From Candidatus Aminicenantes bacterium (GTDB lineage: Bacteria > Acidobacteriota > Aminicenantia > UBA2199), in NCBI GenBank assembly GCA_011772425.1, contig WVZO01000485.1, forward strand, positions 40,514 to 104,513: a stretch of DNA of 64,000 nucleotides, read 5' to 3'. The translations under genes were made by a program, and so were the position numbers. Shown here piece after piece: positions 1 to 64,000 of the stretch. Below the pieces are notes generated by a model. That model ran no database searches and was not told the origin of the DNA. It saw only the letters and a program-made list of their open reading frames with translations. The stretch's first letter is position 1, and each line of letters begins with the position of its first letter.

Positions 1-292
1 TCCCGAAGTAAAGATTCCAGGATTACAATTAAAACCCTATGCCTATGAAGGCTATACATCGATGTTTGATCTGACTTTATTTGGAAATGAAACAAACCAT
101 CGATTGAATTTCTTATTCCAATACAATATAACATTATTTAAAGAGGAAACCATCAGGCGATTTGGCAATTATTTCCAGGAGATCGTATCGTCTATATTGG
201 AGAATAAAGAGGTTGAATTGGCGGACATCAAATTATCCCATGACTTTATCGCTTCAACTTCAAAGAAACCCACCATCGAGTTTTCATTTTAA
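1..292 (+). CDS. g0 (5'-truncated): 3' end of an NRPS gene, i.e. the end of a condensation (C) domain plus a C-terminal tail
   Basis: Frame 2 is open from nt 2 (PEVKIPGLQLKPYAYEGYTSMFDL...). This matches the C-terminal part of the complete C domains elsewhere in the window (compare IPGLTFKPYEFENSTSKFDL in g4). Stop TAA at 290-292. The 5' end lies outside the window. Confidence 0.85.
   Translation, partial: PEVKIPGLQLKPYAYEGYTSMFDLTLFGNETNHRLNFLFQYNITLFKEETIRRFGNYFQEIVSSILENKEVELADIKLSHDFIASTSKKPTIEFSF
272..289 (+). other. C-terminal tail of g0: TIEFSF
   Basis: Last 6 codons before TAA at 290-292. Confidence 0.6.
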
Positions 293-322
293 AATAGCAA
301 GAAATAAAAAGGTTGAAATCAA

Positions 323-1070
323 ATGAAAAGTTTAAGATATTCGGAAAAGTTAAGAATTGCCGCGGACCACAATGTTAAAGAAAGAGATTATTGGTTGAAT
401 AAGCTGCAGGGTGAATTACCCCGAAGCAATTTCACCTATGACAAAAAATCAATAGAAGAATATGGTACCCAATACCACATGGATGAAATGGGATTTAAAT
501 TACCGGCAGCGCTCCAGGCGGGATTAATACGGCTGTGTAATCATTCTGATGAGGCACTCCATGTTATTTTATTAGCGGGATTGGTGATACTGCTTCATAA
601 ATATACGGATAATAATGATATCCTGCTGGCCACACCGATTTATAGAGAAGATGGCGACGGTGATTTCATAAATACCGTAATAATCATTCGAAGCCGGATC
701 ACAGTTGACATTACATTTAAAGAATTATTGCTCCAGGTAAAACAAGAGGTGACCGCAGCCAATGAAAACGCCAATTATCCCGTTGAAATATTATTCGAAC
801 AATTGGGAATGAAATCTTCCATAGAAGACGAATTTCCCCCGGACAATATTATTTTACTTGAAAATATCCATGATGAAGCATATATCCGCTATATGAATTT
901 TAACACTATTTTTTATTTTTCTAGGAATAATGAAGATATCCGGGGAGTATTGGAATATAATGTCTTATTGTACAACCAGGCCGCAGTAGAAAAAATTATC
1001 GCTCATTTCATTAATTTATTACAGGAGGCCGTCTCTTATGTAGAAATGATGGTTTCCGAGATTGGCGTAC
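323..1070 (+). other. C-half: C-terminal subdomain of a C domain at the N-terminus of g1 (no HHxxxDG lobe)
   Basis: About 250 aa lie before the A-domain leader LLFDFNDTESDYP, against ~440 aa for the complete C domains in g4. The region aligns from the ..EYWLN.F.G..P.L.LP.DYPRP.. helix onward. Confidence 0.8.
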
Positions 1071-4000
1071 TATCGCAAAGTGAAAAAAAGCAGCTCTTAT
1101 TTGATTTCAACGATACCGAAAGCGATTACCCGGGAGATAAGTGCGTCCATAATTTGTTCGAGGAGCAGGTAGAAAAAACTCCAGCCAATGCAGCAGTCGT
1201 GTATAAAGACAAGCAAATAACCTATCAGGAGTTGAATGAAAAGGCAAATCAATTGGTGAGAATTTTGAAAGAAAGAGGGGTTGAAGCAGAGAGTATTGTC
1301 GGCTTAATGGTTTTCCGCTCATTGGAAACGATAATAGGTATATTGGGCATATTAAAAGCAGGCGGTGCATATTTACCATTAGATCCCGGCTATCCAATGG
1401 AAAGGAAAAAGTATATGCTTTTGGACAGCGGTACGGAATTGGTACTCACCCAGGGACGGTTTGTCGATACGGTGGATGGTATATGTGAAGTCATTGAAAT
1501 AGACGATTCAAATTTATATTCCGGTGAGACAAAGAATTTAGAAAAGTTAAATAACTCAAAGAATTTCGCTTATGTAATATACACATCCGGTTCCACCGGA
1601 AAACCCAAAGGAGTTATAGTCGAGCACTCTCCCGTGGTTAATTTATTGACGGCATTATTTGAGGAATACGGATTTACTCGATATGACAGTTATTTACTTA
1701 AGACTTCTTACCAGTTTGATGTGTCTGTAACCGAGTTGTTTGGATGGTTTTTGGGAGGAGGCAAATTAATCGTATTGGAGCAGGAGAATGAGAAAGAGCC
1801 TCAAAAGATATTGAATGCAATTAAAGATCATAGGATAACTCATATAAATTTTGTTCCTTCTATGTTTAATGCATTTGTAGATTCCCTTAAGGATGAAAAC
1901 ATCAGTCAATTAGAACCGTTGAAATATATATTCCTGGCAGGAGAAGCTATCCTGCCGGAAATGATCAATAAATTCAGGCGGAAAGATAATCAAGTGATAA
2001 TAGAAAATTTGTATGGCCCCACAGAGGCAGCGGTCTACGCAAGCCGATTTCCATTGTCCGGTTGGAACGGTACAGGTAGTATATCCATTGGAAAGCCTTT
2101 AAAAAATGTTAAACTCTATGTTTTAAATAAGCACAAAAATTTGCAGCCAGTAGGGATAACTGGCGAATTATGTATTTCCGGGGCAGGATTAGCAAGGGGA
2201 TACCTGAACAAGCCCGAATTGACAGGAGAAAAATTTATAAGAAATCCTTTTTTTGAAGGGGAAAAATTATACAAAACCGGGGACCTTGCCCGCTGGTTTC
2301 AAGATGGCAGCCTGGAATTCCTGGGCAGGGTAGACCAACAGGTGAAAATAAGGGGATACCGTATAGAACCCGGTGAGATAGAAAGCATATTAATGGAGCA
2401 TGAGGAGATCAAAGAGGCATTGGTCAAAACCGGTGAAGATAAGCAGGGCGATTCATATCTTTGTGCGTATTTTGTCAGCCGGCAGCACTTTTCCATAGAT
2501 ATATTAAGGGAATACCTGGCAAAGAATCTGCCAGACTATATGATACCCGCTTATTTTATGCGGTTGGATAAGATACCCTTATCCCCTAACGGCAAAATCG
2601 ATAGGAAAGCGTTACCGGTTCCCAATCAAGAGCACCTGAACCGTGACCTGGAGTATGTGGGGCCCGGGAGCCCGGTAGAGGAAGCATTGGTCAACACATG
2701 GCAGCGAGTATTTGGACGCAGTCCCGTCGGTATCACAGAAAACTTTTTTATGATTGGCGGAGATTCCATCAAAGCGATTCAAATTGCTTCCCGCCTGAAT
2801 AAAATGGGATTACAATTGGAAGTGGAGCATATTTTACAGTACCCTACCATATTGCAATCGGCGCCCCAGGTGAAAAAAGTTGAGCGAATGGCATCGCAGT
2901 TGCTAATTACCGGGGAAGTTCTCCTAACCCCCATCCAGGTATGGTTCCTGGATTTTCACCACATCGCCCCCCATTATTATAACCAGGCAGTCATGCTCTA
3001 TTCAAAGGAAGGATTTAACCCGGAAGGAATCCGGGCTGTATTTCTCAAAATCTATGAGCATCACGATGCGCTGCGAATGACGTTTCAACAAAGGGATGGC
3101 GCATTTATTCAAGTAAACATGGGATTGGACCATCTGCTGGCCTTACAGGCATTTGACCTGCGGGATGTACCCCTTGCGCAGGCAGCAGCGGAAGTTGAAG
3201 CCAGGACCAATGAAATACAAGGCAGTATTGACCTGGAAAACGGTCCGCTCATGAAATTGGCTTTGTTTCACCTGGCCGATGGCGACCGTCTGTTGATAGT
3301 CATTCATCACCTGGTCATGGATGGAATATCCTGGCGAATATTGTTTGAAGATATCGACACATTATACCGGCAGTACCGGGAGGGCGGGCAATTGGTATTA
3401 CCATCCAAAACCGATTCCTTCCAGCGGTGGTCGGAACGGTTGGTTGAATACGCCAATTCAAATGAATTTTTAAAAGAGAAAGATTATTGGGCAAAGTGGG
3501 AAACACTCCCAATACCGGTAATAGAGACGGATCATGCAGAAAAAGAAAATTATTTTAAAGATTCCCGGGGCCTCTCATTCGAGTTGAATGAAGAATCAAC
3601 CGGGCACCTGTTAAAGGGCATTAACCAGGCATTTGGCACGGAAATAAAGGATATATTATTGACAGCACTGGGATTAAGCATTAAAAAATCCTTTGGCTGT
3701 CACCGCCTGTTATTGTCCCTGGAAAATCACGGCCGCGAAAAGATTATAAAGGATATCGACATAAGTAAAACCGTTGGCTGGTTTACCACTGTATACCCGC
3801 TGGTACTGGATATCGATTATGAAGATGATTTAGCTCGGCAAATCAAAGAGGTAAAGGAGCAATTACACCAGGTTCCCAATAATGGAATCGGTTATGGGAT
3901 TTTAAAATATTTAACCCGGACGGAAAACAAAAAAGATATGCATTTTCAATTGAGGCCGCAAATTATATTTAACTATTTGGGCCAGTTTTCTACGGATATT

Positions 4001-5710
4001 AAGAATATGTCCTTCTTCAGTATTGCAAAAGAATCACCTGGAAACCCTAGTAGCCCGGATGAGAAAAGATACTATGATTTGAGCATCAATGCCTTAATCA
4101 GAAGCGGTAGTTTGAGAGTATCCATTAACTTTAGCAGGAAACAATATAAACCTGGAACGATAAAAAAATTCTTAAATAATTACCAGGAGCAATTAAACCG
4201 TGTCATTTCTTTTTGTGCCGGCCGCCAAAAGAGGGAACTTACTCCCAGTGATTTAACCTATAAAGAGCTGTCTATAGAGACTGTTGATCGATTAAACCAG
4301 CAATATTTAATAGAAGATATCTATATTTTATCTCCAATGCAAGAGGGAATACTGTTTTTTGTATTATATAATAAAAACACCACTGCATATTTTGAACAGT
4401 TATCCTGTCGGATTCATGGAAAGTTAGATATATCCATCGTTAAAAAGTGTCTAAGTGATCTGGTGGGTCGATATGAAATATTGCGGACGGTATTTATTCA
4501 TGAAAACCTTAAACGTCCAGTGCAAATCGTTTTAAAAGAACGGGGCGTAGATTTCCATTATGAGGATGTTCGGGAAATGACCGGAGGTGATAGAGAGAGA
4601 TATATAATGAATTTTAAAGAGAGAGATAGACAGCGTTCATTTGATTTGACTAAAGATGTACTCATGCGTTTGACGATCCTGCGGGTAGATGAAGATGAGT
4701 ATGAGTTTGTATGGAGTTTTCATCATATATTGATGGATGGTTGGTGTACAGCGGTAGTGGTCTCAGACTTTTTTAGGATTTATATTAATTATCGGCAAAA
4801 TGGAGAGTATCAACTACCAGGGGTTAAACCATACCGGGATTATATACGATGGTTAGAAAAAAAAGATAAGGAGAAATCGAAACGCTATTGGAGAAAATAT
4901 CTGGAAAATTATAAATATCCCACGACCCTTCCCAAAAAGAAAACCATTAAAACTGCGGGGAAAGAATATATAAATGGACAGATTTCTGCTGCCCTGGATC
5001 AAGAAACAACAGGAAGTCTTAAAAAAATGGCAGGAATAAACCAGGTAACCTTGAATACGATTATGCAGGTTGCCTGGGGAATATTACTGGCAAAGTATAA
5101 TAATAAACGGGATGTTGTGTTTGGGGCAGTGGTTTCGGGTCGTCCAGCTGAAATAGAAGGTATAGAATCGATGGTAGGATTATTTATCAATACCATTCCG
5201 GTTCGAATTCGCTGTGGAGAAAATACGGGATTTATCGATATGTTGAAGTCAGCCCAGGAAGCAGTTATTGATAGTGAATCCCATTGCTATTATCCGTTAG
5301 CGGAAATACAAGCCAATACTTTATTGAAACGAAAATTATTAGACCATATCCTGGTATTCCAAAATTACCCGGTTTCCGCGCAGATAGATGGAATCATGGA
5401 TATAAGGAATAATGAAGATCAACAACAAGCAACTTTTAAATTATCCCGGGTGGAAGCTTTCGAACACAGCAATTATGATCTCATGGTGACATTCTTCCTG
5501 GATGAAAACCTGTTAAAAATAAGATTTGACTATAATATCAATACTTACGATAAAGAAAAATTAAAAAAAGTATTGAGTCATTACATTGATATCCTGGACC
5601 AGGTTAGTGAAAAACCGGGTATGAGGATAAAGGATATTTTTATAGAGAATCGATTGTTAAAAGTGGAATCAAAAGTTTTTGTTGATGAGCAAAGTGATTT
5701 TGGGTTTTAG
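323..5710 (+). CDS. g1 NRPS, domain order C-half / A / T / E / C / tail
   Basis: 1795-aa ORF. The N-terminus holds only the C-terminal half of a C domain (starts ..KERDYWLNKLQGEL.., no HHxxxDG). A cores: LKAGGAYLPLDP, YVIYTSGSTGKPKG, NLYGPTE, GELCISGAGLARGY, YKTGD, GRVDQQVKIRGYRIE, PNGKIDRKAL. T: GGDS at 2756-2767. E: HHLVMDG at 3305-3325 and FNYLGQF at ~3968-3990. C: SPMQEGILFF and HHILMDGW at 4721-4744. Ends ..VDEQSDFGF. Confidence 0.95.
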   Translation: MKSLRYSEKLRIAADHNVKERDYWLNKLQGELPRSNFTYDKKSIEEYGTQYHMDEMGFKLPAALQAGLIRLCNHSDEALHVILLAGLVILLHKYTDNNDILLATPIYREDGDGDFINTVIIIRSRITVDITFKELLLQVKQEVTAANENANYPVEILFEQLGMKSSIEDEFPPDNIILLENIHDEAYIRYMNFNTIFYFSRNNEDIRGVLEYNVLLYNQAAVEKIIAHFINLLQEAVSYVEMMVSEIGVLSQSEKKQLLFDFNDTESDYPGDKCVHNLFEEQVEKTPANAAVVYKDKQITYQELNEKANQLVRILKERGVEAESIVGLMVFRSLETIIGILGILKAGGAYLPLDPGYPMERKKYMLLDSGTELVLTQGRFVDTVDGICEVIEIDDSNLYSGETKNLEKLNNSKNFAYVIYTSGSTGKPKGVIVEHSPVVNLLTALFEEYGFTRYDSYLLKTSYQFDVSVTELFGWFLGGGKLIVLEQENEKEPQKILNAIKDHRITHINFVPSMFNAFVDSLKDENISQLEPLKYIFLAGEAILPEMINKFRRKDNQVIIENLYGPTEAAVYASRFPLSGWNGTGSISIGKPLKNVKLYVLNKHKNLQPVGITGELCISGAGLARGYLNKPELTGEKFIRNPFFEGEKLYKTGDLARWFQDGSLEFLGRVDQQVKIRGYRIEPGEIESILMEHEEIKEALVKTGEDKQGDSYLCAYFVSRQHFSIDILREYLAKNLPDYMIPAYFMRLDKIPLSPNGKIDRKALPVPNQEHLNRDLEYVGPGSPVEEALVNTWQRVFGRSPVGITENFFMIGGDSIKAIQIASRLNKMGLQLEVEHILQYPTILQSAPQVKKVERMASQLLITGEVLLTPIQVWFLDFHHIAPHYYNQAVMLYSKEGFNPEGIRAVFLKIYEHHDALRMTFQQRDGAFIQVNMGLDHLLALQAFDLRDVPLAQAAAEVEARTNEIQGSIDLENGPLMKLALFHLADGDRLLIVIHHLVMDGISWRILFEDIDTLYRQYREGGQLVLPSKTDSFQRWSERLVEYANSNEFLKEKDYWAKWETLPIPVIETDHAEKENYFKDSRGLSFELNEESTGHLLKGINQAFGTEIKDILLTALGLSIKKSFGCHRLLLSLENHGREKIIKDIDISKTVGWFTTVYPLVLDIDYEDDLARQIKEVKEQLHQVPNNGIGYGILKYLTRTENKKDMHFQLRPQIIFNYLGQFSTDIKNMSFFSIAKESPGNPSSPDEKRYYDLSINALIRSGSLRVSINFSRKQYKPGTIKKFLNNYQEQLNRVISFCAGRQKRELTPSDLTYKELSIETVDRLNQQYLIEDIYILSPMQEGILFFVLYNKNTTAYFEQLSCRIHGKLDISIVKKCLSDLVGRYEILRTVFIHENLKRPVQIVLKERGVDFHYEDVREMTGGDRERYIMNFKERDRQRSFDLTKDVLMRLTILRVDEDEYEFVWSFHHILMDGWCTAVVVSDFFRIYINYRQNGEYQLPGVKPYRDYIRWLEKKDKEKSKRYWRKYLENYKYPTTLPKKKTIKTAGKEYINGQISAALDQETTGSLKKMAGINQVTLNTIMQVAWGILLAKYNNKRDVVFGAVVSGRPAEIEGIESMVGLFINTIPVRIRCGENTGFIDMLKSAQEAVIDSESHCYYPLAEIQANTLLKRKLLDHILVFQNYPVSAQIDGIMDIRNNEDQQQATFKLSRVEAFEHSNYDLMVTFFLDENLLKIRFDYNINTYDKEKLKKVLSHYIDILDQVSEKPGMRIKDIFIENRLLKVESKVFVDEQSDFGF
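1110..2620 (+). other. g1 A domain; hand-derived 10-residue code DVTNFALVYK (no signature I recognise)
   Basis: Code read by aligning FDVSVTE.., ..ITHINFVPS.., ..IFLAGE.., NLYGPTEAAVYAS and NGK to GrsA-PheA positions 235/236/239/278/299/301/322/330/331/517. Confidence 0.6.
2900..4230 (+). other. Epimerization (E) domain of g1, motifs intact
   Basis: LTPIQVWFL.., HHLVMDGISW (3305-3325 for HHLVMDG), FNYLGQF. Confidence 0.85.
5681..5707 (+). other. C-terminal tail of g1: VDEQSDFGF
   Basis: Last 9 codons before the stop. An acidic run followed by DFGF. Confidence 0.7.
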
Positions 5711-5786
5711 TGAAAAAAATAGGCCCCGGGAATTCTTTAGAGGGCTGTCTGAGGAACGCGGCGAACAATTTTAACGTTATATTTTA

Positions 5787-5793
5787 AAGGAGG
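5787..5793 (+). promoter_or_regulatory. Shine-Dalgarno site of g2
   Basis: AAGGAGG, 6 nt before ATG 5800. Confidence 0.8.
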
Positions 5794-5799
5794 CATCAA

Positions 5800-7707
5800 A
5801 TGGCACAAAAAAAAAGGTTATGTACCTGTGGTAAGTCAAAGGATGGTCCCTATTGCGATCATACCCATGAACATAAGCATGAACCGGTGGAAACCGAAAC
5901 CCCCGTGGTGAAACGAAAGATTTGTACATGTGGAAAGAGCCGTACCCCACCCTACTGCGATCATTCACATAGTAATGAATGTAAAGAAGTTTTGTCAGCC
6001 ACATCATCGGAGATATCCGCCATCCCGGGTAAAATTCTCCTGCTCATGCCCCCCTATTGGGACCCCCTGATCCCCCCGCAGGGCATCGCGCACCTTAAGC
6101 ATTATTTGCAGCACCACGGCTGTAATGTAAAAACAGAAGACGCCAATACAAGAGAAGAATTCAAAGCGTTTAACAATAAATATTTTGCCCTATTAAAACA
6201 ATTTATCCCCGAACATAAGCAAGGGAACTTTCTTAATATCGGCCAGGATGTGATGCGAAATCATATACTGGCCCACATCAACTATGTGAATGAAAGAGAG
6301 TATCTCGAGCTGGTAAAAAAGATCGTGTATGAAACGTATTTTACGTCTCTTAGTGATGAGCAGGCCAGGGAACTCAAAAAATTAATGGATGATTTTTTGT
6401 TATTGATGCGAAATTATATGCTGCATTTATTCATAACGGAAAAGCCCGATGTTTTGGGGTTAACCGTGCTTAGGGATACCATAGGACCGGCTTTATATGC
6501 CTTCAGGTTTACCAAAGAAAAGTATCCCTTTATCATGACCGTAATGGGAGGTAGTATATTTTCCGATCACCTGCTCCCCGGAACCCCGAATTTTGAACAT
6601 TTTTTAGAGAAGACCCCCTTTATCGACAAGATCATAATCGGGGAAGGCCAGGAATTGTTTTTAAAGTTATTACAGGGCCGGCTGCCGGAATCCCAGCGAG
6701 TATTTACCTTAGAAGATAACGACGGTAAGATATTAAGCTATACGCCATTGAATTTCCCGGACCTGACGGATTTTGACCTGGACGAGGATTATCCTTACCT
6801 GGCGGCGCAGGTATCTTTTAGTTGTCCACACCAGTGCAGTTTTTGCAACGTGGTCTCTTATTTTGGAAAATACAGGTCCAAGGGGGCAACGCAGGCAGTG
6901 AACGAGATGCTGGTACAGCATATGAAATACGGATCGCAATTGTTTTTTATGAACGATTCCCTGCTCAACGAAGCCGCAACCGGTCTTTCGCAAGAGTTGT
7001 TAAAATACCCCACAGTGTTATACTGGGATGGTTATTTAAGGGTAGACGGTGCGGTATGCGACCCCGACGTTACCCTGCTCTGGAGGCGGGCCGGGTTTTA
7101 CCGGGCACGGCTGGGAATCGAAAGCGGTTCGCAGCGCGTACTGGACCTGATTCATAAAGGCATAACAGTGGATCAAATAAAAACGGCATTAATCTCCCTC
7201 GCCAATGCCGGGATAAAAACCACCGCCTATTGGGTTATCGGACACCCCGGGGAAACCGAAGAGGATTTTTTACAAACGTTAGAACTCCTGGGGGAAATCA
7301 AAAATTATATTTATGAAGCCGAATGCAACGCCTTTATCTATGGCTTTAGCGGGCAGGGGAATTCCGAAGAATGGAAAAATAAGCGAAAACTGCTCTATCC
7401 CGAAGAAGCAAAAGATATGCTGATCGTGCAATCATGGATCGTCGATACGGAACCTTCCAGGGCAGAAACCTATGAACGGACCAACCGGTTCGTTAAACGC
7501 TGCAAAGAGTTGGGTATTCCCAACCCCTATTCATTGTACGATATTCATAAAGCAGATGAACGATGGAGGAAACTCCACAAAAATGCGGTCCCCCCACTGG
7601 CATATTTCAAAAAGCAGGACGCTTATATTGATGAGTGTCGAAATGTAAAGAAAGTCATACAAATACAAACCAATCTCCAGGATGACGGGGATTTTGGTTT
7701 TCAATAA
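5800..7707 (+). CDS. g2 stand-alone enzyme: 2 x CDGSH-type Fe-S motif / B12-binding-like domain / radical SAM domain / acidic tail
   Basis: 635-aa ORF with AAGGAGG 6 nt upstream. CTCGKSKDGPYCDHTH at 5821-5868 and CTCGKSRTPPYCDHSH at 5923-5970. Rossmann-like KILLLMPPYWDPLIPPQGIAHL..PDVLGLTV..MGGSIF..KIIIGEGQELF. rSAM cluster motif CPHQCSFC at 6823-6846, then ..RLGIESGSQRVL... Ends ..LQDDGDFGFQ. Confidence 0.9.
   Translation: MAQKKRLCTCGKSKDGPYCDHTHEHKHEPVETETPVVKRKICTCGKSRTPPYCDHSHSNECKEVLSATSSEISAIPGKILLLMPPYWDPLIPPQGIAHLKHYLQHHGCNVKTEDANTREEFKAFNNKYFALLKQFIPEHKQGNFLNIGQDVMRNHILAHINYVNEREYLELVKKIVYETYFTSLSDEQARELKKLMDDFLLLMRNYMLHLFITEKPDVLGLTVLRDTIGPALYAFRFTKEKYPFIMTVMGGSIFSDHLLPGTPNFEHFLEKTPFIDKIIIGEGQELFLKLLQGRLPESQRVFTLEDNDGKILSYTPLNFPDLTDFDLDEDYPYLAAQVSFSCPHQCSFCNVVSYFGKYRSKGATQAVNEMLVQHMKYGSQLFFMNDSLLNEAATGLSQELLKYPTVLYWDGYLRVDGAVCDPDVTLLWRRAGFYRARLGIESGSQRVLDLIHKGITVDQIKTALISLANAGIKTTAYWVIGHPGETEEDFLQTLELLGEIKNYIYEAECNAFIYGFSGQGNSEEWKNKRKLLYPEEAKDMLIVQSWIVDTEPSRAETYERTNRFVKRCKELGIPNPYSLYDIHKADERWRKLHKNAVPPLAYFKKQDAYIDECRNVKKVIQIQTNLQDDGDFGFQ
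5821..5868 (+). other. CDGSH-type [2Fe-2S] motif, copy 1 (variant CDHTH)
   Basis: C-T-C-GKSKDGPY-C-DHT-H shows the exact C-x-C-x8-C-x3-H ligand spacing, plus the conserved Ser and Pro of the CDGSH signature. Gly is replaced by His. Confidence 0.7.
5923..5970 (+). other. CDGSH-type [2Fe-2S] motif, copy 2 (variant CDHSH)
   Basis: C-T-C-GKSRTPPY-C-DHS-H, with the same spacing, 34 aa after copy 1. Confidence 0.7.
7675..7704 (+). other. C-terminal tail of g2 (free rSAM): LQDDGDFGFQ
   Basis: Last 10 codons before the stop. The same DFGF core as g1 and g6. Confidence 0.7.
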
Positions 7708-7708
7708 C

Positions 7709-7715
7709 GAGGTGA
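7709..7715 (+). promoter_or_regulatory. Shine-Dalgarno site for the proposed GTG 7721 start of g3
   Basis: GAGGTGA, 5 nt (8 nt from the GAGG core) before GTG 7721 and just after the g2 stop. Confidence 0.6.
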
Positions 7716-7720
7716 TAGCC

Positions 7721-8470
7721 GTGGAATACATAAAAACGCCCGAAGCAGCAGCCATTGCTGCCAATCAATCATTAAAAGAAAGAAAGTATTGGCAGGAAAG
7801 ATTATCCGGTCAATTGGTAAAAACCGCTTTTCCCACAGACTATAAAAAACCCGGAAAAAAAGGCCGGGAATCACTTCATTTTACCCTTACCGGCGAACTA
7901 TTTTCAAATTTAATGAAATTAAGAAACGGCAGTGATCATCGAATGTTGATGATTTTTGCGGCCGGATTGGTGGCATTGCTGGGGAAATATACGGGGAATA
8001 AAGATATTCTTTTAGGCATACCTGTGGATCGGCAGTCGATTGAAGGTGAGTTTATCAATCGAGCATTGGTATTGAGGAATGTCATTGAAGACACTATGAC
8101 CTTCAGAGAATTGCTATTGCAAGTAAGACAGACCGTTGTCGAGGCAATTGAAAATCAAAATTATCCCATTGAAATCCTATTGGATGACCTGGGATTCGAA
8201 GTTGCCGGCAGTGAAGAGGGATTTCCACTATTTGATATTGCCGTGGTGATTGAGAATATTCATGACAAATCATATATTCAACACATTAATATGAGTATGG
8301 TATTCTTTTTTTCAAGGACAGAACAATGTGTGAAGGGTGTACTGGAATTTGATTCGTCATTGTACAAACATACAACGATAGAGCGGATCGTTGACCATTT
8401 TACTCATTTACTAAAACAAGTGCTTGCAAACGTCCATTGCCAGATATCCGATGTAGACATTCTTTCAGAG
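7721..8470 (+). other. C-half at the N-terminus of g3
   Basis: ..AAIAANQSLKERKYWQERLSGQL.. through ..ILSEEEKEQVLFDFNHT. Same length and layout as the g1 C-half, with no His motif. Confidence 0.8.
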
Positions 8471-10432
8471 GAAGAGAAAGAACAGGTGTTATTTGATTTT
8501 AATCATACCGACATAGTCTATCCAGAGGATAAAAAACTGCATGAGCTATTTGAGGACCAGGTAGAAAAAGCACCGGATCGTATTGCCGTCATATTTGAAG
8601 ATAAATTCTTAACCTATAACCAATTGAACCGGAAGGCGAATCGATTGGGACGGCTATTGAGATCAAAAGGTGTAACGTATGATACGATAGTAGGGATAAT
8701 GCTGGAATCTTCGTTAGAGATGATCATCGGAGCCCTTGGGGTTTTAAAGGCAGGGGGAACGTATCTTCCAATCGGGCTTGATTTTCCGGAAAGCAGGATA
8801 AATTTTATTTTGAATGACAGCGGCGTAGATATCCTGGTAAATAATGGGAATCGGGGCTTTGAAGGATTTATCTCAACAGTCATCGACATTTATGATGATG
8901 CAATCGATCCGGAAGACCACCGGGATCTTGAAATTGAAATGAAAAATGCGAATAAAACCACCCATGCCGCGTATGTTATATTTACCTCCGGTACAACGGG
9001 AAAACCCAAAGGTGTTATCGTGGAGCACAGAAGTGTAGTAAATACCCTTTTTTGCCGGAAAGAAGAATATAAGATGAATCCGGAAATTACTACTTTGCAA
9101 TTGTTTTCATTCACCTTTGATGGTTTTATTACAAGTTTTTTTACTCCCATCATTTCAGGTGCAAAAATTGTGCTCCTGAGTGAAATTGGAATGAAAGATA
9201 TAATAAAGATAAAAAATGCCCTCACATGTCACCAGGTCAATCATTTTATTAGTGTTCCCTCCCTATATCACGTCATAGTTGAGAGTCTTACTAGAGAAGA
9301 GGCCTCTTCATTAAAGATTGTTACGCTGGCGGGAGATCATGTATCGCCAAATATATTGGAAACAACAAAAGATAAAAACCCGAAAATCGAAATAGTGAAT
9401 GAGTACGGAATTACCGAAGCAGCGGTAATGTCAACCATTTACAGGCACCAGGAAAAAGAGACTCAAATAAAGATAGGAGAGCCCATAGGAAATACTAGGA
9501 TTTATATAATAGATGGACATTATCATTTGCAGCCGATTGGAGTCCCCGGAGAATTATGTATTGCCGGTGTTGGCCTGGCACGGGGATATTTAAACAAACC
9601 GGAATTGACAACGGAAAAGTTTGGAAAAGCTGTCATTAGTCATTTGTCATTAGAGACTGGTTCTTTTTATAGCTCTCAAAAAACCAATGACCGGTGTCCA
9701 ATGATCAATGCCAAACTGTATCGGTCCGGTGACCTGGCCCGGTGGCTTCCTGACGGAAACATCGAATTTTTAGGCAGGAAGGATTACCAGATTAAAATAA
9801 GGGGTTACCGGATCGAATTGGGGGAGATAGAAAATCAACTGCGAACCTATGATCCGATAAAAGAAGCTGTTGTTTTAGCAAAAGAAAACAATCAAGGAGA
9901 AAAATATCTGTATGCTTTCCTCTTGACCGATAACGAAAGCAATATAAAAATTGATGTTTCTGCCCTCAGACAATATTTATCCAAGAAATTACCTGATTAT
10001 ATGATTCCCGCATATTTTCTAGAAATCGATCAAATACCCTTAACTCCCAATGGCAAAATTGATAACAGAACGCTGTTGAATCTTAATGAAGTGATTGCTG
10101 AAGCAGAATATGTAGAACCTCGAAACGAAACCGAAGAGAAACTGGTTCAAATTTGGAAGAATCTACTGGACACCCAAAGGATTGGCATAAAAGATAATTT
10201 TTTTAATATTGGTGGAGATTCGATAAAATCTATACGGTTAATGAACTTAATAAATGAAGAATTCAATAAGAAATTTGAATTGGCAGATATCTATGAAAAT
10301 GAGACCATTGAAAAACTTGCAGAAAAGGTACAATTGATACAGGATAAGGAGATGATAGATTCCTCTGATAAATATAAAGAGTCTTTAGAAAGAATGGAAG
10401 AAGTAAAAAGCAAATTTATGAAGGAGATTTAA
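7721..10432 (+). CDS. g3 NRPS, C-half / A / T
   Basis: The ORF track starts at ATG 7682, inside g2. I prefer the in-frame GTG 7721, which has GAGGTGA at 7709-7715 and lies after the g2 stop at 7707. The N-terminus ..SLKERKYWQERLSGQL.. is only the C-terminal half of a C domain. A cores: LKAGGTYLPIG, YVIFTSGTTGKPKG, NEYGITE, GELCIAGVGLARGY, YRSGD, PNGKIDNRTL. T: GGDS at 10211-10222. Ends ..MEEVKSKFMKEI, with no DF-type tail. Confidence 0.9.
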   Translation: MEYIKTPEAAAIAANQSLKERKYWQERLSGQLVKTAFPTDYKKPGKKGRESLHFTLTGELFSNLMKLRNGSDHRMLMIFAAGLVALLGKYTGNKDILLGIPVDRQSIEGEFINRALVLRNVIEDTMTFRELLLQVRQTVVEAIENQNYPIEILLDDLGFEVAGSEEGFPLFDIAVVIENIHDKSYIQHINMSMVFFFSRTEQCVKGVLEFDSSLYKHTTIERIVDHFTHLLKQVLANVHCQISDVDILSEEEKEQVLFDFNHTDIVYPEDKKLHELFEDQVEKAPDRIAVIFEDKFLTYNQLNRKANRLGRLLRSKGVTYDTIVGIMLESSLEMIIGALGVLKAGGTYLPIGLDFPESRINFILNDSGVDILVNNGNRGFEGFISTVIDIYDDAIDPEDHRDLEIEMKNANKTTHAAYVIFTSGTTGKPKGVIVEHRSVVNTLFCRKEEYKMNPEITTLQLFSFTFDGFITSFFTPIISGAKIVLLSEIGMKDIIKIKNALTCHQVNHFISVPSLYHVIVESLTREEASSLKIVTLAGDHVSPNILETTKDKNPKIEIVNEYGITEAAVMSTIYRHQEKETQIKIGEPIGNTRIYIIDGHYHLQPIGVPGELCIAGVGLARGYLNKPELTTEKFGKAVISHLSLETGSFYSSQKTNDRCPMINAKLYRSGDLARWLPDGNIEFLGRKDYQIKIRGYRIELGEIENQLRTYDPIKEAVVLAKENNQGEKYLYAFLLTDNESNIKIDVSALRQYLSKKLPDYMIPAYFLEIDQIPLTPNGKIDNRTLLNLNEVIAEAEYVEPRNETEEKLVQIWKNLLDTQRIGIKDNFFNIGGDSIKSIRLMNLINEEFNKKFELADIYENETIEKLAEKVQLIQDKEMIDSSDKYKESLERMEEVKSKFMKEI
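8500..10075 (+). other. g3 A domain; code DGTITAEVMK (9/10 to the Tyr signature DGTITAEVAK as I recall it)
   Basis: FDGFITS.., ..VNHFISVPS.., ..VTLAGD.., NEYGITEAAVMST, NGK. Confidence 0.6.
9632..9652 (+). repeat. In-frame tandem heptamer GTCATT[A/T] x 3 in the A6-A7 loop of the g3 A domain
   Basis: gtcatta gtcattt gtcatta, followed by the direct repeat CCAATGA at 9684-9690 and 9698-9704. The loop is ~32 aa here, against ~12 aa in g1. Confidence 0.7.
10421..10426 (+). promoter_or_regulatory. Shine-Dalgarno site of g4, inside the 3' end of g3 (translational coupling)
   Basis: AAGGAG, 7 nt before ATG 10434. The g3 stop is at 10430-10432. Confidence 0.75.
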
Positions 10433-10433
10433 A

Positions 10434-13400
10434 ATGGGCATTGAAATTGATAAAAATAATATAGAAGATGTCTATTCCATGAGCGATATTCAAAAAGGCA
10501 TGGTCTATCATTCGTTGAAAGATGCCCATGCCCATGTTTATCATAATCAAACGGTTTATCAATGGAAAGATAACGAGTTTGATTCGGAAACCTTAAAGAA
10601 AGCTCTTATGTTAATGGTGGAAAAACATCCAATATTGAGAACAGGTTTCCAGGTGTTTGATTTTGAGGAGCCGATTCAGATTTTATTTAAAAGAATTTCC
10701 TTTGATATCCAGCATAATGACTTATCACACCTGGATAAACCGGAGCAAAACGAATATATTAATAAAGCCTTGGAAGATGATAGGCAACGGCCTTTTAACT
10801 TATCCGATACCGGGCCTGTTTGGAGAATAAAGACGTTTACTCTTGGCAATGGAGATATTTGTTTGGTATGGATATGTCATCATGCCATAATGGATGGTTG
10901 GAGTTCTGCTTCTTTTGCAACTGAATTGTATAATACGTATTCAATGTTAAAAATTGATCCGAATTTTGTACCGGTAAAGTTGAAAAGCACATATAAGGAT
11001 TTTGTAATCGAACAGGATGTGGAGAAGAGGAAGACAGAAAATATAGAGTATTGGAGGAAAGAATTACAGGATTATAAAAGACTGGACTTTCCCGGAATAC
11101 CTACTGACAGTATTGGTATTAACCGTGGAAGATATGAAGGCAGAAGGAAATATTATTCAAAGAAATTAGGTGATCAACTTTTTGATGAACTGAATAATAC
11201 TGTAAAGAAACTCAATACATCCATAAAGAACATATGTTTTGGAGCATATATTCATATGTTAAATATGCTCACTTATGAAAATGATCTCGTGGTTGGTCTG
11301 ATTACTCATAACAGGCCTGTATGTAAAGATGGGGATAAGATATTGGGATGTTTTTTGAACACGGTGCCTTTTAGAATGAAAATTCCCATGAATATCACCT
11401 GGTCAGCTTATATGAAACTTATCGATAATAAACTAAGGGAATTATCAAAGTATAACAAATTTTCACTTCTTGAGATCGTTAAAATTATTGGTGATGAATC
11501 AAAAGACAAGAATCCCATATTAGATACTATATTTACCTTTACCGATTTTCATGTTTATAATCAATTAGATGAGGGCAATTTCAATAATACAAGCAATACA
11601 CTTTCATTGGATTCGCAGGCGAGAACCAATACATTATTTGATTTTTTTGTGACTATTACCTCCGGTGAGTTTAGATTTGCAGCTTCTTATACAGATTATA
11701 TAATCAGCGATAAATTAGTGGCTGATTTATTTGTTTGTTTTGAGAATGTTTTAAATAACTTTATTTCAAGGCCAGGGATTCGCATTGATAATAAAGACGT
11801 AATGCCAGTTGAAGAAAAGCAAAAGTTGTTAAATTACTTTAATGATACCAAAGCGGACTACCCCCGGGAGAAGACGATTCATGAACTGTTTGAGAGGCAG
11901 GTAGAGAAGATTCCTGATGATAAAGCTGTTTTATTTGGGAAGACCGCGTTAACATATAGAGAATTAAATGAGGAATCGAATCAATTGGCCCGGATATTAA
12001 AAAAGCAGGGTATCAGAGCGGAAGGCATTGCTGCGATGCTTATGGAGCGGTCGATTGAAATGATAATCGGAATACTTGCAATTTTGAAGGCGGGCGGTGC
12101 ATATTTACCCATTGATCCTGAGTATCCTGACCACCGAATACAATTTATGCTGGAAGATAGTGGGTCAAAAACCTTATTAACCTCGCAAAAAATCAAATTG
12201 CCTCTCTTTTATGAGGGGAATAAGATCATTATTAATGACGGGGAAATACAAAAGGCAAAAAGGAGGGAGGAAGTGTCGAATCTTGCCAATATCAATTCCC
12301 CAACCGATCTTGCGTATATTATCTATACTTCCGGAACCACAGGTCATCCCAAGGGAGTTATGATTGAGCATAGAAATGTTGTCCGGTTAATGGTCAATGA
12401 CAAAAACGTGTTTCACCTTAGTCGTTTCGATGTCTGGACAATGTTCCATTCCTATTGTTTTGACTTTTCCGTATGGGAGATGTATGGTGCCTTACTATAT
12501 GGTGGGAAGCTGATCGTCATTCCCGGTATGGAAGCCAGGGACCCGGGAAAATTTTTAAAAATACTAAAGCAAGAAAAAGTCACAATATTAAACCAGACAC
12601 CTTCGGCATTTTATAATTTAATCGATGAAGAGATCAAATATGAGCAAAAGGACTTAAAGATTCGGTATGTTATTTTTGGAGGAGAAGCCTTAAAACCTGC
12701 AAAATTAAAACCCTGGAAATTGAAATATCCCGGGACACAACTTGTCAACATGTTTGGTATAACAGAGACGACGGTTCATGTAACCTATAAAGAGATAACC
12801 GATAAGGAAATTGAATTTGATATATCCAACATAGGTAAACCCATACCCACCACCTGCTGCTATGTATTGGATTCCCACCGGAAATTATTGCCCGTCGGTG
12901 TGGCAGGCGAATTATGTGTTGGTGGAGATGGGGTTGGGAGGGGATATTTAAAGAGAGACGAATTAACCCGGGAGAAATTCATCAAGAATCCCTTTAAAAC
13001 GGGGGAAAGATTGTATCGGTCAGGAGATTTGGTCCGGATGCTGGAAAATGGTGAAATGGAGTACCTTGGTCGACTTGATCACCAGGTACAGTTAAGAGGT
13101 TTCAGGATTGAGTTGGGAGAAATAGAAAGCAGGCTAATAAAATGCGATGAAATCGATGAGGCAGTCGTAATTGCGAGAGAAAATGAAATGGGAGATAAAT
13201 ATTTATGTGCCTATTATGCCTCCAATCATGAACTGGATGTAAAAGGATTGAGGGAATATATAGCGAAAGAACTCCCCTCTTATATGATCCCCTCCTATTT
13301 TGTTCATCTGGAGAAGATACCGCTGACTCCCAATGGTAAGATAGATAGAAAAGCGCTCCCGGATATCAGTGGAATTATAGTGAATGAATTCATAGAACCG

Positions 13401-16400
13401 AGAAATGAATTGGAGAAAGAACTGGTAGATATATGGAGAAAGGCGTTAGAAATAGAAAAGGTTGGTATAAATTCCAGTTTCTTCGAATTGGGTGGCGATT
13501 CTATTCGGGCCATTCGATTGATAAGTCAATTAAATAAGCAATTGGATACAGATATATCAATTGCCGATTTATATACCCATGAAACCATTGAAATGCTGTC
13601 AAATAAGATTTATCAAAGCAAAAATGAGAAAGCGGACAAAGTAAGAGAAAAGGTTTTAAAAGAAATTGCCGATCTAAAAGCAAAGGTTCTTTTAGCACAC
13701 CGGGATGCAGGTAATATTGAAGATGTATATCCAATGACTGCCATCCAACAGGGGACGGTATTCGATTATATTAAGGGCAGTGAGTTCGGAGTATATCACG
13801 GCCAGTTTCTTTATCCAAAAGTTTGTAAGGATTTTGATCCGGGGAGATTTAAACGGGCATTGACTTTAGTGGTTAAAAGACATGAAATACTGCGAACCGG
13901 CTTTAACGTGGATGATTTTGAAGACCCAATTCAAATTGTATATAAAACGGTTCCACTGAATTTCAATTATACCGATATTTCTCACCTGGCACGAAAGGAA
14001 CAGGAAGAGTATGTTAAAGAGGAGATGAAAGCTGATTTACAGCGGCCTTTTAATGAAAAAATTTCTCCATTATGGAGAATGCATGTGTTCATAATTGACC
14101 AGGATAATGTTATTCTTTTGTTTGTTTGTCATCACGCTATTTTGGATGGTTGGAGTAAAGCCTCTTTAATGGTGGAACTCCATAATACTTACCTCGAACT
14201 GGAAACAAATCCCGGTTTTATCCGTGAAGAATTAAAATGTACTAATAGGGATGTGGTGATAGAAGAAATTATTGAAAAAAAGTACCAGGAAAGAGACATA
14301 AATTATTGGAAGAATGAGTTAGAGGACTATCAAAGGCTGGACTTTTCGATATTTTGTTCGAAGAGGAGAAAGAAAGGTTTGATGAAAGTTCATTATAGAG
14401 AAGTTCTGGATCCAGATTTTTTAAAGAAGCTGGAGAACACCGCCCAAAAATACAATACCTCCTTGAGAAGTTTAGCTTTTGGGGCATATGTTTACACATT
14501 AAATATGATGTTCTATGAAAATGAAATTACTGCAGGTTGTGTTACCAATAATCGGCCTTTAATTGAAGATGGTGAAAAAGTATTTGGGTGTTTTTTAAAT
14601 ACGATCCCGGTTAGAATAAAAATTATTCAAGGAATAAGATGGTCGGATTACATATCTCTCGTAGAGGATAAAATGGCGGAAGTGAAGGGGCATGACAGGA
14701 TATTTTTATCTGAGATTGTAAAGGTCTTGGGGGAAACCACCAAAGATAAAAGTCCTTTCTTCGACACGATATTTAACTTCGTTAATTTTTACGTATATGG
14801 GCAATTAAAACCACAAGAGCATCCTGTTCCGGACTCAATTCAACAAATGAGCATCTACCGTGAAAGTAATTCAACTACCAATACTTTGTTCGATGTTGAA
14901 TTAAGTATTACTTACGGAAGAATAAGATATCATGCCAGGTACAGTTCAGATATGGAAGAAGAGCTTGCTGTAAAATTTTGTACCTTTTATGAAAGAGTTT
15001 TAAATAAGTTCATAAATGAACCTGAAAGGATGATTAAAAAGGATGAGATCATTACCGATGAAGAAAGACAGAGACTTTTATATGATTTTAATGATACAAA
15101 AAAGGATATAGTCCGCGATAGATGTTATAACCATATTTTTGAAGAGAATACAGCTAAATTTCAAAATAAAATAGCGGTTGTCCATAATGGCAGTCAGAGA
15201 ACATACAAGGAATTAAATGAAAGTGCCAATCGTATTGCTCATTATCTTATCACTCAGGGTATAGAAGCCAATGATATAGTTGGCATATTCATGAAAAGAG
15301 GAATAAATATGCTTGCCTCCATAATAGGGGTATTTAAAGCCGGTGCAGCATATTTACCCCTGGAAGTTAATTATCCCCAGGAGAGGATAAAAAATATACT
15401 TGAGGACAGCAATACGAAACTATTAATTACTGAGATGGATAACCTGGAAATTTTTGACAAAATACAAAAATCGCTCCCATGTTTAAAAGAAGTGCTGTGT
15501 TTGGAGAATAGTGAGACCGCCGACAGCCTGCTATCCGGGTATCCTGCAATTAACCCGGGGATAAATTCTAATACGGGTTTCCTTGCTTATATGATTTACA
15601 CATCGGGAACCATGGGTAAACCCAAAGGTGTAATGATTCATCAATTGGGAATGATAAATCATTTGTATGCTAAAATAAGTGATTTATCAATCACGGAACG
15701 GGATATTGTTGCACAAACTGCTTCAGCATGCTTTGATATATCGATCTGGCAGTTTTTAGGGGTTTTATTAGTGGGAGGGAAGGTCTGTGTCATTGATAGA
15801 GAAATTGTTCTTAATCCCCAAAAATTGTTAGAAGAACTTCAAGCTGAAAAAGTTACCATTTTTGAGTCTGTTCCCTCGTTAATGAAAATATTTTTAGAGA
15901 TGGTTAAGCAGGAAGAGAATCGTGGACTTAACGACTTAAGATGGATGATACCTACCGGTGAGTCCCTTGGTGTATCATTGGTTAGAGAGTGGTATGAACG
16001 GTACCCGGTTATAAAACTTATGAATGCGTATGGCCCTACAGAATGTTCGGATGATGTGACCCATTATGTTATAAATGAACTACCTTCGGAGGAGCAAATT
16101 ACTATTCCCATTGGAAAGCCTCTGCAAAATCTTCATGTTCACATATTGGATAAAAATTTATCTTTGTGTCCGATTGGAGTACAGGGAGAAATATGTGTAG
16201 CCGGCATAGGTGTCGGAAGGGGTTATAAGGACCCTGCAGCAACAGAACGGTATTTTGTTCCCAATCCATATTTTGAGGAATATAAAGACTCTGACTATGC
16301 CACATTGTATAGAACGGGAGATATTGGCTATTATAGAGAAGATGGACTTGTTGAATGTTTAGGCAGACTTGATTATCAGGTAAAAATACGGGGAAATCGG

Positions 16401-19400
16401 ATTGAGCTTGGAGAAATCGAAAGAGTCTTACTGGGACATAACGAAGTAAAAGAGGCGGTGGTATTAGTTAGAGAGAATGAGAGTGGTAATAAATACATAT
16501 GTGCATACATTATTGGTAGTTGTGATATTGAGCAATTCAATTTGAAAAATTATTTGAAGCAAGAATTGCCGGACTATATGATACCTGAATACGTTGTGCA
16601 GCTTGAGAAGATACCCTTAACTCCCAATGGAAAAATAGACCGGAAAGCATTACCGGAACCCGAATTTAGAACCAGCGAAGAATATATTGGTCCCCGCAAT
16701 CTTACAGAAATGAGATTGGTGGAGATTTGGGCGGATATACTTAATGTTAACAAAGATAAAATTAGTATAGATGCAGACTTTTTTGAGATGGGCGGCCATT
16801 CTTTAAGAGCCACAATCCTGGTTAATAGAATACACAAAGTATTCAATGTAGAAATACCGATAAGGGAAATTTTTACCCATCAAACCGTTAGTGAGATGGG
16901 AGAATTAATCGATAATTCGGAAAAAAGCATCCATTCAGCCATAAGAAATGTAGAAAAAAGAGAGTATTATCCTGTCTCTCCCGCACAGAAACGGCTGTTA
17001 ATTCTTAATATATTGGAGCAAGCGTCTACGAATTACAATATATCCGGGGCCGTAATAATAGAAGGTGACCTGGATTATAATTGCCTGGAAAATGTATTTA
17101 AGACATTGATATCCAGGCATGAGGCTTTCAGGACTTCATTTTTCTTCAGGAATGAAGAGCCCGTGCAGCAGATCCACGATGATGTTCCCTTTTCAATAGA
17201 ATATATAAAAAAAGATACCGAAGAAGGTGAAAGGAGACAAGAAACAGGTAAGCAAACACAGCACCGCATCAAAGAATTTATAAGGCCATTTGCATTGGAC
17301 AAAGCTTCTTTATTAAGAATAGGACTTATAGAAATTGAAAAAAATAGACATATTTTAATATTCGATATGCATCATATTATCACGGATGGAACATCATATG
17401 CTCTATTGGTCCACGAGTTCATTGATTTATATTGTGGAAAAGAATTGCCGTGGTCAAAAATAGAGTATAAAGATTTCTCAGTGTGGCAAAATGAATTATT
17501 AAAGAAGGGAATAATAGAAAAACAAAAGGAATATTGGCTCAATATTTTTAAAGGAGATATCCCGGTACTTGAGTTGCCGGTTGATTACCCAAGACCAGCT
17601 GTCCAGAGTTATGAAGGAGCCACTTATAGATTTGAAATCGGGGAAGATGAAACTGCCGGGTTATATAAAGCAGCCTTAGAAGAAAACGTAACTCTATTCA
17701 TTGTGTTGCTTGCAGCATATAATATACTATTATCAAAGCTTAGCAACGAGGAGGATATTATAATAGGGACCCCCATCGCTGGCAGAAGGCATGCGGATCT
17801 GAATTCCGTTATAGGAATGTTTGTCAATACCTTAGCTTTAAGAAATTTCCCATCGGGAGATAAGTCCTTCAGGGATTTTTTAAAAGAAGTAAGAGAAAGC
17901 ACGATAACTGCCTTTGACCACCAGGATTACCAATTTGAGGATTTAATCGAGCAAGTTATGGTTACCAGGGACACCGGGCGCAGTCCTCTTTTTGATGTCA
18001 TGTTTGTGCTGCAAAATATGGATTTCAAGGAAGAAACGATTAGCGGTTTGATATTTAAGTCATATGAATTTGAAAGTGTTACCTCGAGGTTTGATTTGTT
18101 GTGGATAGTAATGGAATCTGAAAATAAGCTCTTTATTTTAGTTGAGTATTGTACGAGACTTTTCAAAAGGATTACCATAGAACGATTTTCCAGGTATTTG
18201 AAAAATATCATATCATACATAATAGAAGATTCCGCAAGAAAACTTTCAGAAATTGATATAATAACAGAAGAAGAAAAAATGCAGTTACTATGTGAATTTA
18301 ACGACACCCGGGCAGACTATCCCGTTGATAAGACCATTCATGAATTATTTGAAAAACAAGCGAAGAAAACCCCTGATAAAATAGCTCTATCCTTCACAGA
18401 TAGACAAATCTCCTATGAAAACTTAAATTCAAACTCGAATAAATTAGCAAGCCGATTAAGGAGAAGGGGAATAAAGCAAGATACTATTGTCGGTTTAATG
18501 GTGAAACGCAGGTTGGAGGTTATCGTAGGAATACTTGGAATTTTGAAGGCGGGAGGAGCATATTTACCCGTGGATCCCGAGTTCCCGGATGAAAGAAAAA
18601 AGTATATTCTCGAAAATAGTAATGTATTTATGTTGTTGATAAATTATGAATTGGCCCCCGTTTCTATCCCGGATAATATTGAAATAATAGATATTAGAGA
18701 TGTAATCCTATATCCAGTAGAAGGGGATTTGGGGAATTTACCATATGAAAATTCTATAGAGAGTTTATTATATTTAATCTATACCTCTGGCTCAACAGGT
18801 AAACCTAAAGGAGCAATGCTTGAGCATAAGAATCTTGTTAATCTTATACAGTTCCAATACCACCATACCGGCATTGATTTTTCTATCGTATTACAATTTG
18901 CCTCTATAAGCTTTGATGTTTCATTCCAGGAGATATTCTCAACACTCCTCTATGGAGGAAAGCTAATTTTAATAAACGAGGATACCAGGAAAAATGTCCC
19001 GGAATTGTTTAACTGCGTTGAAATAAATGATATAAAGACTCTATTCCTGCCAACATCGTTTTTGAAGTTTTTAATTAACGAAAGTAATTATATTGATATT
19101 CTACCTGAAAATTTAAAACATATCGTCACAGCAGGAGAACAATTAATAATAACAGAGAGATTCAAAGATTATCTAAAAACCAACAATGTATATTTGTATA
19201 ACCATTATGGGCCAAGTGAAACACATGTGGTTACGGCTTTAACATTATCACCTGGAGAAGAAATCCCGGAAATTCCTTCTATCGGTAAGCCAGTCAAAAA
19301 TACAAAAATATACATATTGGATAAGGAGAAAAAGCTGCAGCCGCTTGGTGTAATCGGAGAAATATACATCGGAGGTGACCAGGTAGGAAGAGGATATTTT

Positions 19401-22400
19401 GGAAAAAGTGAATTAACAGCAAAAAGATTTATTCCCGATCCCTTCGCACCGGGGAAAAAGATATACAAAACGGGTGATATCGGCAAATGGTTACCAGATG
19501 GAAATATTGAATTTCTAGGAAGAAATGATTTTCAAGTGAAGGTGAGGGGATATCGAATAGAATTAGGAGAAATTGAGAATCAACTCATTAATCATAGCGA
19601 GATAAATCAAGCGGTAGTAATTGTAAAGGAAGGGGATAATCATAACAGGTATTTATGTGCCTACTATGTATCAAGCACTGATTTGGCTATTTCCGAAATA
19701 AGATCATATTTATCGTCAAAACTGCCTGATTATATGCTCCCTTATTATTTTGTTCCCATTGAAAGGTTACCTTTAACTCCCAGCAAAAAGGTAGACCGCA
19801 AAGCATTACCCGAGCCTGAGTTCAAAGCAGGTACGAAGTATATTAAGCCGCGCAATCAAACAGAAATGAAACTGGTAGAGATCTGGTCGGATATACTTAA
19901 CATTGAAAAAACTGAAATAAGCATAGACGCGAATTTCTTCGAGCTGGGTGGACATTCTTTAAAAGCCACTATTCTTGTTGCCAGGATACATCAAAAGTTC
20001 GATGTAGAAATACCCATGATGGATATTTTTAGCCATCAGACCGTTAGAGAACAGGGAGAATTAATTCATAATTCAAAAAAATCGATCTATTCATTAATAA
20101 AAAATGTGGAAAAAAGGGAGTATTATCCTGTCTCACCTGCTCAAAAGCGGTTGGTATTTCTTAACCTGCTGGATCAAGAAGCAACCAATTACAATATGCC
20201 CAGAGCAGTAATGATAGAAGGAGATTTGGATAATGAACACATGGAAAAGGTTTTTAAAGCACTGTTATGGAGGCATGAAGTCTTCAGAACCTCTTTTAAA
20301 CTGGTTGATGATGAACCCGTTCAATATATCCGGGACAATGTTCACTTTTCAATAGATTATAAAGAAATAAATACCCCAGGAAATGAGCAAGAAGCAGACA
20401 ACCAGGTGGGAGATTTGATTAAAGAATTTATAACACCCTTTGATTTAAGCAAAGCTCCCTTATTAAGGGCATCTCTTTTACCTATTGAAGAGGATAGACA
20501 TCTCTTGATATGTGACATGCATCATATTATTTCGGACGGGACATCGATAGCCATATTCATTGGGGAATTTATTGATTTGTATAATGGGAAGCAATTAGAC
20601 CTGTTAAAAGTACAGTATAAGGACTTCTCAACATGGCAAAATGAATTACTGAACAGAGGCACAGTGGAAAAACAAAAGGAATACTGGCTTAACATTTTCA
20701 AGGGAGTGATTCCGGTCCTTGAGTTACCCCTTGATTACCCAAGACCGCTTTTGCAAAGCAATGAAGGGATGATTTATACATTCGAGATAGGGAAAGAAGA
20801 AACCGCCGGTTTAAAACGGATAGCATTGCAAGAGGGGATAACTTTGTTTATTGTATTGCTTGCAGCCTATAATATATTATTTTCAAAGCTCAGTAATCAA
20901 GAGGATATTATAATAGGTACGCCAATTGCTGGTAGAAAGCATGCAGACCTGGAATCTCTCATTGGAATGTTTGTAAACACTGCAGCACTAAGAAACTACC
21001 CCGCCAGGGATAAATCATTCAAGGATTTTCTAGAAGAAGTAAAGGAAAACACAATAGCTGCATTCGACAATCAGGAATATCAATTTGAGGATTTAATCGA
21101 AAACGTTAACGTTAATAGGGATATGGGTCGCAATCCTATTTTCGATGTAATGGTGGTGCTGCAAAATACGGATTTTAGCAAGAAATCGATTCCTGGGTTA
21201 ACATTTAAACCATATGAATTTGAGAATAGCACCTCGAAGTTTGATTTGTTGTGGGAAGGAATAGAGACTGAGAATAACCTCTTTATATCCATCCAGTACT
21301 GTACAAAACTTTTCAAAAGAAGCACAATAGAAAGGTTTTCCAGGTATCTGAAAAATATTGTTTCCTCCATAATAGAAAACTCCGTGAAAAAACTTGCAAA
21401 AGTAGAAATAATAACAGAAGAAGAAAAAAGGGAAATATTATGTGATTTTAATGATACACAGGCGGAATATCCCGAAAATAAGCCCCTTCACGAATTATTT
21501 GAAGAACAAACCGGGAAAACTCCGGGTAATATTGCAGTGACGTTTAATGATGAACAGTTAACCTATAAAGAATTGAATAATAGGTCTGATCAATTGGCAC
21601 ATTTAATGAGGAAAAGAGGGATAAAGGCAGATGAAATAATTGGTATTATGATGAAACGTTCGTTAGAAATGATGATTGGGATTTTTAGTGTATTAAAGGC
21701 AGGAGGAGCTTACATGCCAATCGATCCCGGTTATCCCCAGGAGCGCATAAAGTATATATTAGAAGATAGTGGTACGAAATTAGTGCTTACTCGAAAGCAG
21801 TCTAAAGAAAAAGTACTTGATACATGTGAGTCTGTTGATTTGAAGAACCTTGATTTAATTGCATATAAACTGGGGAATTTAGAAAATAAAAATACAAAGG
21901 CCGCAGAAAATCTGGCTTATGTCATATATACCTCCGGTTCGACCGGTAATCCCAAAGGAGTATTGATTGACCATTATTCGGTAGTGAACAGGTTAAACTG
22001 GATGCAAAAACAATTTCCTATAGATGATAGAGATACATTATTGCAAAAAACTTCTTTTACTTTTGATGTTTCAGTATGGGAAATATTCTGGTGGGCTTTA
22101 GTAGGAGCGAAAGTATGCATGCTAATTCCGGGCGGCGAAAAGGATCCGGCCCGGATAGCAGATACAATAGCCAGGAAAAAGGTATCAATTATTCATTTTG
22201 TGCCTTCCATGTTAACTCCTTTCATGGAATTCATTAAAGAAACCGGTAAGACAAAAAGTATTTCAAGTTTAAGGCAGGTTATTGCCAGTGGAGAAGCCTT
22301 GACATTAGCGCAGGTTACCAGGTTAAATGAACTATTGTACAATCAAAATTCTACCAAACTTGCTAACCTGTATGGACCCACTGAAGCAGCGGTTGATGTG

Positions 22401-23330
22401 TCCTTTTTTGATTGTTCCGCGAGAGAGAAATTGGAAAAAGTACCAATTGGAAAGCCAATTGATAACATTCAGTTATTTATTGTTGATAGAGGTCTGGATT
22501 TACAACCGGTGGGTGTCCCGGGAGAATTATGTATATCCGGTGTTGGGGTGGGCAGGGGATATTTAAATAATATCGAACTAACATTGAAAAAGTTTGTAGA
22601 AAGTCCCTTTGAGGCTGGTAAACGAATGTATAAGACAGGGGATTTTGCCAGGTGGCTACCGGATGGTAACATAGAATTCTTAGGCAGATCAGATTTCCAG
22701 GTAAAGATAAGGGGATTCAGGGTTGAGCCGGGTGAAATAGAAAGTCAGCTATTAAAACATGAAAAAATAGAAGGTGCAGTGGTATTAACCAGGGAAGAAA
22801 ATCAAGATAAACACCTCTGCGCTTATATCGTGTCGGAAGAGAATTTGAAAATATCGGATCTGAAAGGGCATTTAACCGGAAATTTACCGGGTTATATGAT
22901 TCCTTCGTTGTTTATTAAAATTGAGAAAATACCTCTAACACCGAACGGGAAAGTAGATAGAAAAGCATTACTTTCATATGACACAAAACTGGGTACGGGT
23001 AAGGAATATATACCTCCCAAAAATAAAACTGAAAAAATAATAGCGGGTATATGGAAAGAAGTACTAAATTTTGATAAAGTTAGTATCTATGATAATATCT
23101 TCGATCTTGGGGGAGACTCGATTAAAATCATTAAAATAAATAGTAAAATAAGACAAATTTTGAAAAAAGATATTCCCATCCTGTCAATGTTTCGATTTCC
23201 AACGATTAAGTCTTTATCCGGCTTCTTGAACATGTATGAGACAGGTGATATTGATAAAACAAAATCTCAAAATCTAAGTGAGGTTGAAGAAACATTGAAA
23301 GAAACGGTACAGTTGTTTGATGGACTTTAG
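10434..23330 (+). CDS. g4 tetramodular NRPS, (C-A-T) x 4
   Basis: 4298-aa ORF. ATG lies 1 nt after the g3 stop, with AAGGAG at 10421-10426. C His motifs: HHAIMDGW 10878-10901, HHAILDGW 14130-14153, HHIITDG 17370-17390, HHIISDG 20520-20540. T serine motifs: GGDS 13491-13502, GGHS 16791-16802, GGHS 19947-19958, GGDS 23109-23120. Four complete A-domain core sets. Ends ..ETLKETVQLFDGL (carrier end, no DF-type tail). Confidence 0.95.
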   Translation: MGIEIDKNNIEDVYSMSDIQKGMVYHSLKDAHAHVYHNQTVYQWKDNEFDSETLKKALMLMVEKHPILRTGFQVFDFEEPIQILFKRISFDIQHNDLSHLDKPEQNEYINKALEDDRQRPFNLSDTGPVWRIKTFTLGNGDICLVWICHHAIMDGWSSASFATELYNTYSMLKIDPNFVPVKLKSTYKDFVIEQDVEKRKTENIEYWRKELQDYKRLDFPGIPTDSIGINRGRYEGRRKYYSKKLGDQLFDELNNTVKKLNTSIKNICFGAYIHMLNMLTYENDLVVGLITHNRPVCKDGDKILGCFLNTVPFRMKIPMNITWSAYMKLIDNKLRELSKYNKFSLLEIVKIIGDESKDKNPILDTIFTFTDFHVYNQLDEGNFNNTSNTLSLDSQARTNTLFDFFVTITSGEFRFAASYTDYIISDKLVADLFVCFENVLNNFISRPGIRIDNKDVMPVEEKQKLLNYFNDTKADYPREKTIHELFERQVEKIPDDKAVLFGKTALTYRELNEESNQLARILKKQGIRAEGIAAMLMERSIEMIIGILAILKAGGAYLPIDPEYPDHRIQFMLEDSGSKTLLTSQKIKLPLFYEGNKIIINDGEIQKAKRREEVSNLANINSPTDLAYIIYTSGTTGHPKGVMIEHRNVVRLMVNDKNVFHLSRFDVWTMFHSYCFDFSVWEMYGALLYGGKLIVIPGMEARDPGKFLKILKQEKVTILNQTPSAFYNLIDEEIKYEQKDLKIRYVIFGGEALKPAKLKPWKLKYPGTQLVNMFGITETTVHVTYKEITDKEIEFDISNIGKPIPTTCCYVLDSHRKLLPVGVAGELCVGGDGVGRGYLKRDELTREKFIKNPFKTGERLYRSGDLVRMLENGEMEYLGRLDHQVQLRGFRIELGEIESRLIKCDEIDEAVVIARENEMGDKYLCAYYASNHELDVKGLREYIAKELPSYMIPSYFVHLEKIPLTPNGKIDRKALPDISGIIVNEFIEPRNELEKELVDIWRKALEIEKVGINSSFFELGGDSIRAIRLISQLNKQLDTDISIADLYTHETIEMLSNKIYQSKNEKADKVREKVLKEIADLKAKVLLAHRDAGNIEDVYPMTAIQQGTVFDYIKGSEFGVYHGQFLYPKVCKDFDPGRFKRALTLVVKRHEILRTGFNVDDFEDPIQIVYKTVPLNFNYTDISHLARKEQEEYVKEEMKADLQRPFNEKISPLWRMHVFIIDQDNVILLFVCHHAILDGWSKASLMVELHNTYLELETNPGFIREELKCTNRDVVIEEIIEKKYQERDINYWKNELEDYQRLDFSIFCSKRRKKGLMKVHYREVLDPDFLKKLENTAQKYNTSLRSLAFGAYVYTLNMMFYENEITAGCVTNNRPLIEDGEKVFGCFLNTIPVRIKIIQGIRWSDYISLVEDKMAEVKGHDRIFLSEIVKVLGETTKDKSPFFDTIFNFVNFYVYGQLKPQEHPVPDSIQQMSIYRESNSTTNTLFDVELSITYGRIRYHARYSSDMEEELAVKFCTFYERVLNKFINEPERMIKKDEIITDEERQRLLYDFNDTKKDIVRDRCYNHIFEENTAKFQNKIAVVHNGSQRTYKELNESANRIAHYLITQGIEANDIVGIFMKRGINMLASIIGVFKAGAAYLPLEVNYPQERIKNILEDSNTKLLITEMDNLEIFDKIQKSLPCLKEVLCLENSETADSLLSGYPAINPGINSNTGFLAYMIYTSGTMGKPKGVMIHQLGMINHLYAKISDLSITERDIVAQTASACFDISIWQFLGVLLVGGKVCVIDREIVLNPQKLLEELQAEKVTIFESVPSLMKIFLEMVKQEENRGLNDLRWMIPTGESLGVSLVREWYERYPVIKLMNAYGPTECSDDVTHYVINELPSEEQITIPIGKPLQNLHVHILDKNLSLCPIGVQGEICVAGIGVGRGYKDPAATERYFVPNPYFEEYKDSDYATLYRTGDIGYYREDGLVECLGRLDYQVKIRGNRIELGEIERVLLGHNEVKEAVVLVRENESGNKYICAYIIGSCDIEQFNLKNYLKQELPDYMIPEYVVQLEKIPLTPNGKIDRKALPEPEFRTSEEYIGPRNLTEMRLVEIWADILNVNKDKISIDADFFEMGGHSLRATILVNRIHKVFNVEIPIREIFTHQTVSEMGELIDNSEKSIHSAIRNVEKREYYPVSPAQKRLLILNILEQASTNYNISGAVIIEGDLDYNCLENVFKTLISRHEAFRTSFFFRNEEPVQQIHDDVPFSIEYIKKDTEEGERRQETGKQTQHRIKEFIRPFALDKASLLRIGLIEIEKNRHILIFDMHHIITDGTSYALLVHEFIDLYCGKELPWSKIEYKDFSVWQNELLKKGIIEKQKEYWLNIFKGDIPVLELPVDYPRPAVQSYEGATYRFEIGEDETAGLYKAALEENVTLFIVLLAAYNILLSKLSNEEDIIIGTPIAGRRHADLNSVIGMFVNTLALRNFPSGDKSFRDFLKEVRESTITAFDHQDYQFEDLIEQVMVTRDTGRSPLFDVMFVLQNMDFKEETISGLIFKSYEFESVTSRFDLLWIVMESENKLFILVEYCTRLFKRITIERFSRYLKNIISYIIEDSARKLSEIDIITEEEKMQLLCEFNDTRADYPVDKTIHELFEKQAKKTPDKIALSFTDRQISYENLNSNSNKLASRLRRRGIKQDTIVGLMVKRRLEVIVGILGILKAGGAYLPVDPEFPDERKKYILENSNVFMLLINYELAPVSIPDNIEIIDIRDVILYPVEGDLGNLPYENSIESLLYLIYTSGSTGKPKGAMLEHKNLVNLIQFQYHHTGIDFSIVLQFASISFDVSFQEIFSTLLYGGKLILINEDTRKNVPELFNCVEINDIKTLFLPTSFLKFLINESNYIDILPENLKHIVTAGEQLIITERFKDYLKTNNVYLYNHYGPSETHVVTALTLSPGEEIPEIPSIGKPVKNTKIYILDKEKKLQPLGVIGEIYIGGDQVGRGYFGKSELTAKRFIPDPFAPGKKIYKTGDIGKWLPDGNIEFLGRNDFQVKVRGYRIELGEIENQLINHSEINQAVVIVKEGDNHNRYLCAYYVSSTDLAISEIRSYLSSKLPDYMLPYYFVPIERLPLTPSKKVDRKALPEPEFKAGTKYIKPRNQTEMKLVEIWSDILNIEKTEISIDANFFELGGHSLKATILVARIHQKFDVEIPMMDIFSHQTVREQGELIHNSKKSIYSLIKNVEKREYYPVSPAQKRLVFLNLLDQEATNYNMPRAVMIEGDLDNEHMEKVFKALLWRHEVFRTSFKLVDDEPVQYIRDNVHFSIDYKEINTPGNEQEADNQVGDLIKEFITPFDLSKAPLLRASLLPIEEDRHLLICDMHHIISDGTSIAIFIGEFIDLYNGKQLDLLKVQYKDFSTWQNELLNRGTVEKQKEYWLNIFKGVIPVLELPLDYPRPLLQSNEGMIYTFEIGKEETAGLKRIALQEGITLFIVLLAAYNILFSKLSNQEDIIIGTPIAGRKHADLESLIGMFVNTAALRNYPARDKSFKDFLEEVKENTIAAFDNQEYQFEDLIENVNVNRDMGRNPIFDVMVVLQNTDFSKKSIPGLTFKPYEFENSTSKFDLLWEGIETENNLFISIQYCTKLFKRSTIERFSRYLKNIVSSIIENSVKKLAKVEIITEEEKREILCDFNDTQAEYPENKPLHELFEEQTGKTPGNIAVTFNDEQLTYKELNNRSDQLAHLMRKRGIKADEIIGIMMKRSLEMMIGIFSVLKAGGAYMPIDPGYPQERIKYILEDSGTKLVLTRKQSKEKVLDTCESVDLKNLDLIAYKLGNLENKNTKAAENLAYVIYTSGSTGNPKGVLIDHYSVVNRLNWMQKQFPIDDRDTLLQKTSFTFDVSVWEIFWWALVGAKVCMLIPGGEKDPARIADTIARKKVSIIHFVPSMLTPFMEFIKETGKTKSISSLRQVIASGEALTLAQVTRLNELLYNQNSTKLANLYGPTEAAVDVSFFDCSAREKLEKVPIGKPIDNIQLFIVDRGLDLQPVGVPGELCISGVGVGRGYLNNIELTLKKFVESPFEAGKRMYKTGDFARWLPDGNIEFLGRSDFQVKIRGFRVEPGEIESQLLKHEKIEGAVVLTREENQDKHLCAYIVSEENLKISDLKGHLTGNLPGYMIPSLFIKIEKIPLTPNGKVDRKALLSYDTKLGTGKEYIPPKNKTEKIIAGIWKEVLNFDKVSIYDNIFDLGGDSIKIIKINSKIRQILKKDIPILSMFRFPTIKSLSGFLNMYETGDIDKTKSQNLSEVEETLKETVQLFDGL
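11840..13370 (+). other. g4 A1; code DFWNIGMVHK (Thr signature)
   Basis: FDFSVWE.., ..VTILNQTPS.., ..VIFGGE.., NMFGITETTVHVT, NGK. Confidence 0.7.
15080..16660 (+). other. g4 A2; code DIWEITADDK (acidic pocket, so a cationic side chain such as Dab/Orn/Lys is likely)
   Basis: FDISIWQ.., ..VTIFESVPS.., ..MIPTGE.., NAYGPTECSDDVT, NGK. Confidence 0.5.
16650..18310 (+). repeat. T-C didomain unit, copy 1 of an intragenic duplication in g4
   Basis: LPEPEF..EMRLVEIWADILN..GGHSLRATIL..EKREYYPVSPAQKRL..MHHIITDG..EKQKEYWLNIFKG..IITEEEK, paralogous to 19806-21465. Confidence 0.8.
18300..19810 (+). other. g4 A3; code DVQFVAHVVK (Pro-type signature)
   Basis: FDVSFQE.., ..IKTLFLPTS.., ..IVTAGE.., NHYGPSETHVVTA, KKVD. 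Confidence 0.65.
19806..21465 (+). repeat. T-C didomain unit, copy 2 of the intragenic duplication in g4
   Basis: LPEPEF..EMKLVEIWSDILN..GGHSLKATIL..EKREYYPVSPAQKRL..MHHIISDG..EKQKEYWLNIFKG..IITEEEK. In the stretch LFIVLLAAYNIL..ALRN.P, 46 of 53 residues are identical between the copies. Confidence 0.8.
21460..22980 (+). other. g4 A4; code DVWHISLVDK (Ser-type, EntF-like)
   Basis: NRLNWMQ.., FDVSVWEIFWW.., ..VSIIHFVPS.., ..VIASGE.., NLYGPTEAAVDVS, NGK. Confidence 0.65.
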
Positions 23331-23359
23331 AAATTTCGAATAAGGAAAAAATAGCCTCA

Positions 23360-26300
23360 ATGGAATTAGAACAGAAACGCACAGGTTTTGAAATTGCGGT
23401 CATTGGTATGTCCGGGAGATTCCCAGGGGCCAGAGACATTCATGAATTCTGGAACAATCTAAAAAATGGAGTAGAATCTATTTCATTCCTTTCTGATGAA
23501 GATGTTAAAAAATATGGAATTAATCCCGACGTATTAAAGAATCCCAATTATGTCAGGGCTGGGGGAGGTGTACTTGAAGACAGGGAATATTTTGATGCAT
23601 CTTTCTTTGGTTACACTCCCAGGCAAGCTGAAATAATGGATCCACAACTGAGAATATTTCAGGAAAGTTCATGGAGTGCGCTTGAAGATGCGGGGTATAA
23701 TGCCGAATCATATGAAGGATTAATAGGGATTTATGCCGGGGCTTCTTTGAATTTTCATTGGAATGCCCTTATTACATTAACGGGAAAAAGCAGTGATTTA
23801 GGGCAATTTTCGACATCGCAATTAATTAATAAAGACTATTTAGCGGCCAGGATATCCTACAGCCTCAATTTAAAAGGGCCAGCTGTGGTGGTACAAAGTG
23901 CATGCTCTACATCTCTTGTGGCGATTCACCTGGCATGTCGGGCGTTATTAACCGCAGAGTGCGATATCGCTCTGGCAGGCGGAATTTCGTTGATGGCTCC
24001 CCAGCAAAGAATTGGTTATATTTACCAGGAAGGAATGATCAATTCACCTGATGGTCATTGCCGGGCATTTGATGCAAAGGCCATGGGAACGATTGGGGGA
24101 GAAGGTGTGGGGGTGGTGGTTTTGAAACGCTTAAAACATGCTGCTGCAGATGGAGATAATATATATGCTATTGTGGTGGGGTCTGCCATTAATAATGACG
24201 GAAAGAGAAAAGTAGGGTTTTCTGCTCCCAGTATCGAAGCCCAGGCAGCGGTGATAAAAAGAGCGTTACATATGGCTCAAATAGAACCTGAGAGTATTAC
24301 GTATATTGAAAGCCATGGAACCGGGACACCTCTTGGTGATCCAATTGAAATTGAGGCTTTGAAAGAGGCGTTCAATACAAATAAAAAAAGATTCTGCGGT
24401 ATAGGATCGATTAAATCCAATATCGGGCACCTGGATACTGCAGCGGGAGTTGCCAGCTTCATAAAGACAGTATTATCCTTAAAACATCGGTTGATTCCAC
24501 CAGGCATAAATTTTGAAACCCCAAATCCTGAAATCGATTTTGAAAACAGCCCGTTTTATGTGAATACCAGGCTAAGAGAATGGAAAAATGATGAATTCCC
24601 GTTAAGAGCCGGAGTTAGTTCGTTTGGAATTGGAGGCACTAATGCACATGCTATTCTTGAAGAAGCACCGGTGAAAGAAGAAGCCGGTGAAATACGCCCT
24701 CTGAAATTGATCCCCCTTTCTGCCAGAACAAAAACCGCACTGGAAGGGATGTCGGGAAATTTACTAAAATTTCTAAAAGAGAAAAGTAAAATAAATTTAG
24801 CAGATGCGGCCTATACCCTTCAAATAGGCAGAAGCGAGTTTCAACACAGGAGATTTTTTCTATGTTCCGATATTCATGACGCTGTTGAAACTTTAGAAAC
24901 TTTATCGCTTCAAGGGACCAGGAAAATACATACATCTTTTGTAAAAGAAGGAGATAGACCTATAACATTTATGTTTCCCGGCCTGGGAGCCCAATATGAA
25001 AATATGGGACTGGGCTTGTATGAAACCGAACCGTTATTTCGCAGTGAGCTGGATCGTTGTTTTGAAATTATAAATTCTATATCAGGCTGTAATATAAAAG
25101 ATATATTATTTCCTGCAAATGATCTTATCGATAAAGCAAAAGTTAAAATCAATCAAATAGACAATGCACAATTAGTCATATTTATATTTGAATATTCTCT
25201 TGCCAGGTTATTGATCAATTGGGGGATAAAACCTGATGCATTGATCGGTTATAGTTTTGGGGAATATATTGCTGCCTGTATATCCGGTGTATTCTCTTTG
25301 AAAGATGCGTTAAACCTTCTAATATTAAGAGGAAAATTGATAAAGGAAACAGCGCCTGGAGCAATGTTAAGTGTTCCCCTGCCCAAAGTAGACCTGGAAC
25401 CCTTATTGAATGACGGATTATCAATAGCTATAGATAATGGTGCCTCGTGTATTGTTGCCGGTTCCAAAGGAAGGATCGATGCATTTGAGAACCGGATGAA
25501 AGAAAGACGATTAATGTGTATTCGTTTACAGGCTTCGCATGCTATTCATTCAAATTTAATGAAGCCGATTTTAAACAAGTTCGAAGCAGGAATCAGGCAG
25601 ATATCTTTGAGAAATCCTCAAATTCCATATATATCTAATGTAACAGGAACATGGATAACAGACCGGGAAGCGCAAGACCCCCATTATTGGGCAAAACATA
25701 TGCTTGAGACAGTACGATTTGCGGATGGTATTAAAGAACTTTTAAGCGAGTCCGGTTCAATATTTGTTGAAATTGGGCCGGGGAACGATCTAAAAACACT
25801 AGCCAACCATCACCTGACCAATGATTCTGACCACCTGGTAATTAATACCGTTAAACTTGCAGCAGAAATAATACCGGATGAGCGTTACCTGTTAAATAAA
25901 GTGGGGCGGCTATGGTTGGCCGGGGTGAAAATAGATTGGCAGGCATTTCATCGTGGGGGAAAAAGATGCCGGATACCATTACCTACCTACCCCTTTGAAG
26001 GGTTACCCTATTGGATAGAGGGAGATCCATTCAAAGAGGGAATTGATGGACTAACTGGAAAAAATATGGGGAAAAAATCGGATATTACAGACTGGTTCTA
26101 TATTCCCTCTTGGAAATACTCCCCATTGGTTGTTACCTATAATAATAAGATCTCAAAGAAATCAGGTTGGCTTATATTGATGGAGGAAACCAGATTGGGA
26201 ACCCAACTGGTAAAACGTTTAAAGGATGTGGGGCAGGACTTTACTGTTGTGAGAGCAGGGGAACGTTTTGCTAAAGTAAGCGATCAAGAATATACAATAA

Positions 26301-28072
26301 ATCCGGGGGAGAATAACGATTATAATACCTTGCTGTCGGAATTAAGCCGGATAAAAAAAGTACCGAATAAAATCATTCACTTATGGGGTGTTACTGTATG
26401 CGAAGGTGAAAGCAGTGATGAGGCTTTAAAACTAAAATATGTTGATAATGTCCAGGCTTCAGGATTTTACAGTTTAATATATTTAGCCCAGGCAATTGGT
26501 AAGTTTAATTATAAGGATCAAATACAAATTGCTGTTATTACCAGTAACATGCAAAGAGTAAGGGGGGATGAAGTGATATCCCCTGGGAAGGCAACTATTC
26601 TCGGGGCTATAAAGGTTATACCCCAGGAATATTATAATATCAGTTCCTGCAGCATAGATATTACTCTTTCAAAAGAGGAAGATCAACATTATGAAAACCT
26701 GGTGGATCAATTGTTGATAGAATTTTCAAAGGATTTTTCCGATGCTGTTATTGCTTATCGTAATAACTCTCGGTGGCTGCAAATTACTGAACCGGTGAAA
26801 TTGGAGAAATCAAGAGAAATACCATTGCGATTAAAAAAGGGAGGTGTTTACCTGATTACAGGTGGGTTAGGTGGGATAGGATATACGATAGCCGAGCATC
26901 TGGCAAAAAGTGTTCAGGCCAAACTGGTTCTAACCGGGCGTTCTGTTTTACCTTCCAGGGAAGACTGGAAGCAGTGGACAGCAGCAGATTATATAGATGA
27001 TAGAATCGCCCGGAAAATAAAGAGAATATTATCTCTTGAAGAATTAAATTCAGAGGTTTTGGTTAGTAGTGCTGATGTTTGCAATCACCAGGAAATGCAG
27101 GAAGTAATCAGGATGGCTGAAAAACGATTTGGTCATATAAATGGGGTAATTCACTCAGCTGGGGTGCCGGATGGTGGTGTTATTCCATTGAGAACACGGG
27201 AAGCAACAGATAAGGTATTGGCTCCAAAAGTAACGGGCACATTGATCCTTGACGATGTTTTGAAAAACACAGAGCTTGATTTCTTTATTATATGTTCATC
27301 ACTTGCTTCAATCACAGGTGGATTGGGCCAGGTGGGCTATAGTGCTGCGAATGCTTTTCAAGATGCTTATGCTCATTATATGTTTACCAGGAATGGTAAC
27401 CTTGTTGTGTCTATAAACTGGGACACCTGGGGGGAAGTTGGCTTTGGATTAGAATCTGTGAAACAATTGGTTGAAAATGGTGATATCACTTATTCCGAAG
27501 CGGAATCCCTACTGGGACATGCTATTTTGTCTTCTGAGGGTATAGATATCTTAGACCGTATAATGGAATATTCGTTTCCTCAAGTAATCATATCAACCAG
27601 GGATTTAGAGTATGTAAATACAAATGTAAATCAAAATACAGGTGCACATCAGGAGGACCGGGAACTGCCTATCCCGGGACAAGAGTCGGAGATGAAACCC
27701 CAGCTGCATCCCGGTAAGCTGTATCGACGGCCTGAGTTGAGTACAGAATATGCCCCACCCAACACGGAGTTCGAGATAACATGTGCCAACATTCTACAAC
27801 AATACTTCGGGTTTGAAAAAATGGGCATCCATGACAACCTTTTCGAGTTTGGAGTGACTTCTCTTGAGATGATCCACATTAATGACAGATTGAAGAGAGA
27901 ATTAAAGAAAGATATTCCTCTTGTTATCATGTTTGAGTTTCCAACCATTCGTTCCCTCGAGCAATATTTAAACCAGGAGGAAAAAGGTGAGAGTTTGGAC
28001 GAATACGATCAGCCGGACAGGGCTGAAGAGATAATGCTTGAGACGATAAGTATATTGAATGTGGACGATTAA
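23360..28072 (+). CDS. g5 type I PKS module, KS / AT / KR / ACP
   Basis: 1570-aa ORF. KS: SACSTS with the Cys codon at 23903-23905, HGTGTPLGD, NIGHLDTAAG. AT: FPGLGAQYENMG, GYSFGE at 25247-25264, ASHAIHS. KR: TGGLGGIG at 26858-26881 and ..GQVGYSAANAF. ACP: GVTSLE at 27851-27868. No DH or ER motifs seen. Confidence 0.95.
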   Translation: MELEQKRTGFEIAVIGMSGRFPGARDIHEFWNNLKNGVESISFLSDEDVKKYGINPDVLKNPNYVRAGGGVLEDREYFDASFFGYTPRQAEIMDPQLRIFQESSWSALEDAGYNAESYEGLIGIYAGASLNFHWNALITLTGKSSDLGQFSTSQLINKDYLAARISYSLNLKGPAVVVQSACSTSLVAIHLACRALLTAECDIALAGGISLMAPQQRIGYIYQEGMINSPDGHCRAFDAKAMGTIGGEGVGVVVLKRLKHAAADGDNIYAIVVGSAINNDGKRKVGFSAPSIEAQAAVIKRALHMAQIEPESITYIESHGTGTPLGDPIEIEALKEAFNTNKKRFCGIGSIKSNIGHLDTAAGVASFIKTVLSLKHRLIPPGINFETPNPEIDFENSPFYVNTRLREWKNDEFPLRAGVSSFGIGGTNAHAILEEAPVKEEAGEIRPLKLIPLSARTKTALEGMSGNLLKFLKEKSKINLADAAYTLQIGRSEFQHRRFFLCSDIHDAVETLETLSLQGTRKIHTSFVKEGDRPITFMFPGLGAQYENMGLGLYETEPLFRSELDRCFEIINSISGCNIKDILFPANDLIDKAKVKINQIDNAQLVIFIFEYSLARLLINWGIKPDALIGYSFGEYIAACISGVFSLKDALNLLILRGKLIKETAPGAMLSVPLPKVDLEPLLNDGLSIAIDNGASCIVAGSKGRIDAFENRMKERRLMCIRLQASHAIHSNLMKPILNKFEAGIRQISLRNPQIPYISNVTGTWITDREAQDPHYWAKHMLETVRFADGIKELLSESGSIFVEIGPGNDLKTLANHHLTNDSDHLVINTVKLAAEIIPDERYLLNKVGRLWLAGVKIDWQAFHRGGKRCRIPLPTYPFEGLPYWIEGDPFKEGIDGLTGKNMGKKSDITDWFYIPSWKYSPLVVTYNNKISKKSGWLILMEETRLGTQLVKRLKDVGQDFTVVRAGERFAKVSDQEYTINPGENNDYNTLLSELSRIKKVPNKIIHLWGVTVCEGESSDEALKLKYVDNVQASGFYSLIYLAQAIGKFNYKDQIQIAVITSNMQRVRGDEVISPGKATILGAIKVIPQEYYNISSCSIDITLSKEEDQHYENLVDQLLIEFSKDFSDAVIAYRNNSRWLQITEPVKLEKSREIPLRLKKGGVYLITGGLGGIGYTIAEHLAKSVQAKLVLTGRSVLPSREDWKQWTAADYIDDRIARKIKRILSLEELNSEVLVSSADVCNHQEMQEVIRMAEKRFGHINGVIHSAGVPDGGVIPLRTREATDKVLAPKVTGTLILDDVLKNTELDFFIICSSLASITGGLGQVGYSAANAFQDAYAHYMFTRNGNLVVSINWDTWGEVGFGLESVKQLVENGDITYSEAESLLGHAILSSEGIDILDRIMEYSFPQVIISTRDLEYVNTNVNQNTGAHQEDRELPIPGQESEMKPQLHPGKLYRRPELSTEYAPPNTEFEITCANILQQYFGFEKMGIHDNLFEFGVTSLEMIHINDRLKRELKKDIPLVIMFEFPTIRSLEQYLNQEEKGESLDEYDQPDRAEEIMLETISILNVDD

Positions 28073-28143
28073 AACGTACAAAAAGGTTTTAATAGAAAAA
28101 CTTCGGGTCTTTGTGATTTGGTATTTGGCAGCTAAAGAATAAA

Positions 28144-28156
28144 AAGGAGTTAAGGA
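28144..28156 (+). promoter_or_regulatory. Shine-Dalgarno region of g6
   Basis: AAGGAGttAAGGA upstream of ATG 28162. Confidence 0.65.
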
Positions 28157-28161
28157 TTATC

Positions 28162-31100
28162 ATGAATACAAAAGGAGATAGAAAACAAACTGGTTTAGAA
28201 ATCGCTGTTATTGGTATGGCAGGGAGATTCCCGGGTGCAACAAACCTTGAGGAATTCTGGAATAATCTAAAAGATGGTATAGAGTCCATTGCGTTTTTTG
28301 GAGATGAAGAGTTGAAAGAAGCCGGGGTAGGAAGTAGTTTTTTAAAGGACCCCAATTATGTCAAAGCGAATGGTGAGCTTCAAGATAAGGATCATTTCGA
28401 TAATTCTTTTTTTGGTTATTCTCCCAAGGAGGCAGAAATCATGGACCCTCAAATCCGGGTTTTTCATGAATGTGCCTGGGAAGTACTGGAAGAAGCCGGT
28501 TATGTTCCGGATTCATATAATGGTTTGATTGGAATATATGCGGGGGGGTCCGATAATTTTTCATGGCGGGCGTTGGAAGCACTAAAGGGGCTGGGCACCG
28601 ATCTGGGAACGTTTGGAAGAAGCATATTGAATATTGGCTTCTATTTAAGTACAAGGGTGTCCCATAAACTGAATTTGAAAGGGCCGAGCTTAACTTTTTT
28701 CAATGCTTGTTCAACATCATTGGTGGCCATTCATCTGGCGTGCCGGGCTTTGTTAATGGGTGAGTGCGATATGGCGTTGGCAGGAGGAGTATCGATAACA
28801 AATCATACAAAGAGGGGTTATACTTATGAAGAGGGAATGATTATGTCACCGGACGGTCATTGCAGGACCTTTGATACGAATGCCTGCGGTTCGGTATATG
28901 GGGAGGGTGTGGGTATAGTTGCCTTGAAACGATTTAAAGAGGCAATAAAGGATGGTGATACGATTCATGCTGTTATAAAGGGCTCAGCAGTTAACAATGA
29001 CGGGATAAATAAAGCCAGTTTTACAGCCCCGGGACCAGGTATCGCATCCATTGTCAAAAAAGCGCTGAAAGTAGCTCATGTTAACACGGAAGATATTAGT
29101 TATGTGGAGGCTCATGGCACAGCAACCCATATCGGGGATACACTTGAGGTAAAAGCATTAAAACAAGCATTTAACTCCGATGTGAAAGGTTACTGCAGAA
29201 TAGGTTCTGTTAAGACAAATATTGGTCACCTGGATACAGCTGCTGGTGTTGCAGCTTTTATTAAAACAATATTGGCATTAGAACATAAAGCAATTCCTCC
29301 AAGTTTACATTTTAAAAAACCAAACCCGGATATTGATTTTGAAAATAGTCCATTTGTGGTTAATACCGAATTATCGGAGTGGAGGAATGGCAATGGCAAA
29401 GGCCCCTTAATAGCAGGAGTGAATGGCTTTGGAATTGGAGGAACCAATGTGTTTGTTGTCCTTGAAGAAGCACCTGAAATTGAAAGTTCCCCGGAAGAGG
29501 AAAAGGAATGCAGTGAGTGGAAAATAATCTTGCTTTCAGCAAGAAGTGAGCCAGCCCTTAATAAAACCACTGAGAATTTCAAGGAGTACCTGGAAAGTAA
29601 CCCGAATGTTAATTTTGCGGATGTCGTTTATACTTTACAGGTGGGAAGGAAAGCATTTCAATATCGAAGGATGTTGGTATGTTCGAGTATAAAGGAGGCC
29701 ATTGAGGTTTTATCCACTCCGGCTTCCAGGAAGATTAAGACATTTTTATCCAGGGTTGAAAACCGGGAGATAATATTTATGTTTTCAGGATTAGGTTCTC
29801 AATATGTAAATATGGGATTAGAGCTTTACCAAAAAGAAAGGATATTTCGCCAGGAGTTAGATCGTTGTCTTGAGATATTAGAACCTTTGATGGGTTATGA
29901 TATAAAAGAAATTCTTTACCCGGGCCTACACACCCCTACCGCTTCGCATCCATCTGTCTCAAGAAGGGATTCAAACCCCACAGTGGCTGATATCAACCAG
30001 GCTGAAATCACCCAGCCCATCATATTCATATTTGAATATGCCCTGGCGAAGCTGCTGATGAAATGGGGAATAAAACCCCAGGCAATGATCGGGTATAGTT
30101 TTGGAGAGTATGTGGCAGCCGCTGTATCCGGTGTTTTCTCCCTGGAAGATGCGTTAAAAATGGTAGTATTAAGAGGACGGTTAATCCAGGAAGTATCCCC
30201 TGGAGCCATGTTAAGTGTGCCCCTTTCCTGTGAAGAGGTAACACCCGATTTACCGGATGAGTTGTCGCTGGCTATCGACAATGGTTCCTCTTGTGTCGTT
30301 GCTGGGCCTGATGCAGCGGTTGCTGATTTTGAACACCAGATGAAAGAGAAGAAAGTTTTATGTATGCGGCTGAAAGCATCTCGAGCGATTCATTCAAAAA
30401 TGATGGGGGCTATTTTGGCAGAGTTCCAGGAAATCTGTAGGCAAGTCACATTGAATAAACCGCAAATTCCTTACATATCAAATGTGACAGGCACCTGGAT
30501 ATCCGATGAGGAAGCTGTAAGCCCCGTGCACTGGGCAAAACATTTGAGAGAAACCGTACGATTTGCAGATGGAATAAAGGAACTCACCAGAAAAACCGGT
30601 GCAATATTCGTGGAAATCGGCCCGGGCCGTGACTTAAGTGCCCTGTTGATGCGATATATCGATAACAACTCGGATCAACATGCATTAAGCTTAGTAAGGC
30701 AGCCGGAGCAGGATATATCGGATGTTTATTTTCTTATGAGTAAACTTGGACAGTTATGGTTGTATGGGAGAGAGATTGATTGGAGGGAATTTTATGGGGA
30801 AGAGAAGAGGCACCGCATTCCTCTTCCCACTTATCCTTTTCAACGCCAACAATTTTGCATCGAAGGAGACCCCTTCCAAATGGCCCAACAGATGCTCTCC
30901 GAAGGCTCTCCCAATGCGCAAAAATTGGAGGTCTCAGACTGGTTCTATGTCCCATCGTGGAAACGAACCCCCGCCATTTCTCAGAGGGAAAGCGAAAATT
31001 CGGATCAAACCATGCCAGCCGATTGCCTGGTATTTATGGATGAAGATAATTGGGGGAAGACCCTGGTAAAACAATTGGAAAACAAGCACCAGGATGTGAC

Positions 31101-34100
31101 TATTATTCGAGCTGCCCAAATGTTTCGTAAAATAAATAATCGTGAATATACCATCAATCCCGCGGATGATAACCAGTATGAAAAACTATTTAGCAATATC
31201 AGGGAGGAAAAAGGAGTTTTCCCGGGAAAAATGATTCATTTATGGAATGTTACCACAAAAAAAACTGATGATTTAAATTTAGAGTCAATTGACTCGTTGT
31301 TGGATTTGGGATATTACTGTTTATTGAACATTGCCCGGGCAATAGGCAAACTGAATATCGAGGATGATATTGACATTACAGTGGTAACCAACAACATGCA
31401 AGAAGTGGTTGGCCAAGATCAACGATGTCCTGAAAAGGCAACATTGCTGGGACCGGTGAAAACTATTCCCAAAGAATACGGTAATATATCTTTACGCAGC
31501 ATAGATATCCGTCTTCCCCAAACGGGCAGGGAAGAGGAAGAAAAATTAATAGAGTGTCTAATCAAAGAATTTTTTAGCAAAGACCATGAACCGGTGATAG
31601 CATTTCGCAATCATTTTCGCTGGATACAAACCTATGAACCCGTACGGCTGGAAAAGTCGGAAAGTGAGACATGGCGTTTAAAAGACGGAGGGATTTACCT
31701 GGTCACCGGGGGGCTGGGAGGTATCGGTTATGTATTGGCCCAACAAATAGTAAGGAGTGTTAGAAATCCAAAACTCATATTGACTGGCCGGACAAAACTT
31801 CCCGAACCAGGGAAATGGGATCAATGGCTAGAGGACCACGACGAAGAAGATAGTATCAGTGCGAAAATAACCAAAGTAAGGGGTCTTGAAGGAATGGGCG
31901 CCAAGGTTTTAGTCGTCAGTGGGGAAAATTCCAATCTAGAACAAATGCAGCAGGTTATTTCCCGGGCAGAAGAACAGTTTGGGCCGATTAATGGGGTTGT
32001 ACACTCGGCCGGACTCCCGGATGGCGCCATGATCCAGGTCAGGACCCGGGAGCAGTCTGAGATAGTGTTTTCTTCTAAACTAAAAGGCACATTAATTTTG
32101 GCTATGCTTCTAAAGCATGTTAAACTTGATTTTTTCGTCCTTTGTTCTTCAATCGATTCAATAATGTCCAATGCAGGTCATGTGGGTTATTGTTCAGCCA
32201 ACTCCTTTCTTAATGCGTTTGCCACTTACAAGTTTAATAAAGATAAAGTATTTACCACTGCTATTAGCTGGCCTCGGTGGCAGAGTCTGGGCATGGCAGT
32301 TATCCAGGAGAACCTGCATAAGGAGTTGAAAGGTTATGATTTATCAGGAGGCTTAGAGATTGAAGATGGCATAGATGCCTTTAGTCGCATCCTGGGCGAA
32401 AATCTACCTCAAGTGGCGGTAACCAGTAATGATCTGGGCCGCGCCTATGAACGCGATAAAACCGTTGGAACGGAAGCCTTTATGGCAGAATTCGATGCCG
32501 CTGACGATGCCCCTGAAAATTTATTCCAACGCCCGGATTTGACGTCCGAGTATGTGGCCCCCCAAAATGAAACCCAACAATCACTGGCACGAATCTGGCA
32601 GACGTTATTTGGCATTGAAAAAATCGGTATCCAGGATGACTTCTTCGAATTGGGAGGCGATTCTTTAAAAGTTGTCATTACCATATCTAAAATTCACAAA
32701 GAATTAGATGTAGAGATACCCGTATCGGAATTTTTTAACACACCCAACATCCAGGACCTGGCTAAATATATGACCGGTGATATTAGTAAGGATAAAGAGA
32801 GTACGTATTTATCAATAGAGCCGGGAGAGAAAAAAGAATTCTACCCCCTGTCATCGGCTCAAAAAAGATTTTATATCATCCAACAATTGGATGTGCATAG
32901 TATCGTTTTCAATAATCCAAGAGTTGTAGTATTACAGGGTGAATTGCTGAAAGATAAGCTGGAAGGAGCAATTAAGCAATTGATCCAATGTCATGAAATA
33001 TTAAGGTCTTCCTTTGAAATTTTTGACAAGGAGCCTGTCCAAAGGATCAATGAAACCTTTGATTTTGCTATTGAATATCATGAACTTCCAGAGGAGGAAA
33101 CCCGGCAATTGATAGAAACATTTGTAAAACCCTTTGACCTGGCAAAGGTCCCGTTATTCAGGGTATGTCTTGTTAAAGTCGGGGGGGGAGAGCAAATCTT
33201 GATGTTTGACATGCACCATATTATTACCGATTTATATTCTCGCACCATATTTATTAGAGAATGTCTGCAGGTATATAATGGACTGGAACAGCCCTTGTTA
33301 CGCCTACAGTATAAAGATTTTTGCCAATGGCAGCACGATATGTTAGTATCCGGTCGGTTAAAAAAACAAGAAGAGTACTGGGTGGAACATTTTTCCGGGG
33401 AACTCCCGGTACTGGAACTATCCACCGATTACCCGAGACCGGAAGTCCATTCTTTTGAGGGTACAGCCCTGGTGTTCTCTTTGCAAGGTGAGGTCATGCG
33501 GAAACTGAATACTTTGATGAAGAAAACCGGGACAACGTTATTCATGATGATCCTGGCCTTGTATAATATATTATTAAGTAAGTACAGCGGACAATCAGAT
33601 ATAATCATCGGAGCACCAGTAGCCGGCAGAAGCCATGCAAACCTGGAAAATATGATGGGCCTGTTAATCGAAACAATTGTCATAAGAAATTACCCGGACC
33701 CTGATCAAACATTCGTGAAATTCTTGGAGGAAGTAAAAAACAATTCCTTAGAGGCCTTTGACAACCAGTCATATCCCTTTGGGGAGTTGTTGAAACATTT
33801 GGGCCCTCAACACGATCAGAGTCGGAATCCCCTGTTTGATGCCATGTTAATGGTGCAAAATGTGGAACAACTACCCGAGGAAGCCAAAAAAGAAGAATTA
33901 AGCATTGCTCCCTATAAGTATGAACCTCACGATATGTCAAAAGTTGATATCACATTTGAGGTAGAACCCGTAGACGGAGGGAATGGACTGCTTTTTAAAG
34001 TGGAATATTGTACCAGGTTATTTAAAGAAGAAACCATGGAGAGATTTACACATTTCTTTATTGAGATCGTATCTACTGTGGTGGATAACCCGACGATTAA

Positions 34101-34185
34101 ATTGAAAGATATTAAGATGTCTCATGTCGTTAGCGCTGCTGAGGCAGATGTTTTTGAAGATGATGGGACCGATTTCGGTTTTTAG
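28162..34185 (+). CDS. g6 hybrid PKS/NRPS, KS / AT / KR / carrier / C / tail
   Basis: 2007-aa ORF. KS Cys codon at 28708-28710, HGTATHIGD, NIGHLDTAAG. AT GYSFGE at 30091-30108 and ASRAIHS. KR GGIYLVTGGLGGIG and ..GHVGYCSANSF. PCP-like carrier GGDS at 32653-32664. C domain YPLSSAQKRFY.. with HHIITDL at 33214-33234. Ends ..FEDDGTDFGF. Confidence 0.95.
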   Translation: MNTKGDRKQTGLEIAVIGMAGRFPGATNLEEFWNNLKDGIESIAFFGDEELKEAGVGSSFLKDPNYVKANGELQDKDHFDNSFFGYSPKEAEIMDPQIRVFHECAWEVLEEAGYVPDSYNGLIGIYAGGSDNFSWRALEALKGLGTDLGTFGRSILNIGFYLSTRVSHKLNLKGPSLTFFNACSTSLVAIHLACRALLMGECDMALAGGVSITNHTKRGYTYEEGMIMSPDGHCRTFDTNACGSVYGEGVGIVALKRFKEAIKDGDTIHAVIKGSAVNNDGINKASFTAPGPGIASIVKKALKVAHVNTEDISYVEAHGTATHIGDTLEVKALKQAFNSDVKGYCRIGSVKTNIGHLDTAAGVAAFIKTILALEHKAIPPSLHFKKPNPDIDFENSPFVVNTELSEWRNGNGKGPLIAGVNGFGIGGTNVFVVLEEAPEIESSPEEEKECSEWKIILLSARSEPALNKTTENFKEYLESNPNVNFADVVYTLQVGRKAFQYRRMLVCSSIKEAIEVLSTPASRKIKTFLSRVENREIIFMFSGLGSQYVNMGLELYQKERIFRQELDRCLEILEPLMGYDIKEILYPGLHTPTASHPSVSRRDSNPTVADINQAEITQPIIFIFEYALAKLLMKWGIKPQAMIGYSFGEYVAAAVSGVFSLEDALKMVVLRGRLIQEVSPGAMLSVPLSCEEVTPDLPDELSLAIDNGSSCVVAGPDAAVADFEHQMKEKKVLCMRLKASRAIHSKMMGAILAEFQEICRQVTLNKPQIPYISNVTGTWISDEEAVSPVHWAKHLRETVRFADGIKELTRKTGAIFVEIGPGRDLSALLMRYIDNNSDQHALSLVRQPEQDISDVYFLMSKLGQLWLYGREIDWREFYGEEKRHRIPLPTYPFQRQQFCIEGDPFQMAQQMLSEGSPNAQKLEVSDWFYVPSWKRTPAISQRESENSDQTMPADCLVFMDEDNWGKTLVKQLENKHQDVTIIRAAQMFRKINNREYTINPADDNQYEKLFSNIREEKGVFPGKMIHLWNVTTKKTDDLNLESIDSLLDLGYYCLLNIARAIGKLNIEDDIDITVVTNNMQEVVGQDQRCPEKATLLGPVKTIPKEYGNISLRSIDIRLPQTGREEEEKLIECLIKEFFSKDHEPVIAFRNHFRWIQTYEPVRLEKSESETWRLKDGGIYLVTGGLGGIGYVLAQQIVRSVRNPKLILTGRTKLPEPGKWDQWLEDHDEEDSISAKITKVRGLEGMGAKVLVVSGENSNLEQMQQVISRAEEQFGPINGVVHSAGLPDGAMIQVRTREQSEIVFSSKLKGTLILAMLLKHVKLDFFVLCSSIDSIMSNAGHVGYCSANSFLNAFATYKFNKDKVFTTAISWPRWQSLGMAVIQENLHKELKGYDLSGGLEIEDGIDAFSRILGENLPQVAVTSNDLGRAYERDKTVGTEAFMAEFDAADDAPENLFQRPDLTSEYVAPQNETQQSLARIWQTLFGIEKIGIQDDFFELGGDSLKVVITISKIHKELDVEIPVSEFFNTPNIQDLAKYMTGDISKDKESTYLSIEPGEKKEFYPLSSAQKRFYIIQQLDVHSIVFNNPRVVVLQGELLKDKLEGAIKQLIQCHEILRSSFEIFDKEPVQRINETFDFAIEYHELPEEETRQLIETFVKPFDLAKVPLFRVCLVKVGGGEQILMFDMHHIITDLYSRTIFIRECLQVYNGLEQPLLRLQYKDFCQWQHDMLVSGRLKKQEEYWVEHFSGELPVLELSTDYPRPEVHSFEGTALVFSLQGEVMRKLNTLMKKTGTTLFMMILALYNILLSKYSGQSDIIIGAPVAGRSHANLENMMGLLIETIVIRNYPDPDQTFVKFLEEVKNNSLEAFDNQSYPFGELLKHLGPQHDQSRNPLFDAMLMVQNVEQLPEEAKKEELSIAPYKYEPHDMSKVDITFEVEPVDGGNGLLFKVEYCTRLFKEETMERFTHFFIEIVSTVVDNPTIKLKDIKMSHVVSAAEADVFEDDGTDFGF
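34153..34182 (+). other. C-terminal tail of g6: FEDDGTDFGF
   Basis: Last 10 codons before the stop. Confidence 0.7.
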
Positions 34186-34228
34186 AAAGAATATTAATAA
34201 AGTGGATATATTATTATAGAGGTAAGAG

Positions 34229-35560
34229 ATGAACATAGAAGGAAAATTAAAAAACGACTTTGGGCCGTCGGAGAAGAAAGATTATTATGAGTTATCTTCG
34301 GCCCAGAAGAGATTTTACATTTTACATCAAATGGAGCCGCAGTGTACTAAATATAATATATCGACCCTGTCTGTACTGGAAGGCGAACTGGACCTGGAAT
34401 TATTGGAAAACATATTCCAGAGACTAATAAACAGGCACGAAAGTTTAAGAACCTCATTTATCCTGGTAGAAGGTAAACCGGTCCAGAAAATTTATAAACA
34501 TGTGGAATTTAAGATCGAGTATGATGAAGCAGATAGACCTGAAGAAGCAATATTAAAAGATTTTGTACGACCTTTTGATTTATCCCGTCCCCCCTTACTG
34601 AGGGTGAGATTGAGCAAGATAAATGAAAAGAAACACCTTCTTATATTCGATATGCATCAAATCACAGCAGATGCAGCATCTCAAGTACTACTGAAGAAAG
34701 AATTGATGGCATTATATGCCGGCAAGGAACTTGAGTCTTCAAGCATTCAATACAAAGATTATGCGGAATGGCAGAAACATATAAAACAAGAAGATTGGCT
34801 AAAAAGCCAGGAAGAGTATTGGTTAAACATGATTGCTGGAAAAATCTCCGTACTGAATCTTCCTACCGATTATTTGAGACCTGCAATTCAGAGTTTTGAA
34901 GGTGATTCATCAGGTTTTGAAATAAGCAGCGAAGAGACGACCGCCTTAAAAACACTGGCACTGGAACAAGAGACCACATTGTATGTGGTTTTCCTGGCAA
35001 TTTTTAATGTTTTCTTGAGCATTGTAAGCAACCAGGAAACGATCAGAGTCGGAACACCGGTGTCTGGTCGAATTGATAAGGATATAGAAAATGTCCTCGG
35101 GGTGCTTGAGAATAAACTCGTATTAGTTAATGATCCGGTTGGTGAAAAAACCTTTATAGAGTTTTTGGGAGAGGTAAAAAAGAAAACCTTAGAGGTATTT
35201 ACAAACCAGGATTATCCATATGAAGACCTGGTGGATAAAGTTGCAGCCGACACCGATATGAGCCGTAATCCTCTATTCGATATTATGTACGAATTTATGG
35301 AGTCTGATTATGAGATTCCGGAAATGGAGATATCATCGTTGAAGTTAAGACGTTATAAATATGGGAACGAGATAGGGACCACTGGTTTAGATTTGACTTT
35401 ACGAGGATTTGAGGAAGGAGATCGTCTGTTTTTTACTTTTGAATTCTGCACGAAGGTTTATAAAGAAGAAACGATCAAACGATTTATCGCTTATTTTAAA
35501 AGAATTGTATCGTCCATAATCACAGAGCCATTGCAAAAAATTGGGGCGATTGAGATTCTA
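34229..35560 (+). other. C*: full-length C-like domain at the N-terminus of g7 whose catalytic motif reads HQITAD instead of HHxxxDG
   Basis: YYELSSAQKRFYILHQ...LLIFDMHQITADAAS. The second His is replaced by CAA (Gln) at 34658-34660, and the Gly after Asp is replaced by Ala. Confidence 0.8.
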
Positions 35561-38500
35561 TCGGAAGCGGAAAAAAATCAATTATTATGTGGTTTTAATG
35601 ATACAAGTTCGCATTATCCCAGGGATAAGACCATCCATGAATTGTTTGAGGAGCAGGCAGATAGAGCCCCGGATAAAGTGGCTGTTGTGATGAATAATGA
35701 GTTCATTAAATACAGAGAATTGAATATGAGAGCCAACCGGGTGGCGAGAATGTTAAGAAAAAAGGGGGTTGGAGCCAACAGTATAGTAGCAATGATGCTG
35801 GAACCTTCAATTAATACTATCATCGGAATATTTGGGGTATTAAAAGCGGGTGGAGCATATTTGCCTATAGACCCGGATTATCCTAAGGATCGGATCACGT
35901 TCCTGCTGAATGACTCCACGGCCAAAATTTTATTGACTGACACAAAGAGCATTAAAAAATACCCTTTTACAGTTTTACAAGGCTTGAATATAACAAATGA
36001 CTCAATACAGGTAAAGGTTACAGGCACTCGTTCGCAGATTAAAGATTTAGATCATTTACCCATACCCAATCGATCCCTGGTGGATTATGAAAAGTACAAC
36101 CAATATATTGGTCAGGCAATGGTAAAGCATTGCATATCCGTGCAATCTACACGAGGATGTCCTTATAAATGTGCATATTGCCATAAAATCTGGCCTAAAA
36201 CCCATGTGTGGCGTTCCGCTGAAAGTATCTTTGCAGAAATAAAGCTTTATTATGATATGGGAGTCAGAAGATTTGCGTTTATCGATGATATCTTCAATTT
36301 GAATATTAAAAACAGTTCACGCGTATTAAATTTGATTATTGAAAATGGGTTGGATATACAGATTTTTTTCCCAAATGGTGTGCGTGGAGATATTTTAACT
36401 AAAGAATACATAGACCTATTGGTCCAGGCTGGAACGGTTGATCTTGCTTTTGCTTTGGAAACAGCGTCACCTCGGTTGCAGAAGCTAATTAGAAAGAATT
36501 TGAACCTTGAGAAGTTTAGAGAAAATCTTGAGTATGTATGCCAAAAATATCCTCATGTGATAGTTGAGCTTTTTACCATGCATGGCTATCCCTCGGAAAC
36601 AAAAGAAGAGGCCAGGATGACTTTGGATTTTATCAAGAGCATAAAATGGCTCCATTTTCCGTATGTTTTTGTTTTGATGATTTACCCCAACACGGATATG
36701 GAGAAATTGGCTTTGGAAAATGGGGTTTCAAGAGAAGCGATTCTTGCGTCCCAGGACAAACCTTTTCATGAATTACCCGAAACCTTACCTTTTGATAAAA
36801 GTTTTACATTAAAGTACCAGACTGAATTTACCAGCGAATACTTTTTATCCAAGGAAAGGCTGGTGCAGGTACTGCCGTATCAACTCAAGATTTTGACAGA
36901 AAGTGAAGTGATTCAAAAGTACAATAGCTATCTCCCGATTGATATTAATTGTTTGGATGATTTATTGGAATTTGCAGGGATTACATACGAGGAGTTGGGC
37001 GTCAAAGGATTACTGAATGAAGATTATATGGAGGTTCCTGATTTAAATAATAAGATGAGAAATGCCTTTGCATCTTCGTCAGTCAGGCCTTCCAAAGGTG
37101 CCCTGCGAGTTTTGCTCCTGGATTTATCCCAGCATTTTAGTAGAGGCAGCGATCAACTCTTTGACCTTATCGAGCCTCCTCTGGGGCTTATGTACCTTAT
37201 GACCTATTTAAACCACCGGTTCGGCAGCAATATTAAGGGAAGAATCGCAAAATCCATGATTGATTTTAACAGCTATGGAGAGCTGAAGTTGTTGTTGGAT
37301 GAATTTAAGCCAGAAATAATCGGAATACGAACATTGACGCTATTTAAAGATTTTTTTCATGAAACTGTCTCAAGGATTCGACAGTTTGGTGTGGATGCTC
37401 CCATCATTGCTGGAGGACCTTACGCTACAAGTACTTATCAGATCCTATTAATGGATCGGAATATTGATCTGGTAGTTCTGGGAGAAGGGGAAATAACTTT
37501 TAGCGAGATAATCGGGAAAATGATCGAGAACGATGGAAAATTCCTTCATGAGCATACCTTAAATAAAATCAGAGGGATTGCATTTATCCCAAAGAGTGAA
37601 GAACTCTCCAATGGCTTGGGCCGAGAGATAATTTTTATGGATGATCTCCCAAAAGAGACGTTAAATGAAGATGGTGAGAATTTACACCATGTCAATCAAC
37701 CCCAGGATTTAGCTTATGTGATTTATACTTCCGGTACCACTGGAAAACCAAAAGGTACACTTACTACTCATTCCAACGTCATCCGGGTTGTCAGGAACTC
37801 AAATTATATTGATTTGACCGAGAATGATAGGATATTACAGTTGTCCAGTTATACATTTGATGGGTCTGTATTCGATATTTATGGAGCACTCTTGAATGGG
37901 GCTTTGTTGCTAATGGTGAAAAAAGAGGATGTGTTATCGCCGGAAGTATTGGCTCAGTTGATTAAAAAGGAGGAGATAACCGTCTTTTTCGTAACAACGG
38001 CATTATTTAATGCTCTGGTTGATATAAATGTCACTTGTTTCGATCCTGTTAGGAAAGTTCTATTTGGGGGGGAACGGGTTTCTGTAAAACATACTGGGAG
38101 AGCTCTGGAATATTTGGGAAAGGACCGGATTATTCACGTTTACGGTCCCACCGAAACAACCGTTTATGCCACCTATTTTTTTGTTAATGAGATAGATAGA
38201 AACCTGGATACTATACCCATTGGTAAGCCAATTTCAAATACTACCGTATTCATACTGGACAATCGTTTTAAACCCGTGCCAATAGGTGTAAAAGGTGAGA
38301 TTTATATAGGAGGAGACGGTGTTGCCAGAGGATATCTAAATAGCCCGGAATTAACCTGGGAAAAATTTATTCCAAATCCTTTTACTGTAGAAGATCGGTT
38401 ATATAGAACTGGAGACCTGGCCCGATGGCTGCTGGATGGAAACATCGAGTTTTTTGGAAGAATCGATCACCAGGTGAAGATAAGGGGATATCGGGTGGAA

Positions 38501-41500
38501 TTGGATGAGATAAAAAATCATTTGGAAAAGTACCATCAAGTAAAAGAGGCTGTGGTATTGGTGAAGGAGGATGATACCAGGGGCAAACATCTGATCGCTT
38601 ATATTGTTCCATCCACGGATGAACCAATATTATTAACTGAATTGACGAAATTTTTATCTTTTCAACTGCCGGCTTATATGATACCCAGTTATTTTGTACC
38701 TTTAAAACAATTCCCGTTGACTGCAAACGGCAAAATAGATCGTAAAGCATTACCAGACCCGGGTGGTATAAGTTTAGACAGCGGTGTTGAATATATTGCC
38801 CCGGAAAATGAGGTGGAAATGCAACTAGTCGAAATCATGAGTAGGGTATTGGGGCGACCTAAAATTGGAATTCATGAGGATTTCTTTATGATTGGAGGCG
38901 ATTCCATCAAAGCTATCCAGGTGGCAGCGCGAATGAATGAGGCAGGATTTATGCTTAAAGTGAAAGACATTTTCCAGAATCCCCAAATATCGCTGTTAGC
39001 GTCTTTAGTAAAGGTTACAGAGCGAATTGGGGAGCAGACGGAAATCACCGGAACGTTTCCGTTAACTCCATTCCAGAAATGGTTTCTTAAAAATAAGGCA
39101 GCAGGCAGCTGTGTTTTTTCTCAAGGAGTGGTTCTCTATTCAAAAAAAGGGTTTGATGACGGTGCTGTTGAAGCAGTATTTAAAAAGATTCAGGCGCATC
39201 ATGATGTGCTGCGGATAACATTTAACCAGTTGGAAGACGGCGAGATCCTTCAAACCAACCATGGGTTGGAATATCCTCTCTCCTTGCAGGTTTTTGATTT
39301 AAAGAAACAGGAGAATGCCTTAAAAACTGTTGAAACAAAATCCCGGGAGATCCAGGCGGGCATTGACCTGGAAAATGGCCCGTTAATGAAAATCGGACTG
39401 TTTCACCAGGACGATGGAGACCGTTTATTAATCGCGGCCCACCCCCTGGTGATCGACGATATCTCGTGGGGCATTCTTCTTGAAGATATCGACCGCTTAT
39501 TTCAACAATATAGAAATGGAGAACTCTTTAAATTGCCTTCTAAGGCCCATTCCTTTAAGCTCTGGTCGGAGAAATTGTCCTGTTATGCTGAGAGCGAAAC
39601 CATCTCAAAGGAGAAAACCCACTGGGCGGCGTTGGAATCGGTTGAGGTACCAGAAATAGCAGGAGATAAAAAAGGGATAAATCTCTTCATTGAAGATACA
39701 GCTTCCATGTCATTTCATTTAAATGAAAATGAAACCCTTCGCTTGTTAACAAAGACAAATGAACCGTTTGGCACTGAAACCGCTGATATATTATTAATCG
39801 CCTTGGCTCTGGCAATGAACAAAACCTTTGGCCATACACAGGTAGCTGTTACCCTGGAAAGTGATGGAAGACCCGATATCTTTGAAGGTATAAATATAAG
39901 CCGGACACTGGGATGCTTTAGAACGTTGTATCCCGTATTAATGAATGTATCCTTTGAAGATGATCTGGTCCGGCAGATTAAAGAAATTAAAGAATGTTTG
40001 CATCAGGTTCCCAATAAAGGGATCGGTTATGGAATTTTGAGATATTTAGCCCCGGCAAAGCAAGGCGACCAACCTGATGCCATTGATTTCAGGTTAAATC
40101 CCCAAAGTTATTTTAAATACCGCGGAGAACGGGATGATCGTGTGAGTGTAAATGAACATCCAGGGTCCTTTACAATTGCAAAGGAACTCGCAGCCCTCCC
40201 CTTTGATTTAGGCTGGCCAGGGGAGTTTGACCTGGAGTTCCAGGGGATGATTGTGGATAAACGGTTGGTTATGTCTCTTTATTTTAACAAAAAATACAAA
40301 AAAGAAACCATTGAAACACTGCTAAATAATTATAAAACTCAACTGATTCGTATTATAACTTTTTGTGGAGGTCGGAAAGAACGAGTGCTTACCCCTTCGG
40401 ATTTAACCTACAAAGGATTGTCCATCGAGAGTCTAGACCGGTTAACCCAGCAGTACCAAATAGAAGATATCTATAAATTATCTCCACTTCAGGAAGGGAT
40501 GCTATTTCATTCTATCTATGAAAAAGAGAAAGTGGAAACAAAAAGGGTTCCTTATTTTTTGCAGACCTTCTTTCGCATAAAGATTAAGTTGGATCTGGCA
40601 TTGGTTAAGAAAAGTTTAAGTGAATTAATTAAACGTCACGATATACTGCGAACGGTTTTTATTTATAGGGAATTGGGGTATCCACTCCAGGTAGTTTTGA
40701 AAGACCAGCCCCTGAATTTCTACTACAAAGATATAAGCGGAATGAATGAAGAAAAGGAAAAAGAGGAATTTACAAGAAAATTCAAAGAAAAGGACAGATA
40801 CCTGGGATTTGATCTGGGCAAAGACAGTTTAATGCGGGTGGCAGTTATTCAATTGGAAGAGTCAGAATATGAATTTGTCTGGAGTATTCATCACATATTG
40901 ATGGATGGGTGGTGCGTTTCGATATTAATCTTTGAATATTTTGAAATTTATAGCAGTCTCTTTGAAGGTAAATCGCCTCAATTACCGGCTGTTACGCCCT
41001 ATAAAAAGTATATTGAATGGTTAGAAATACAAAATAGAAAGAAAGCCATAGATTATTGGCTAAAATACCTCGCTAACTATAAAGAACTCACGGGGCTTCC
41101 TAAAAAAGATGCGTTCCAGGTCAGTAAGAACGAATATAAATATGAACAAGAATTTTTGATACTAGATAATGAAATGACAAATGGGTTGAATCAACTTGCA
41201 GGAAAGAATCAGGTTACACTAAATACCATATTGCAGGCGGTTTGGGGAATTGTTTTAGGTGGATTTGTCGGGAAACAAGATGCGGTATTCGGCACGGTAG
41301 TATCCGGTCGCCCTTCTCAATTGAAGGGGGTGGAATCAATGGTGGGGCTATTTATAAATACAATCCCAGTTCGAATTCGCTTTGAAGAAAAAACGAAATT
41401 TATAAATCTGGCAAAAAAGATCCAGGAAGAAGCAGTCGAATGTCAACCTTACCACTATTATTCATTAGCTGAGATTCAAGCTCAATGTGCATTGAAACAG

Positions 41501-41884
41501 GGTTTGCTGGATCATATTTTCGTATTTGAGAACCTGCCCGGTGTGGAGCACATCGCTAGTAAGATGGGCTTGAATAATAGTAAAGATGAAATTACATTGG
41601 ATTTCTCCAATGTAAATACCTATGATCCATCCAATTATGATCTGAATGTGATCATCCTCCCCCGGGATCAATTAACCATACTTTTGAATTATAATGGGAA
41701 TGTGTATGAAAGAGAAGTGATGGAAAGAACAGCAGATTGCTTCAACCGGGTTATCGAGCAGATACTGAAAAACAGAGACATTTATATCGGTGAAGTCGAT
41801 CTTTTGTCTGAAGCTGAAAAAGAAGAAATTCTTGCCAGAAAAGAAGAAGATGGAGAAGGAATTCAGATAGATTTTGATATTTAA
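34229..41884 (+). CDS. g7 NRPS, C* (His motif lost) / A interrupted by an rSAM+B12-like cassette / T / E* (decayed) / C / tail
   Basis: 2551-aa ORF. Full-length C-like domain with MHQITAD (HQITAD at 34655-34672). A2 core LKAGGAYLPIDP at 35840-35875. CPYKCAYC at 36158-36181. A3 core LAYVIYTSGTTGKPKG at 37709-37756. T: GGDS at 38894-38905. E-like domain with HPLVIDD at 39440-39460 and FKYRGE in place of FNYLGQ. C: SPLQEGMLFH and HHILMDGW at 40889-40912. Ends ..EDGEGIQIDFDI. Confidence 0.95.
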   Translation: MNIEGKLKNDFGPSEKKDYYELSSAQKRFYILHQMEPQCTKYNISTLSVLEGELDLELLENIFQRLINRHESLRTSFILVEGKPVQKIYKHVEFKIEYDEADRPEEAILKDFVRPFDLSRPPLLRVRLSKINEKKHLLIFDMHQITADAASQVLLKKELMALYAGKELESSSIQYKDYAEWQKHIKQEDWLKSQEEYWLNMIAGKISVLNLPTDYLRPAIQSFEGDSSGFEISSEETTALKTLALEQETTLYVVFLAIFNVFLSIVSNQETIRVGTPVSGRIDKDIENVLGVLENKLVLVNDPVGEKTFIEFLGEVKKKTLEVFTNQDYPYEDLVDKVAADTDMSRNPLFDIMYEFMESDYEIPEMEISSLKLRRYKYGNEIGTTGLDLTLRGFEEGDRLFFTFEFCTKVYKEETIKRFIAYFKRIVSSIITEPLQKIGAIEILSEAEKNQLLCGFNDTSSHYPRDKTIHELFEEQADRAPDKVAVVMNNEFIKYRELNMRANRVARMLRKKGVGANSIVAMMLEPSINTIIGIFGVLKAGGAYLPIDPDYPKDRITFLLNDSTAKILLTDTKSIKKYPFTVLQGLNITNDSIQVKVTGTRSQIKDLDHLPIPNRSLVDYEKYNQYIGQAMVKHCISVQSTRGCPYKCAYCHKIWPKTHVWRSAESIFAEIKLYYDMGVRRFAFIDDIFNLNIKNSSRVLNLIIENGLDIQIFFPNGVRGDILTKEYIDLLVQAGTVDLAFALETASPRLQKLIRKNLNLEKFRENLEYVCQKYPHVIVELFTMHGYPSETKEEARMTLDFIKSIKWLHFPYVFVLMIYPNTDMEKLALENGVSREAILASQDKPFHELPETLPFDKSFTLKYQTEFTSEYFLSKERLVQVLPYQLKILTESEVIQKYNSYLPIDINCLDDLLEFAGITYEELGVKGLLNEDYMEVPDLNNKMRNAFASSSVRPSKGALRVLLLDLSQHFSRGSDQLFDLIEPPLGLMYLMTYLNHRFGSNIKGRIAKSMIDFNSYGELKLLLDEFKPEIIGIRTLTLFKDFFHETVSRIRQFGVDAPIIAGGPYATSTYQILLMDRNIDLVVLGEGEITFSEIIGKMIENDGKFLHEHTLNKIRGIAFIPKSEELSNGLGREIIFMDDLPKETLNEDGENLHHVNQPQDLAYVIYTSGTTGKPKGTLTTHSNVIRVVRNSNYIDLTENDRILQLSSYTFDGSVFDIYGALLNGALLLMVKKEDVLSPEVLAQLIKKEEITVFFVTTALFNALVDINVTCFDPVRKVLFGGERVSVKHTGRALEYLGKDRIIHVYGPTETTVYATYFFVNEIDRNLDTIPIGKPISNTTVFILDNRFKPVPIGVKGEIYIGGDGVARGYLNSPELTWEKFIPNPFTVEDRLYRTGDLARWLLDGNIEFFGRIDHQVKIRGYRVELDEIKNHLEKYHQVKEAVVLVKEDDTRGKHLIAYIVPSTDEPILLTELTKFLSFQLPAYMIPSYFVPLKQFPLTANGKIDRKALPDPGGISLDSGVEYIAPENEVEMQLVEIMSRVLGRPKIGIHEDFFMIGGDSIKAIQVAARMNEAGFMLKVKDIFQNPQISLLASLVKVTERIGEQTEITGTFPLTPFQKWFLKNKAAGSCVFSQGVVLYSKKGFDDGAVEAVFKKIQAHHDVLRITFNQLEDGEILQTNHGLEYPLSLQVFDLKKQENALKTVETKSREIQAGIDLENGPLMKIGLFHQDDGDRLLIAAHPLVIDDISWGILLEDIDRLFQQYRNGELFKLPSKAHSFKLWSEKLSCYAESETISKEKTHWAALESVEVPEIAGDKKGINLFIEDTASMSFHLNENETLRLLTKTNEPFGTETADILLIALALAMNKTFGHTQVAVTLESDGRPDIFEGINISRTLGCFRTLYPVLMNVSFEDDLVRQIKEIKECLHQVPNKGIGYGILRYLAPAKQGDQPDAIDFRLNPQSYFKYRGERDDRVSVNEHPGSFTIAKELAALPFDLGWPGEFDLEFQGMIVDKRLVMSLYFNKKYKKETIETLLNNYKTQLIRIITFCGGRKERVLTPSDLTYKGLSIESLDRLTQQYQIEDIYKLSPLQEGMLFHSIYEKEKVETKRVPYFLQTFFRIKIKLDLALVKKSLSELIKRHDILRTVFIYRELGYPLQVVLKDQPLNFYYKDISGMNEEKEKEEFTRKFKEKDRYLGFDLGKDSLMRVAVIQLEESEYEFVWSIHHILMDGWCVSILIFEYFEIYSSLFEGKSPQLPAVTPYKKYIEWLEIQNRKKAIDYWLKYLANYKELTGLPKKDAFQVSKNEYKYEQEFLILDNEMTNGLNQLAGKNQVTLNTILQAVWGIVLGGFVGKQDAVFGTVVSGRPSQLKGVESMVGLFINTIPVRIRFEEKTKFINLAKKIQEEAVECQPYHYYSLAEIQAQCALKQGLLDHIFVFENLPGVEHIASKMGLNNSKDEITLDFSNVNTYDPSNYDLNVIILPRDQLTILLNYNGNVYEREVMERTADCFNRVIEQILKNRDIYIGEVDLLSEAEKEEILARKEEDGEGIQIDFDI
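35600..38760 (+). other. g7 interrupted A domain; code DGFFLGVVYK (Ile signature)
   Basis: A1-A2 lie before the cassette and A3-A10 after it. FDGSVFD.., ..ITVFFVTTA.., ..VLFGGE.., HVYGPTETTVYAT, NGK. Confidence 0.7.
36044..37620 (+). other. Embedded cassette 1 (g7): radical SAM domain followed by a B12-binding-like Rossmann domain
   Basis: DLDHLPIPNRSLVDYEKY..VQSTRGCPYKCAYC (36158-36181) ..RRFAFIDDIFN..ALETASPRLQKLI..ELFTMHGYPSET... From ~37103: LRVLLLDLSQ..PPLGLMYLMTYL..PEIIGIRTLT..PIIAGGPYATS..DLVVLGEGEITFSEII..IRGIAFIP. Confidence 0.85.
39040..40380 (+). other. E* domain of g7, motifs decayed
   Basis: LTPFQKWFL.. is retained, but HHxxxDG reads HPLVIDD (39440-39460) and FNYLGQ reads FKYRGE (~40109-40130). 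Confidence 0.75.
41846..41881 (+). other. C-terminal tail of g7: EDGEGIQIDFDI
   Basis: Last 12 codons before the stop. Confidence 0.7.
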
Positions 41885-43571
41885 TGGAGATTTGCCTGTG
41901 AGTAACATAGTTGATTGTCTAATAATTGGGCATAATGAGATGGATTTTGTTGAATATGAGAAAAATATCCGGAAAATGGGTAAGGATTCCGGCGCTTACC
42001 GGGATTTGAATTTGAGTTTTATCTGTCATAACAATATCCCCCATCACGCTTCGGGAATTTTTAATTTATTATGTAAAAACTCCAAAACCAGTCTCAGCCA
42101 TGGAGAATCTTTCAGCGCTGCCATCGCTTACCTGGGCACCTATTTATATCGAAGAGGATTTACCTTTGATTATATTAACTCGTTCCAGGATGAGAAAGAT
42201 GTGTTAGCAGAAAAATTGAAGAAAGAAAATATTCTAACCATCGCAATTACAACGACTTTATATGTTTCGGTATTCCCTATACTGGAGATTGTGGATTTTA
42301 TAAAGAGGCGCAATCGCAGTGCCAAGATAATAGTAGGTGGTCCCTTTGTTTCTACTCAGGTTCGCAATGTAAATGCTGTGACATCGACATATCTTTTTAA
42401 CTCCATCGGGGCGGATGTTTATGTGAACAGTTCACAAGGAGAAGCCACCCTGGTAAAAATAATAGACGCCTTGAAGAATGAGCGCCCTTTGAACCGGATT
42501 TCCAATATTTATTATAAAACGGAAAATCGCAGTTATACTTCGACGCCTGTTATAAGAGAAAATAATCGATTATCCGAAAATATGGTGGATTGGAGTCTTT
42601 TTTCCCATCGAGTAGGGGAGTATGTGGTATTACGGACATCGATATCCTGTCCGTTTTCATGTGCCTTTTGTGGTTTCCCGGAACATGCCGGGAAATATCA
42701 AACAGCCAATGTAAAGGCAATAGAAGAGGAATTGGATTCATTGGGAACAATAGAATCGGTTAAAAGTATCTATTTTATAGATGATACGTTTAATGTTCCC
42801 ATGAATCGATTTAAAGAGATTCTAAGAATGATGATAAAAAACAAAACTAAATTCAAGTGGCACTCTAACTTTAGATGCCAATTTGCAGATAGGGAGATGG
42901 TAGATTTAATGAAAGCGAGTGGTTGTGAAGGTGTATTCCTGGGAATTGAATCGGGAAATGATCAGATTCTTAAAAATATGAACAAATCCGCCAATATAGA
43001 GAAATATCTTGAAGGGATTGCCATGTTAAAGGAAGCCGGGATCATAACCTATGGTTCTTTTATCATTGGATTTCCCGGTGAGACGTCTGAAACACTGCAG
43101 GATACGGTACGATTTATTGAAGAAAGTGGGGTCGATTTGTACAGGGCGCAGTTGTGGTATTGTGAACCTATTACCCCCATATGGAAAATGAGGGAAAAGT
43201 ATAAAATTACAGGTTCTAATTTTGAATGGGCACACGCCACAATGGATGCAAAAACAGCCGCAAACTTGGTGGAAGAGATGTTTCTTTCAATTAAGAATTC
43301 CCTATGGGTTCCTCAATATGGTTTTGATTTCTGTAATTTATTTCATTTGACAAACCGGGGAATCGATTGGGGCAAAATCAAAAATTTCATAAGAAGTTTT
43401 AATGAAGGAATAAAAGACAAATTAATAAATCCTTCTGTCACTGAAGTTAGTGCTGAAGTTATGAACCGGATAAAAAACGCTTTGATCCTGGATGATAGTC
43501 ATTATTCCGCTATCATGACAGATAAACCGGGAGAGGAAGATGATGATTTAATCATTGATTTTGAACTTTAA
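41874..43571 (+). CDS. g8 stand-alone B12-binding-like / radical SAM enzyme with acidic tail
   Basis: 565-aa ORF from TTG 41874, which overlaps the g7 end. The in-frame GTG 41898 has GGAGA at 41886-41890 and is an equally good start. Rossmann-like ILTIAITTT..AKIIVGGPFVS..SSQGEATLVKII. rSAM motif CPFSCAFC at 42648-42671, then ..GVFLGIESGNDQIL... Ends ..EEDDDLIIDFEL. Confidence 0.9.
   Translation: MIFNGDLPVSNIVDCLIIGHNEMDFVEYEKNIRKMGKDSGAYRDLNLSFICHNNIPHHASGIFNLLCKNSKTSLSHGESFSAAIAYLGTYLYRRGFTFDYINSFQDEKDVLAEKLKKENILTIAITTTLYVSVFPILEIVDFIKRRNRSAKIIVGGPFVSTQVRNVNAVTSTYLFNSIGADVYVNSSQGEATLVKIIDALKNERPLNRISNIYYKTENRSYTSTPVIRENNRLSENMVDWSLFSHRVGEYVVLRTSISCPFSCAFCGFPEHAGKYQTANVKAIEEELDSLGTIESVKSIYFIDDTFNVPMNRFKEILRMMIKNKTKFKWHSNFRCQFADREMVDLMKASGCEGVFLGIESGNDQILKNMNKSANIEKYLEGIAMLKEAGIITYGSFIIGFPGETSETLQDTVRFIEESGVDLYRAQLWYCEPITPIWKMREKYKITGSNFEWAHATMDAKTAANLVEEMFLSIKNSLWVPQYGFDFCNLFHLTNRGIDWGKIKNFIRSFNEGIKDKLINPSVTEVSAEVMNRIKNALILDDSHYSAIMTDKPGEEDDDLIIDFEL
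43533..43568 (+). other. C-terminal tail of g8 (free rSAM): EEDDDLIIDFEL
   Basis: Last 12 codons before the stop. The IDF-x-[IL] core matches g7. Confidence 0.7.
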
Positions 43572-43577
43572 TAAAAA

Positions 43578-43584
43578 AAGGAGG
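43578..43584 (+). promoter_or_regulatory. Shine-Dalgarno site of g9 (supports ATG 43591)
   Basis: AAGGAGG, 6 nt before ATG 43591. Confidence 0.8.
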
Positions 43585-43590
43585 AAGGAT

Positions 43591-44320
43591 ATGAATAGAA
43601 ATGTTCTTATTCCTATAGATGGGTTTGAAAATGAAAAGATATATTGGTTGAACAAATTGTCCGGAGAATTAAGTGAAGTAAAGTTAGTGGCCGATTTCCC
43701 AGGGAAGGAATGCTGCAGAACAGCAAATTATAAACTATTATTTGAAAAAGAAATAACACAACACTTAATCCGTATAAGTAAGAATAATGATTTGTCTTTT
43801 TTTGTGATTCTATTGACCTCTTTTAAGATACTGCTTTTTAAATATACCCAGCAGAATGAAATTATCGTCGCATCTCCAACTTATAGTAAAAGCAATCAGA
43901 AGTATAATCGAAATGTAGTGTTTAGAGATTTTATATACCCGGAAATGACCTTTAAGGAAATATTATTGAAAGTTAAACAAACTGTAGGGGAAGGATATAG
44001 AAACCAGTATTTTCCCATTAGACGATTAATCGATTTATTGGATGTAGGAGATACGTTATCATTATTCCGGGTCATTGTATTATTGGAGAATATTCATGAC
44101 AAAGAATCCGTGGATGAGATTACAAGGGATTTTGAGAATGATATTACCCTTTCCTTTCGAAGAACTGGCGAAGAATTGGAAGCCAATGTAATCTACAATT
44201 CAAGTTTGTTTAAGGAGGAAACGGTACAAAGGTTATTTGTTAGTTTTCAGCATGTTTTGATTCAAATATCGGGGAATACCGATATTGAAGTAAAGAACAT
44301 TGAAACGATTCCCAGGGAAG
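43591..44320 (+). other. C-half at the N-terminus of g9
   Basis: MNRNVLIPIDGFENEKIYWLNKLSGEL.. through ..IETIPREVTNEILHEFNKT, with no His motif. Confidence 0.8.
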
Positions 44321-47300
44321 TAACAAATGAAATACTTCATGAGTTCAATAAAACAGAGGTGGAATACCCTGAATATGAAACCATCCACCGGTTATTCGAA
44401 AGGCAGGTGGAGCGAACCCCTGACCATATGGCTGTAGCTTGCATGGAGCATGCAGCCTCCATCACCTATCGGCGGATGAATGAAAGGGCGAATCAACTGG
44501 CACGGGTTCTTAAAGAAAGAGCGGTTGATACGGGATGCATTGTAGGTTTAATGATGCATGATTCAACGGAGATGGCGGTGGCGATCCTGGGAGTATTGAA
44601 GGCAGGAGGCGCATATCTACCCATAGACCCGGATTATCCTCAAGAGCGGAAGGTGTATATAGCTAAAGACAGTCATTTAAATATACTGCTGGTTGGTTCT
44701 TCTCTTTCGGGCGGCATAACGGGAATCCATTCGCCGCTGTTGATTATACCGTTAACAGGCGAAACCCTGGCTGGCTTTGATACTGCGAATCTCCAACGGA
44801 CCGGCAGTGCCTCTGATATCGCTTATGTGATTTATACCTCGGGTACCATGGGCAGACCCAAAGGCGTCGTTGTGGAGCATAAAGGGCTGGTTAACTTTAC
44901 TTACTGGAGGCTTAAATTTCATGGATTCAATGAAAGAGATGTCACACTTCAACTATTTTCTCCGTGTTTTGACGGGTTTGGTTCCAATTTTTATTCCAGC
45001 CTCCTTTCGGGAGGAACTCTCCTGGTGGTATCCGCTTCCAGGAAGCAGGATTATGAATATATAAAAAAAATCGTTGAGCATAAAGGCGTAACAAATGCCA
45101 CTCTTGTGCCTGGAATGTATGAAGCTTTGCTGGACCTTGCCGAAGGGGATGAACTCGAAAGTATCCGGTTTGTGGTGCTGGCAGGGGAAAGAACCAGGGA
45201 GAATATTTTAGAGAAGGCCCTGGAGAAAAATCCCAATGTGATACATATCAATGAATATGGCCCTACGGAAACGACGGTGGGGGCGACAGCCAATGCAAAT
45301 TTGAACAGGGATGATACCGCAGTCATAGGAAAACCCATATCAAATATGCGCGTATATATACTGGACCCTTCTCTTAAGTTGGTTAATGTAGGGGTTCCCG
45401 GTGAGTTGTATATTTCCGGGGTGGGGGTTGCCAGGGGATACCTGAACAATCCGGAGCTTACATCGGAAAAGTTTATTAATAATTCCTTTTTCCCTGGTGA
45501 AAAAATGTACAAAACAGGAGATCTTGCCCGGTGGTGCCCGGATGGCAAAATCGAATTTTTAGGTAGGGTGGATTTCCAGGTAAAAATCAGGGGATTCAGG
45601 ATCGAATTGGAAGCGATTGAGAAACATTTGTTAGAATACCCTCTCATCAAAGAGGCCGTGGTAATTGCTGAGGCTCCTCCCTGGAAACAGGGACACAGCT
45701 CCTATGAAAGTAGCGATAAATTTTTATGTGCTTATATTGTTTCTGATATGGATTTTGTCACCTTTGAACCTGGCTTAAAGGAATTTTTATCCGGGGTCTT
45801 GCCGGATTATATGATTCCCTCGTATTTTGTCCCCATTGAAAAGATACCGATGACCACCACCGGGAAAGTTAATCGAAGGGCGCTGCCAGAGCCGGAAATG
45901 GCAGCGGGGAAAGAGATCGTTGTTACCCCCCCGAGGGATGAAATGGAAGAAACACTGGCCGGTGTCTGGTCCGATGTCCTTAGTATAAATAGAGAGCTTA
46001 TTGGAATTGATAACAACTTTTTTGACCTGGGAGGCCATTCGTTAAAAGCCACCATTGCGTCGGCAAAAATTCATAAAGAACTTCATGTTGATATAAAGTT
46101 GTCGGATATATTCGAATTTCGTACCATCCGTGAGCTGGCAGGATATATCAAGAAAGCTGCCTTGACGACGTATACCTCAATAGAATCGGTGGAAAAAAGG
46201 GATTACTATTTTCTCTCTTCGGCCCAGAAACGGTTGTATATTCTTCAACAGATGGAGCCGGATAATACCAGTTATAATATCCCCATTTTTCTTACCCTGG
46301 AAAAGGGTATTGATGAATTGAAACTTGAGGAGACGTTTAAACGGTTAATTGAAAGACACGAAAGTTTACGAACTTCTTTTGAAATGTTCGATGATGAACC
46401 AGTGCAAAGGGCTCATGAGTTTGTGGAGTTTAAGATGGAATATTTTGAAGCCGGCGGAGATGAAGAGGTCGAGGCGATAAGAAAAAATTTTGTAAGGTTC
46501 TTCGACTTATTTCAAGCACCGCTTCTGCGAGTAGGAGTGATACATACCCCGGTCTTCGGCCAACCCTCTCAAGAGGGGAATTCTAAAGATACCCGCATCC
46601 TCATGGTGGATATGCACCACATCATCACCGATGGGGTCTCACAGGATATATTAACGAGAGAATTGGTGAGACTGTATGAAGGCGAGGAATTATCCTGCTT
46701 ACGACTGCAGTATAAGGATTTTTCAGAGTGGCAGAATGGTGAAGAACAGAAAAAAATAATCGAATCACAGAAATCTTATTGGATGAATGCCTTTTCAGGG
46801 GAAATCCCGGTACTTAATCTTCCGGCGGATTATCCGAGGCCCCGGGTACAAAGTTTTGAAGGGTGCACCTTTCATCTTGCATTAGATGAAACAGAACTCC
46901 GGGTCTTAAAGGATATATCGAGAGAAGCGGAAACAACTCTTTTTATGTCTGTTCTATCGGTTTTTTATATATTACTATCTAAAGTCAGCGGCCAGGAAGA
47001 TATTATTGTGGGTACACCTGCAGCGGGTCGCCAGCATGCTGACCTGGAGCATATCATCGGCATGTTTGTCAACACGCTGGCATTGAGAAACAATCCTGTC
47101 GGCTCAAAAACCTTTTATGAATTTTTACATGAAGTAAAACAAAGAACATTGGAAGTCTTTGAGAACCAGGAATACCAGTTTGAAGACCTGGTGGAGAATG
47201 CGGCGGTAAACATAAACAGGGATGCCAGTCGCAATCCCTTGTTTGATGTCATGTTTGCCTGGGATAAGCAGGAAGATGGCGGTCACCAGGGGGAGGAGTT

Positions 47301-50300
47301 GAATTTAAAACCCTTTAATTTTTCCACTGAAACCTCTAAATTCGATATGACCCTGTTTGCCCTGGAGGAAAAAAACCGGTTGTCTCTTATCGTGGAGTAC
47401 TGTACAAAACTATTTAAAGAAGCAACCATCGAAAGATTTATCGGGTATTTTAAGAAAATTATTACTGAGATTTTCGGGAATCCGGATAGGAAAATATCGG
47501 GAGTTGAAATTCTGTTTGAAACAGAAAAGAGCCTGATATTGCATGGTTTTAATGAAACTGAAATTACCTATCCAAAAGACAGGACCATCCAGGAGTTATT
47601 TGAAGAGCAGGTGGAAAAGACCCCGGGAAAGATCTCCGTGGTTTTTAAGGATAAGCACATCACTTACAACGAATTAAATATGAAGTCCGATCAATTGGCC
47701 GGGGTATTGAGAAGAAAGGGGGTACGGCCGGATACCATCGTGAGTATGATGGCGGACCGGTCCCTGGAAATGGTGATTGGTATATTGGGTATTTTGAAAG
47801 CTGGCGGCGCTTATTTACCCATAGACCCCGGGTATCCGGAGGAAAGAAAGAAGTTTATGTTCAACGACTGCGATTCCCGGATATTATTGACTCAAAAGAG
47901 TTACCTGGATCATGGTGATTTTGCGAGAATCGTCCTTGATATTGAAAGCGATGAGGCCTTTAGAGGGCAGTCACCAGTAAATCTTGACCATTCCCTTTGC
48001 TCCGATAACCTGGTATATGTAATCTACACCTCCGGGACCACCGGGAAACCCAAGGGTACGCTTACCATGCATTACAATGTCACCCGGGTGGTCAGGGATA
48101 CTAATTACATTGATTTAAACTGGGATGACAGGGTGCTGCAGTTATCCAATTATGCCTTTGATGGCTCGGCCTTTGATATTTACGGTGCCCTGTTGAATGG
48201 GGCAGCACTGGTTATGATTAAGCAGGAGGATATACTGGCGGCAGATATCCTGGCTGATTTGATTAAGAGGGAGAAAATATCGGTTTTCTTTGTAACCACC
48301 GCGTTATTTAATACACTGGTGGATATCGGTATAGAAAGCTTTGATGGCATACGGAAAGTATTATTCGGAGGAGAACGGGTATCGATGGATCATGCCGGCA
48401 GAGCGCTGGAATATTTAGGCAAGGATAGAATCATCCATGTTTATGGTCCCACCGAGACGACGGTTTATGCCAGTTATTATTTTATAGATGAGATCGGTGA
48501 AGATTGGGATACCATTCCTATTGGAAAGCCCCTGGCCAATACCACCGCCTATATTCTCGACAGATACCTGAAGCCTCAGCCTATCGGAGTGCCGGGTGAG
48601 ATATATATCGGGGGAGATGGGTTGGCCCGGGGTTATCTCAACAGACCGGTGTTGACTTCTGAAAAGTTTATTGCCAATCCTTTTGGAGAGGGTGAACTCC
48701 TGTATAAGACAGGAGACCTGGCGATTTGGGATACGGATGGCTGTATCACCTTTTTGGGTCGAATTGATCACCAGGTGAAGATAAGAGGGTTCCGGGTGGA
48801 AATGGGGGAAATCGAGAATCATTTATTAAGTCATGAGAAGGTAAAAGAAGCATTCGTAACGGTATTGGAGGGAAGGGGAGGAAGTTCCGGTGGTTCCGGG
48901 GAAGGAGATAGACGTCTTTGTGCATATATTGTGCCCTCATTATCAACGACTGAGCTCGATGTATCCGCACTCAAAGAGTTTTTATCCGGGGAGTTGCCTG
49001 TTTATATGATTCCCACTTATTTTGTGCCGTTGGACAAATTACCCCTGACTCCCAATGGAAAAGTGGACAAGAAGGCTTTGCCTATCCCGGAGTCAGTGGA
49101 AACCGGCAAAGAATATTCTGCTCCCCGGAACCAATTAGAGAGAAAATTGGTGGGATTCTGGTCGAAATTATTGGACGTTGATGGAGGTAAAATCGGGATC
49201 GACGATGACTTTTTCGACCTGGGCGGTCATTCGCTGAAGGCAACGGTATTAATATCGCGAATACAACGGGAGCTGGATGTAAATGTACCGCTGAAAAACA
49301 TCTTCGAAATGCCCACTATAAGGGAACTGGCGCAATACATAAAAGATGCTGTGGAAGAGCAGTATGTGCCGGTATATCTTGTGGAGGAAAGAGAATATTA
49401 TGACTTATCATATGCCCAGCAGCGGTTATGGGTAATATGCCAGTTTGAGAACGAATCCACCGCTTATAATATGCCGGAAGCATTTTTGCTTTCCGGCCGC
49501 TTGAACATCGAATCCCTTGAACAGGCACTACAAAACCTGGTGAAAAGACATGAAAGCGTGAGAACTGTTTTTATCAGGGTGGAGGGCAAACCCAAACAAA
49601 AAATATTTCACGAGTTTTCCTTTGTCCTGGAAAAAGCGGATTTACGTCAGCTCCGGTTACCTGTAAAAAATGAAAAGGTATTGGAAATTACAAATGCCTA
49701 TGCCAATCAGACCTTTGACTTGGAAAAGGGCCCCCTATTCAAAGCAAAACTGGTTCGATTGGAAGATGAAAAAAACTTACTTATTTTCAATATGCATCAT
49801 ACCATTAGTGATGGGTGGTCGTTGGGCATCATGCATAGGGAAATATTCACCTTATATAATGCCTTTTCAAAGGGGAATAAAAACTCTCTTTCACCGGTGG
49901 GGTTGCAGTATAAAGATTATACATTATGGCACAATGAGCAGGTAGAAAAGGGTTGTTATGAAGCAGACAGGCAGTATTGGCTGGAAAAGTTAAAAGACAG
50001 GCCCAACGGTATCGAATTGCCCCTGGATCATCCCAGGAGACCGGTGCAGACCTTTAACGGAGGAAATGTCTATTTTACTATTAAACCTGGAGTAAAATCG
50101 AAGTTTCACCGGTTAAACCGTGAGAAGGAAACTACGATTTTTATGAACTTCTTCACCCTGTTCAGTATATTTATGTCTAAATATACCGGGCAGCAGGATA
50201 TTGTTTTCGGTTCACCCATTGCCGGTCGAAAGCACCCGGAATTGAGAGATTTGATCGGTTTCCTGGTAAATACCCTGGTATTACGTGCTTATATAAACCC

Positions 50301-53300
50301 GGAGGAGAGTTTCACGGCACTGCTTGAAGAAGGCCGGCAGGAGACCCTGGATTCCTATGAACACCAGGATTATCCCTTTAATCTCCTGGTTGAACAATTG
50401 GGCCTGGATCGTGATGTCAGCCAATCTCCCCTGTTCAATGTAATGGTTGCTCACATTAACCTGGGGAAACAGGAAGACAAACTGTTGATGGACGGGATTA
50501 CCCTTGAAGATTCCTCTGAACTTGAGAATTTTAACATGAGTGCCTTTGATTTGATATTTTTTATGGAGGAGGTGGAGGACCATATAAATTGTATATTCAA
50601 TTATAATAGCGATTTATTCGAAGCGGCTACAATCGAACGTATGTCCGTTAATTTCTTAACGTTCCTGGAAAATGCCGTCGATAACCCGGATTTACCGGTC
50701 TCGCAATTGAGTGTGATCGCTGAGGCGGAATCTCGAAAGATAATATGCGAGTTCAATGAAAACCAGCAGGAGTTTCCGTCCCTGACACTCCAGGAGCTCT
50801 TTGAACACCAGGTGGAAAAATCCCCGGGGAAAACAGCCGTTGTTTATTATAAGGATGAAATCACCTATAACGATTTAAATAAGAAAGCCAATCGATTGGC
50901 CCATTACCTAAGAGACCAGTATGGTGTGGGAAAAGGTAAGATTATCGGCATATGTATCGACCGCAGCATCGAGATGGTAACAGCCCTGTTGGGAATCATT
51001 AAAGCCGGGGCGGGTTATGTGGCCATTGATCCCACTTACCCGGAAGATCGCGTATTACATATGCTCAATGATAGTCAGGCTGATTTATTAATCATTGACA
51101 AATTAAGGCCCCACCTGTTTGCAAACTATAAAGGGAAAATGATTGATATCCATTCGGGTTGGACGGATATCTCGTTAAAATCCACTGAAAATCCGGAACT
51201 GATCAATGATTTTTCCGATATCTTGTATGTGATATACACTTCCGGTTCAACCGGGACCCCCAATGGTGCGATGCTGTCTCAGGGGATTTTATCCAATCTT
51301 ATCCAGTGGCAGGAAAATAACACTTCTATCGACGCTTCCGGGCCCTGCTTACAATTTACCTCCGTGAATTTTTGTGTCTCCTTCCAGGAGATAATGATTA
51401 CGCTGACCTCCGGGGGAGAAGTCCACCTGATTGACGATATTGAACGGCGTGATATCGATTATTTAATGGATTTTCTTTCAGAGCATAAAATTGAGTTGTT
51501 GTACTTGCCCTTTTCCTATCTTAATTTTCTATTTAATGAATCCAGCCGATGGGGAGAGAGTTTTAAGCATGAATTAAAGCATATTATCACTGCCGGTGAG
51601 CAATTAAAAATAACCAGGGGATTAAAGGAGTTCCTGGAGTGCAATCGACATATAAAACTGCACAATCATTACGGTTCATCGGAGATGCATGTGGTTACTT
51701 CGTACACCATGGATTATACCGAAGCGGATACCCGTCCCGTTCCACCGGCGGGAAAGCCCATTGCCAACACGAGGATATTTATCCTGGATGAACACCGTAA
51801 TCCCGTACCTATCGGCGTTTGGGGAGAATTGTGCATTGAAGGCAGTTGGGAAGTGGCAGGATATATTAATAACAGAGAACTTACCGATAAGAAGCTTATA
51901 TCCCACCCTGTTTTAAATGAAGGCAATAAACATCTTTATTGTTCCGGCGATATTGGGCGTTGGCTGCCGGACGGCAATATAGAATTGAGGGGAAGAAAAG
52001 ACACGCAGGTTAAAGTTCGGGGTTTCAGGGTAGAACTCAGTGAGATAGAGAGTAAAATATTAGCTGTAGAGGGAGTAAACGATTGTGTGGCAGTCGTGAA
52101 ATCGGATGAGAAGGGAGAGAAATACCTGGCCGCTTATGTGGTGGTGGAAGAGGTTGATGTGGGTGAAATTAAAAAGCAGCTCAACAATTATTTACCCCAG
52201 TACATGATACCCAAATTATTGGTACTGGATAAATTGCCTCTTATGCACAATGGAAAAGTGGATCGAGATAGGTTACCCGACCCGGAAACAATGGTAAAGG
52301 CTATTTATGATATTAAACCGGGTACGGTTTCTTCTTTATTACGTTCAGGGGATTTTCAACCGCAGGAATGGCAAAATATATCGCTCCTGGATGCGGATAA
52401 ATCTACAGTGGAAAAGGTGATTGCCTATTTTACCTCCCTGGTCCGGGATCAATTTCTTGATGAGACCGTTGGGGTGAGCCAGATCGATATTAATGTGCTT
52501 ACCGGGAAGGATAAGGAACGGTTATTGTCGGAGGCGGGTGAACCCGGGGTGTCGTCAAGCCATGACCGAACACTGCAGGGGTTTTTTGAAGAGCAGGTTA
52601 GCGAAACGCCGCGCAATATTGCTGTTATAGAGTATATGGAATGCTCTACTCTCACCTACGAAGAATTAAATAAAAGGTCTAATCAATTAGCCCATCTCTT
52701 AAGAAGAAAAGGCGTTCAACCGGGCACTGTGGTGGGAGTGATGATAAAACCTGGCATAGAGATGATTATCGGGATAGCCGCTGTTTTAAAGGCGGGAGGC
52801 GGTTACCTGGCCGTGGACCGGGACCTTTCATCAGACGAAGCGATTGCATTGTTAAAAGAGAACAATGTCTCAATGGTGTTGAGCAGCACCGCTGCCATGG
52901 GTAAACATCCTTTTAAAAAATTCCTGGGATTTGCAACAAACGGGGTAGAACCTCATATTTCCTGCATCCGCCAGCAGATCACTGATTTTAACGGTTTACC
53001 CATTCCTGACCGGTCGCTGGTGGATTATGAAAAGTACGGTAAAAATATCGGTTTGGCCATGGCTAAGCATACCATTACGCTGCAAGCCACCCGAGGTTGT
53101 CCTTATAATTGCCTTTATTGTCATAAAATCTGGCCGAAAAAACATGTGATTCGTTCGGCGGAAAATATTTACCAGGAGCTTAAGCTTTACTACGACATGG
53201 GCGTTCGCCGGTTTGTGTTTGTGGATGATATTTTTAACCTGGATATGGAAAACAGCAAGAAATTCTTCGAAGCCATCATTGCCAACGGCCTGGAGGTTCA

Positions 53301-56300
53301 GCTTTTCTTTCCCAACGGCTTACGCAGCGATCTGTTAACCAGAGATTATATTGACCTGATGGTAAAGGCAGGAACGGTTTCGCTGGGGTTGGCCCTGGAG
53401 ACCGCCTCGCCCCGGCTGCAAAAGTTGATTAAAAAGAACCTGAACCTGGAGAAACTCCATGAAAACCTAAAGTATCTTTGCTCCCATTATCCCCAGGTGA
53501 TCGTAGAGCTTTTCTTGATGCACGGTTTTCCCACTGAAACCGAAGAAGAAGCCCGGATGACTTTAGATTTCCTTAAAAGTCTCAAGTGGATCGATTTTCC
53601 CTATTTTCATATCCTGAAGATTTATCCCCATACGGATATGGCTGAGATGGCGGTACAAAACGGCGTATCGGCAGAGGCCATCGCCCGTTCGGCAGACCTG
53701 GCATATCACCAATTGCCTGAAACCCTTCCCTTTGATAAAAGCGTTACCCTTCGCTTCCAGACTGAATTCTTGAATGACTATTTCCTCCGAAAAGACCGGT
53801 TGTCGGCCAAACTCCCCTATCAAATGAGGGTATTGACAGAAGATGAAATCGTCCAAAAATACAACAGCTACCTGCCGGTGGACATTAAAACCTTTGAAGA
53901 TTTCCTGGATTTTGCCGGCATTTCAAAAGAAGAATTGATAACCCTGGAATTCCTGGATGAGGAAGCGGTATCAACTCCCGGTTTAAATGATAAACTCATG
54001 GATCATTTTCCTGTAAATAAACCGGGTAAGAATGCCTTAAGGATTTTGCTGCTGGATTTATCCCAGTTTTTCAGTGGAGAAAAAGATATTCTTTATGATG
54101 GTGTAGAGCCGCCGTTGGGTTTGATGTACTTGCTGACCTGGTTAAACCGGCAATTGGGAAACAAAATTGCCGGGAAGATTGCCAAATCACGCATCGATTT
54201 TGACAATTATAAGCAATTGAAAGCCCTGCTTGATGAGTTTCAAGCGGATATAATCGGCATACGAACCTTAACCTATTATGGAGATTTCTTCCATAAAACG
54301 GTTTCCCTTATCCGGCAGTGGGGCATCGATGTTCCCATTGTAGCAGGGGGCCCATATGCTACCAGCGATTTCGCCACTATTTTGCAGGACCCCAATGTAG
54401 ATCTGGTGGTATTGAGTGAAGGTGAGTTAACATTTTGTGAATTGATGGAAAAAGTCCTGGAAAATAACGGTGAGCTGCCGGATGACAGTGTGTTAAGAGA
54501 TATCCCCGGGCTCGCTTTTATCCCCGGTACCCATAAAGATGATCGTTACCGTAAAGAGAAGCGGGAAATTCTCCTGTTGGACGAGCTCAGGGATATGTTG
54601 AGTGAAGAGCCGGATAAAAACCCTGAACCTGTTAATGAGCTGACCGATCTGGCTGCTGTCATCTATGGGACTGGTTCAAACCGGCAGCAAGTCAGACTCC
54701 CGGTGTCGCATAAAAATGCAATTCAAATGCTATCCGGGTTAAGGGAAGATTTTTATGCCGGGTACAACAGCAGCGGCGGTGCGGAATTCCCGGTGATGAT
54801 CGGTTCATGGGTATTTAACGGTTCCCTGGAACAACTGTTTGCAGCCCTGCTGCAAGGGGGAACGCTGTGTGTGCCCCCGGGAGATACCCGCATTGATGAT
54901 ATCGGTTTATTGGAGTATTATAAGGAACGGAATAAGGAATCCGCCGGGACTTTCCTACACCTGCGGTTAATGTGGAAAGGCGGTCATAAAGGTATGAAGC
55001 AACTTCCAGGTGAGGAAGATTATACAGCACCCACCAACCAAATAGAAGAAGTTTTAGTGGATATCTGGTCGGAGGTCCTGGGAATAGGCAAAGACATGAT
55101 TGGTATTGATTCCGACTTTTTTGAGGTGGGAGGGCATTCCTTGAAAGCCACTATCGTGGTATCCAAAATACATAAAAAATTCAATGTAAGAGTACCGTTG
55201 GCTGAGATGTTTAAAGCCTCTACCATCCGTGAGTTGGTCCAATATATAACGGAAGCCTCTAAAGTTGAATACACCCACGTGGAGGCAGCGGAGGAGAAGG
55301 AATATTACCCCTTATCTCCGGCACAAAAGCGGTTGTATATTGCGCAGCAATTCGACTTGAAGAGTTCCGGTTACAATTTGCCCCGTATATTTATTCTGGA
55401 GGGAAAACCGGATGCAAAGAAGATGAATGATACCTTTAAGCAAATGATTGAAAGACATGAAAGCTTTCGATCGTCTTTTATAAATGTAAATGATGAGCCG
55501 GTCCAAAAAATCCGTGATCATGTGGAATTTGGAATCGAAGATTATCAGGTTGAAGTTGACGTTCCCATTGAGGAGATAACCCGGGGCTTCATTCGTGCTT
55601 TTGACCTATCGCAGGCACCGCTGCTGCGGGTGGGATTGATGCATATGGGAAAAGAAAAATATATCCTGATGATGGATATGCATCATATCATCACGGACGG
55701 TATTTCCATGGCGATTTTCGTCAACGAATGGATGGCCCTGTACTGTGGAGAGGAATTACCGGCGTTAAAGCTTCATTACAAGGATTATTCGGAGTGGCAA
55801 GGGCGGTTGTGGAAAAATGACTCCCAGGCTCTGGAAAGCCAGGAAAACTTCTGGTTGAAGCAGTTTGAAGGTGAAATATCCGCATTGACTCTCCCATTGG
55901 ACTACGAGAGACCGGGCGTATTTCAGTTTGAAGGGAAGCAATACATTTTTGAAATAGGCAAAGAAGAGACAGAGGCATTAAGAAACGTGATAAAAGAGGA
56001 AGATGTAACTCTTTTTATGTTTTTGCTTGCGGTTTTTTATGTTTTGTTGGCAAAAACCAGTGGTCAGGGGGACATCGTGGTGGGAATCCCGGTGATGGGA
56101 CGAAGGCATGCCGATTTTCAGTCGATAATCGGGATGTTCGTCAACTCCCTGGCCTTGAGGAATTACCCCGAAGCAAAGAAAACCTTCAAAGAATTCTTAA
56201 TGGAGTTAAAAGAAAGAGCTTTGAAGGCATTTGATAACCAGGACTACCAGTTTGATGAATTAGTGGATAGGTTGGATATTGAACGGAAACCCAATCGAAA

Positions 56301-56649
56301 TGCGCTTTTTGATGTGATGTTTGGGATGCAAAATCTTGGCGATCAAACGCAGGATGTATTGGAAATATCAATTCCCGGGTTGAAGTTAACGCCTTATGAT
56401 GATGAAAGCAAAGTTTCGAAAATTGACCTGGTTTTTTATGCCTATGAAAAAGTCGAAGGAATCGATTGCCTGTTTGAGTACAGTACAAAATTGTTTAAAC
56501 CAGAAACCATTGAGATATTGAAAGATCGTTACATCATCTTACTTAAGAGGATATTGGCAGACCTGGATTGCAGGATTGGGGACCTGGATTATCGAACCGA
56601 AGTAGAAAAAGAGTTAGACAAAGTCGAAGATGTCGGCTTTGATTTCTGA
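43591..56649 (+). CDS. g9 NRPS, C-half / A / T / C / A / T / C / A (no T) / decayed A shell carrying an rSAM+B12-like cassette / T / C / tail
   Basis: The ORF track starts at 43555. I prefer ATG 43591, which has AAGGAGG at 43578-43584. The N-terminus ..FENEKIYWLNKLSGEL.. is the C-terminal half of a C domain only. T motifs: GGHS 46030-46041, 49222-49233 and 55129-55140. C His motifs: HHIITDG 46615-46635, HHTISDGW 49795-49818, HHIITDG 55681-55701. rSAM motif CPYNCLYC at 53098-53121. Ends ..KVEDVGFDF. Confidence 0.95.
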   Translation: MNRNVLIPIDGFENEKIYWLNKLSGELSEVKLVADFPGKECCRTANYKLLFEKEITQHLIRISKNNDLSFFVILLTSFKILLFKYTQQNEIIVASPTYSKSNQKYNRNVVFRDFIYPEMTFKEILLKVKQTVGEGYRNQYFPIRRLIDLLDVGDTLSLFRVIVLLENIHDKESVDEITRDFENDITLSFRRTGEELEANVIYNSSLFKEETVQRLFVSFQHVLIQISGNTDIEVKNIETIPREVTNEILHEFNKTEVEYPEYETIHRLFERQVERTPDHMAVACMEHAASITYRRMNERANQLARVLKERAVDTGCIVGLMMHDSTEMAVAILGVLKAGGAYLPIDPDYPQERKVYIAKDSHLNILLVGSSLSGGITGIHSPLLIIPLTGETLAGFDTANLQRTGSASDIAYVIYTSGTMGRPKGVVVEHKGLVNFTYWRLKFHGFNERDVTLQLFSPCFDGFGSNFYSSLLSGGTLLVVSASRKQDYEYIKKIVEHKGVTNATLVPGMYEALLDLAEGDELESIRFVVLAGERTRENILEKALEKNPNVIHINEYGPTETTVGATANANLNRDDTAVIGKPISNMRVYILDPSLKLVNVGVPGELYISGVGVARGYLNNPELTSEKFINNSFFPGEKMYKTGDLARWCPDGKIEFLGRVDFQVKIRGFRIELEAIEKHLLEYPLIKEAVVIAEAPPWKQGHSSYESSDKFLCAYIVSDMDFVTFEPGLKEFLSGVLPDYMIPSYFVPIEKIPMTTTGKVNRRALPEPEMAAGKEIVVTPPRDEMEETLAGVWSDVLSINRELIGIDNNFFDLGGHSLKATIASAKIHKELHVDIKLSDIFEFRTIRELAGYIKKAALTTYTSIESVEKRDYYFLSSAQKRLYILQQMEPDNTSYNIPIFLTLEKGIDELKLEETFKRLIERHESLRTSFEMFDDEPVQRAHEFVEFKMEYFEAGGDEEVEAIRKNFVRFFDLFQAPLLRVGVIHTPVFGQPSQEGNSKDTRILMVDMHHIITDGVSQDILTRELVRLYEGEELSCLRLQYKDFSEWQNGEEQKKIIESQKSYWMNAFSGEIPVLNLPADYPRPRVQSFEGCTFHLALDETELRVLKDISREAETTLFMSVLSVFYILLSKVSGQEDIIVGTPAAGRQHADLEHIIGMFVNTLALRNNPVGSKTFYEFLHEVKQRTLEVFENQEYQFEDLVENAAVNINRDASRNPLFDVMFAWDKQEDGGHQGEELNLKPFNFSTETSKFDMTLFALEEKNRLSLIVEYCTKLFKEATIERFIGYFKKIITEIFGNPDRKISGVEILFETEKSLILHGFNETEITYPKDRTIQELFEEQVEKTPGKISVVFKDKHITYNELNMKSDQLAGVLRRKGVRPDTIVSMMADRSLEMVIGILGILKAGGAYLPIDPGYPEERKKFMFNDCDSRILLTQKSYLDHGDFARIVLDIESDEAFRGQSPVNLDHSLCSDNLVYVIYTSGTTGKPKGTLTMHYNVTRVVRDTNYIDLNWDDRVLQLSNYAFDGSAFDIYGALLNGAALVMIKQEDILAADILADLIKREKISVFFVTTALFNTLVDIGIESFDGIRKVLFGGERVSMDHAGRALEYLGKDRIIHVYGPTETTVYASYYFIDEIGEDWDTIPIGKPLANTTAYILDRYLKPQPIGVPGEIYIGGDGLARGYLNRPVLTSEKFIANPFGEGELLYKTGDLAIWDTDGCITFLGRIDHQVKIRGFRVEMGEIENHLLSHEKVKEAFVTVLEGRGGSSGGSGEGDRRLCAYIVPSLSTTELDVSALKEFLSGELPVYMIPTYFVPLDKLPLTPNGKVDKKALPIPESVETGKEYSAPRNQLERKLVGFWSKLLDVDGGKIGIDDDFFDLGGHSLKATVLISRIQRELDVNVPLKNIFEMPTIRELAQYIKDAVEEQYVPVYLVEEREYYDLSYAQQRLWVICQFENESTAYNMPEAFLLSGRLNIESLEQALQNLVKRHESVRTVFIRVEGKPKQKIFHEFSFVLEKADLRQLRLPVKNEKVLEITNAYANQTFDLEKGPLFKAKLVRLEDEKNLLIFNMHHTISDGWSLGIMHREIFTLYNAFSKGNKNSLSPVGLQYKDYTLWHNEQVEKGCYEADRQYWLEKLKDRPNGIELPLDHPRRPVQTFNGGNVYFTIKPGVKSKFHRLNREKETTIFMNFFTLFSIFMSKYTGQQDIVFGSPIAGRKHPELRDLIGFLVNTLVLRAYINPEESFTALLEEGRQETLDSYEHQDYPFNLLVEQLGLDRDVSQSPLFNVMVAHINLGKQEDKLLMDGITLEDSSELENFNMSAFDLIFFMEEVEDHINCIFNYNSDLFEAATIERMSVNFLTFLENAVDNPDLPVSQLSVIAEAESRKIICEFNENQQEFPSLTLQELFEHQVEKSPGKTAVVYYKDEITYNDLNKKANRLAHYLRDQYGVGKGKIIGICIDRSIEMVTALLGIIKAGAGYVAIDPTYPEDRVLHMLNDSQADLLIIDKLRPHLFANYKGKMIDIHSGWTDISLKSTENPELINDFSDILYVIYTSGSTGTPNGAMLSQGILSNLIQWQENNTSIDASGPCLQFTSVNFCVSFQEIMITLTSGGEVHLIDDIERRDIDYLMDFLSEHKIELLYLPFSYLNFLFNESSRWGESFKHELKHIITAGEQLKITRGLKEFLECNRHIKLHNHYGSSEMHVVTSYTMDYTEADTRPVPPAGKPIANTRIFILDEHRNPVPIGVWGELCIEGSWEVAGYINNRELTDKKLISHPVLNEGNKHLYCSGDIGRWLPDGNIELRGRKDTQVKVRGFRVELSEIESKILAVEGVNDCVAVVKSDEKGEKYLAAYVVVEEVDVGEIKKQLNNYLPQYMIPKLLVLDKLPLMHNGKVDRDRLPDPETMVKAIYDIKPGTVSSLLRSGDFQPQEWQNISLLDADKSTVEKVIAYFTSLVRDQFLDETVGVSQIDINVLTGKDKERLLSEAGEPGVSSSHDRTLQGFFEEQVSETPRNIAVIEYMECSTLTYEELNKRSNQLAHLLRRKGVQPGTVVGVMIKPGIEMIIGIAAVLKAGGGYLAVDRDLSSDEAIALLKENNVSMVLSSTAAMGKHPFKKFLGFATNGVEPHISCIRQQITDFNGLPIPDRSLVDYEKYGKNIGLAMAKHTITLQATRGCPYNCLYCHKIWPKKHVIRSAENIYQELKLYYDMGVRRFVFVDDIFNLDMENSKKFFEAIIANGLEVQLFFPNGLRSDLLTRDYIDLMVKAGTVSLGLALETASPRLQKLIKKNLNLEKLHENLKYLCSHYPQVIVELFLMHGFPTETEEEARMTLDFLKSLKWIDFPYFHILKIYPHTDMAEMAVQNGVSAEAIARSADLAYHQLPETLPFDKSVTLRFQTEFLNDYFLRKDRLSAKLPYQMRVLTEDEIVQKYNSYLPVDIKTFEDFLDFAGISKEELITLEFLDEEAVSTPGLNDKLMDHFPVNKPGKNALRILLLDLSQFFSGEKDILYDGVEPPLGLMYLLTWLNRQLGNKIAGKIAKSRIDFDNYKQLKALLDEFQADIIGIRTLTYYGDFFHKTVSLIRQWGIDVPIVAGGPYATSDFATILQDPNVDLVVLSEGELTFCELMEKVLENNGELPDDSVLRDIPGLAFIPGTHKDDRYRKEKREILLLDELRDMLSEEPDKNPEPVNELTDLAAVIYGTGSNRQQVRLPVSHKNAIQMLSGLREDFYAGYNSSGGAEFPVMIGSWVFNGSLEQLFAALLQGGTLCVPPGDTRIDDIGLLEYYKERNKESAGTFLHLRLMWKGGHKGMKQLPGEEDYTAPTNQIEEVLVDIWSEVLGIGKDMIGIDSDFFEVGGHSLKATIVVSKIHKKFNVRVPLAEMFKASTIRELVQYITEASKVEYTHVEAAEEKEYYPLSPAQKRLYIAQQFDLKSSGYNLPRIFILEGKPDAKKMNDTFKQMIERHESFRSSFINVNDEPVQKIRDHVEFGIEDYQVEVDVPIEEITRGFIRAFDLSQAPLLRVGLMHMGKEKYILMMDMHHIITDGISMAIFVNEWMALYCGEELPALKLHYKDYSEWQGRLWKNDSQALESQENFWLKQFEGEISALTLPLDYERPGVFQFEGKQYIFEIGKEETEALRNVIKEEDVTLFMFLLAVFYVLLAKTSGQGDIVVGIPVMGRRHADFQSIIGMFVNSLALRNYPEAKKTFKEFLMELKERALKAFDNQDYQFDELVDRLDIERKPNRNALFDVMFGMQNLGDQTQDVLEISIPGLKLTPYDDESKVSKIDLVFYAYEKVEGIDCLFEYSTKLFKPETIEILKDRYIILLKRILADLDCRIGDLDYRTEVEKELDKVEDVGFDF
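44350..45890 (+). other. g9 A1; code DGSTVAEVGK (closest to the Tyr-type signatures DGTITAEVAK / DASTVAAVCK)
   Basis: FDGFGSN.., ..VTNATLVPG.., ..VVLAGE.., NEYGPTETTVGAT, TGK. Same A subfamily as the g3 A domain. Confidence 0.5.
47550..49085 (+). other. g9 A2, uninterrupted; code DGFFLGVVYK (Ile signature)
   Basis: A2 core at 47794-47829 and A3 core at 48010-48057 are only 181 nt apart. FDGSAFD.., ..ISVFFVTTA.., ..VLFGGE.., HVYGPTETTVYAS. Confidence 0.7.
50760..52290 (+). other. g9 A3; Pro-type code with Asp235 replaced: CVQYIAHVVK. No T domain follows
   Basis: NFCVSFQE (Cys codon TGT at 51373-51375 where FD is expected). P-loop TSGSTGTPNG (Asn codon at 51262-51264 for the usual Lys). YGSSE for YGPTE. 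EGSWEVAGY for the A6 core. Confidence 0.7.
52540..52880 (+). other. N-terminal (A1-A2) part of the decayed A-domain shell in g9
   Basis: ..RTLQGFFEEQVSETPRNIAVIE..LTYEELNKRSNQLAHLLRRKGV... The A2 core is degenerate: LKAGGGYLAVDR at 52786-52821, against LKAGGAYLPIDP elsewhere. Confidence 0.75.
52984..54560 (+). other. Embedded cassette 2 (g9): radical SAM domain followed by a B12-binding-like domain
   Basis: DFNGLPIPDRSLVDYEKY..LQATRGCPYNCLYC (53098-53121) ..ALETASPRLQKLI... From ~54037: LRILLLDLSQ..PPLGLMYLLTWL..ADIIGIRTLT..PIVAGGPYATS..DLVVLSEGELTFCEL..IPGLAFIP. Confidence 0.85.
54652..55020 (+). other. C-terminal remnant of the decayed A-domain shell in g9
   Basis: AAVIYGTGSNRQQ (54652-54690) replaces the A3 core AYVIYTSGTTGKPKG. 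Only ~123 aa separate it from the T-domain leader, against ~364 aa in g7. No A5-A10 cores are present. Confidence 0.75.
56620..56646 (+). other. C-terminal tail of g9: KVEDVGFDF
   Basis: Last 9 codons before the stop. Confidence 0.65.
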
Positions 56650-56729
56650 CAAAAACGAAAATGGCTTGAATTGCAAGTTTTGAGGTCCCTGGATTTCAAG
56701 TTAATAAGAATAAATAGTAAGAGGGAAAT

Positions 56730-57420
56730 ATGGATAACAAAAAGACAAAATTCATTGAAGAGTATTGGTTAAAGCAATTGGATGGAGAATTGCTCGGAGT
56801 TTCTCTCCCATTGGTAAAGGGGGAGCAATATGCTCACGAAGTGCATCCGCAACTAGAAATTTCCGGCGAAATATACACAAAACTGAAAAAAATTGCCAGA
56901 GGTTCGGATGTCGCATTATTTATATTGTTTCTAAGCGCTCTCAATGTGGTTATACATAAATATACAGGAGCCGAAGACCTTGTGGTGGGGACGATACCGC
57001 CGAAGGATAGAGGATTAAAAGAAGAGATAGTACTATGCAGAAATCGGATTACGGGTGATCTAACCTTTAAAGAGTTTGTAACTCACGTCAAGGAAGTTGT
57101 ACTGAAAGCCTTTAACCATGCAGAATATTCTTTTAAGGATATCTATAATAAATTATGTATTAACAAGGGAGTAGAATCATTCGATATATTTAATATTGCG
57201 TTTATTTACGACAAATTCCAGGATAGGGGTAGATTTCCGCTGGCATTTGATTTGCTGATTGTCTTATCTGAGCTGGGGGATCAAGGGGTTATGGAGGTAG
57301 AATATAATACCCAACTTTATTCCGGTGAAATTGTGAATCGGTTCCTCAGGCACATCATTGCTATTTTTGATGATATTTCAGGCAACCTGGAAATGAAAAT
57401 TACGGAAATAGAAATGCTGA
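56730..57420 (+). other. C-half at the N-terminus of g10
   Basis: MDNKKTKFIEEYWLKQLDGEL.. through ..IEMLTSQERKQVLYEFNDT, with no His motif. Confidence 0.8.
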
Positions 57421-60400
57421 CTTCCCAGGAGAGAAAACAGGTATTATATGAATTCAATGATACCAGGGTAGAGTATCCGGCGGATAAAGCCCTTCATGGA
57501 TTATTTGAAGAACAGGCAAAGCAAGGACCTGATGGCATTGCTGTAGTTGACGAAGAGCGTAGAGCGGAGAGCCTAGAGCAACTACAAATAACCTACCATG
57601 AATTAAACCGGAAATCTAATCAATTGGCCTGTTTATTAAGAGAAAAAGGCGTTAAACCCGATACAATTGTAGGGCTTATGGTGGAGCGTTCCGTGGAGAT
57701 GGTCGTTGGGGTATTGGGAATATTGAAGGCCGGCGGTGCTTATTTACCCATAGACCCGGATTACCCGGAAGAACGAAAACGATACATGTTGGCCGACAGC
57801 AATGCGAAGGTTTTGCTTGCTGCGCCAGCGGCTCAGGTTACGCTTGAGGTTAAGGAGAAAGAGGAACCTGTAGAAATAATAGATATTTCTTTAGACTTCT
57901 CTTCCTTAACCTCAACCTTAACCTTAACCTCAATCTTAAGCAAGGTTAGCTCGTCTAACCTTGCTTATATCCTCTACACCTCCGGTTCCACCGGTAGACC
58001 CAAGGCCGTGATGGTAGAGCACCGGAGTGTGGTCCGTTTGGTCAAGAATACCAATTTCCTGGATTTCAATGAAGAGCACCGGGTGCTGCAAACCGGTGCG
58101 TTGGAGTTTGATGCTTCCACCTTGGAGATATGGGGCCCCCTGCTGAACGGGTCACAATTATTCCTGGTGAATAAAAACACCATCTTATTCCCGGAAAGAC
58201 TGAGGGAGACCATGAAAAAGTATCACATTACCACCATGTGGATGACCTCGCCGTTATTCAACCAGCTAGAACAGGCAGATATCGAGATATTTGCAGGTTT
58301 GAGGTACTTGTTGGTGGGAGGCGATGTGCTGAACCCCGTCCATATCAACCGTGTCCGGGAGAAATTTTCTCACCTGCATGTGATCAATGGATATGGCCCA
58401 ACGGAAAACACGACCTTCTCCGCTACTTTTTTGATTGATAAAGAATACAGGGATAATATACCCATCGGCAGCCCCATATCAAATTCTACCGCTTATATCG
58501 TGGACCATCGTATGTATCTGGTGCCCATCGGAATCCCCGGTGAACTGGTGGTGGGCGGCGATGGGATTTCCAGGGGTTATTTAAACCGCCCGGACTTAAC
58601 CGCAGAGAAGTTTATTAAATCTTCACTGAACACTCAACACTTAACACTTAACACTCGTTTTTATCGAACTGGTGACTTGGCCCGGTGGCTCTTGGATGGA
58701 AACATCGAATTCTTGGGCAGGATCGATCAGCAGGTGAAGATCAGGGGATTTCGCATTGAATTGGGAGAGATTGAGAGTCGATTAACCGCACACGGGGATG
58801 TTGGGGAAGCTGTGGTAAGAGTAATATCCACGACGGGCGTGGAGAAAATACAGACACCCGGTGAGAAGGATAAACGATTGTGTGCCTATATCGTTCCCGT
58901 AAATGGGGTAAGCCTGGATATACCTGGACTGCGGGAATATTTGTCTTCGGAACTCCCGGATTACATGATTCCGTCATTTTTCGTTCAATTGGAGAAAATA
59001 CCGTTGACTCCCAACGGTAAAGTAGATCGGAAAGCTTTATCTGTTCCTGAAGTGGAAGCTGGTGAAAAATATACGGCTCCCAGGGATGAGATCGAAGAAA
59101 AGTTAGTGGAATTATGGGCAGAGATACTCATGCTGGATAAAACCGTCATCGGTATTGACGACAATTTTTTCCACCTGGGAGGCCATTCGCTAAAAGCAAC
59201 TGTTTTGATGACCAAGATTCACAATCAATTCAACGTCAGGATAGAGTTGACGGAGATATTTGTAAATCCATTTATAAGAGGACTGGCACGATGGATTAAA
59301 AATGCGAAGAAAGAAAAGTATATCTCGCTGGAACCCGTCGAGGAAAGAGGATATTATCTGTTATCCTCTGCGCAGCTGCGATTGTGGGTGATATGTCAAA
59401 TTGAAGAGGTATCCTCTGCCTACAACGTTCCCTATGCATATATTGTTTCAGGGAAGCTGGACATAGAAGTGTATCGCCGGGCAGTACAGGCATTGGTAGA
59501 TCGCCACGAAGTTTTACGAACGGTTTTTATTAGGATGGATGGTGAACCAATGCAGAAAATTATTCAAAATTTTAAATATGAAGTAGAAGAAATCGACCTT
59601 CGTCACCTGGATGCCAAATCCAGAGAACAGAAGACCATGGAAATATATATGACCAGTGTCAATAAAACCTTTGATCTGGAAAATGGTCCCCTGATGCTTT
59701 TCAGATTCGTTCGCTTGGAGGAAGAAAGATACCTGGTGGTGTACAATTTTCATCACATCATCTGCGATGGATGGTCTGTGGATATTATTAGGGAGGAACT
59801 GTTTAGTTTGTACACTGCCTTTTTAAAAAATGAGAGAATTCCGCTGGAGCCTTTGAACTACCAATACAAAGATTACTCCCAATGGCAAAACGGGTCTATC
59901 TTTCGACAGCAAATAAGAGAACAGGAAGCGTTTTGGTTGAGTGAATTTGAAGAAGACCAAATCCAGCCATTGAACTTGCCTCTCGATTATTCAAGGCCAG
60001 AAATCCAGAGTTTTGAAGGTAGTACATTGGGTTTTGAGATTAGTGCTGAAGAGGCCACAAGGTTAAGAGAGCTGGGAGATGGATCGGGTATTACTCTTTT
60101 TATGAAGTTATTGACCATCTTCAATATCTTTTTATCTAAAGTAACCGGCCAGGAGGAAATTACAATAGGGACCGCTGTGGCAGGACGGCGTCATGGGGAT
60201 TTGCAGAATATAGTAGGCATGTTTGTAAATATGATGGCTCTCAAAAATGCTGTCAGTGAAGATGAAACCTTTAACCGCTTTCTCACAAAAGTAAAGAAAA
60301 AGACACTCCAGGCCTATGAAAATCAGGATTATCAGATCGAAGAACTGATAGAAAAGGTGGTTACCAACAGGGATACCTCTCGCAATCCACTCTTTGATGT

Positions 60401-63400
60401 GGTGTTTGCATTGCAAAACCTGGAGAAAGAGGAAAAGCGAATTCCTGGTTTGATAATGGAACCTTACTGGCATGAACGTACTATACCCAAATTTGACCTG
60501 GTTTTTGTGGGGAAAGAATTAGAAGATACAATATTATTTTCTATTGAATACTGTACAAAGCTGTTCAAAAAGGAAACCATAGCAAAATTCATTGAATATT
60601 TTAAGAAAATAGTATCTGAAGTTCTTAAGGACCCGGGAAGAAAGATCGCTGAGGTAGAGATTATATCGGAGGATGGGAAGCATAAAGTATTGTATGATTT
60701 TAATCGAACCAAGACCCAATACCCCGGAGAAAAAAACCTTCATCAATTATTTGAGGAACAGGTAGAGAAGAGGCCGGAAAAAATAGCCTTAGTAGGCAGT
60801 ACTCAGTATGCAGTAAGCAGTAAAAACAAAGCTGGAGAAGTGGGGCAATTAACCTACCGGGAATTGAATGCAAGATCCAATCAATTGGCGCGATTTTTGA
60901 AGAAAAAAGGAATTTCAACGGATACCTTTGTAGCTATGATGATGGATCGTTCACCGGAGATGATCGTTGGCATACTGGGCATCCTCAAGGCTGGGGGAGC
61001 TTATTTGCCTATTGATCCCGGGTATCCTCATAATCGCATTGAATCCATGCTGGAGGATTCCAATTCATCTATTCTTTTAACAGAAACCGGTGGTGTTGAG
61101 GATCATCATGTATTTACTGGGTTGCAGGGTTTGGAATCCAGTGATGTATCTTTGCAGATCACGGCTCCCAGGCCTCAGATCCTGGATTTTGATGGTTTAC
61201 CTATACCGGACCGTACCCTTATCGATTATGAAAAGTATAATCGATATATTGGGCAGGGGATGGTAAAACATAGTGTCAACCTCCAGGCAACACGGGGTTG
61301 CCCCTATAACTGTGCTTATTGCTGCCGGGTCTGGCCGAAGAAAAATGTGATACGCTCGGCGGAGAATATTTATGCAGAGGTAAAAATGTATTACGAGGCG
61401 GGGGTCCGCCGGTTCGTATTTATTGATGATATTTTTAATTTAAACATCCCCAACAGCAGTCGATTTTTTGAATTGGTAATCAAAAATAATTTAAAGGCGC
61501 AGTTTCTCTTTCCCAGTGGGCTTCGGGGTGATATATTAACAAAAGATTATATTGATCTGATGATGGAAGCAGGAACCATCAGTTTTCCCCTGGCGTTGGA
61601 GACGGCTTGCCCCAGGCTTCAAAAGTTCATTCGGAAACACCTGGATCTCGATAAAGTCCGGGAAAACCTGGAATATATAATGGCAAAATATCCACAGCTT
61701 ATCCTGGAACTTCATACCATGCACGGCTTCCCCACAGAAACCGAAGAAGAAGCAATGATGACATTGAATTTTATTAAAAGCCTGGAGCGCATTCATTTTC
61801 CTTATGTTCACATCTTGAAGATTCATCCCAATACCGGTATGGAGAAACTGGCTCTTGAAAATGGGGTTTCAAAAGAGGCCATCGCCTACTCAAGGAACCT
61901 GGCTTACCATGAACTGCCGGATACGTTACCATTTAAGAAAAGTTTTACAAAAAATTATCAATCGGATTTTTTCAACAATTATTTTCTTTCCAAAAACCGC
62001 CTGCTCCAGGTACTTCCTTATCAAATGAGAACGTTAACCGAGGATGAAATTGTCCAGAAATACAATAGCTACTTGCCCGTAGACATACATAGTATTGAAG
62101 AATTGCTGCAATTCCTGGGGATCGAAAGGTCTCAACTGGGGGTGGAATCTTGTCTGGATGAAGCGAGTATTGCTGTTCCCAATTTAAATGTGAAATTGGA
62201 AAAATATTTCCCCAAGAAAAGGTCTACTGATGGGTTGAGGGTTTTACTGTTGGATTTGTCGCAGTTTTTCACCACTAAAAGCGATATGCTTTATGATGTG
62301 GTGGAGCAGCCGTTGGGGCTCCTTTACCTGATGACCTATATAAACCGGAAGTATGGCGATAGAATTACCGGCAAGATCGCCAAATCCCGTATTGATTTTG
62401 ATAGTTATGGGGAATTAAAGGCTCTTTTGCAGGAATTTAAACCCGATGTCATTGGGATTCGTTCTTTGACCTATTACAGGGAATTCTTTCACCGGACGAT
62501 TGCCATGATACGGCATTGGGGATTCGATGTACCGATTATTGCAGGTGGGCCTTATATTACGGTTGAGTTTAAATCCGTTTTAAAGGATGCGAATATTAAT
62601 TTAGCTGTTCTTGGAGAAGGGGAGAATACCTTTGGTGAAATTATCGGTAAGATACTGGAAAATAAAGGAAAATTACCCGGGGAAGAGGTATTAGAAAAAA
62701 TTGTCGGGATTGCTTATGTTCCCGGAAGAACAGGCGCGAAGGCGGGAAAAGCCAGGGAAATCTTCATGTTGGACCTGCTCCAGGAACAATTATGCAAAGA
62801 ATCTCGTGAGAATTTAGAGCCGGTCAATCAATCCCATCATCTATCTTACAGCATATTTACTTCCGGTTCCACGGGCAAACCCAAGGGGACCCTTACCACT
62901 CATTATAATGTCAGCCGGGTGGTCAGGGATACCAATTATATCGATTTAACTGAGGATGACAGGGTATTGCAGTTATCCAATTATGCTTTTGATGGTTCTA
63001 CCTTTGATATATATGGGGCTCTATTAAATGGTGGAACGCTGGTAATGCTAAAAAAGGAGGAAGTATTATCTATTGATATTTTATCTGGTTTGATCAAAAG
63101 GGAAAATATCTCGGTATTTTTTGTCACCACGGCGATGTTTAATGCCCTGGTGGATGTGAATATCGGTTGTTTAGACAGTGTGCGCAGCGTGTTGTTTGGG
63201 GGGGAGCGGGTATCGGTGAATCATACCAGGCGTGCATTGGAACACCTGGGACCGGGTAAAATCATCCATGTATATGGTCCCACTGAAACCACGGTGTATG
63301 CAACATATTATAGGGTGGATCAGCTAGATGAAGCGTTAGGAACCGTACCCATAGGTAAACCTATATCCAATACCACCATTTATATACTGGATAAATATAT

Positions 63401-64000
63401 GAAACCCGTACCCCTGGGGATTGCTGGTGAAATTTATATCGGTGGCGATGGTACCGCCAGGGGCTATTTAAACAACCCGGAATTAACTGCAGAAATGTTT
63501 ATAAAATTCCCATACTCACCCACTCACCCACTTACCCACTCACCTATATACCGAACCGGCGACCTGGCCCGCTGGCTGCCGGAGGGGGATATCGAATTCA
63601 TTGGTCGTATCGATCAACAGGTGAAAATAAGGGGGTTCCGCATCGAGATGGGAGAAATCGAGCACCAGCTATTGAGCCAGCCGGGTATAAAAGAAGCCGT
63701 TGTCACAGTAAAACCTATAGCTGGAGTACAAGATAAACAACTGTGTGCTTATATCATCCCCGAGAGAGAAGTGGAAGTATCTGAATTGAAAGGATATTTG
63801 TCCCGGCAATTACCGGATTATATGATTCCTACCTTTATCGTCCCGGTTAAGAAAATACCGTTAACGCCCAATGGCAAAGTGGACTGGAAGGCGCTCCCTG
63901 CTCCCAAAGTAGCGGCTGGTAGTATATACACGGCGCATAGGGATGAAATAGAAGAGAAACTGGTAGAGATATGGGCAGAGGTGTTATTTGGCAGCGGCAA
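56730..64000 (+). CDS. g10 (3'-truncated) NRPS, C-half / A / T / C / A interrupted by an rSAM+B12-like cassette / start of T
   Basis: Not in the supplied ORF track because it has no stop before the window ends. Hand translation from ATG 56730 (AGAGGGA at 56719-56725) stays open to nt 63998: MDNKKTKFIEEYWLKQLDGEL... T: GGHS at 59178-59189. C: HHIICDGW at 59751-59774. A2 core at 60984-61019, CPYNCAYC at 61299-61322, A3 core LSYSIFTSGSTGKPKG at 62841-62888, A10 NGKVDWKAL at ~63870-63900. Confidence 0.9.
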   Translation, partial: MDNKKTKFIEEYWLKQLDGELLGVSLPLVKGEQYAHEVHPQLEISGEIYTKLKKIARGSDVALFILFLSALNVVIHKYTGAEDLVVGTIPPKDRGLKEEIVLCRNRITGDLTFKEFVTHVKEVVLKAFNHAEYSFKDIYNKLCINKGVESFDIFNIAFIYDKFQDRGRFPLAFDLLIVLSELGDQGVMEVEYNTQLYSGEIVNRFLRHIIAIFDDISGNLEMKITEIEMLTSQERKQVLYEFNDTRVEYPADKALHGLFEEQAKQGPDGIAVVDEERRAESLEQLQITYHELNRKSNQLACLLREKGVKPDTIVGLMVERSVEMVVGVLGILKAGGAYLPIDPDYPEERKRYMLADSNAKVLLAAPAAQVTLEVKEKEEPVEIIDISLDFSSLTSTLTLTSILSKVSSSNLAYILYTSGSTGRPKAVMVEHRSVVRLVKNTNFLDFNEEHRVLQTGALEFDASTLEIWGPLLNGSQLFLVNKNTILFPERLRETMKKYHITTMWMTSPLFNQLEQADIEIFAGLRYLLVGGDVLNPVHINRVREKFSHLHVINGYGPTENTTFSATFLIDKEYRDNIPIGSPISNSTAYIVDHRMYLVPIGIPGELVVGGDGISRGYLNRPDLTAEKFIKSSLNTQHLTLNTRFYRTGDLARWLLDGNIEFLGRIDQQVKIRGFRIELGEIESRLTAHGDVGEAVVRVISTTGVEKIQTPGEKDKRLCAYIVPVNGVSLDIPGLREYLSSELPDYMIPSFFVQLEKIPLTPNGKVDRKALSVPEVEAGEKYTAPRDEIEEKLVELWAEILMLDKTVIGIDDNFFHLGGHSLKATVLMTKIHNQFNVRIELTEIFVNPFIRGLARWIKNAKKEKYISLEPVEERGYYLLSSAQLRLWVICQIEEVSSAYNVPYAYIVSGKLDIEVYRRAVQALVDRHEVLRTVFIRMDGEPMQKIIQNFKYEVEEIDLRHLDAKSREQKTMEIYMTSVNKTFDLENGPLMLFRFVRLEEERYLVVYNFHHIICDGWSVDIIREELFSLYTAFLKNERIPLEPLNYQYKDYSQWQNGSIFRQQIREQEAFWLSEFEEDQIQPLNLPLDYSRPEIQSFEGSTLGFEISAEEATRLRELGDGSGITLFMKLLTIFNIFLSKVTGQEEITIGTAVAGRRHGDLQNIVGMFVNMMALKNAVSEDETFNRFLTKVKKKTLQAYENQDYQIEELIEKVVTNRDTSRNPLFDVVFALQNLEKEEKRIPGLIMEPYWHERTIPKFDLVFVGKELEDTILFSIEYCTKLFKKETIAKFIEYFKKIVSEVLKDPGRKIAEVEIISEDGKHKVLYDFNRTKTQYPGEKNLHQLFEEQVEKRPEKIALVGSTQYAVSSKNKAGEVGQLTYRELNARSNQLARFLKKKGISTDTFVAMMMDRSPEMIVGILGILKAGGAYLPIDPGYPHNRIESMLEDSNSSILLTETGGVEDHHVFTGLQGLESSDVSLQITAPRPQILDFDGLPIPDRTLIDYEKYNRYIGQGMVKHSVNLQATRGCPYNCAYCCRVWPKKNVIRSAENIYAEVKMYYEAGVRRFVFIDDIFNLNIPNSSRFFELVIKNNLKAQFLFPSGLRGDILTKDYIDLMMEAGTISFPLALETACPRLQKFIRKHLDLDKVRENLEYIMAKYPQLILELHTMHGFPTETEEEAMMTLNFIKSLERIHFPYVHILKIHPNTGMEKLALENGVSKEAIAYSRNLAYHELPDTLPFKKSFTKNYQSDFFNNYFLSKNRLLQVLPYQMRTLTEDEIVQKYNSYLPVDIHSIEELLQFLGIERSQLGVESCLDEASIAVPNLNVKLEKYFPKKRSTDGLRVLLLDLSQFFTTKSDMLYDVVEQPLGLLYLMTYINRKYGDRITGKIAKSRIDFDSYGELKALLQEFKPDVIGIRSLTYYREFFHRTIAMIRHWGFDVPIIAGGPYITVEFKSVLKDANINLAVLGEGENTFGEIIGKILENKGKLPGEEVLEKIVGIAYVPGRTGAKAGKAREIFMLDLLQEQLCKESRENLEPVNQSHHLSYSIFTSGSTGKPKGTLTTHYNVSRVVRDTNYIDLTEDDRVLQLSNYAFDGSTFDIYGALLNGGTLVMLKKEEVLSIDILSGLIKRENISVFFVTTAMFNALVDVNIGCLDSVRSVLFGGERVSVNHTRRALEHLGPGKIIHVYGPTETTVYATYYRVDQLDEALGTVPIGKPISNTTIYILDKYMKPVPLGIAGEIYIGGDGTARGYLNNPELTAEMFIKFPYSPTHPLTHSPIYRTGDLARWLPEGDIEFIGRIDQQVKIRGFRIEMGEIEHQLLSQPGIKEAVVTVKPIAGVQDKQLCAYIIPEREVEVSELKGYLSRQLPDYMIPTFIVPVKKIPLTPNGKVDWKALPAPKVAAGSIYTAHRDEIEEKLVEIWAEVLFGSG
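57904..57939 (+). repeat. In-frame tandem hexamer CCT[T/C]AA x 6 in the A2-A3 spacer of g10 A1
   Basis: ccttaa cctcaa ccttaa ccttaa cctcaa tcttaa, which encodes ..SLTSTLTLTSIL... Confidence 0.85.
58624..58658 (+). repeat. Tandem heptamer CACTNAA x 5 in the A6-A7 loop of g10 A1
   Basis: cactgaa cactcaa cacttaa cacttaa cactcgt, which encodes ..SLNTQHLTLNTR.. between EKF and YRTGD. Confidence 0.85.
61185..62750 (+). other. Embedded cassette 3 (g10): radical SAM domain followed by a B12-binding-like domain
   Basis: DFDGLPIPDRTLIDYEKY..LQATRGCPYNCAYC (61299-61322) ..ALETACPRLQKFI... From ~62235: LRVLLLDLSQ..QPLGLLYLMTYI..PDVIGIRSLT..PIIAGGPYITV..NLAVLGEGENTFGEI..IVGIAYVP. Confidence 0.85.
63513..63544 (+). 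repeat. Tandem octamer [T/C]ACT[C/T]ACC x 4 in the A6-A7 loop of g10 A2
   Basis: tactcacc cactcacc cacttacc cactcacc, which encodes ..YSPTHPLTHSP.. between EMF and YRTGD. Confidence 0.85.

Follow-up and report, generated by a model that had tools for sequence, protein, structure and literature searches.

Gene organization and the interrupted adenylation domain

The window analysed here, a 64,000-nucleotide stretch of Candidatus Aminicenantes DNA, ends within g10, a nonribosomal peptide synthetase (NRPS) gene on the forward strand (56730..64000) that runs past the window end and is delineated by a single open frame, its Pfam domains and a phmmer domain map. The frame is free of stop codons from 56721 to 63998, with an ATG at 56730. 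Its product comprises at least 2423 residues with the layout (C)-A-T-C-A[rSAM-B12]-T... in the Pfam and phmmer map, and the Pfam families found in it are Condensation, AMP-binding, PP-binding, Radical_SAM and B12-binding.

The adenylation (A) domain of module 2 is divided into two parts, both on the forward strand. The N-terminal part (60750..61085) ends with the residues ILLTE and contains the core motifs a1 (LTYREL, 60849-60866) and a2 (LKAGGAYLPIDP, 60984-61019 in translation, with a2 LKAGGAYLPID at g10 residue 1419). The C-terminal part (62832..63884) extends from a3 (LSYSIFTSGSTGKPKG, 62841-62888), which lies 1822 nt from a2, to a10 (NGKVD, 63870-63884), so that all ten of the ten core motifs (a1-a10) are present. 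It bears the specificity code DGFFLGVVYK, which is identical to that of the NRPS gene g7 in the same window and is listed for Ile in module 1 of bacitracin (PMC2866473). The A domain of g10 module 2 is intact and of the Ile type.

A carrier (T) domain begins downstream of a10 (EIEEKLVEIWAEVLFGSG, 63924..63998, forward strand) and is cut at the window edge; it is assigned from its position after a10, as for the T domains of g7 and related loci. No metagenome contig contained an exact match to a 42-mer taken from the end of the window, no record was found of the exact protein encoded by g8, another gene of the window, and the best genome matches are only 58-59% identical.

An AlphaFold model of the whole unit (both A halves and the segment between them) reached a pTM of 0.84. 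Its A halves resemble solved A domains of NRPSs, with E values of approximately 1e-36 to 1e-42 among the top 20 (best 5e-42) and TM scores of at most 0.70 when normalised on the target. The input was a reduced alignment in which A fragments were split; earlier MAFFT whole-unit alignments were discarded because they forced uninterrupted A domains, or their a3-a10 fragments, into the columns of the inserted segment.

The inserted cassette

Alignment with uninterrupted A domains places a cassette of approximately 582 residues (61086..62831, forward strand) in the a2-a3 loop, where it replaces the variable loop of about 25 residues seen in g9A2, an uninterrupted Ile domain of the window. The radical SAM half (61125..62219, forward strand) consists of an LPxPDR linker, a core barrel and a helical extension, as recognized by PF04055, NCBIfam and Foldseek, and contains the CxxxCxxC motif for a [4Fe-4S] cluster as CPYNCAYC (61299..61322, forward strand, from the translation), with cysteines 1524, 1528 and 1531 of g10. 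It is followed by a Rossmann domain of the B12-binding type (62235..62717, forward strand), assigned from PF02310, a profile match to TokK and the structural model. In a Pfam search with the 607-residue insert, Radical_SAM (PF04055) scored 69.5 bits against a cutoff of 29.5 (E 5e-19; insert residues 90-252, positions 61287-61775) and B12-binding (PF02310) scored 37.1 bits against a cutoff of 32.1 (E 3e-9; insert residues 464-541, positions 62409-62642). Both scores lie far beyond what chance would give. Nothing else was detected in the insert at E <= 1, methyltransferase families included. Thus, module 2 of g10 is an intact A domain that carries a complete two-domain cobalamin-type radical SAM enzyme in its a2-a3 surface loop.

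The cassette was modelled with high confidence (pLDDT 91.7, pTM 0.91) from positions 61020-62840, which correspond to the cassette with 22 additional residues on the a2 side and three on the a3 side. Strands and helices alternate in the B12-binding domain of the model. The three cysteines of the CxxxCxxC motif and 15 further columns are invariant in 123 aligned relatives that are 46-62% identical to the g10 cassette. Within the motifs of the B12-binding domain (LRVLLLDLS, IIAGGPY and LGEGENTF), GGPY and GEGE show strong conservation and can be aligned with the cobalamin domain of TokK. That TokK domain (residues 44-139) was also the top PDB match for a profile of the B12-binding domain, with a marginal E value of 0.005. 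Solved class B radical SAM enzymes bind cobalamin in the base-off/His-off form, which leaves no signature, and for this reason cobalamin binding is not readable from the sequence.

These results bear on the sequence-only reading, which had described a cassette resembling radical SAM and B12 domains inside an intact Ile-type A domain. Translation from 60984 places a2, a3, CPYNCAYC, LRVLLLDLSQ, IIAGGPYITV and VLGEGENTF where that reading had put them, both Pfam domains lie above their cutoffs and the ten A motifs and the start of the T domain that it expected toward the window edge (EIEEKLVEIWAEVLFGSG) are present. It had named in advance a lack of profile support for radical SAM or B12 domains, or an interrupted reading frame, as counting against it; the profiles support both domains and the frame is unbroken.

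Domain order and relation to curated families

The order of the two domains in the Pfam assignment, radical SAM and then B12, is the reverse of that in class B radical SAM enzymes, a point that the sequence-only reading had overlooked. The canonical order, with the B12 domain at the N-terminus, is found in g2 and g8, two free-standing B12-radical SAM genes of the same window. Residues ~36-290 of the cassette align to positions ~150-400 of NCBIfam B12-radical SAM profiles, and all of the top matches belong to such families (ApyD, BzaD, the ladderane B12 enzyme, PhpK and BchE), with only the half after the B12 domain being matched. Conversely, the KedN5 profile is matched near its N-terminus (positions 21-156) by residues 401-537 of a homologue (P0021). 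When the sequence was artificially de-permuted, single colinear matches were obtained to ApyD (54-389), BchE (51-360) and KedN5 (17-365). At the sequence level the cassette thus behaves as a circularly permuted class B radical SAM enzyme, with the barrel first and the B12-type Rossmann domain last. Foldseek matched the cassette model to AprD4, MgmA, MiaB, TsrM and CysS; no solved structure aligned beyond the radical SAM half (TMq <= 0.38), as is expected for a permutation.

None of the curated NCBIfam B12-radical SAM subfamilies reaches its cutoff with the cassette, the best being ApyD at 91.7 bits against 750 and all others also falling far short, in contrast to g8, which passes the PhpK cutoff (652.6 against 600 bits). 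Assignment of a function from the closest curated family was dropped, since all NCBIfam matches are at the superfamily level. The closest solved structure to the radical SAM half is AprD4 (PDB 6fd2), with an E value of 9e-13 by sequence and 1e-11 by fold, although AprD4 acts on an aminoglycoside and its domains follow the canonical order, and its NCBIfam model gives 62 bits where 500 are required.

AprD4 is a radical SAM dehydratase that has a B12 domain but is not known to use cobalamin. The embedded enzyme could be an active radical SAM enzyme that is no methyltransferase and catalyzes desaturation or dehydration, epimerisation, cyclopropanation or cyclisation, or the formation of a C-C or C-heteroatom bond, with the Rossmann domain serving as a cobalamin-free scaffold or using cobalamin in another way. 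This explanation is possible although not favoured. The leading position of a 1,2-diol dehydratase in the PDB by both sequence and fold is consistent with it, as are the presence of the non-methylating BzaD, the BchE cyclase, HpnJ and the ladderane enzyme among the NCBIfam matches and the failure to reach any methyltransferase family cutoff there. However, these similarities are at the superfamily level (<=92 bits) and cover the radical SAM core only, a diol dehydratase could not serve Ile, Pro or Asp hosts, and the strongly conserved GGPY and GEGE motifs align to a methylase. In g7, the T domain is followed by a C-like domain that lacks HHxxxD, which is neutral as to a separate epimerase.

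Distribution, hosts and relationships of the cassettes

A search of 90% clusters with the cassette gave 1258 matches. At least 150 representatives of 50% clusters score at least 999 bits, and the best 150 are nearly all multi-domain NRPSs of 1.4-7.9 kaa; five of the 150 are free-standing or are shorter fragments. A total of 5647 proteins lie at E <= 1e-30, but this figure was left unused, as the profile spans flanking A-domain columns and ordinary NRPSs may be included. At the genome level the cassette was found at 38 loci, including one in the finished genome of the cultured species Pseudobacteroides cellulosolvens (L013, where the orthologue spans 8345-14770). The sequence comparisons indicate that this is a large NRPS-associated family that is claimed by no curated family and that also occurs free-standing.

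In every embedded copy in which a2 was found, this motif lies 100-102 residues before the cysteine motif, while the host codes differ and include those for Thr, Pro, Asp and Ile as well as unassigned codes. The cassette is more conserved than the host A domain (51-64% against 34-46% identity), and cassette divergence correlates with host divergence with a Spearman coefficient of 0.55. Free-standing cassettes include three in tandem after an NRPS at one locus (L001). Another locus (L040) has two copies of an A1-A2 fragment plus cassette, and in g9 and at L036 the cassette lies behind a complete A domain, within a degenerate A remnant.

The embedded enzyme might act in cis on a target other than the aminoacyl-S-T of its own module, such as the upstream peptidyl chain or the released peptide, with the A domain being a convenient point of fusion and the A1-A2 fragment a docking scaffold. 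The free-standing and tandem forms, the duplicated fragment at L040 and the cassettes in degenerate remnants would all fit such a role, and DscE, a free-standing B12-radical SAM enzyme, modifies the finished discodermin peptide (PMC12858407). We nevertheless regard it as rather unlikely, because the strict conservation of the insertion site and the correlated divergence of cassette and host suggest coupling to the host module, and characterised interrupted A domains work on their own T-bound substrate (PMC8341866).

It is very improbable that the cassette is decayed or inactive, or is an artefact of assembly or frame, without a catalytic role. A-domains interrupted between a2 and a3 were indeed first proposed to be inactive (PMC8341866), and the A motifs of the g9 host are lost. 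This possibility is strongly disfavoured by the open frame in g10, the invariance of the catalytic cysteines and many other residues among the 123 relatives, the high confidence of both the cassette and whole-unit models, the recurrence of the architecture, which is seen in no fewer than 150 independent representatives as well as in the finished genome of one cultured species, and the conservation of the cassette above that of its host.

Of the embedded copies in the window, that of g10 comes third, following those in g7 and in g9, and is the second to lie in an A domain that is intact (the host in g9 is degenerate), as the sequence-only reading had counted them. Alignment and code extraction likewise bear out its statement that g7 and g10 share the insertion site, the domain order and the host code. 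Its further proposal that the A(rSAM) unit was propagated as a module-level building block holds for these shared features but not as a duplication within the cluster. Identity among the cassettes of g7, g9 and g10 is only 57-59%, compared with 55-64% to copies from Aminicenantes, Acidobacteriota, Omnitrophota and Clostridia, and the three do not group as sisters in a distance tree; on these grounds we reject a recent duplication within the cluster. Between g7 and g10, the host A halves share 63-66% identity, and each is 66-67% identical to g9A2. Since both are equally close to this uninterrupted domain, the specificity-bearing part of the A domain looks, in these comparisons, as if it has been shared or recombined independently of the cassette. 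As judged from the sequences, the unit that recurs across other genomes is the A1-A2 fragment plus cassette, an old and widely distributed element. The expectation of the sequence-only reading that at least two residues of the product would bear the same radical modification is reasonable.

Comparison with known enzymes

A domains interrupted between a2 and a3 are known from TioN (A2-M-A3, S-methylation), TtbB-type proteins (A2-Mb-A3) and MarQ, which constitute families 3 and 4 of Lundy et al. (2020; PMC8341866). In these proteins, as in g10, a foreign catalytic domain occupies the a2-a3 loop of an intact A domain, placing activation and tailoring on one polypeptide. Their inserts, however, are class I SAM methyltransferases of 260-270 residues with a GxGxG motif that carry out SN2 N- or S-methylation, whereas the g10 insert has two domains in ~580 residues and is predicted from its sequence to need an Fe-S cluster, and probably cobalamin, and to perform radical chemistry. 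With no such Pfam family and a length of ~580 residues, it does not belong to the class I SAM methyltransferases (M type IV/V).

The cassette shares the CxxxCxxC barrel, the PF02310-type Rossmann domain, the LPxPDR linker and the GGP and GEGE motifs with class B enzymes (TokK, TsrM, CysS, PoyB/C, the bottromycin methylases and the ApyD family). Several of these enzymes methylate C-beta of various residues in peptides. The cassette differs from them in having its B12 domain at the C-terminus instead of the N-terminus and in being embedded in an NRPS A domain, while class B enzymes are free-standing and act mostly on RiPPs or small molecules. The domain order of the cassette is also that of Mmp10, the cobalamin-dependent radical SAM methylase of an arginine of methyl-coenzyme M reductase, in which the radical SAM domain is N-terminal and the cobalamin domain C-terminal. 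The latter belongs to a fold family other than PF02310. Mmp10 is archaeal and modifies a protein; its structure (PDB 7qbt) aligned to the cassette in Foldseek with a TMq of 0.25-0.27 and an r.m.s.d. of 15-16 Å, such that no similarity over the two domains was found, and a PDB sequence search gave no match between the two.

Radical C-methylation for nonribosomal peptides, as proposed here, is also associated with DscE (discodermin; PMC12858407), CysS (cystobactamid), Arg1 (argyrin) and the watasemycin methylase. Unlike the g10 cassette, these enzymes work in trans with no fusion to a domain of the assembly line, and their own domains follow the canonical order. The pairing of an NRPS with a free-standing B12-radical SAM enzyme was termed "an unusual enzyme combination" in 2025 (PMC12858407).

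No description of a radical SAM/B12 enzyme within an A domain was found in the open literature on radical SAM/cobalamin in conjunction with interrupted adenylation, NRPS, Aminicenantes or P. cellulosolvens, subscription-only papers lying outside this scope. The word 'radical' is absent from both the 2020 catalogue of interrupted A domains (PMC8341866) and a 2024 review, and the catalogue is also without 'cobalamin' and 'B12'; the inserts that it lists all perform polar chemistry (class I methyltransferases, KR and Ox).

Proposed function

The cassette probably catalyzes cobalamin-dependent radical C-H functionalisation of a carrier-tethered amino acid, by analogy with class B enzymes, and the product is probably a C-methylated residue; methylation as such we infer solely from what most of these enzymes do. 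In the proposed mechanism, Ile would be adenylated by the A domain and loaded onto the downstream T domain. The embedded enzyme would then reductively cleave SAM at its [4Fe-4S] cluster, and the resulting 5'-deoxyadenosyl radical would remove a hydrogen from the tethered aminoacyl (or peptidyl) thioester at a carbon that is unactivated. Methylcobalamin would most probably give its methyl group to the substrate radical, yielding a C-methylated residue. The occurrence of one cassette at one site in hosts for Thr, Pro, Asp, Ile and others suggests that the target probably lies at a position shared by every amino acid, for which C-beta is our best guess. Interrupted A domains methylate their substrate once it sits on the T domain (PMC8341866), and C-methylation of Ala and Val positions in an NRPS product is performed by DscE (PMC12858407).

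We consider it fairly probable that g10 module 2 represents a new type of interrupted A domain in which the embedded enzyme C-methylates the tethered residue by radical chemistry. A wider reading, on which our judgement is evenly balanced, is that the permuted cobalamin/radical SAM enzymes of the a2-a3 loop constitute an undescribed class of on-line NRPS tailoring, introducing a methyl group or another radical modification in cis, with a reach of hundreds of assembly lines in uncultured and mostly anaerobic phyla (Aminicenantes, Acidobacteriota, Omnitrophota, Clostridia, Bacteroidales and Desulfobacteria). If true, the insert would put C-H functionalisation of unactivated carbons on the assembly line itself, and the NRPSs that carry it could make beta-branched or tert-alkyl residues resembling those of proteusins and bottromycins without RiPP machinery. 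It would also explain the many 'AMP-binding / radical SAM' proteins that are now mislabelled or split by annotation pipelines, and genome-mining tools would gain a new domain to recognise. The permuted order would offer a natural test case for the re-threading of a two-domain cofactor enzyme, and the question is directly testable in a cultured carrier, P. cellulosolvens DSM 2933. Against a methylating role of the cassette, the free-standing enzymes encoded by g2 and g8 within the window could supply methylations in trans.

Architecture of the g10 unit

The window holds a single hybrid NRPS/PKS cluster with all genes on the + strand and a G+C content of 40%. Its last gene, g10, starts with an ATG at 56730 and stays open throughout to the window end (2423 codons, + strand). 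Pfam matches in g10 are Condensation, AMP-binding (three stretches), PP-binding, AMP-binding_C, Radical_SAM (aa 1520–1682) and B12-binding (aa 1894–1971). Translation from 60984 starts with LKAGGAYLPIDP, CPYNCAYC lies at 61299–61322 and the a3 motif LSYSIFTSGSTGKPKG at 62841–62888, and all coordinates of the sequence-only reading for this cassette proved correct on re-translation. Its proposal of a radical SAM (rSAM) plus B12 cassette inside an A domain is also borne out: scanned alone, the 607-aa a2–a3 stretch matches just two Pfam families at E ≤ 1, both above cutoff (Radical_SAM, 69.5 bits against 29.5; B12-binding, 37.1 bits against 32.1). When the unit is aligned with the window's uninterrupted A domains, the insert maps to 61086–62831 (+ strand, ∼582 aa), bordered by ...ILLTE on the a2 side and HHLSYSIFTSG on the a3 side, where it replaces a variable loop of ∼25 aa.

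The A domain that hosts the insert is intact, with ten of ten core motifs: LTYREL, LKAGGAYLPID, LSYSIFTSGSTGKPKG, FDGS, HVYGPTE, GEIYIGGDGTARGY, YRTGDL, GRIDQQVKIRGFRIEMGEIE, LPDYMIP and NGKVD. Its ten-residue specificity code, DGFFLGVVYK, is common to g10, g7 and the uninterrupted A domain g9A2 of g9 (47599–49089) and is listed as the Ile code of bacitracin module 1 (PMC2866473). AlphaFold models the whole unit (1050 aa) with a pLDDT of 87.4 and a pTM of 0.84, and the A parts of the model resemble NRPS A domains of known structure (E down to 5e-42; TM up to 0.70 for the whole-unit model, normalised on a 480-aa A domain). There is very little doubt about the architecture, an A domain with an embedded two-domain insert.

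The insertion site is that of the TioN/TtbB-type a2–a3 interrupted A domains, but the class I methyltransferase that defines those families is absent from g10. A catalogue of interrupted A domains in bacteria, published in 2020, lists seven families with six M-domain types, and its text lacks the words radical, cobalamin and B12 (PMC8341866); the word radical is likewise absent from a 2024 review of A-domain functions. As late as 2025, even the pairing of an NRPS with a free-standing rSAM methyltransferase was described as "an unusual enzyme combination" (PMC12858407), and no published description of an rSAM-B12-interrupted A domain was found in the literature outside subscription-only papers. 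The g10 unit thus belongs to the interrupted A domains but carries a new type of insert: radical, two-domain and permuted.

Circular permutation of the cassette

The domain order in the cassette is rSAM followed by B12, the opposite of that in the free-standing B12-rSAM genes g2 and g8 of the same window and in the B12-rSAM families used for the scan. The post-B12 part of the NCBIfam B12-rSAM profiles (positions ∼150–400) aligns to cassette residues ∼36–290, and KedN5 profile positions 21–156 align to residues 401–537 of the homologous protein P0021. When aa 396–582 were placed ahead of aa 37–395, the de-permuted sequence gave single colinear matches to ApyD (profile 54–389), BchE (51–360) and KedN5 (17–365). 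These three kinds of profile match show the cassette to be a circularly permuted B12-rSAM enzyme. As it stands, it reaches the cutoff of no curated NCBIfam family (best, ApyD, 91.7 bits against 750).

The model of the cassette alone has a pLDDT of 91.7 and a pTM of 0.91. In Foldseek, alignments of the native model were confined to its rSAM half, with AprD4, MgmA, MiaB/RimO, TsrM and CysS as the matches (TMq ≤ 0.38); Mmp10 and OxsB were weaker than these (TMq ≤ 0.31, rmsd ≥ 15 Å). The top match of a profile of the Rossmann part was the cobalamin domain of TokK, at a marginal E of 0.005. Across 123 aligned relatives (only 46–62% identical to the g10 cassette), the Cys triad does not vary and neither do 15 further positions; the B12 domain retains GGPY and GEGE motifs, and the rSAM core is apparently functional.

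Distribution and origin

A search of 90%-identity clusters gave 1258 matches to the cassette, the closest 61% identical. The best 150 representatives of 50%-identity clusters all score ≥999 bits and are almost all multi-domain NRPS proteins of 1.4–7.9 kaa. The 38 genome loci found include metagenome-assembled genomes (MAGs) of Aminicenantes, Acidobacteriota, Omnitrophota, Deferrimicrobium, Clostridia, Halanaerobiales, Bacteroidales, Spirochaetales, SAR324 and Desulfobacteraceae, the cultured Pseudobacteroides cellulosolvens ATCC 35603 and Pelagibacteraceae single-cell genomes. Four forms were seen: the cassette inside a complete A domain; an "A1–A2 fragment + cassette", either free-standing (724 aa) or behind a complete A domain (g9, L036); the same fragment and cassette with a C-like domain after them (∼1040 aa); and the cassette by itself (540–600 aa; L001 and Pelagibacteraceae).

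Wherever a2 was found in an embedded copy, it lies 100–102 residues upstream of the Cys motif. Host codes vary, with DFWNIGMVHK in four cases, the DPW[YM][IL]GTINK type in nine (plus a DPFYFGTINK variant in two loci), the DVQFIAHVVK type in two, and DLTKVGHIGK, DAWFLGNVVK, DAWTGAAVCK and others; read by the Stachelhaus code, Thr, Pro and Asp are among the substrates. The cassette is better conserved across loci (51–64%) than the a3–a10 part of the host (34–46%), and the two divergences are correlated (Spearman 0.55).

The sequence-only reading regarded the A(rSAM) unit as a building block propagated at module level. This is partly supported: g7 and g10 agree in insertion site, domain order and Ile code. 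The g7, g9 and g10 cassettes share 57–59% identity, which is no more than they share with copies in other phyla, and a distance tree does not group them as sisters. The g7 and g10 hosts are 63–66% identical to each other and 66–67% identical to g9A2; no recent block duplication is therefore shown. An old, mobile "A1–A2 + cassette" element joined to Ile-specific a3–a10 regions common to the cluster fits these data, and the closeness of g9A2 to both interrupted hosts hints at sub-domain recombination of the a3–a10 region within the cluster. The predicted presence of the same modification on two product residues is plausible.

Several loci have further features. Three free-standing cassette-only genes lie in tandem at L001 8230–13334, directly after an NRPS-PKS gene with its own embedded copy. 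An Aminicenantes NRPS cluster (L040 7802–12175) has two tandem 724-aa "A1–A2 fragment + cassette" genes and also an embedded copy. The SAR11-type Pelagibacteraceae genomes (L029–L037) carry a free-standing permuted rSAM-B12 enzyme 46–48% identical to the NRPS cassette (569 aa, e.g. L029 9905–11614), with no NRPS nearby; it adjoins an SDR, a TauD-family dioxygenase, an aminoglycoside-type N-acetyltransferase and a canonical B12-rSAM, surroundings that are sugar-modification-like. Hosts with the unassigned DPW[YM][IL]GTINK code (L013 8345–14770, from P. cellulosolvens, L016–L021, L027 and L033; the DPFYFGTINK variant is in L017 and L018) have two interruptions, the cassette at a2–a3 and a stretch of ∼420 residues inserted between the A core and AMP-binding_C; the second insert of L013 has a QueC-like (PP-loop ATPase) Pfam match at aa 1512–1586.

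Proposed function

B12-rSAM enzymes that act on peptides include PoyB/C and the bottromycin methylases. Another, DscE, acts on the peptide discodermin (PMC12858407), and in characterised interrupted A domains, tailoring of the residue follows its loading on T (PMC8341866). By analogy with both groups, the cassette would tailor the T-loaded residue: the A domain would load Ile onto the T domain, the cassette would generate a 5′-deoxyadenosyl radical that takes hydrogen from an unactivated carbon, and a methyl group would then, most likely, be moved from methylcobalamin. Methylation is slightly favoured as the reaction. The main alternative is a different radical reaction, since AprD4, the nearest solved relative, is a dehydratase that is not known to use cobalamin. 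Because host specificities vary, the target is expected to be a position that every amino acid has, with C-β as the best guess.

Other genes of the window

In module 3 of g9 (43555–56649, in particular 52585–55047), a complete A domain (aa 2434–2901, code CVQYIAHVVK, with Cys for the usual Asp235) is followed by a degenerate A1–A2 fragment (LKAGGGYLAVD), the cassette, a ruined a3 (YGTGSNRQQV) and, last, the T domain; from this order, the cassette is carried by an A-domain remnant. The layout recurs in L036, an Aminicenantes MAG. The free-standing B12-rSAM gene g8 (41874–43571), of canonical domain order, overlaps both neighbouring genes, g7 at its end and g9 at its start, and passes the PhpK cutoff (radical SAM P-methyltransferases, TIGR04479; 652.6 bits against 600). 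The free-standing g2 (5800–7707, 635 aa) joins a radical SAM core to two N-terminal CDGSH-type iron-binding zinc-finger stretches and a B12-like domain that falls short of the Pfam cutoff, an unusual fusion. In g7 (34229–41884), T is separated from the terminal C domain by a C-like domain (aa 1653–1881) that lacks HHxxxD and may be a degenerate C/E domain.
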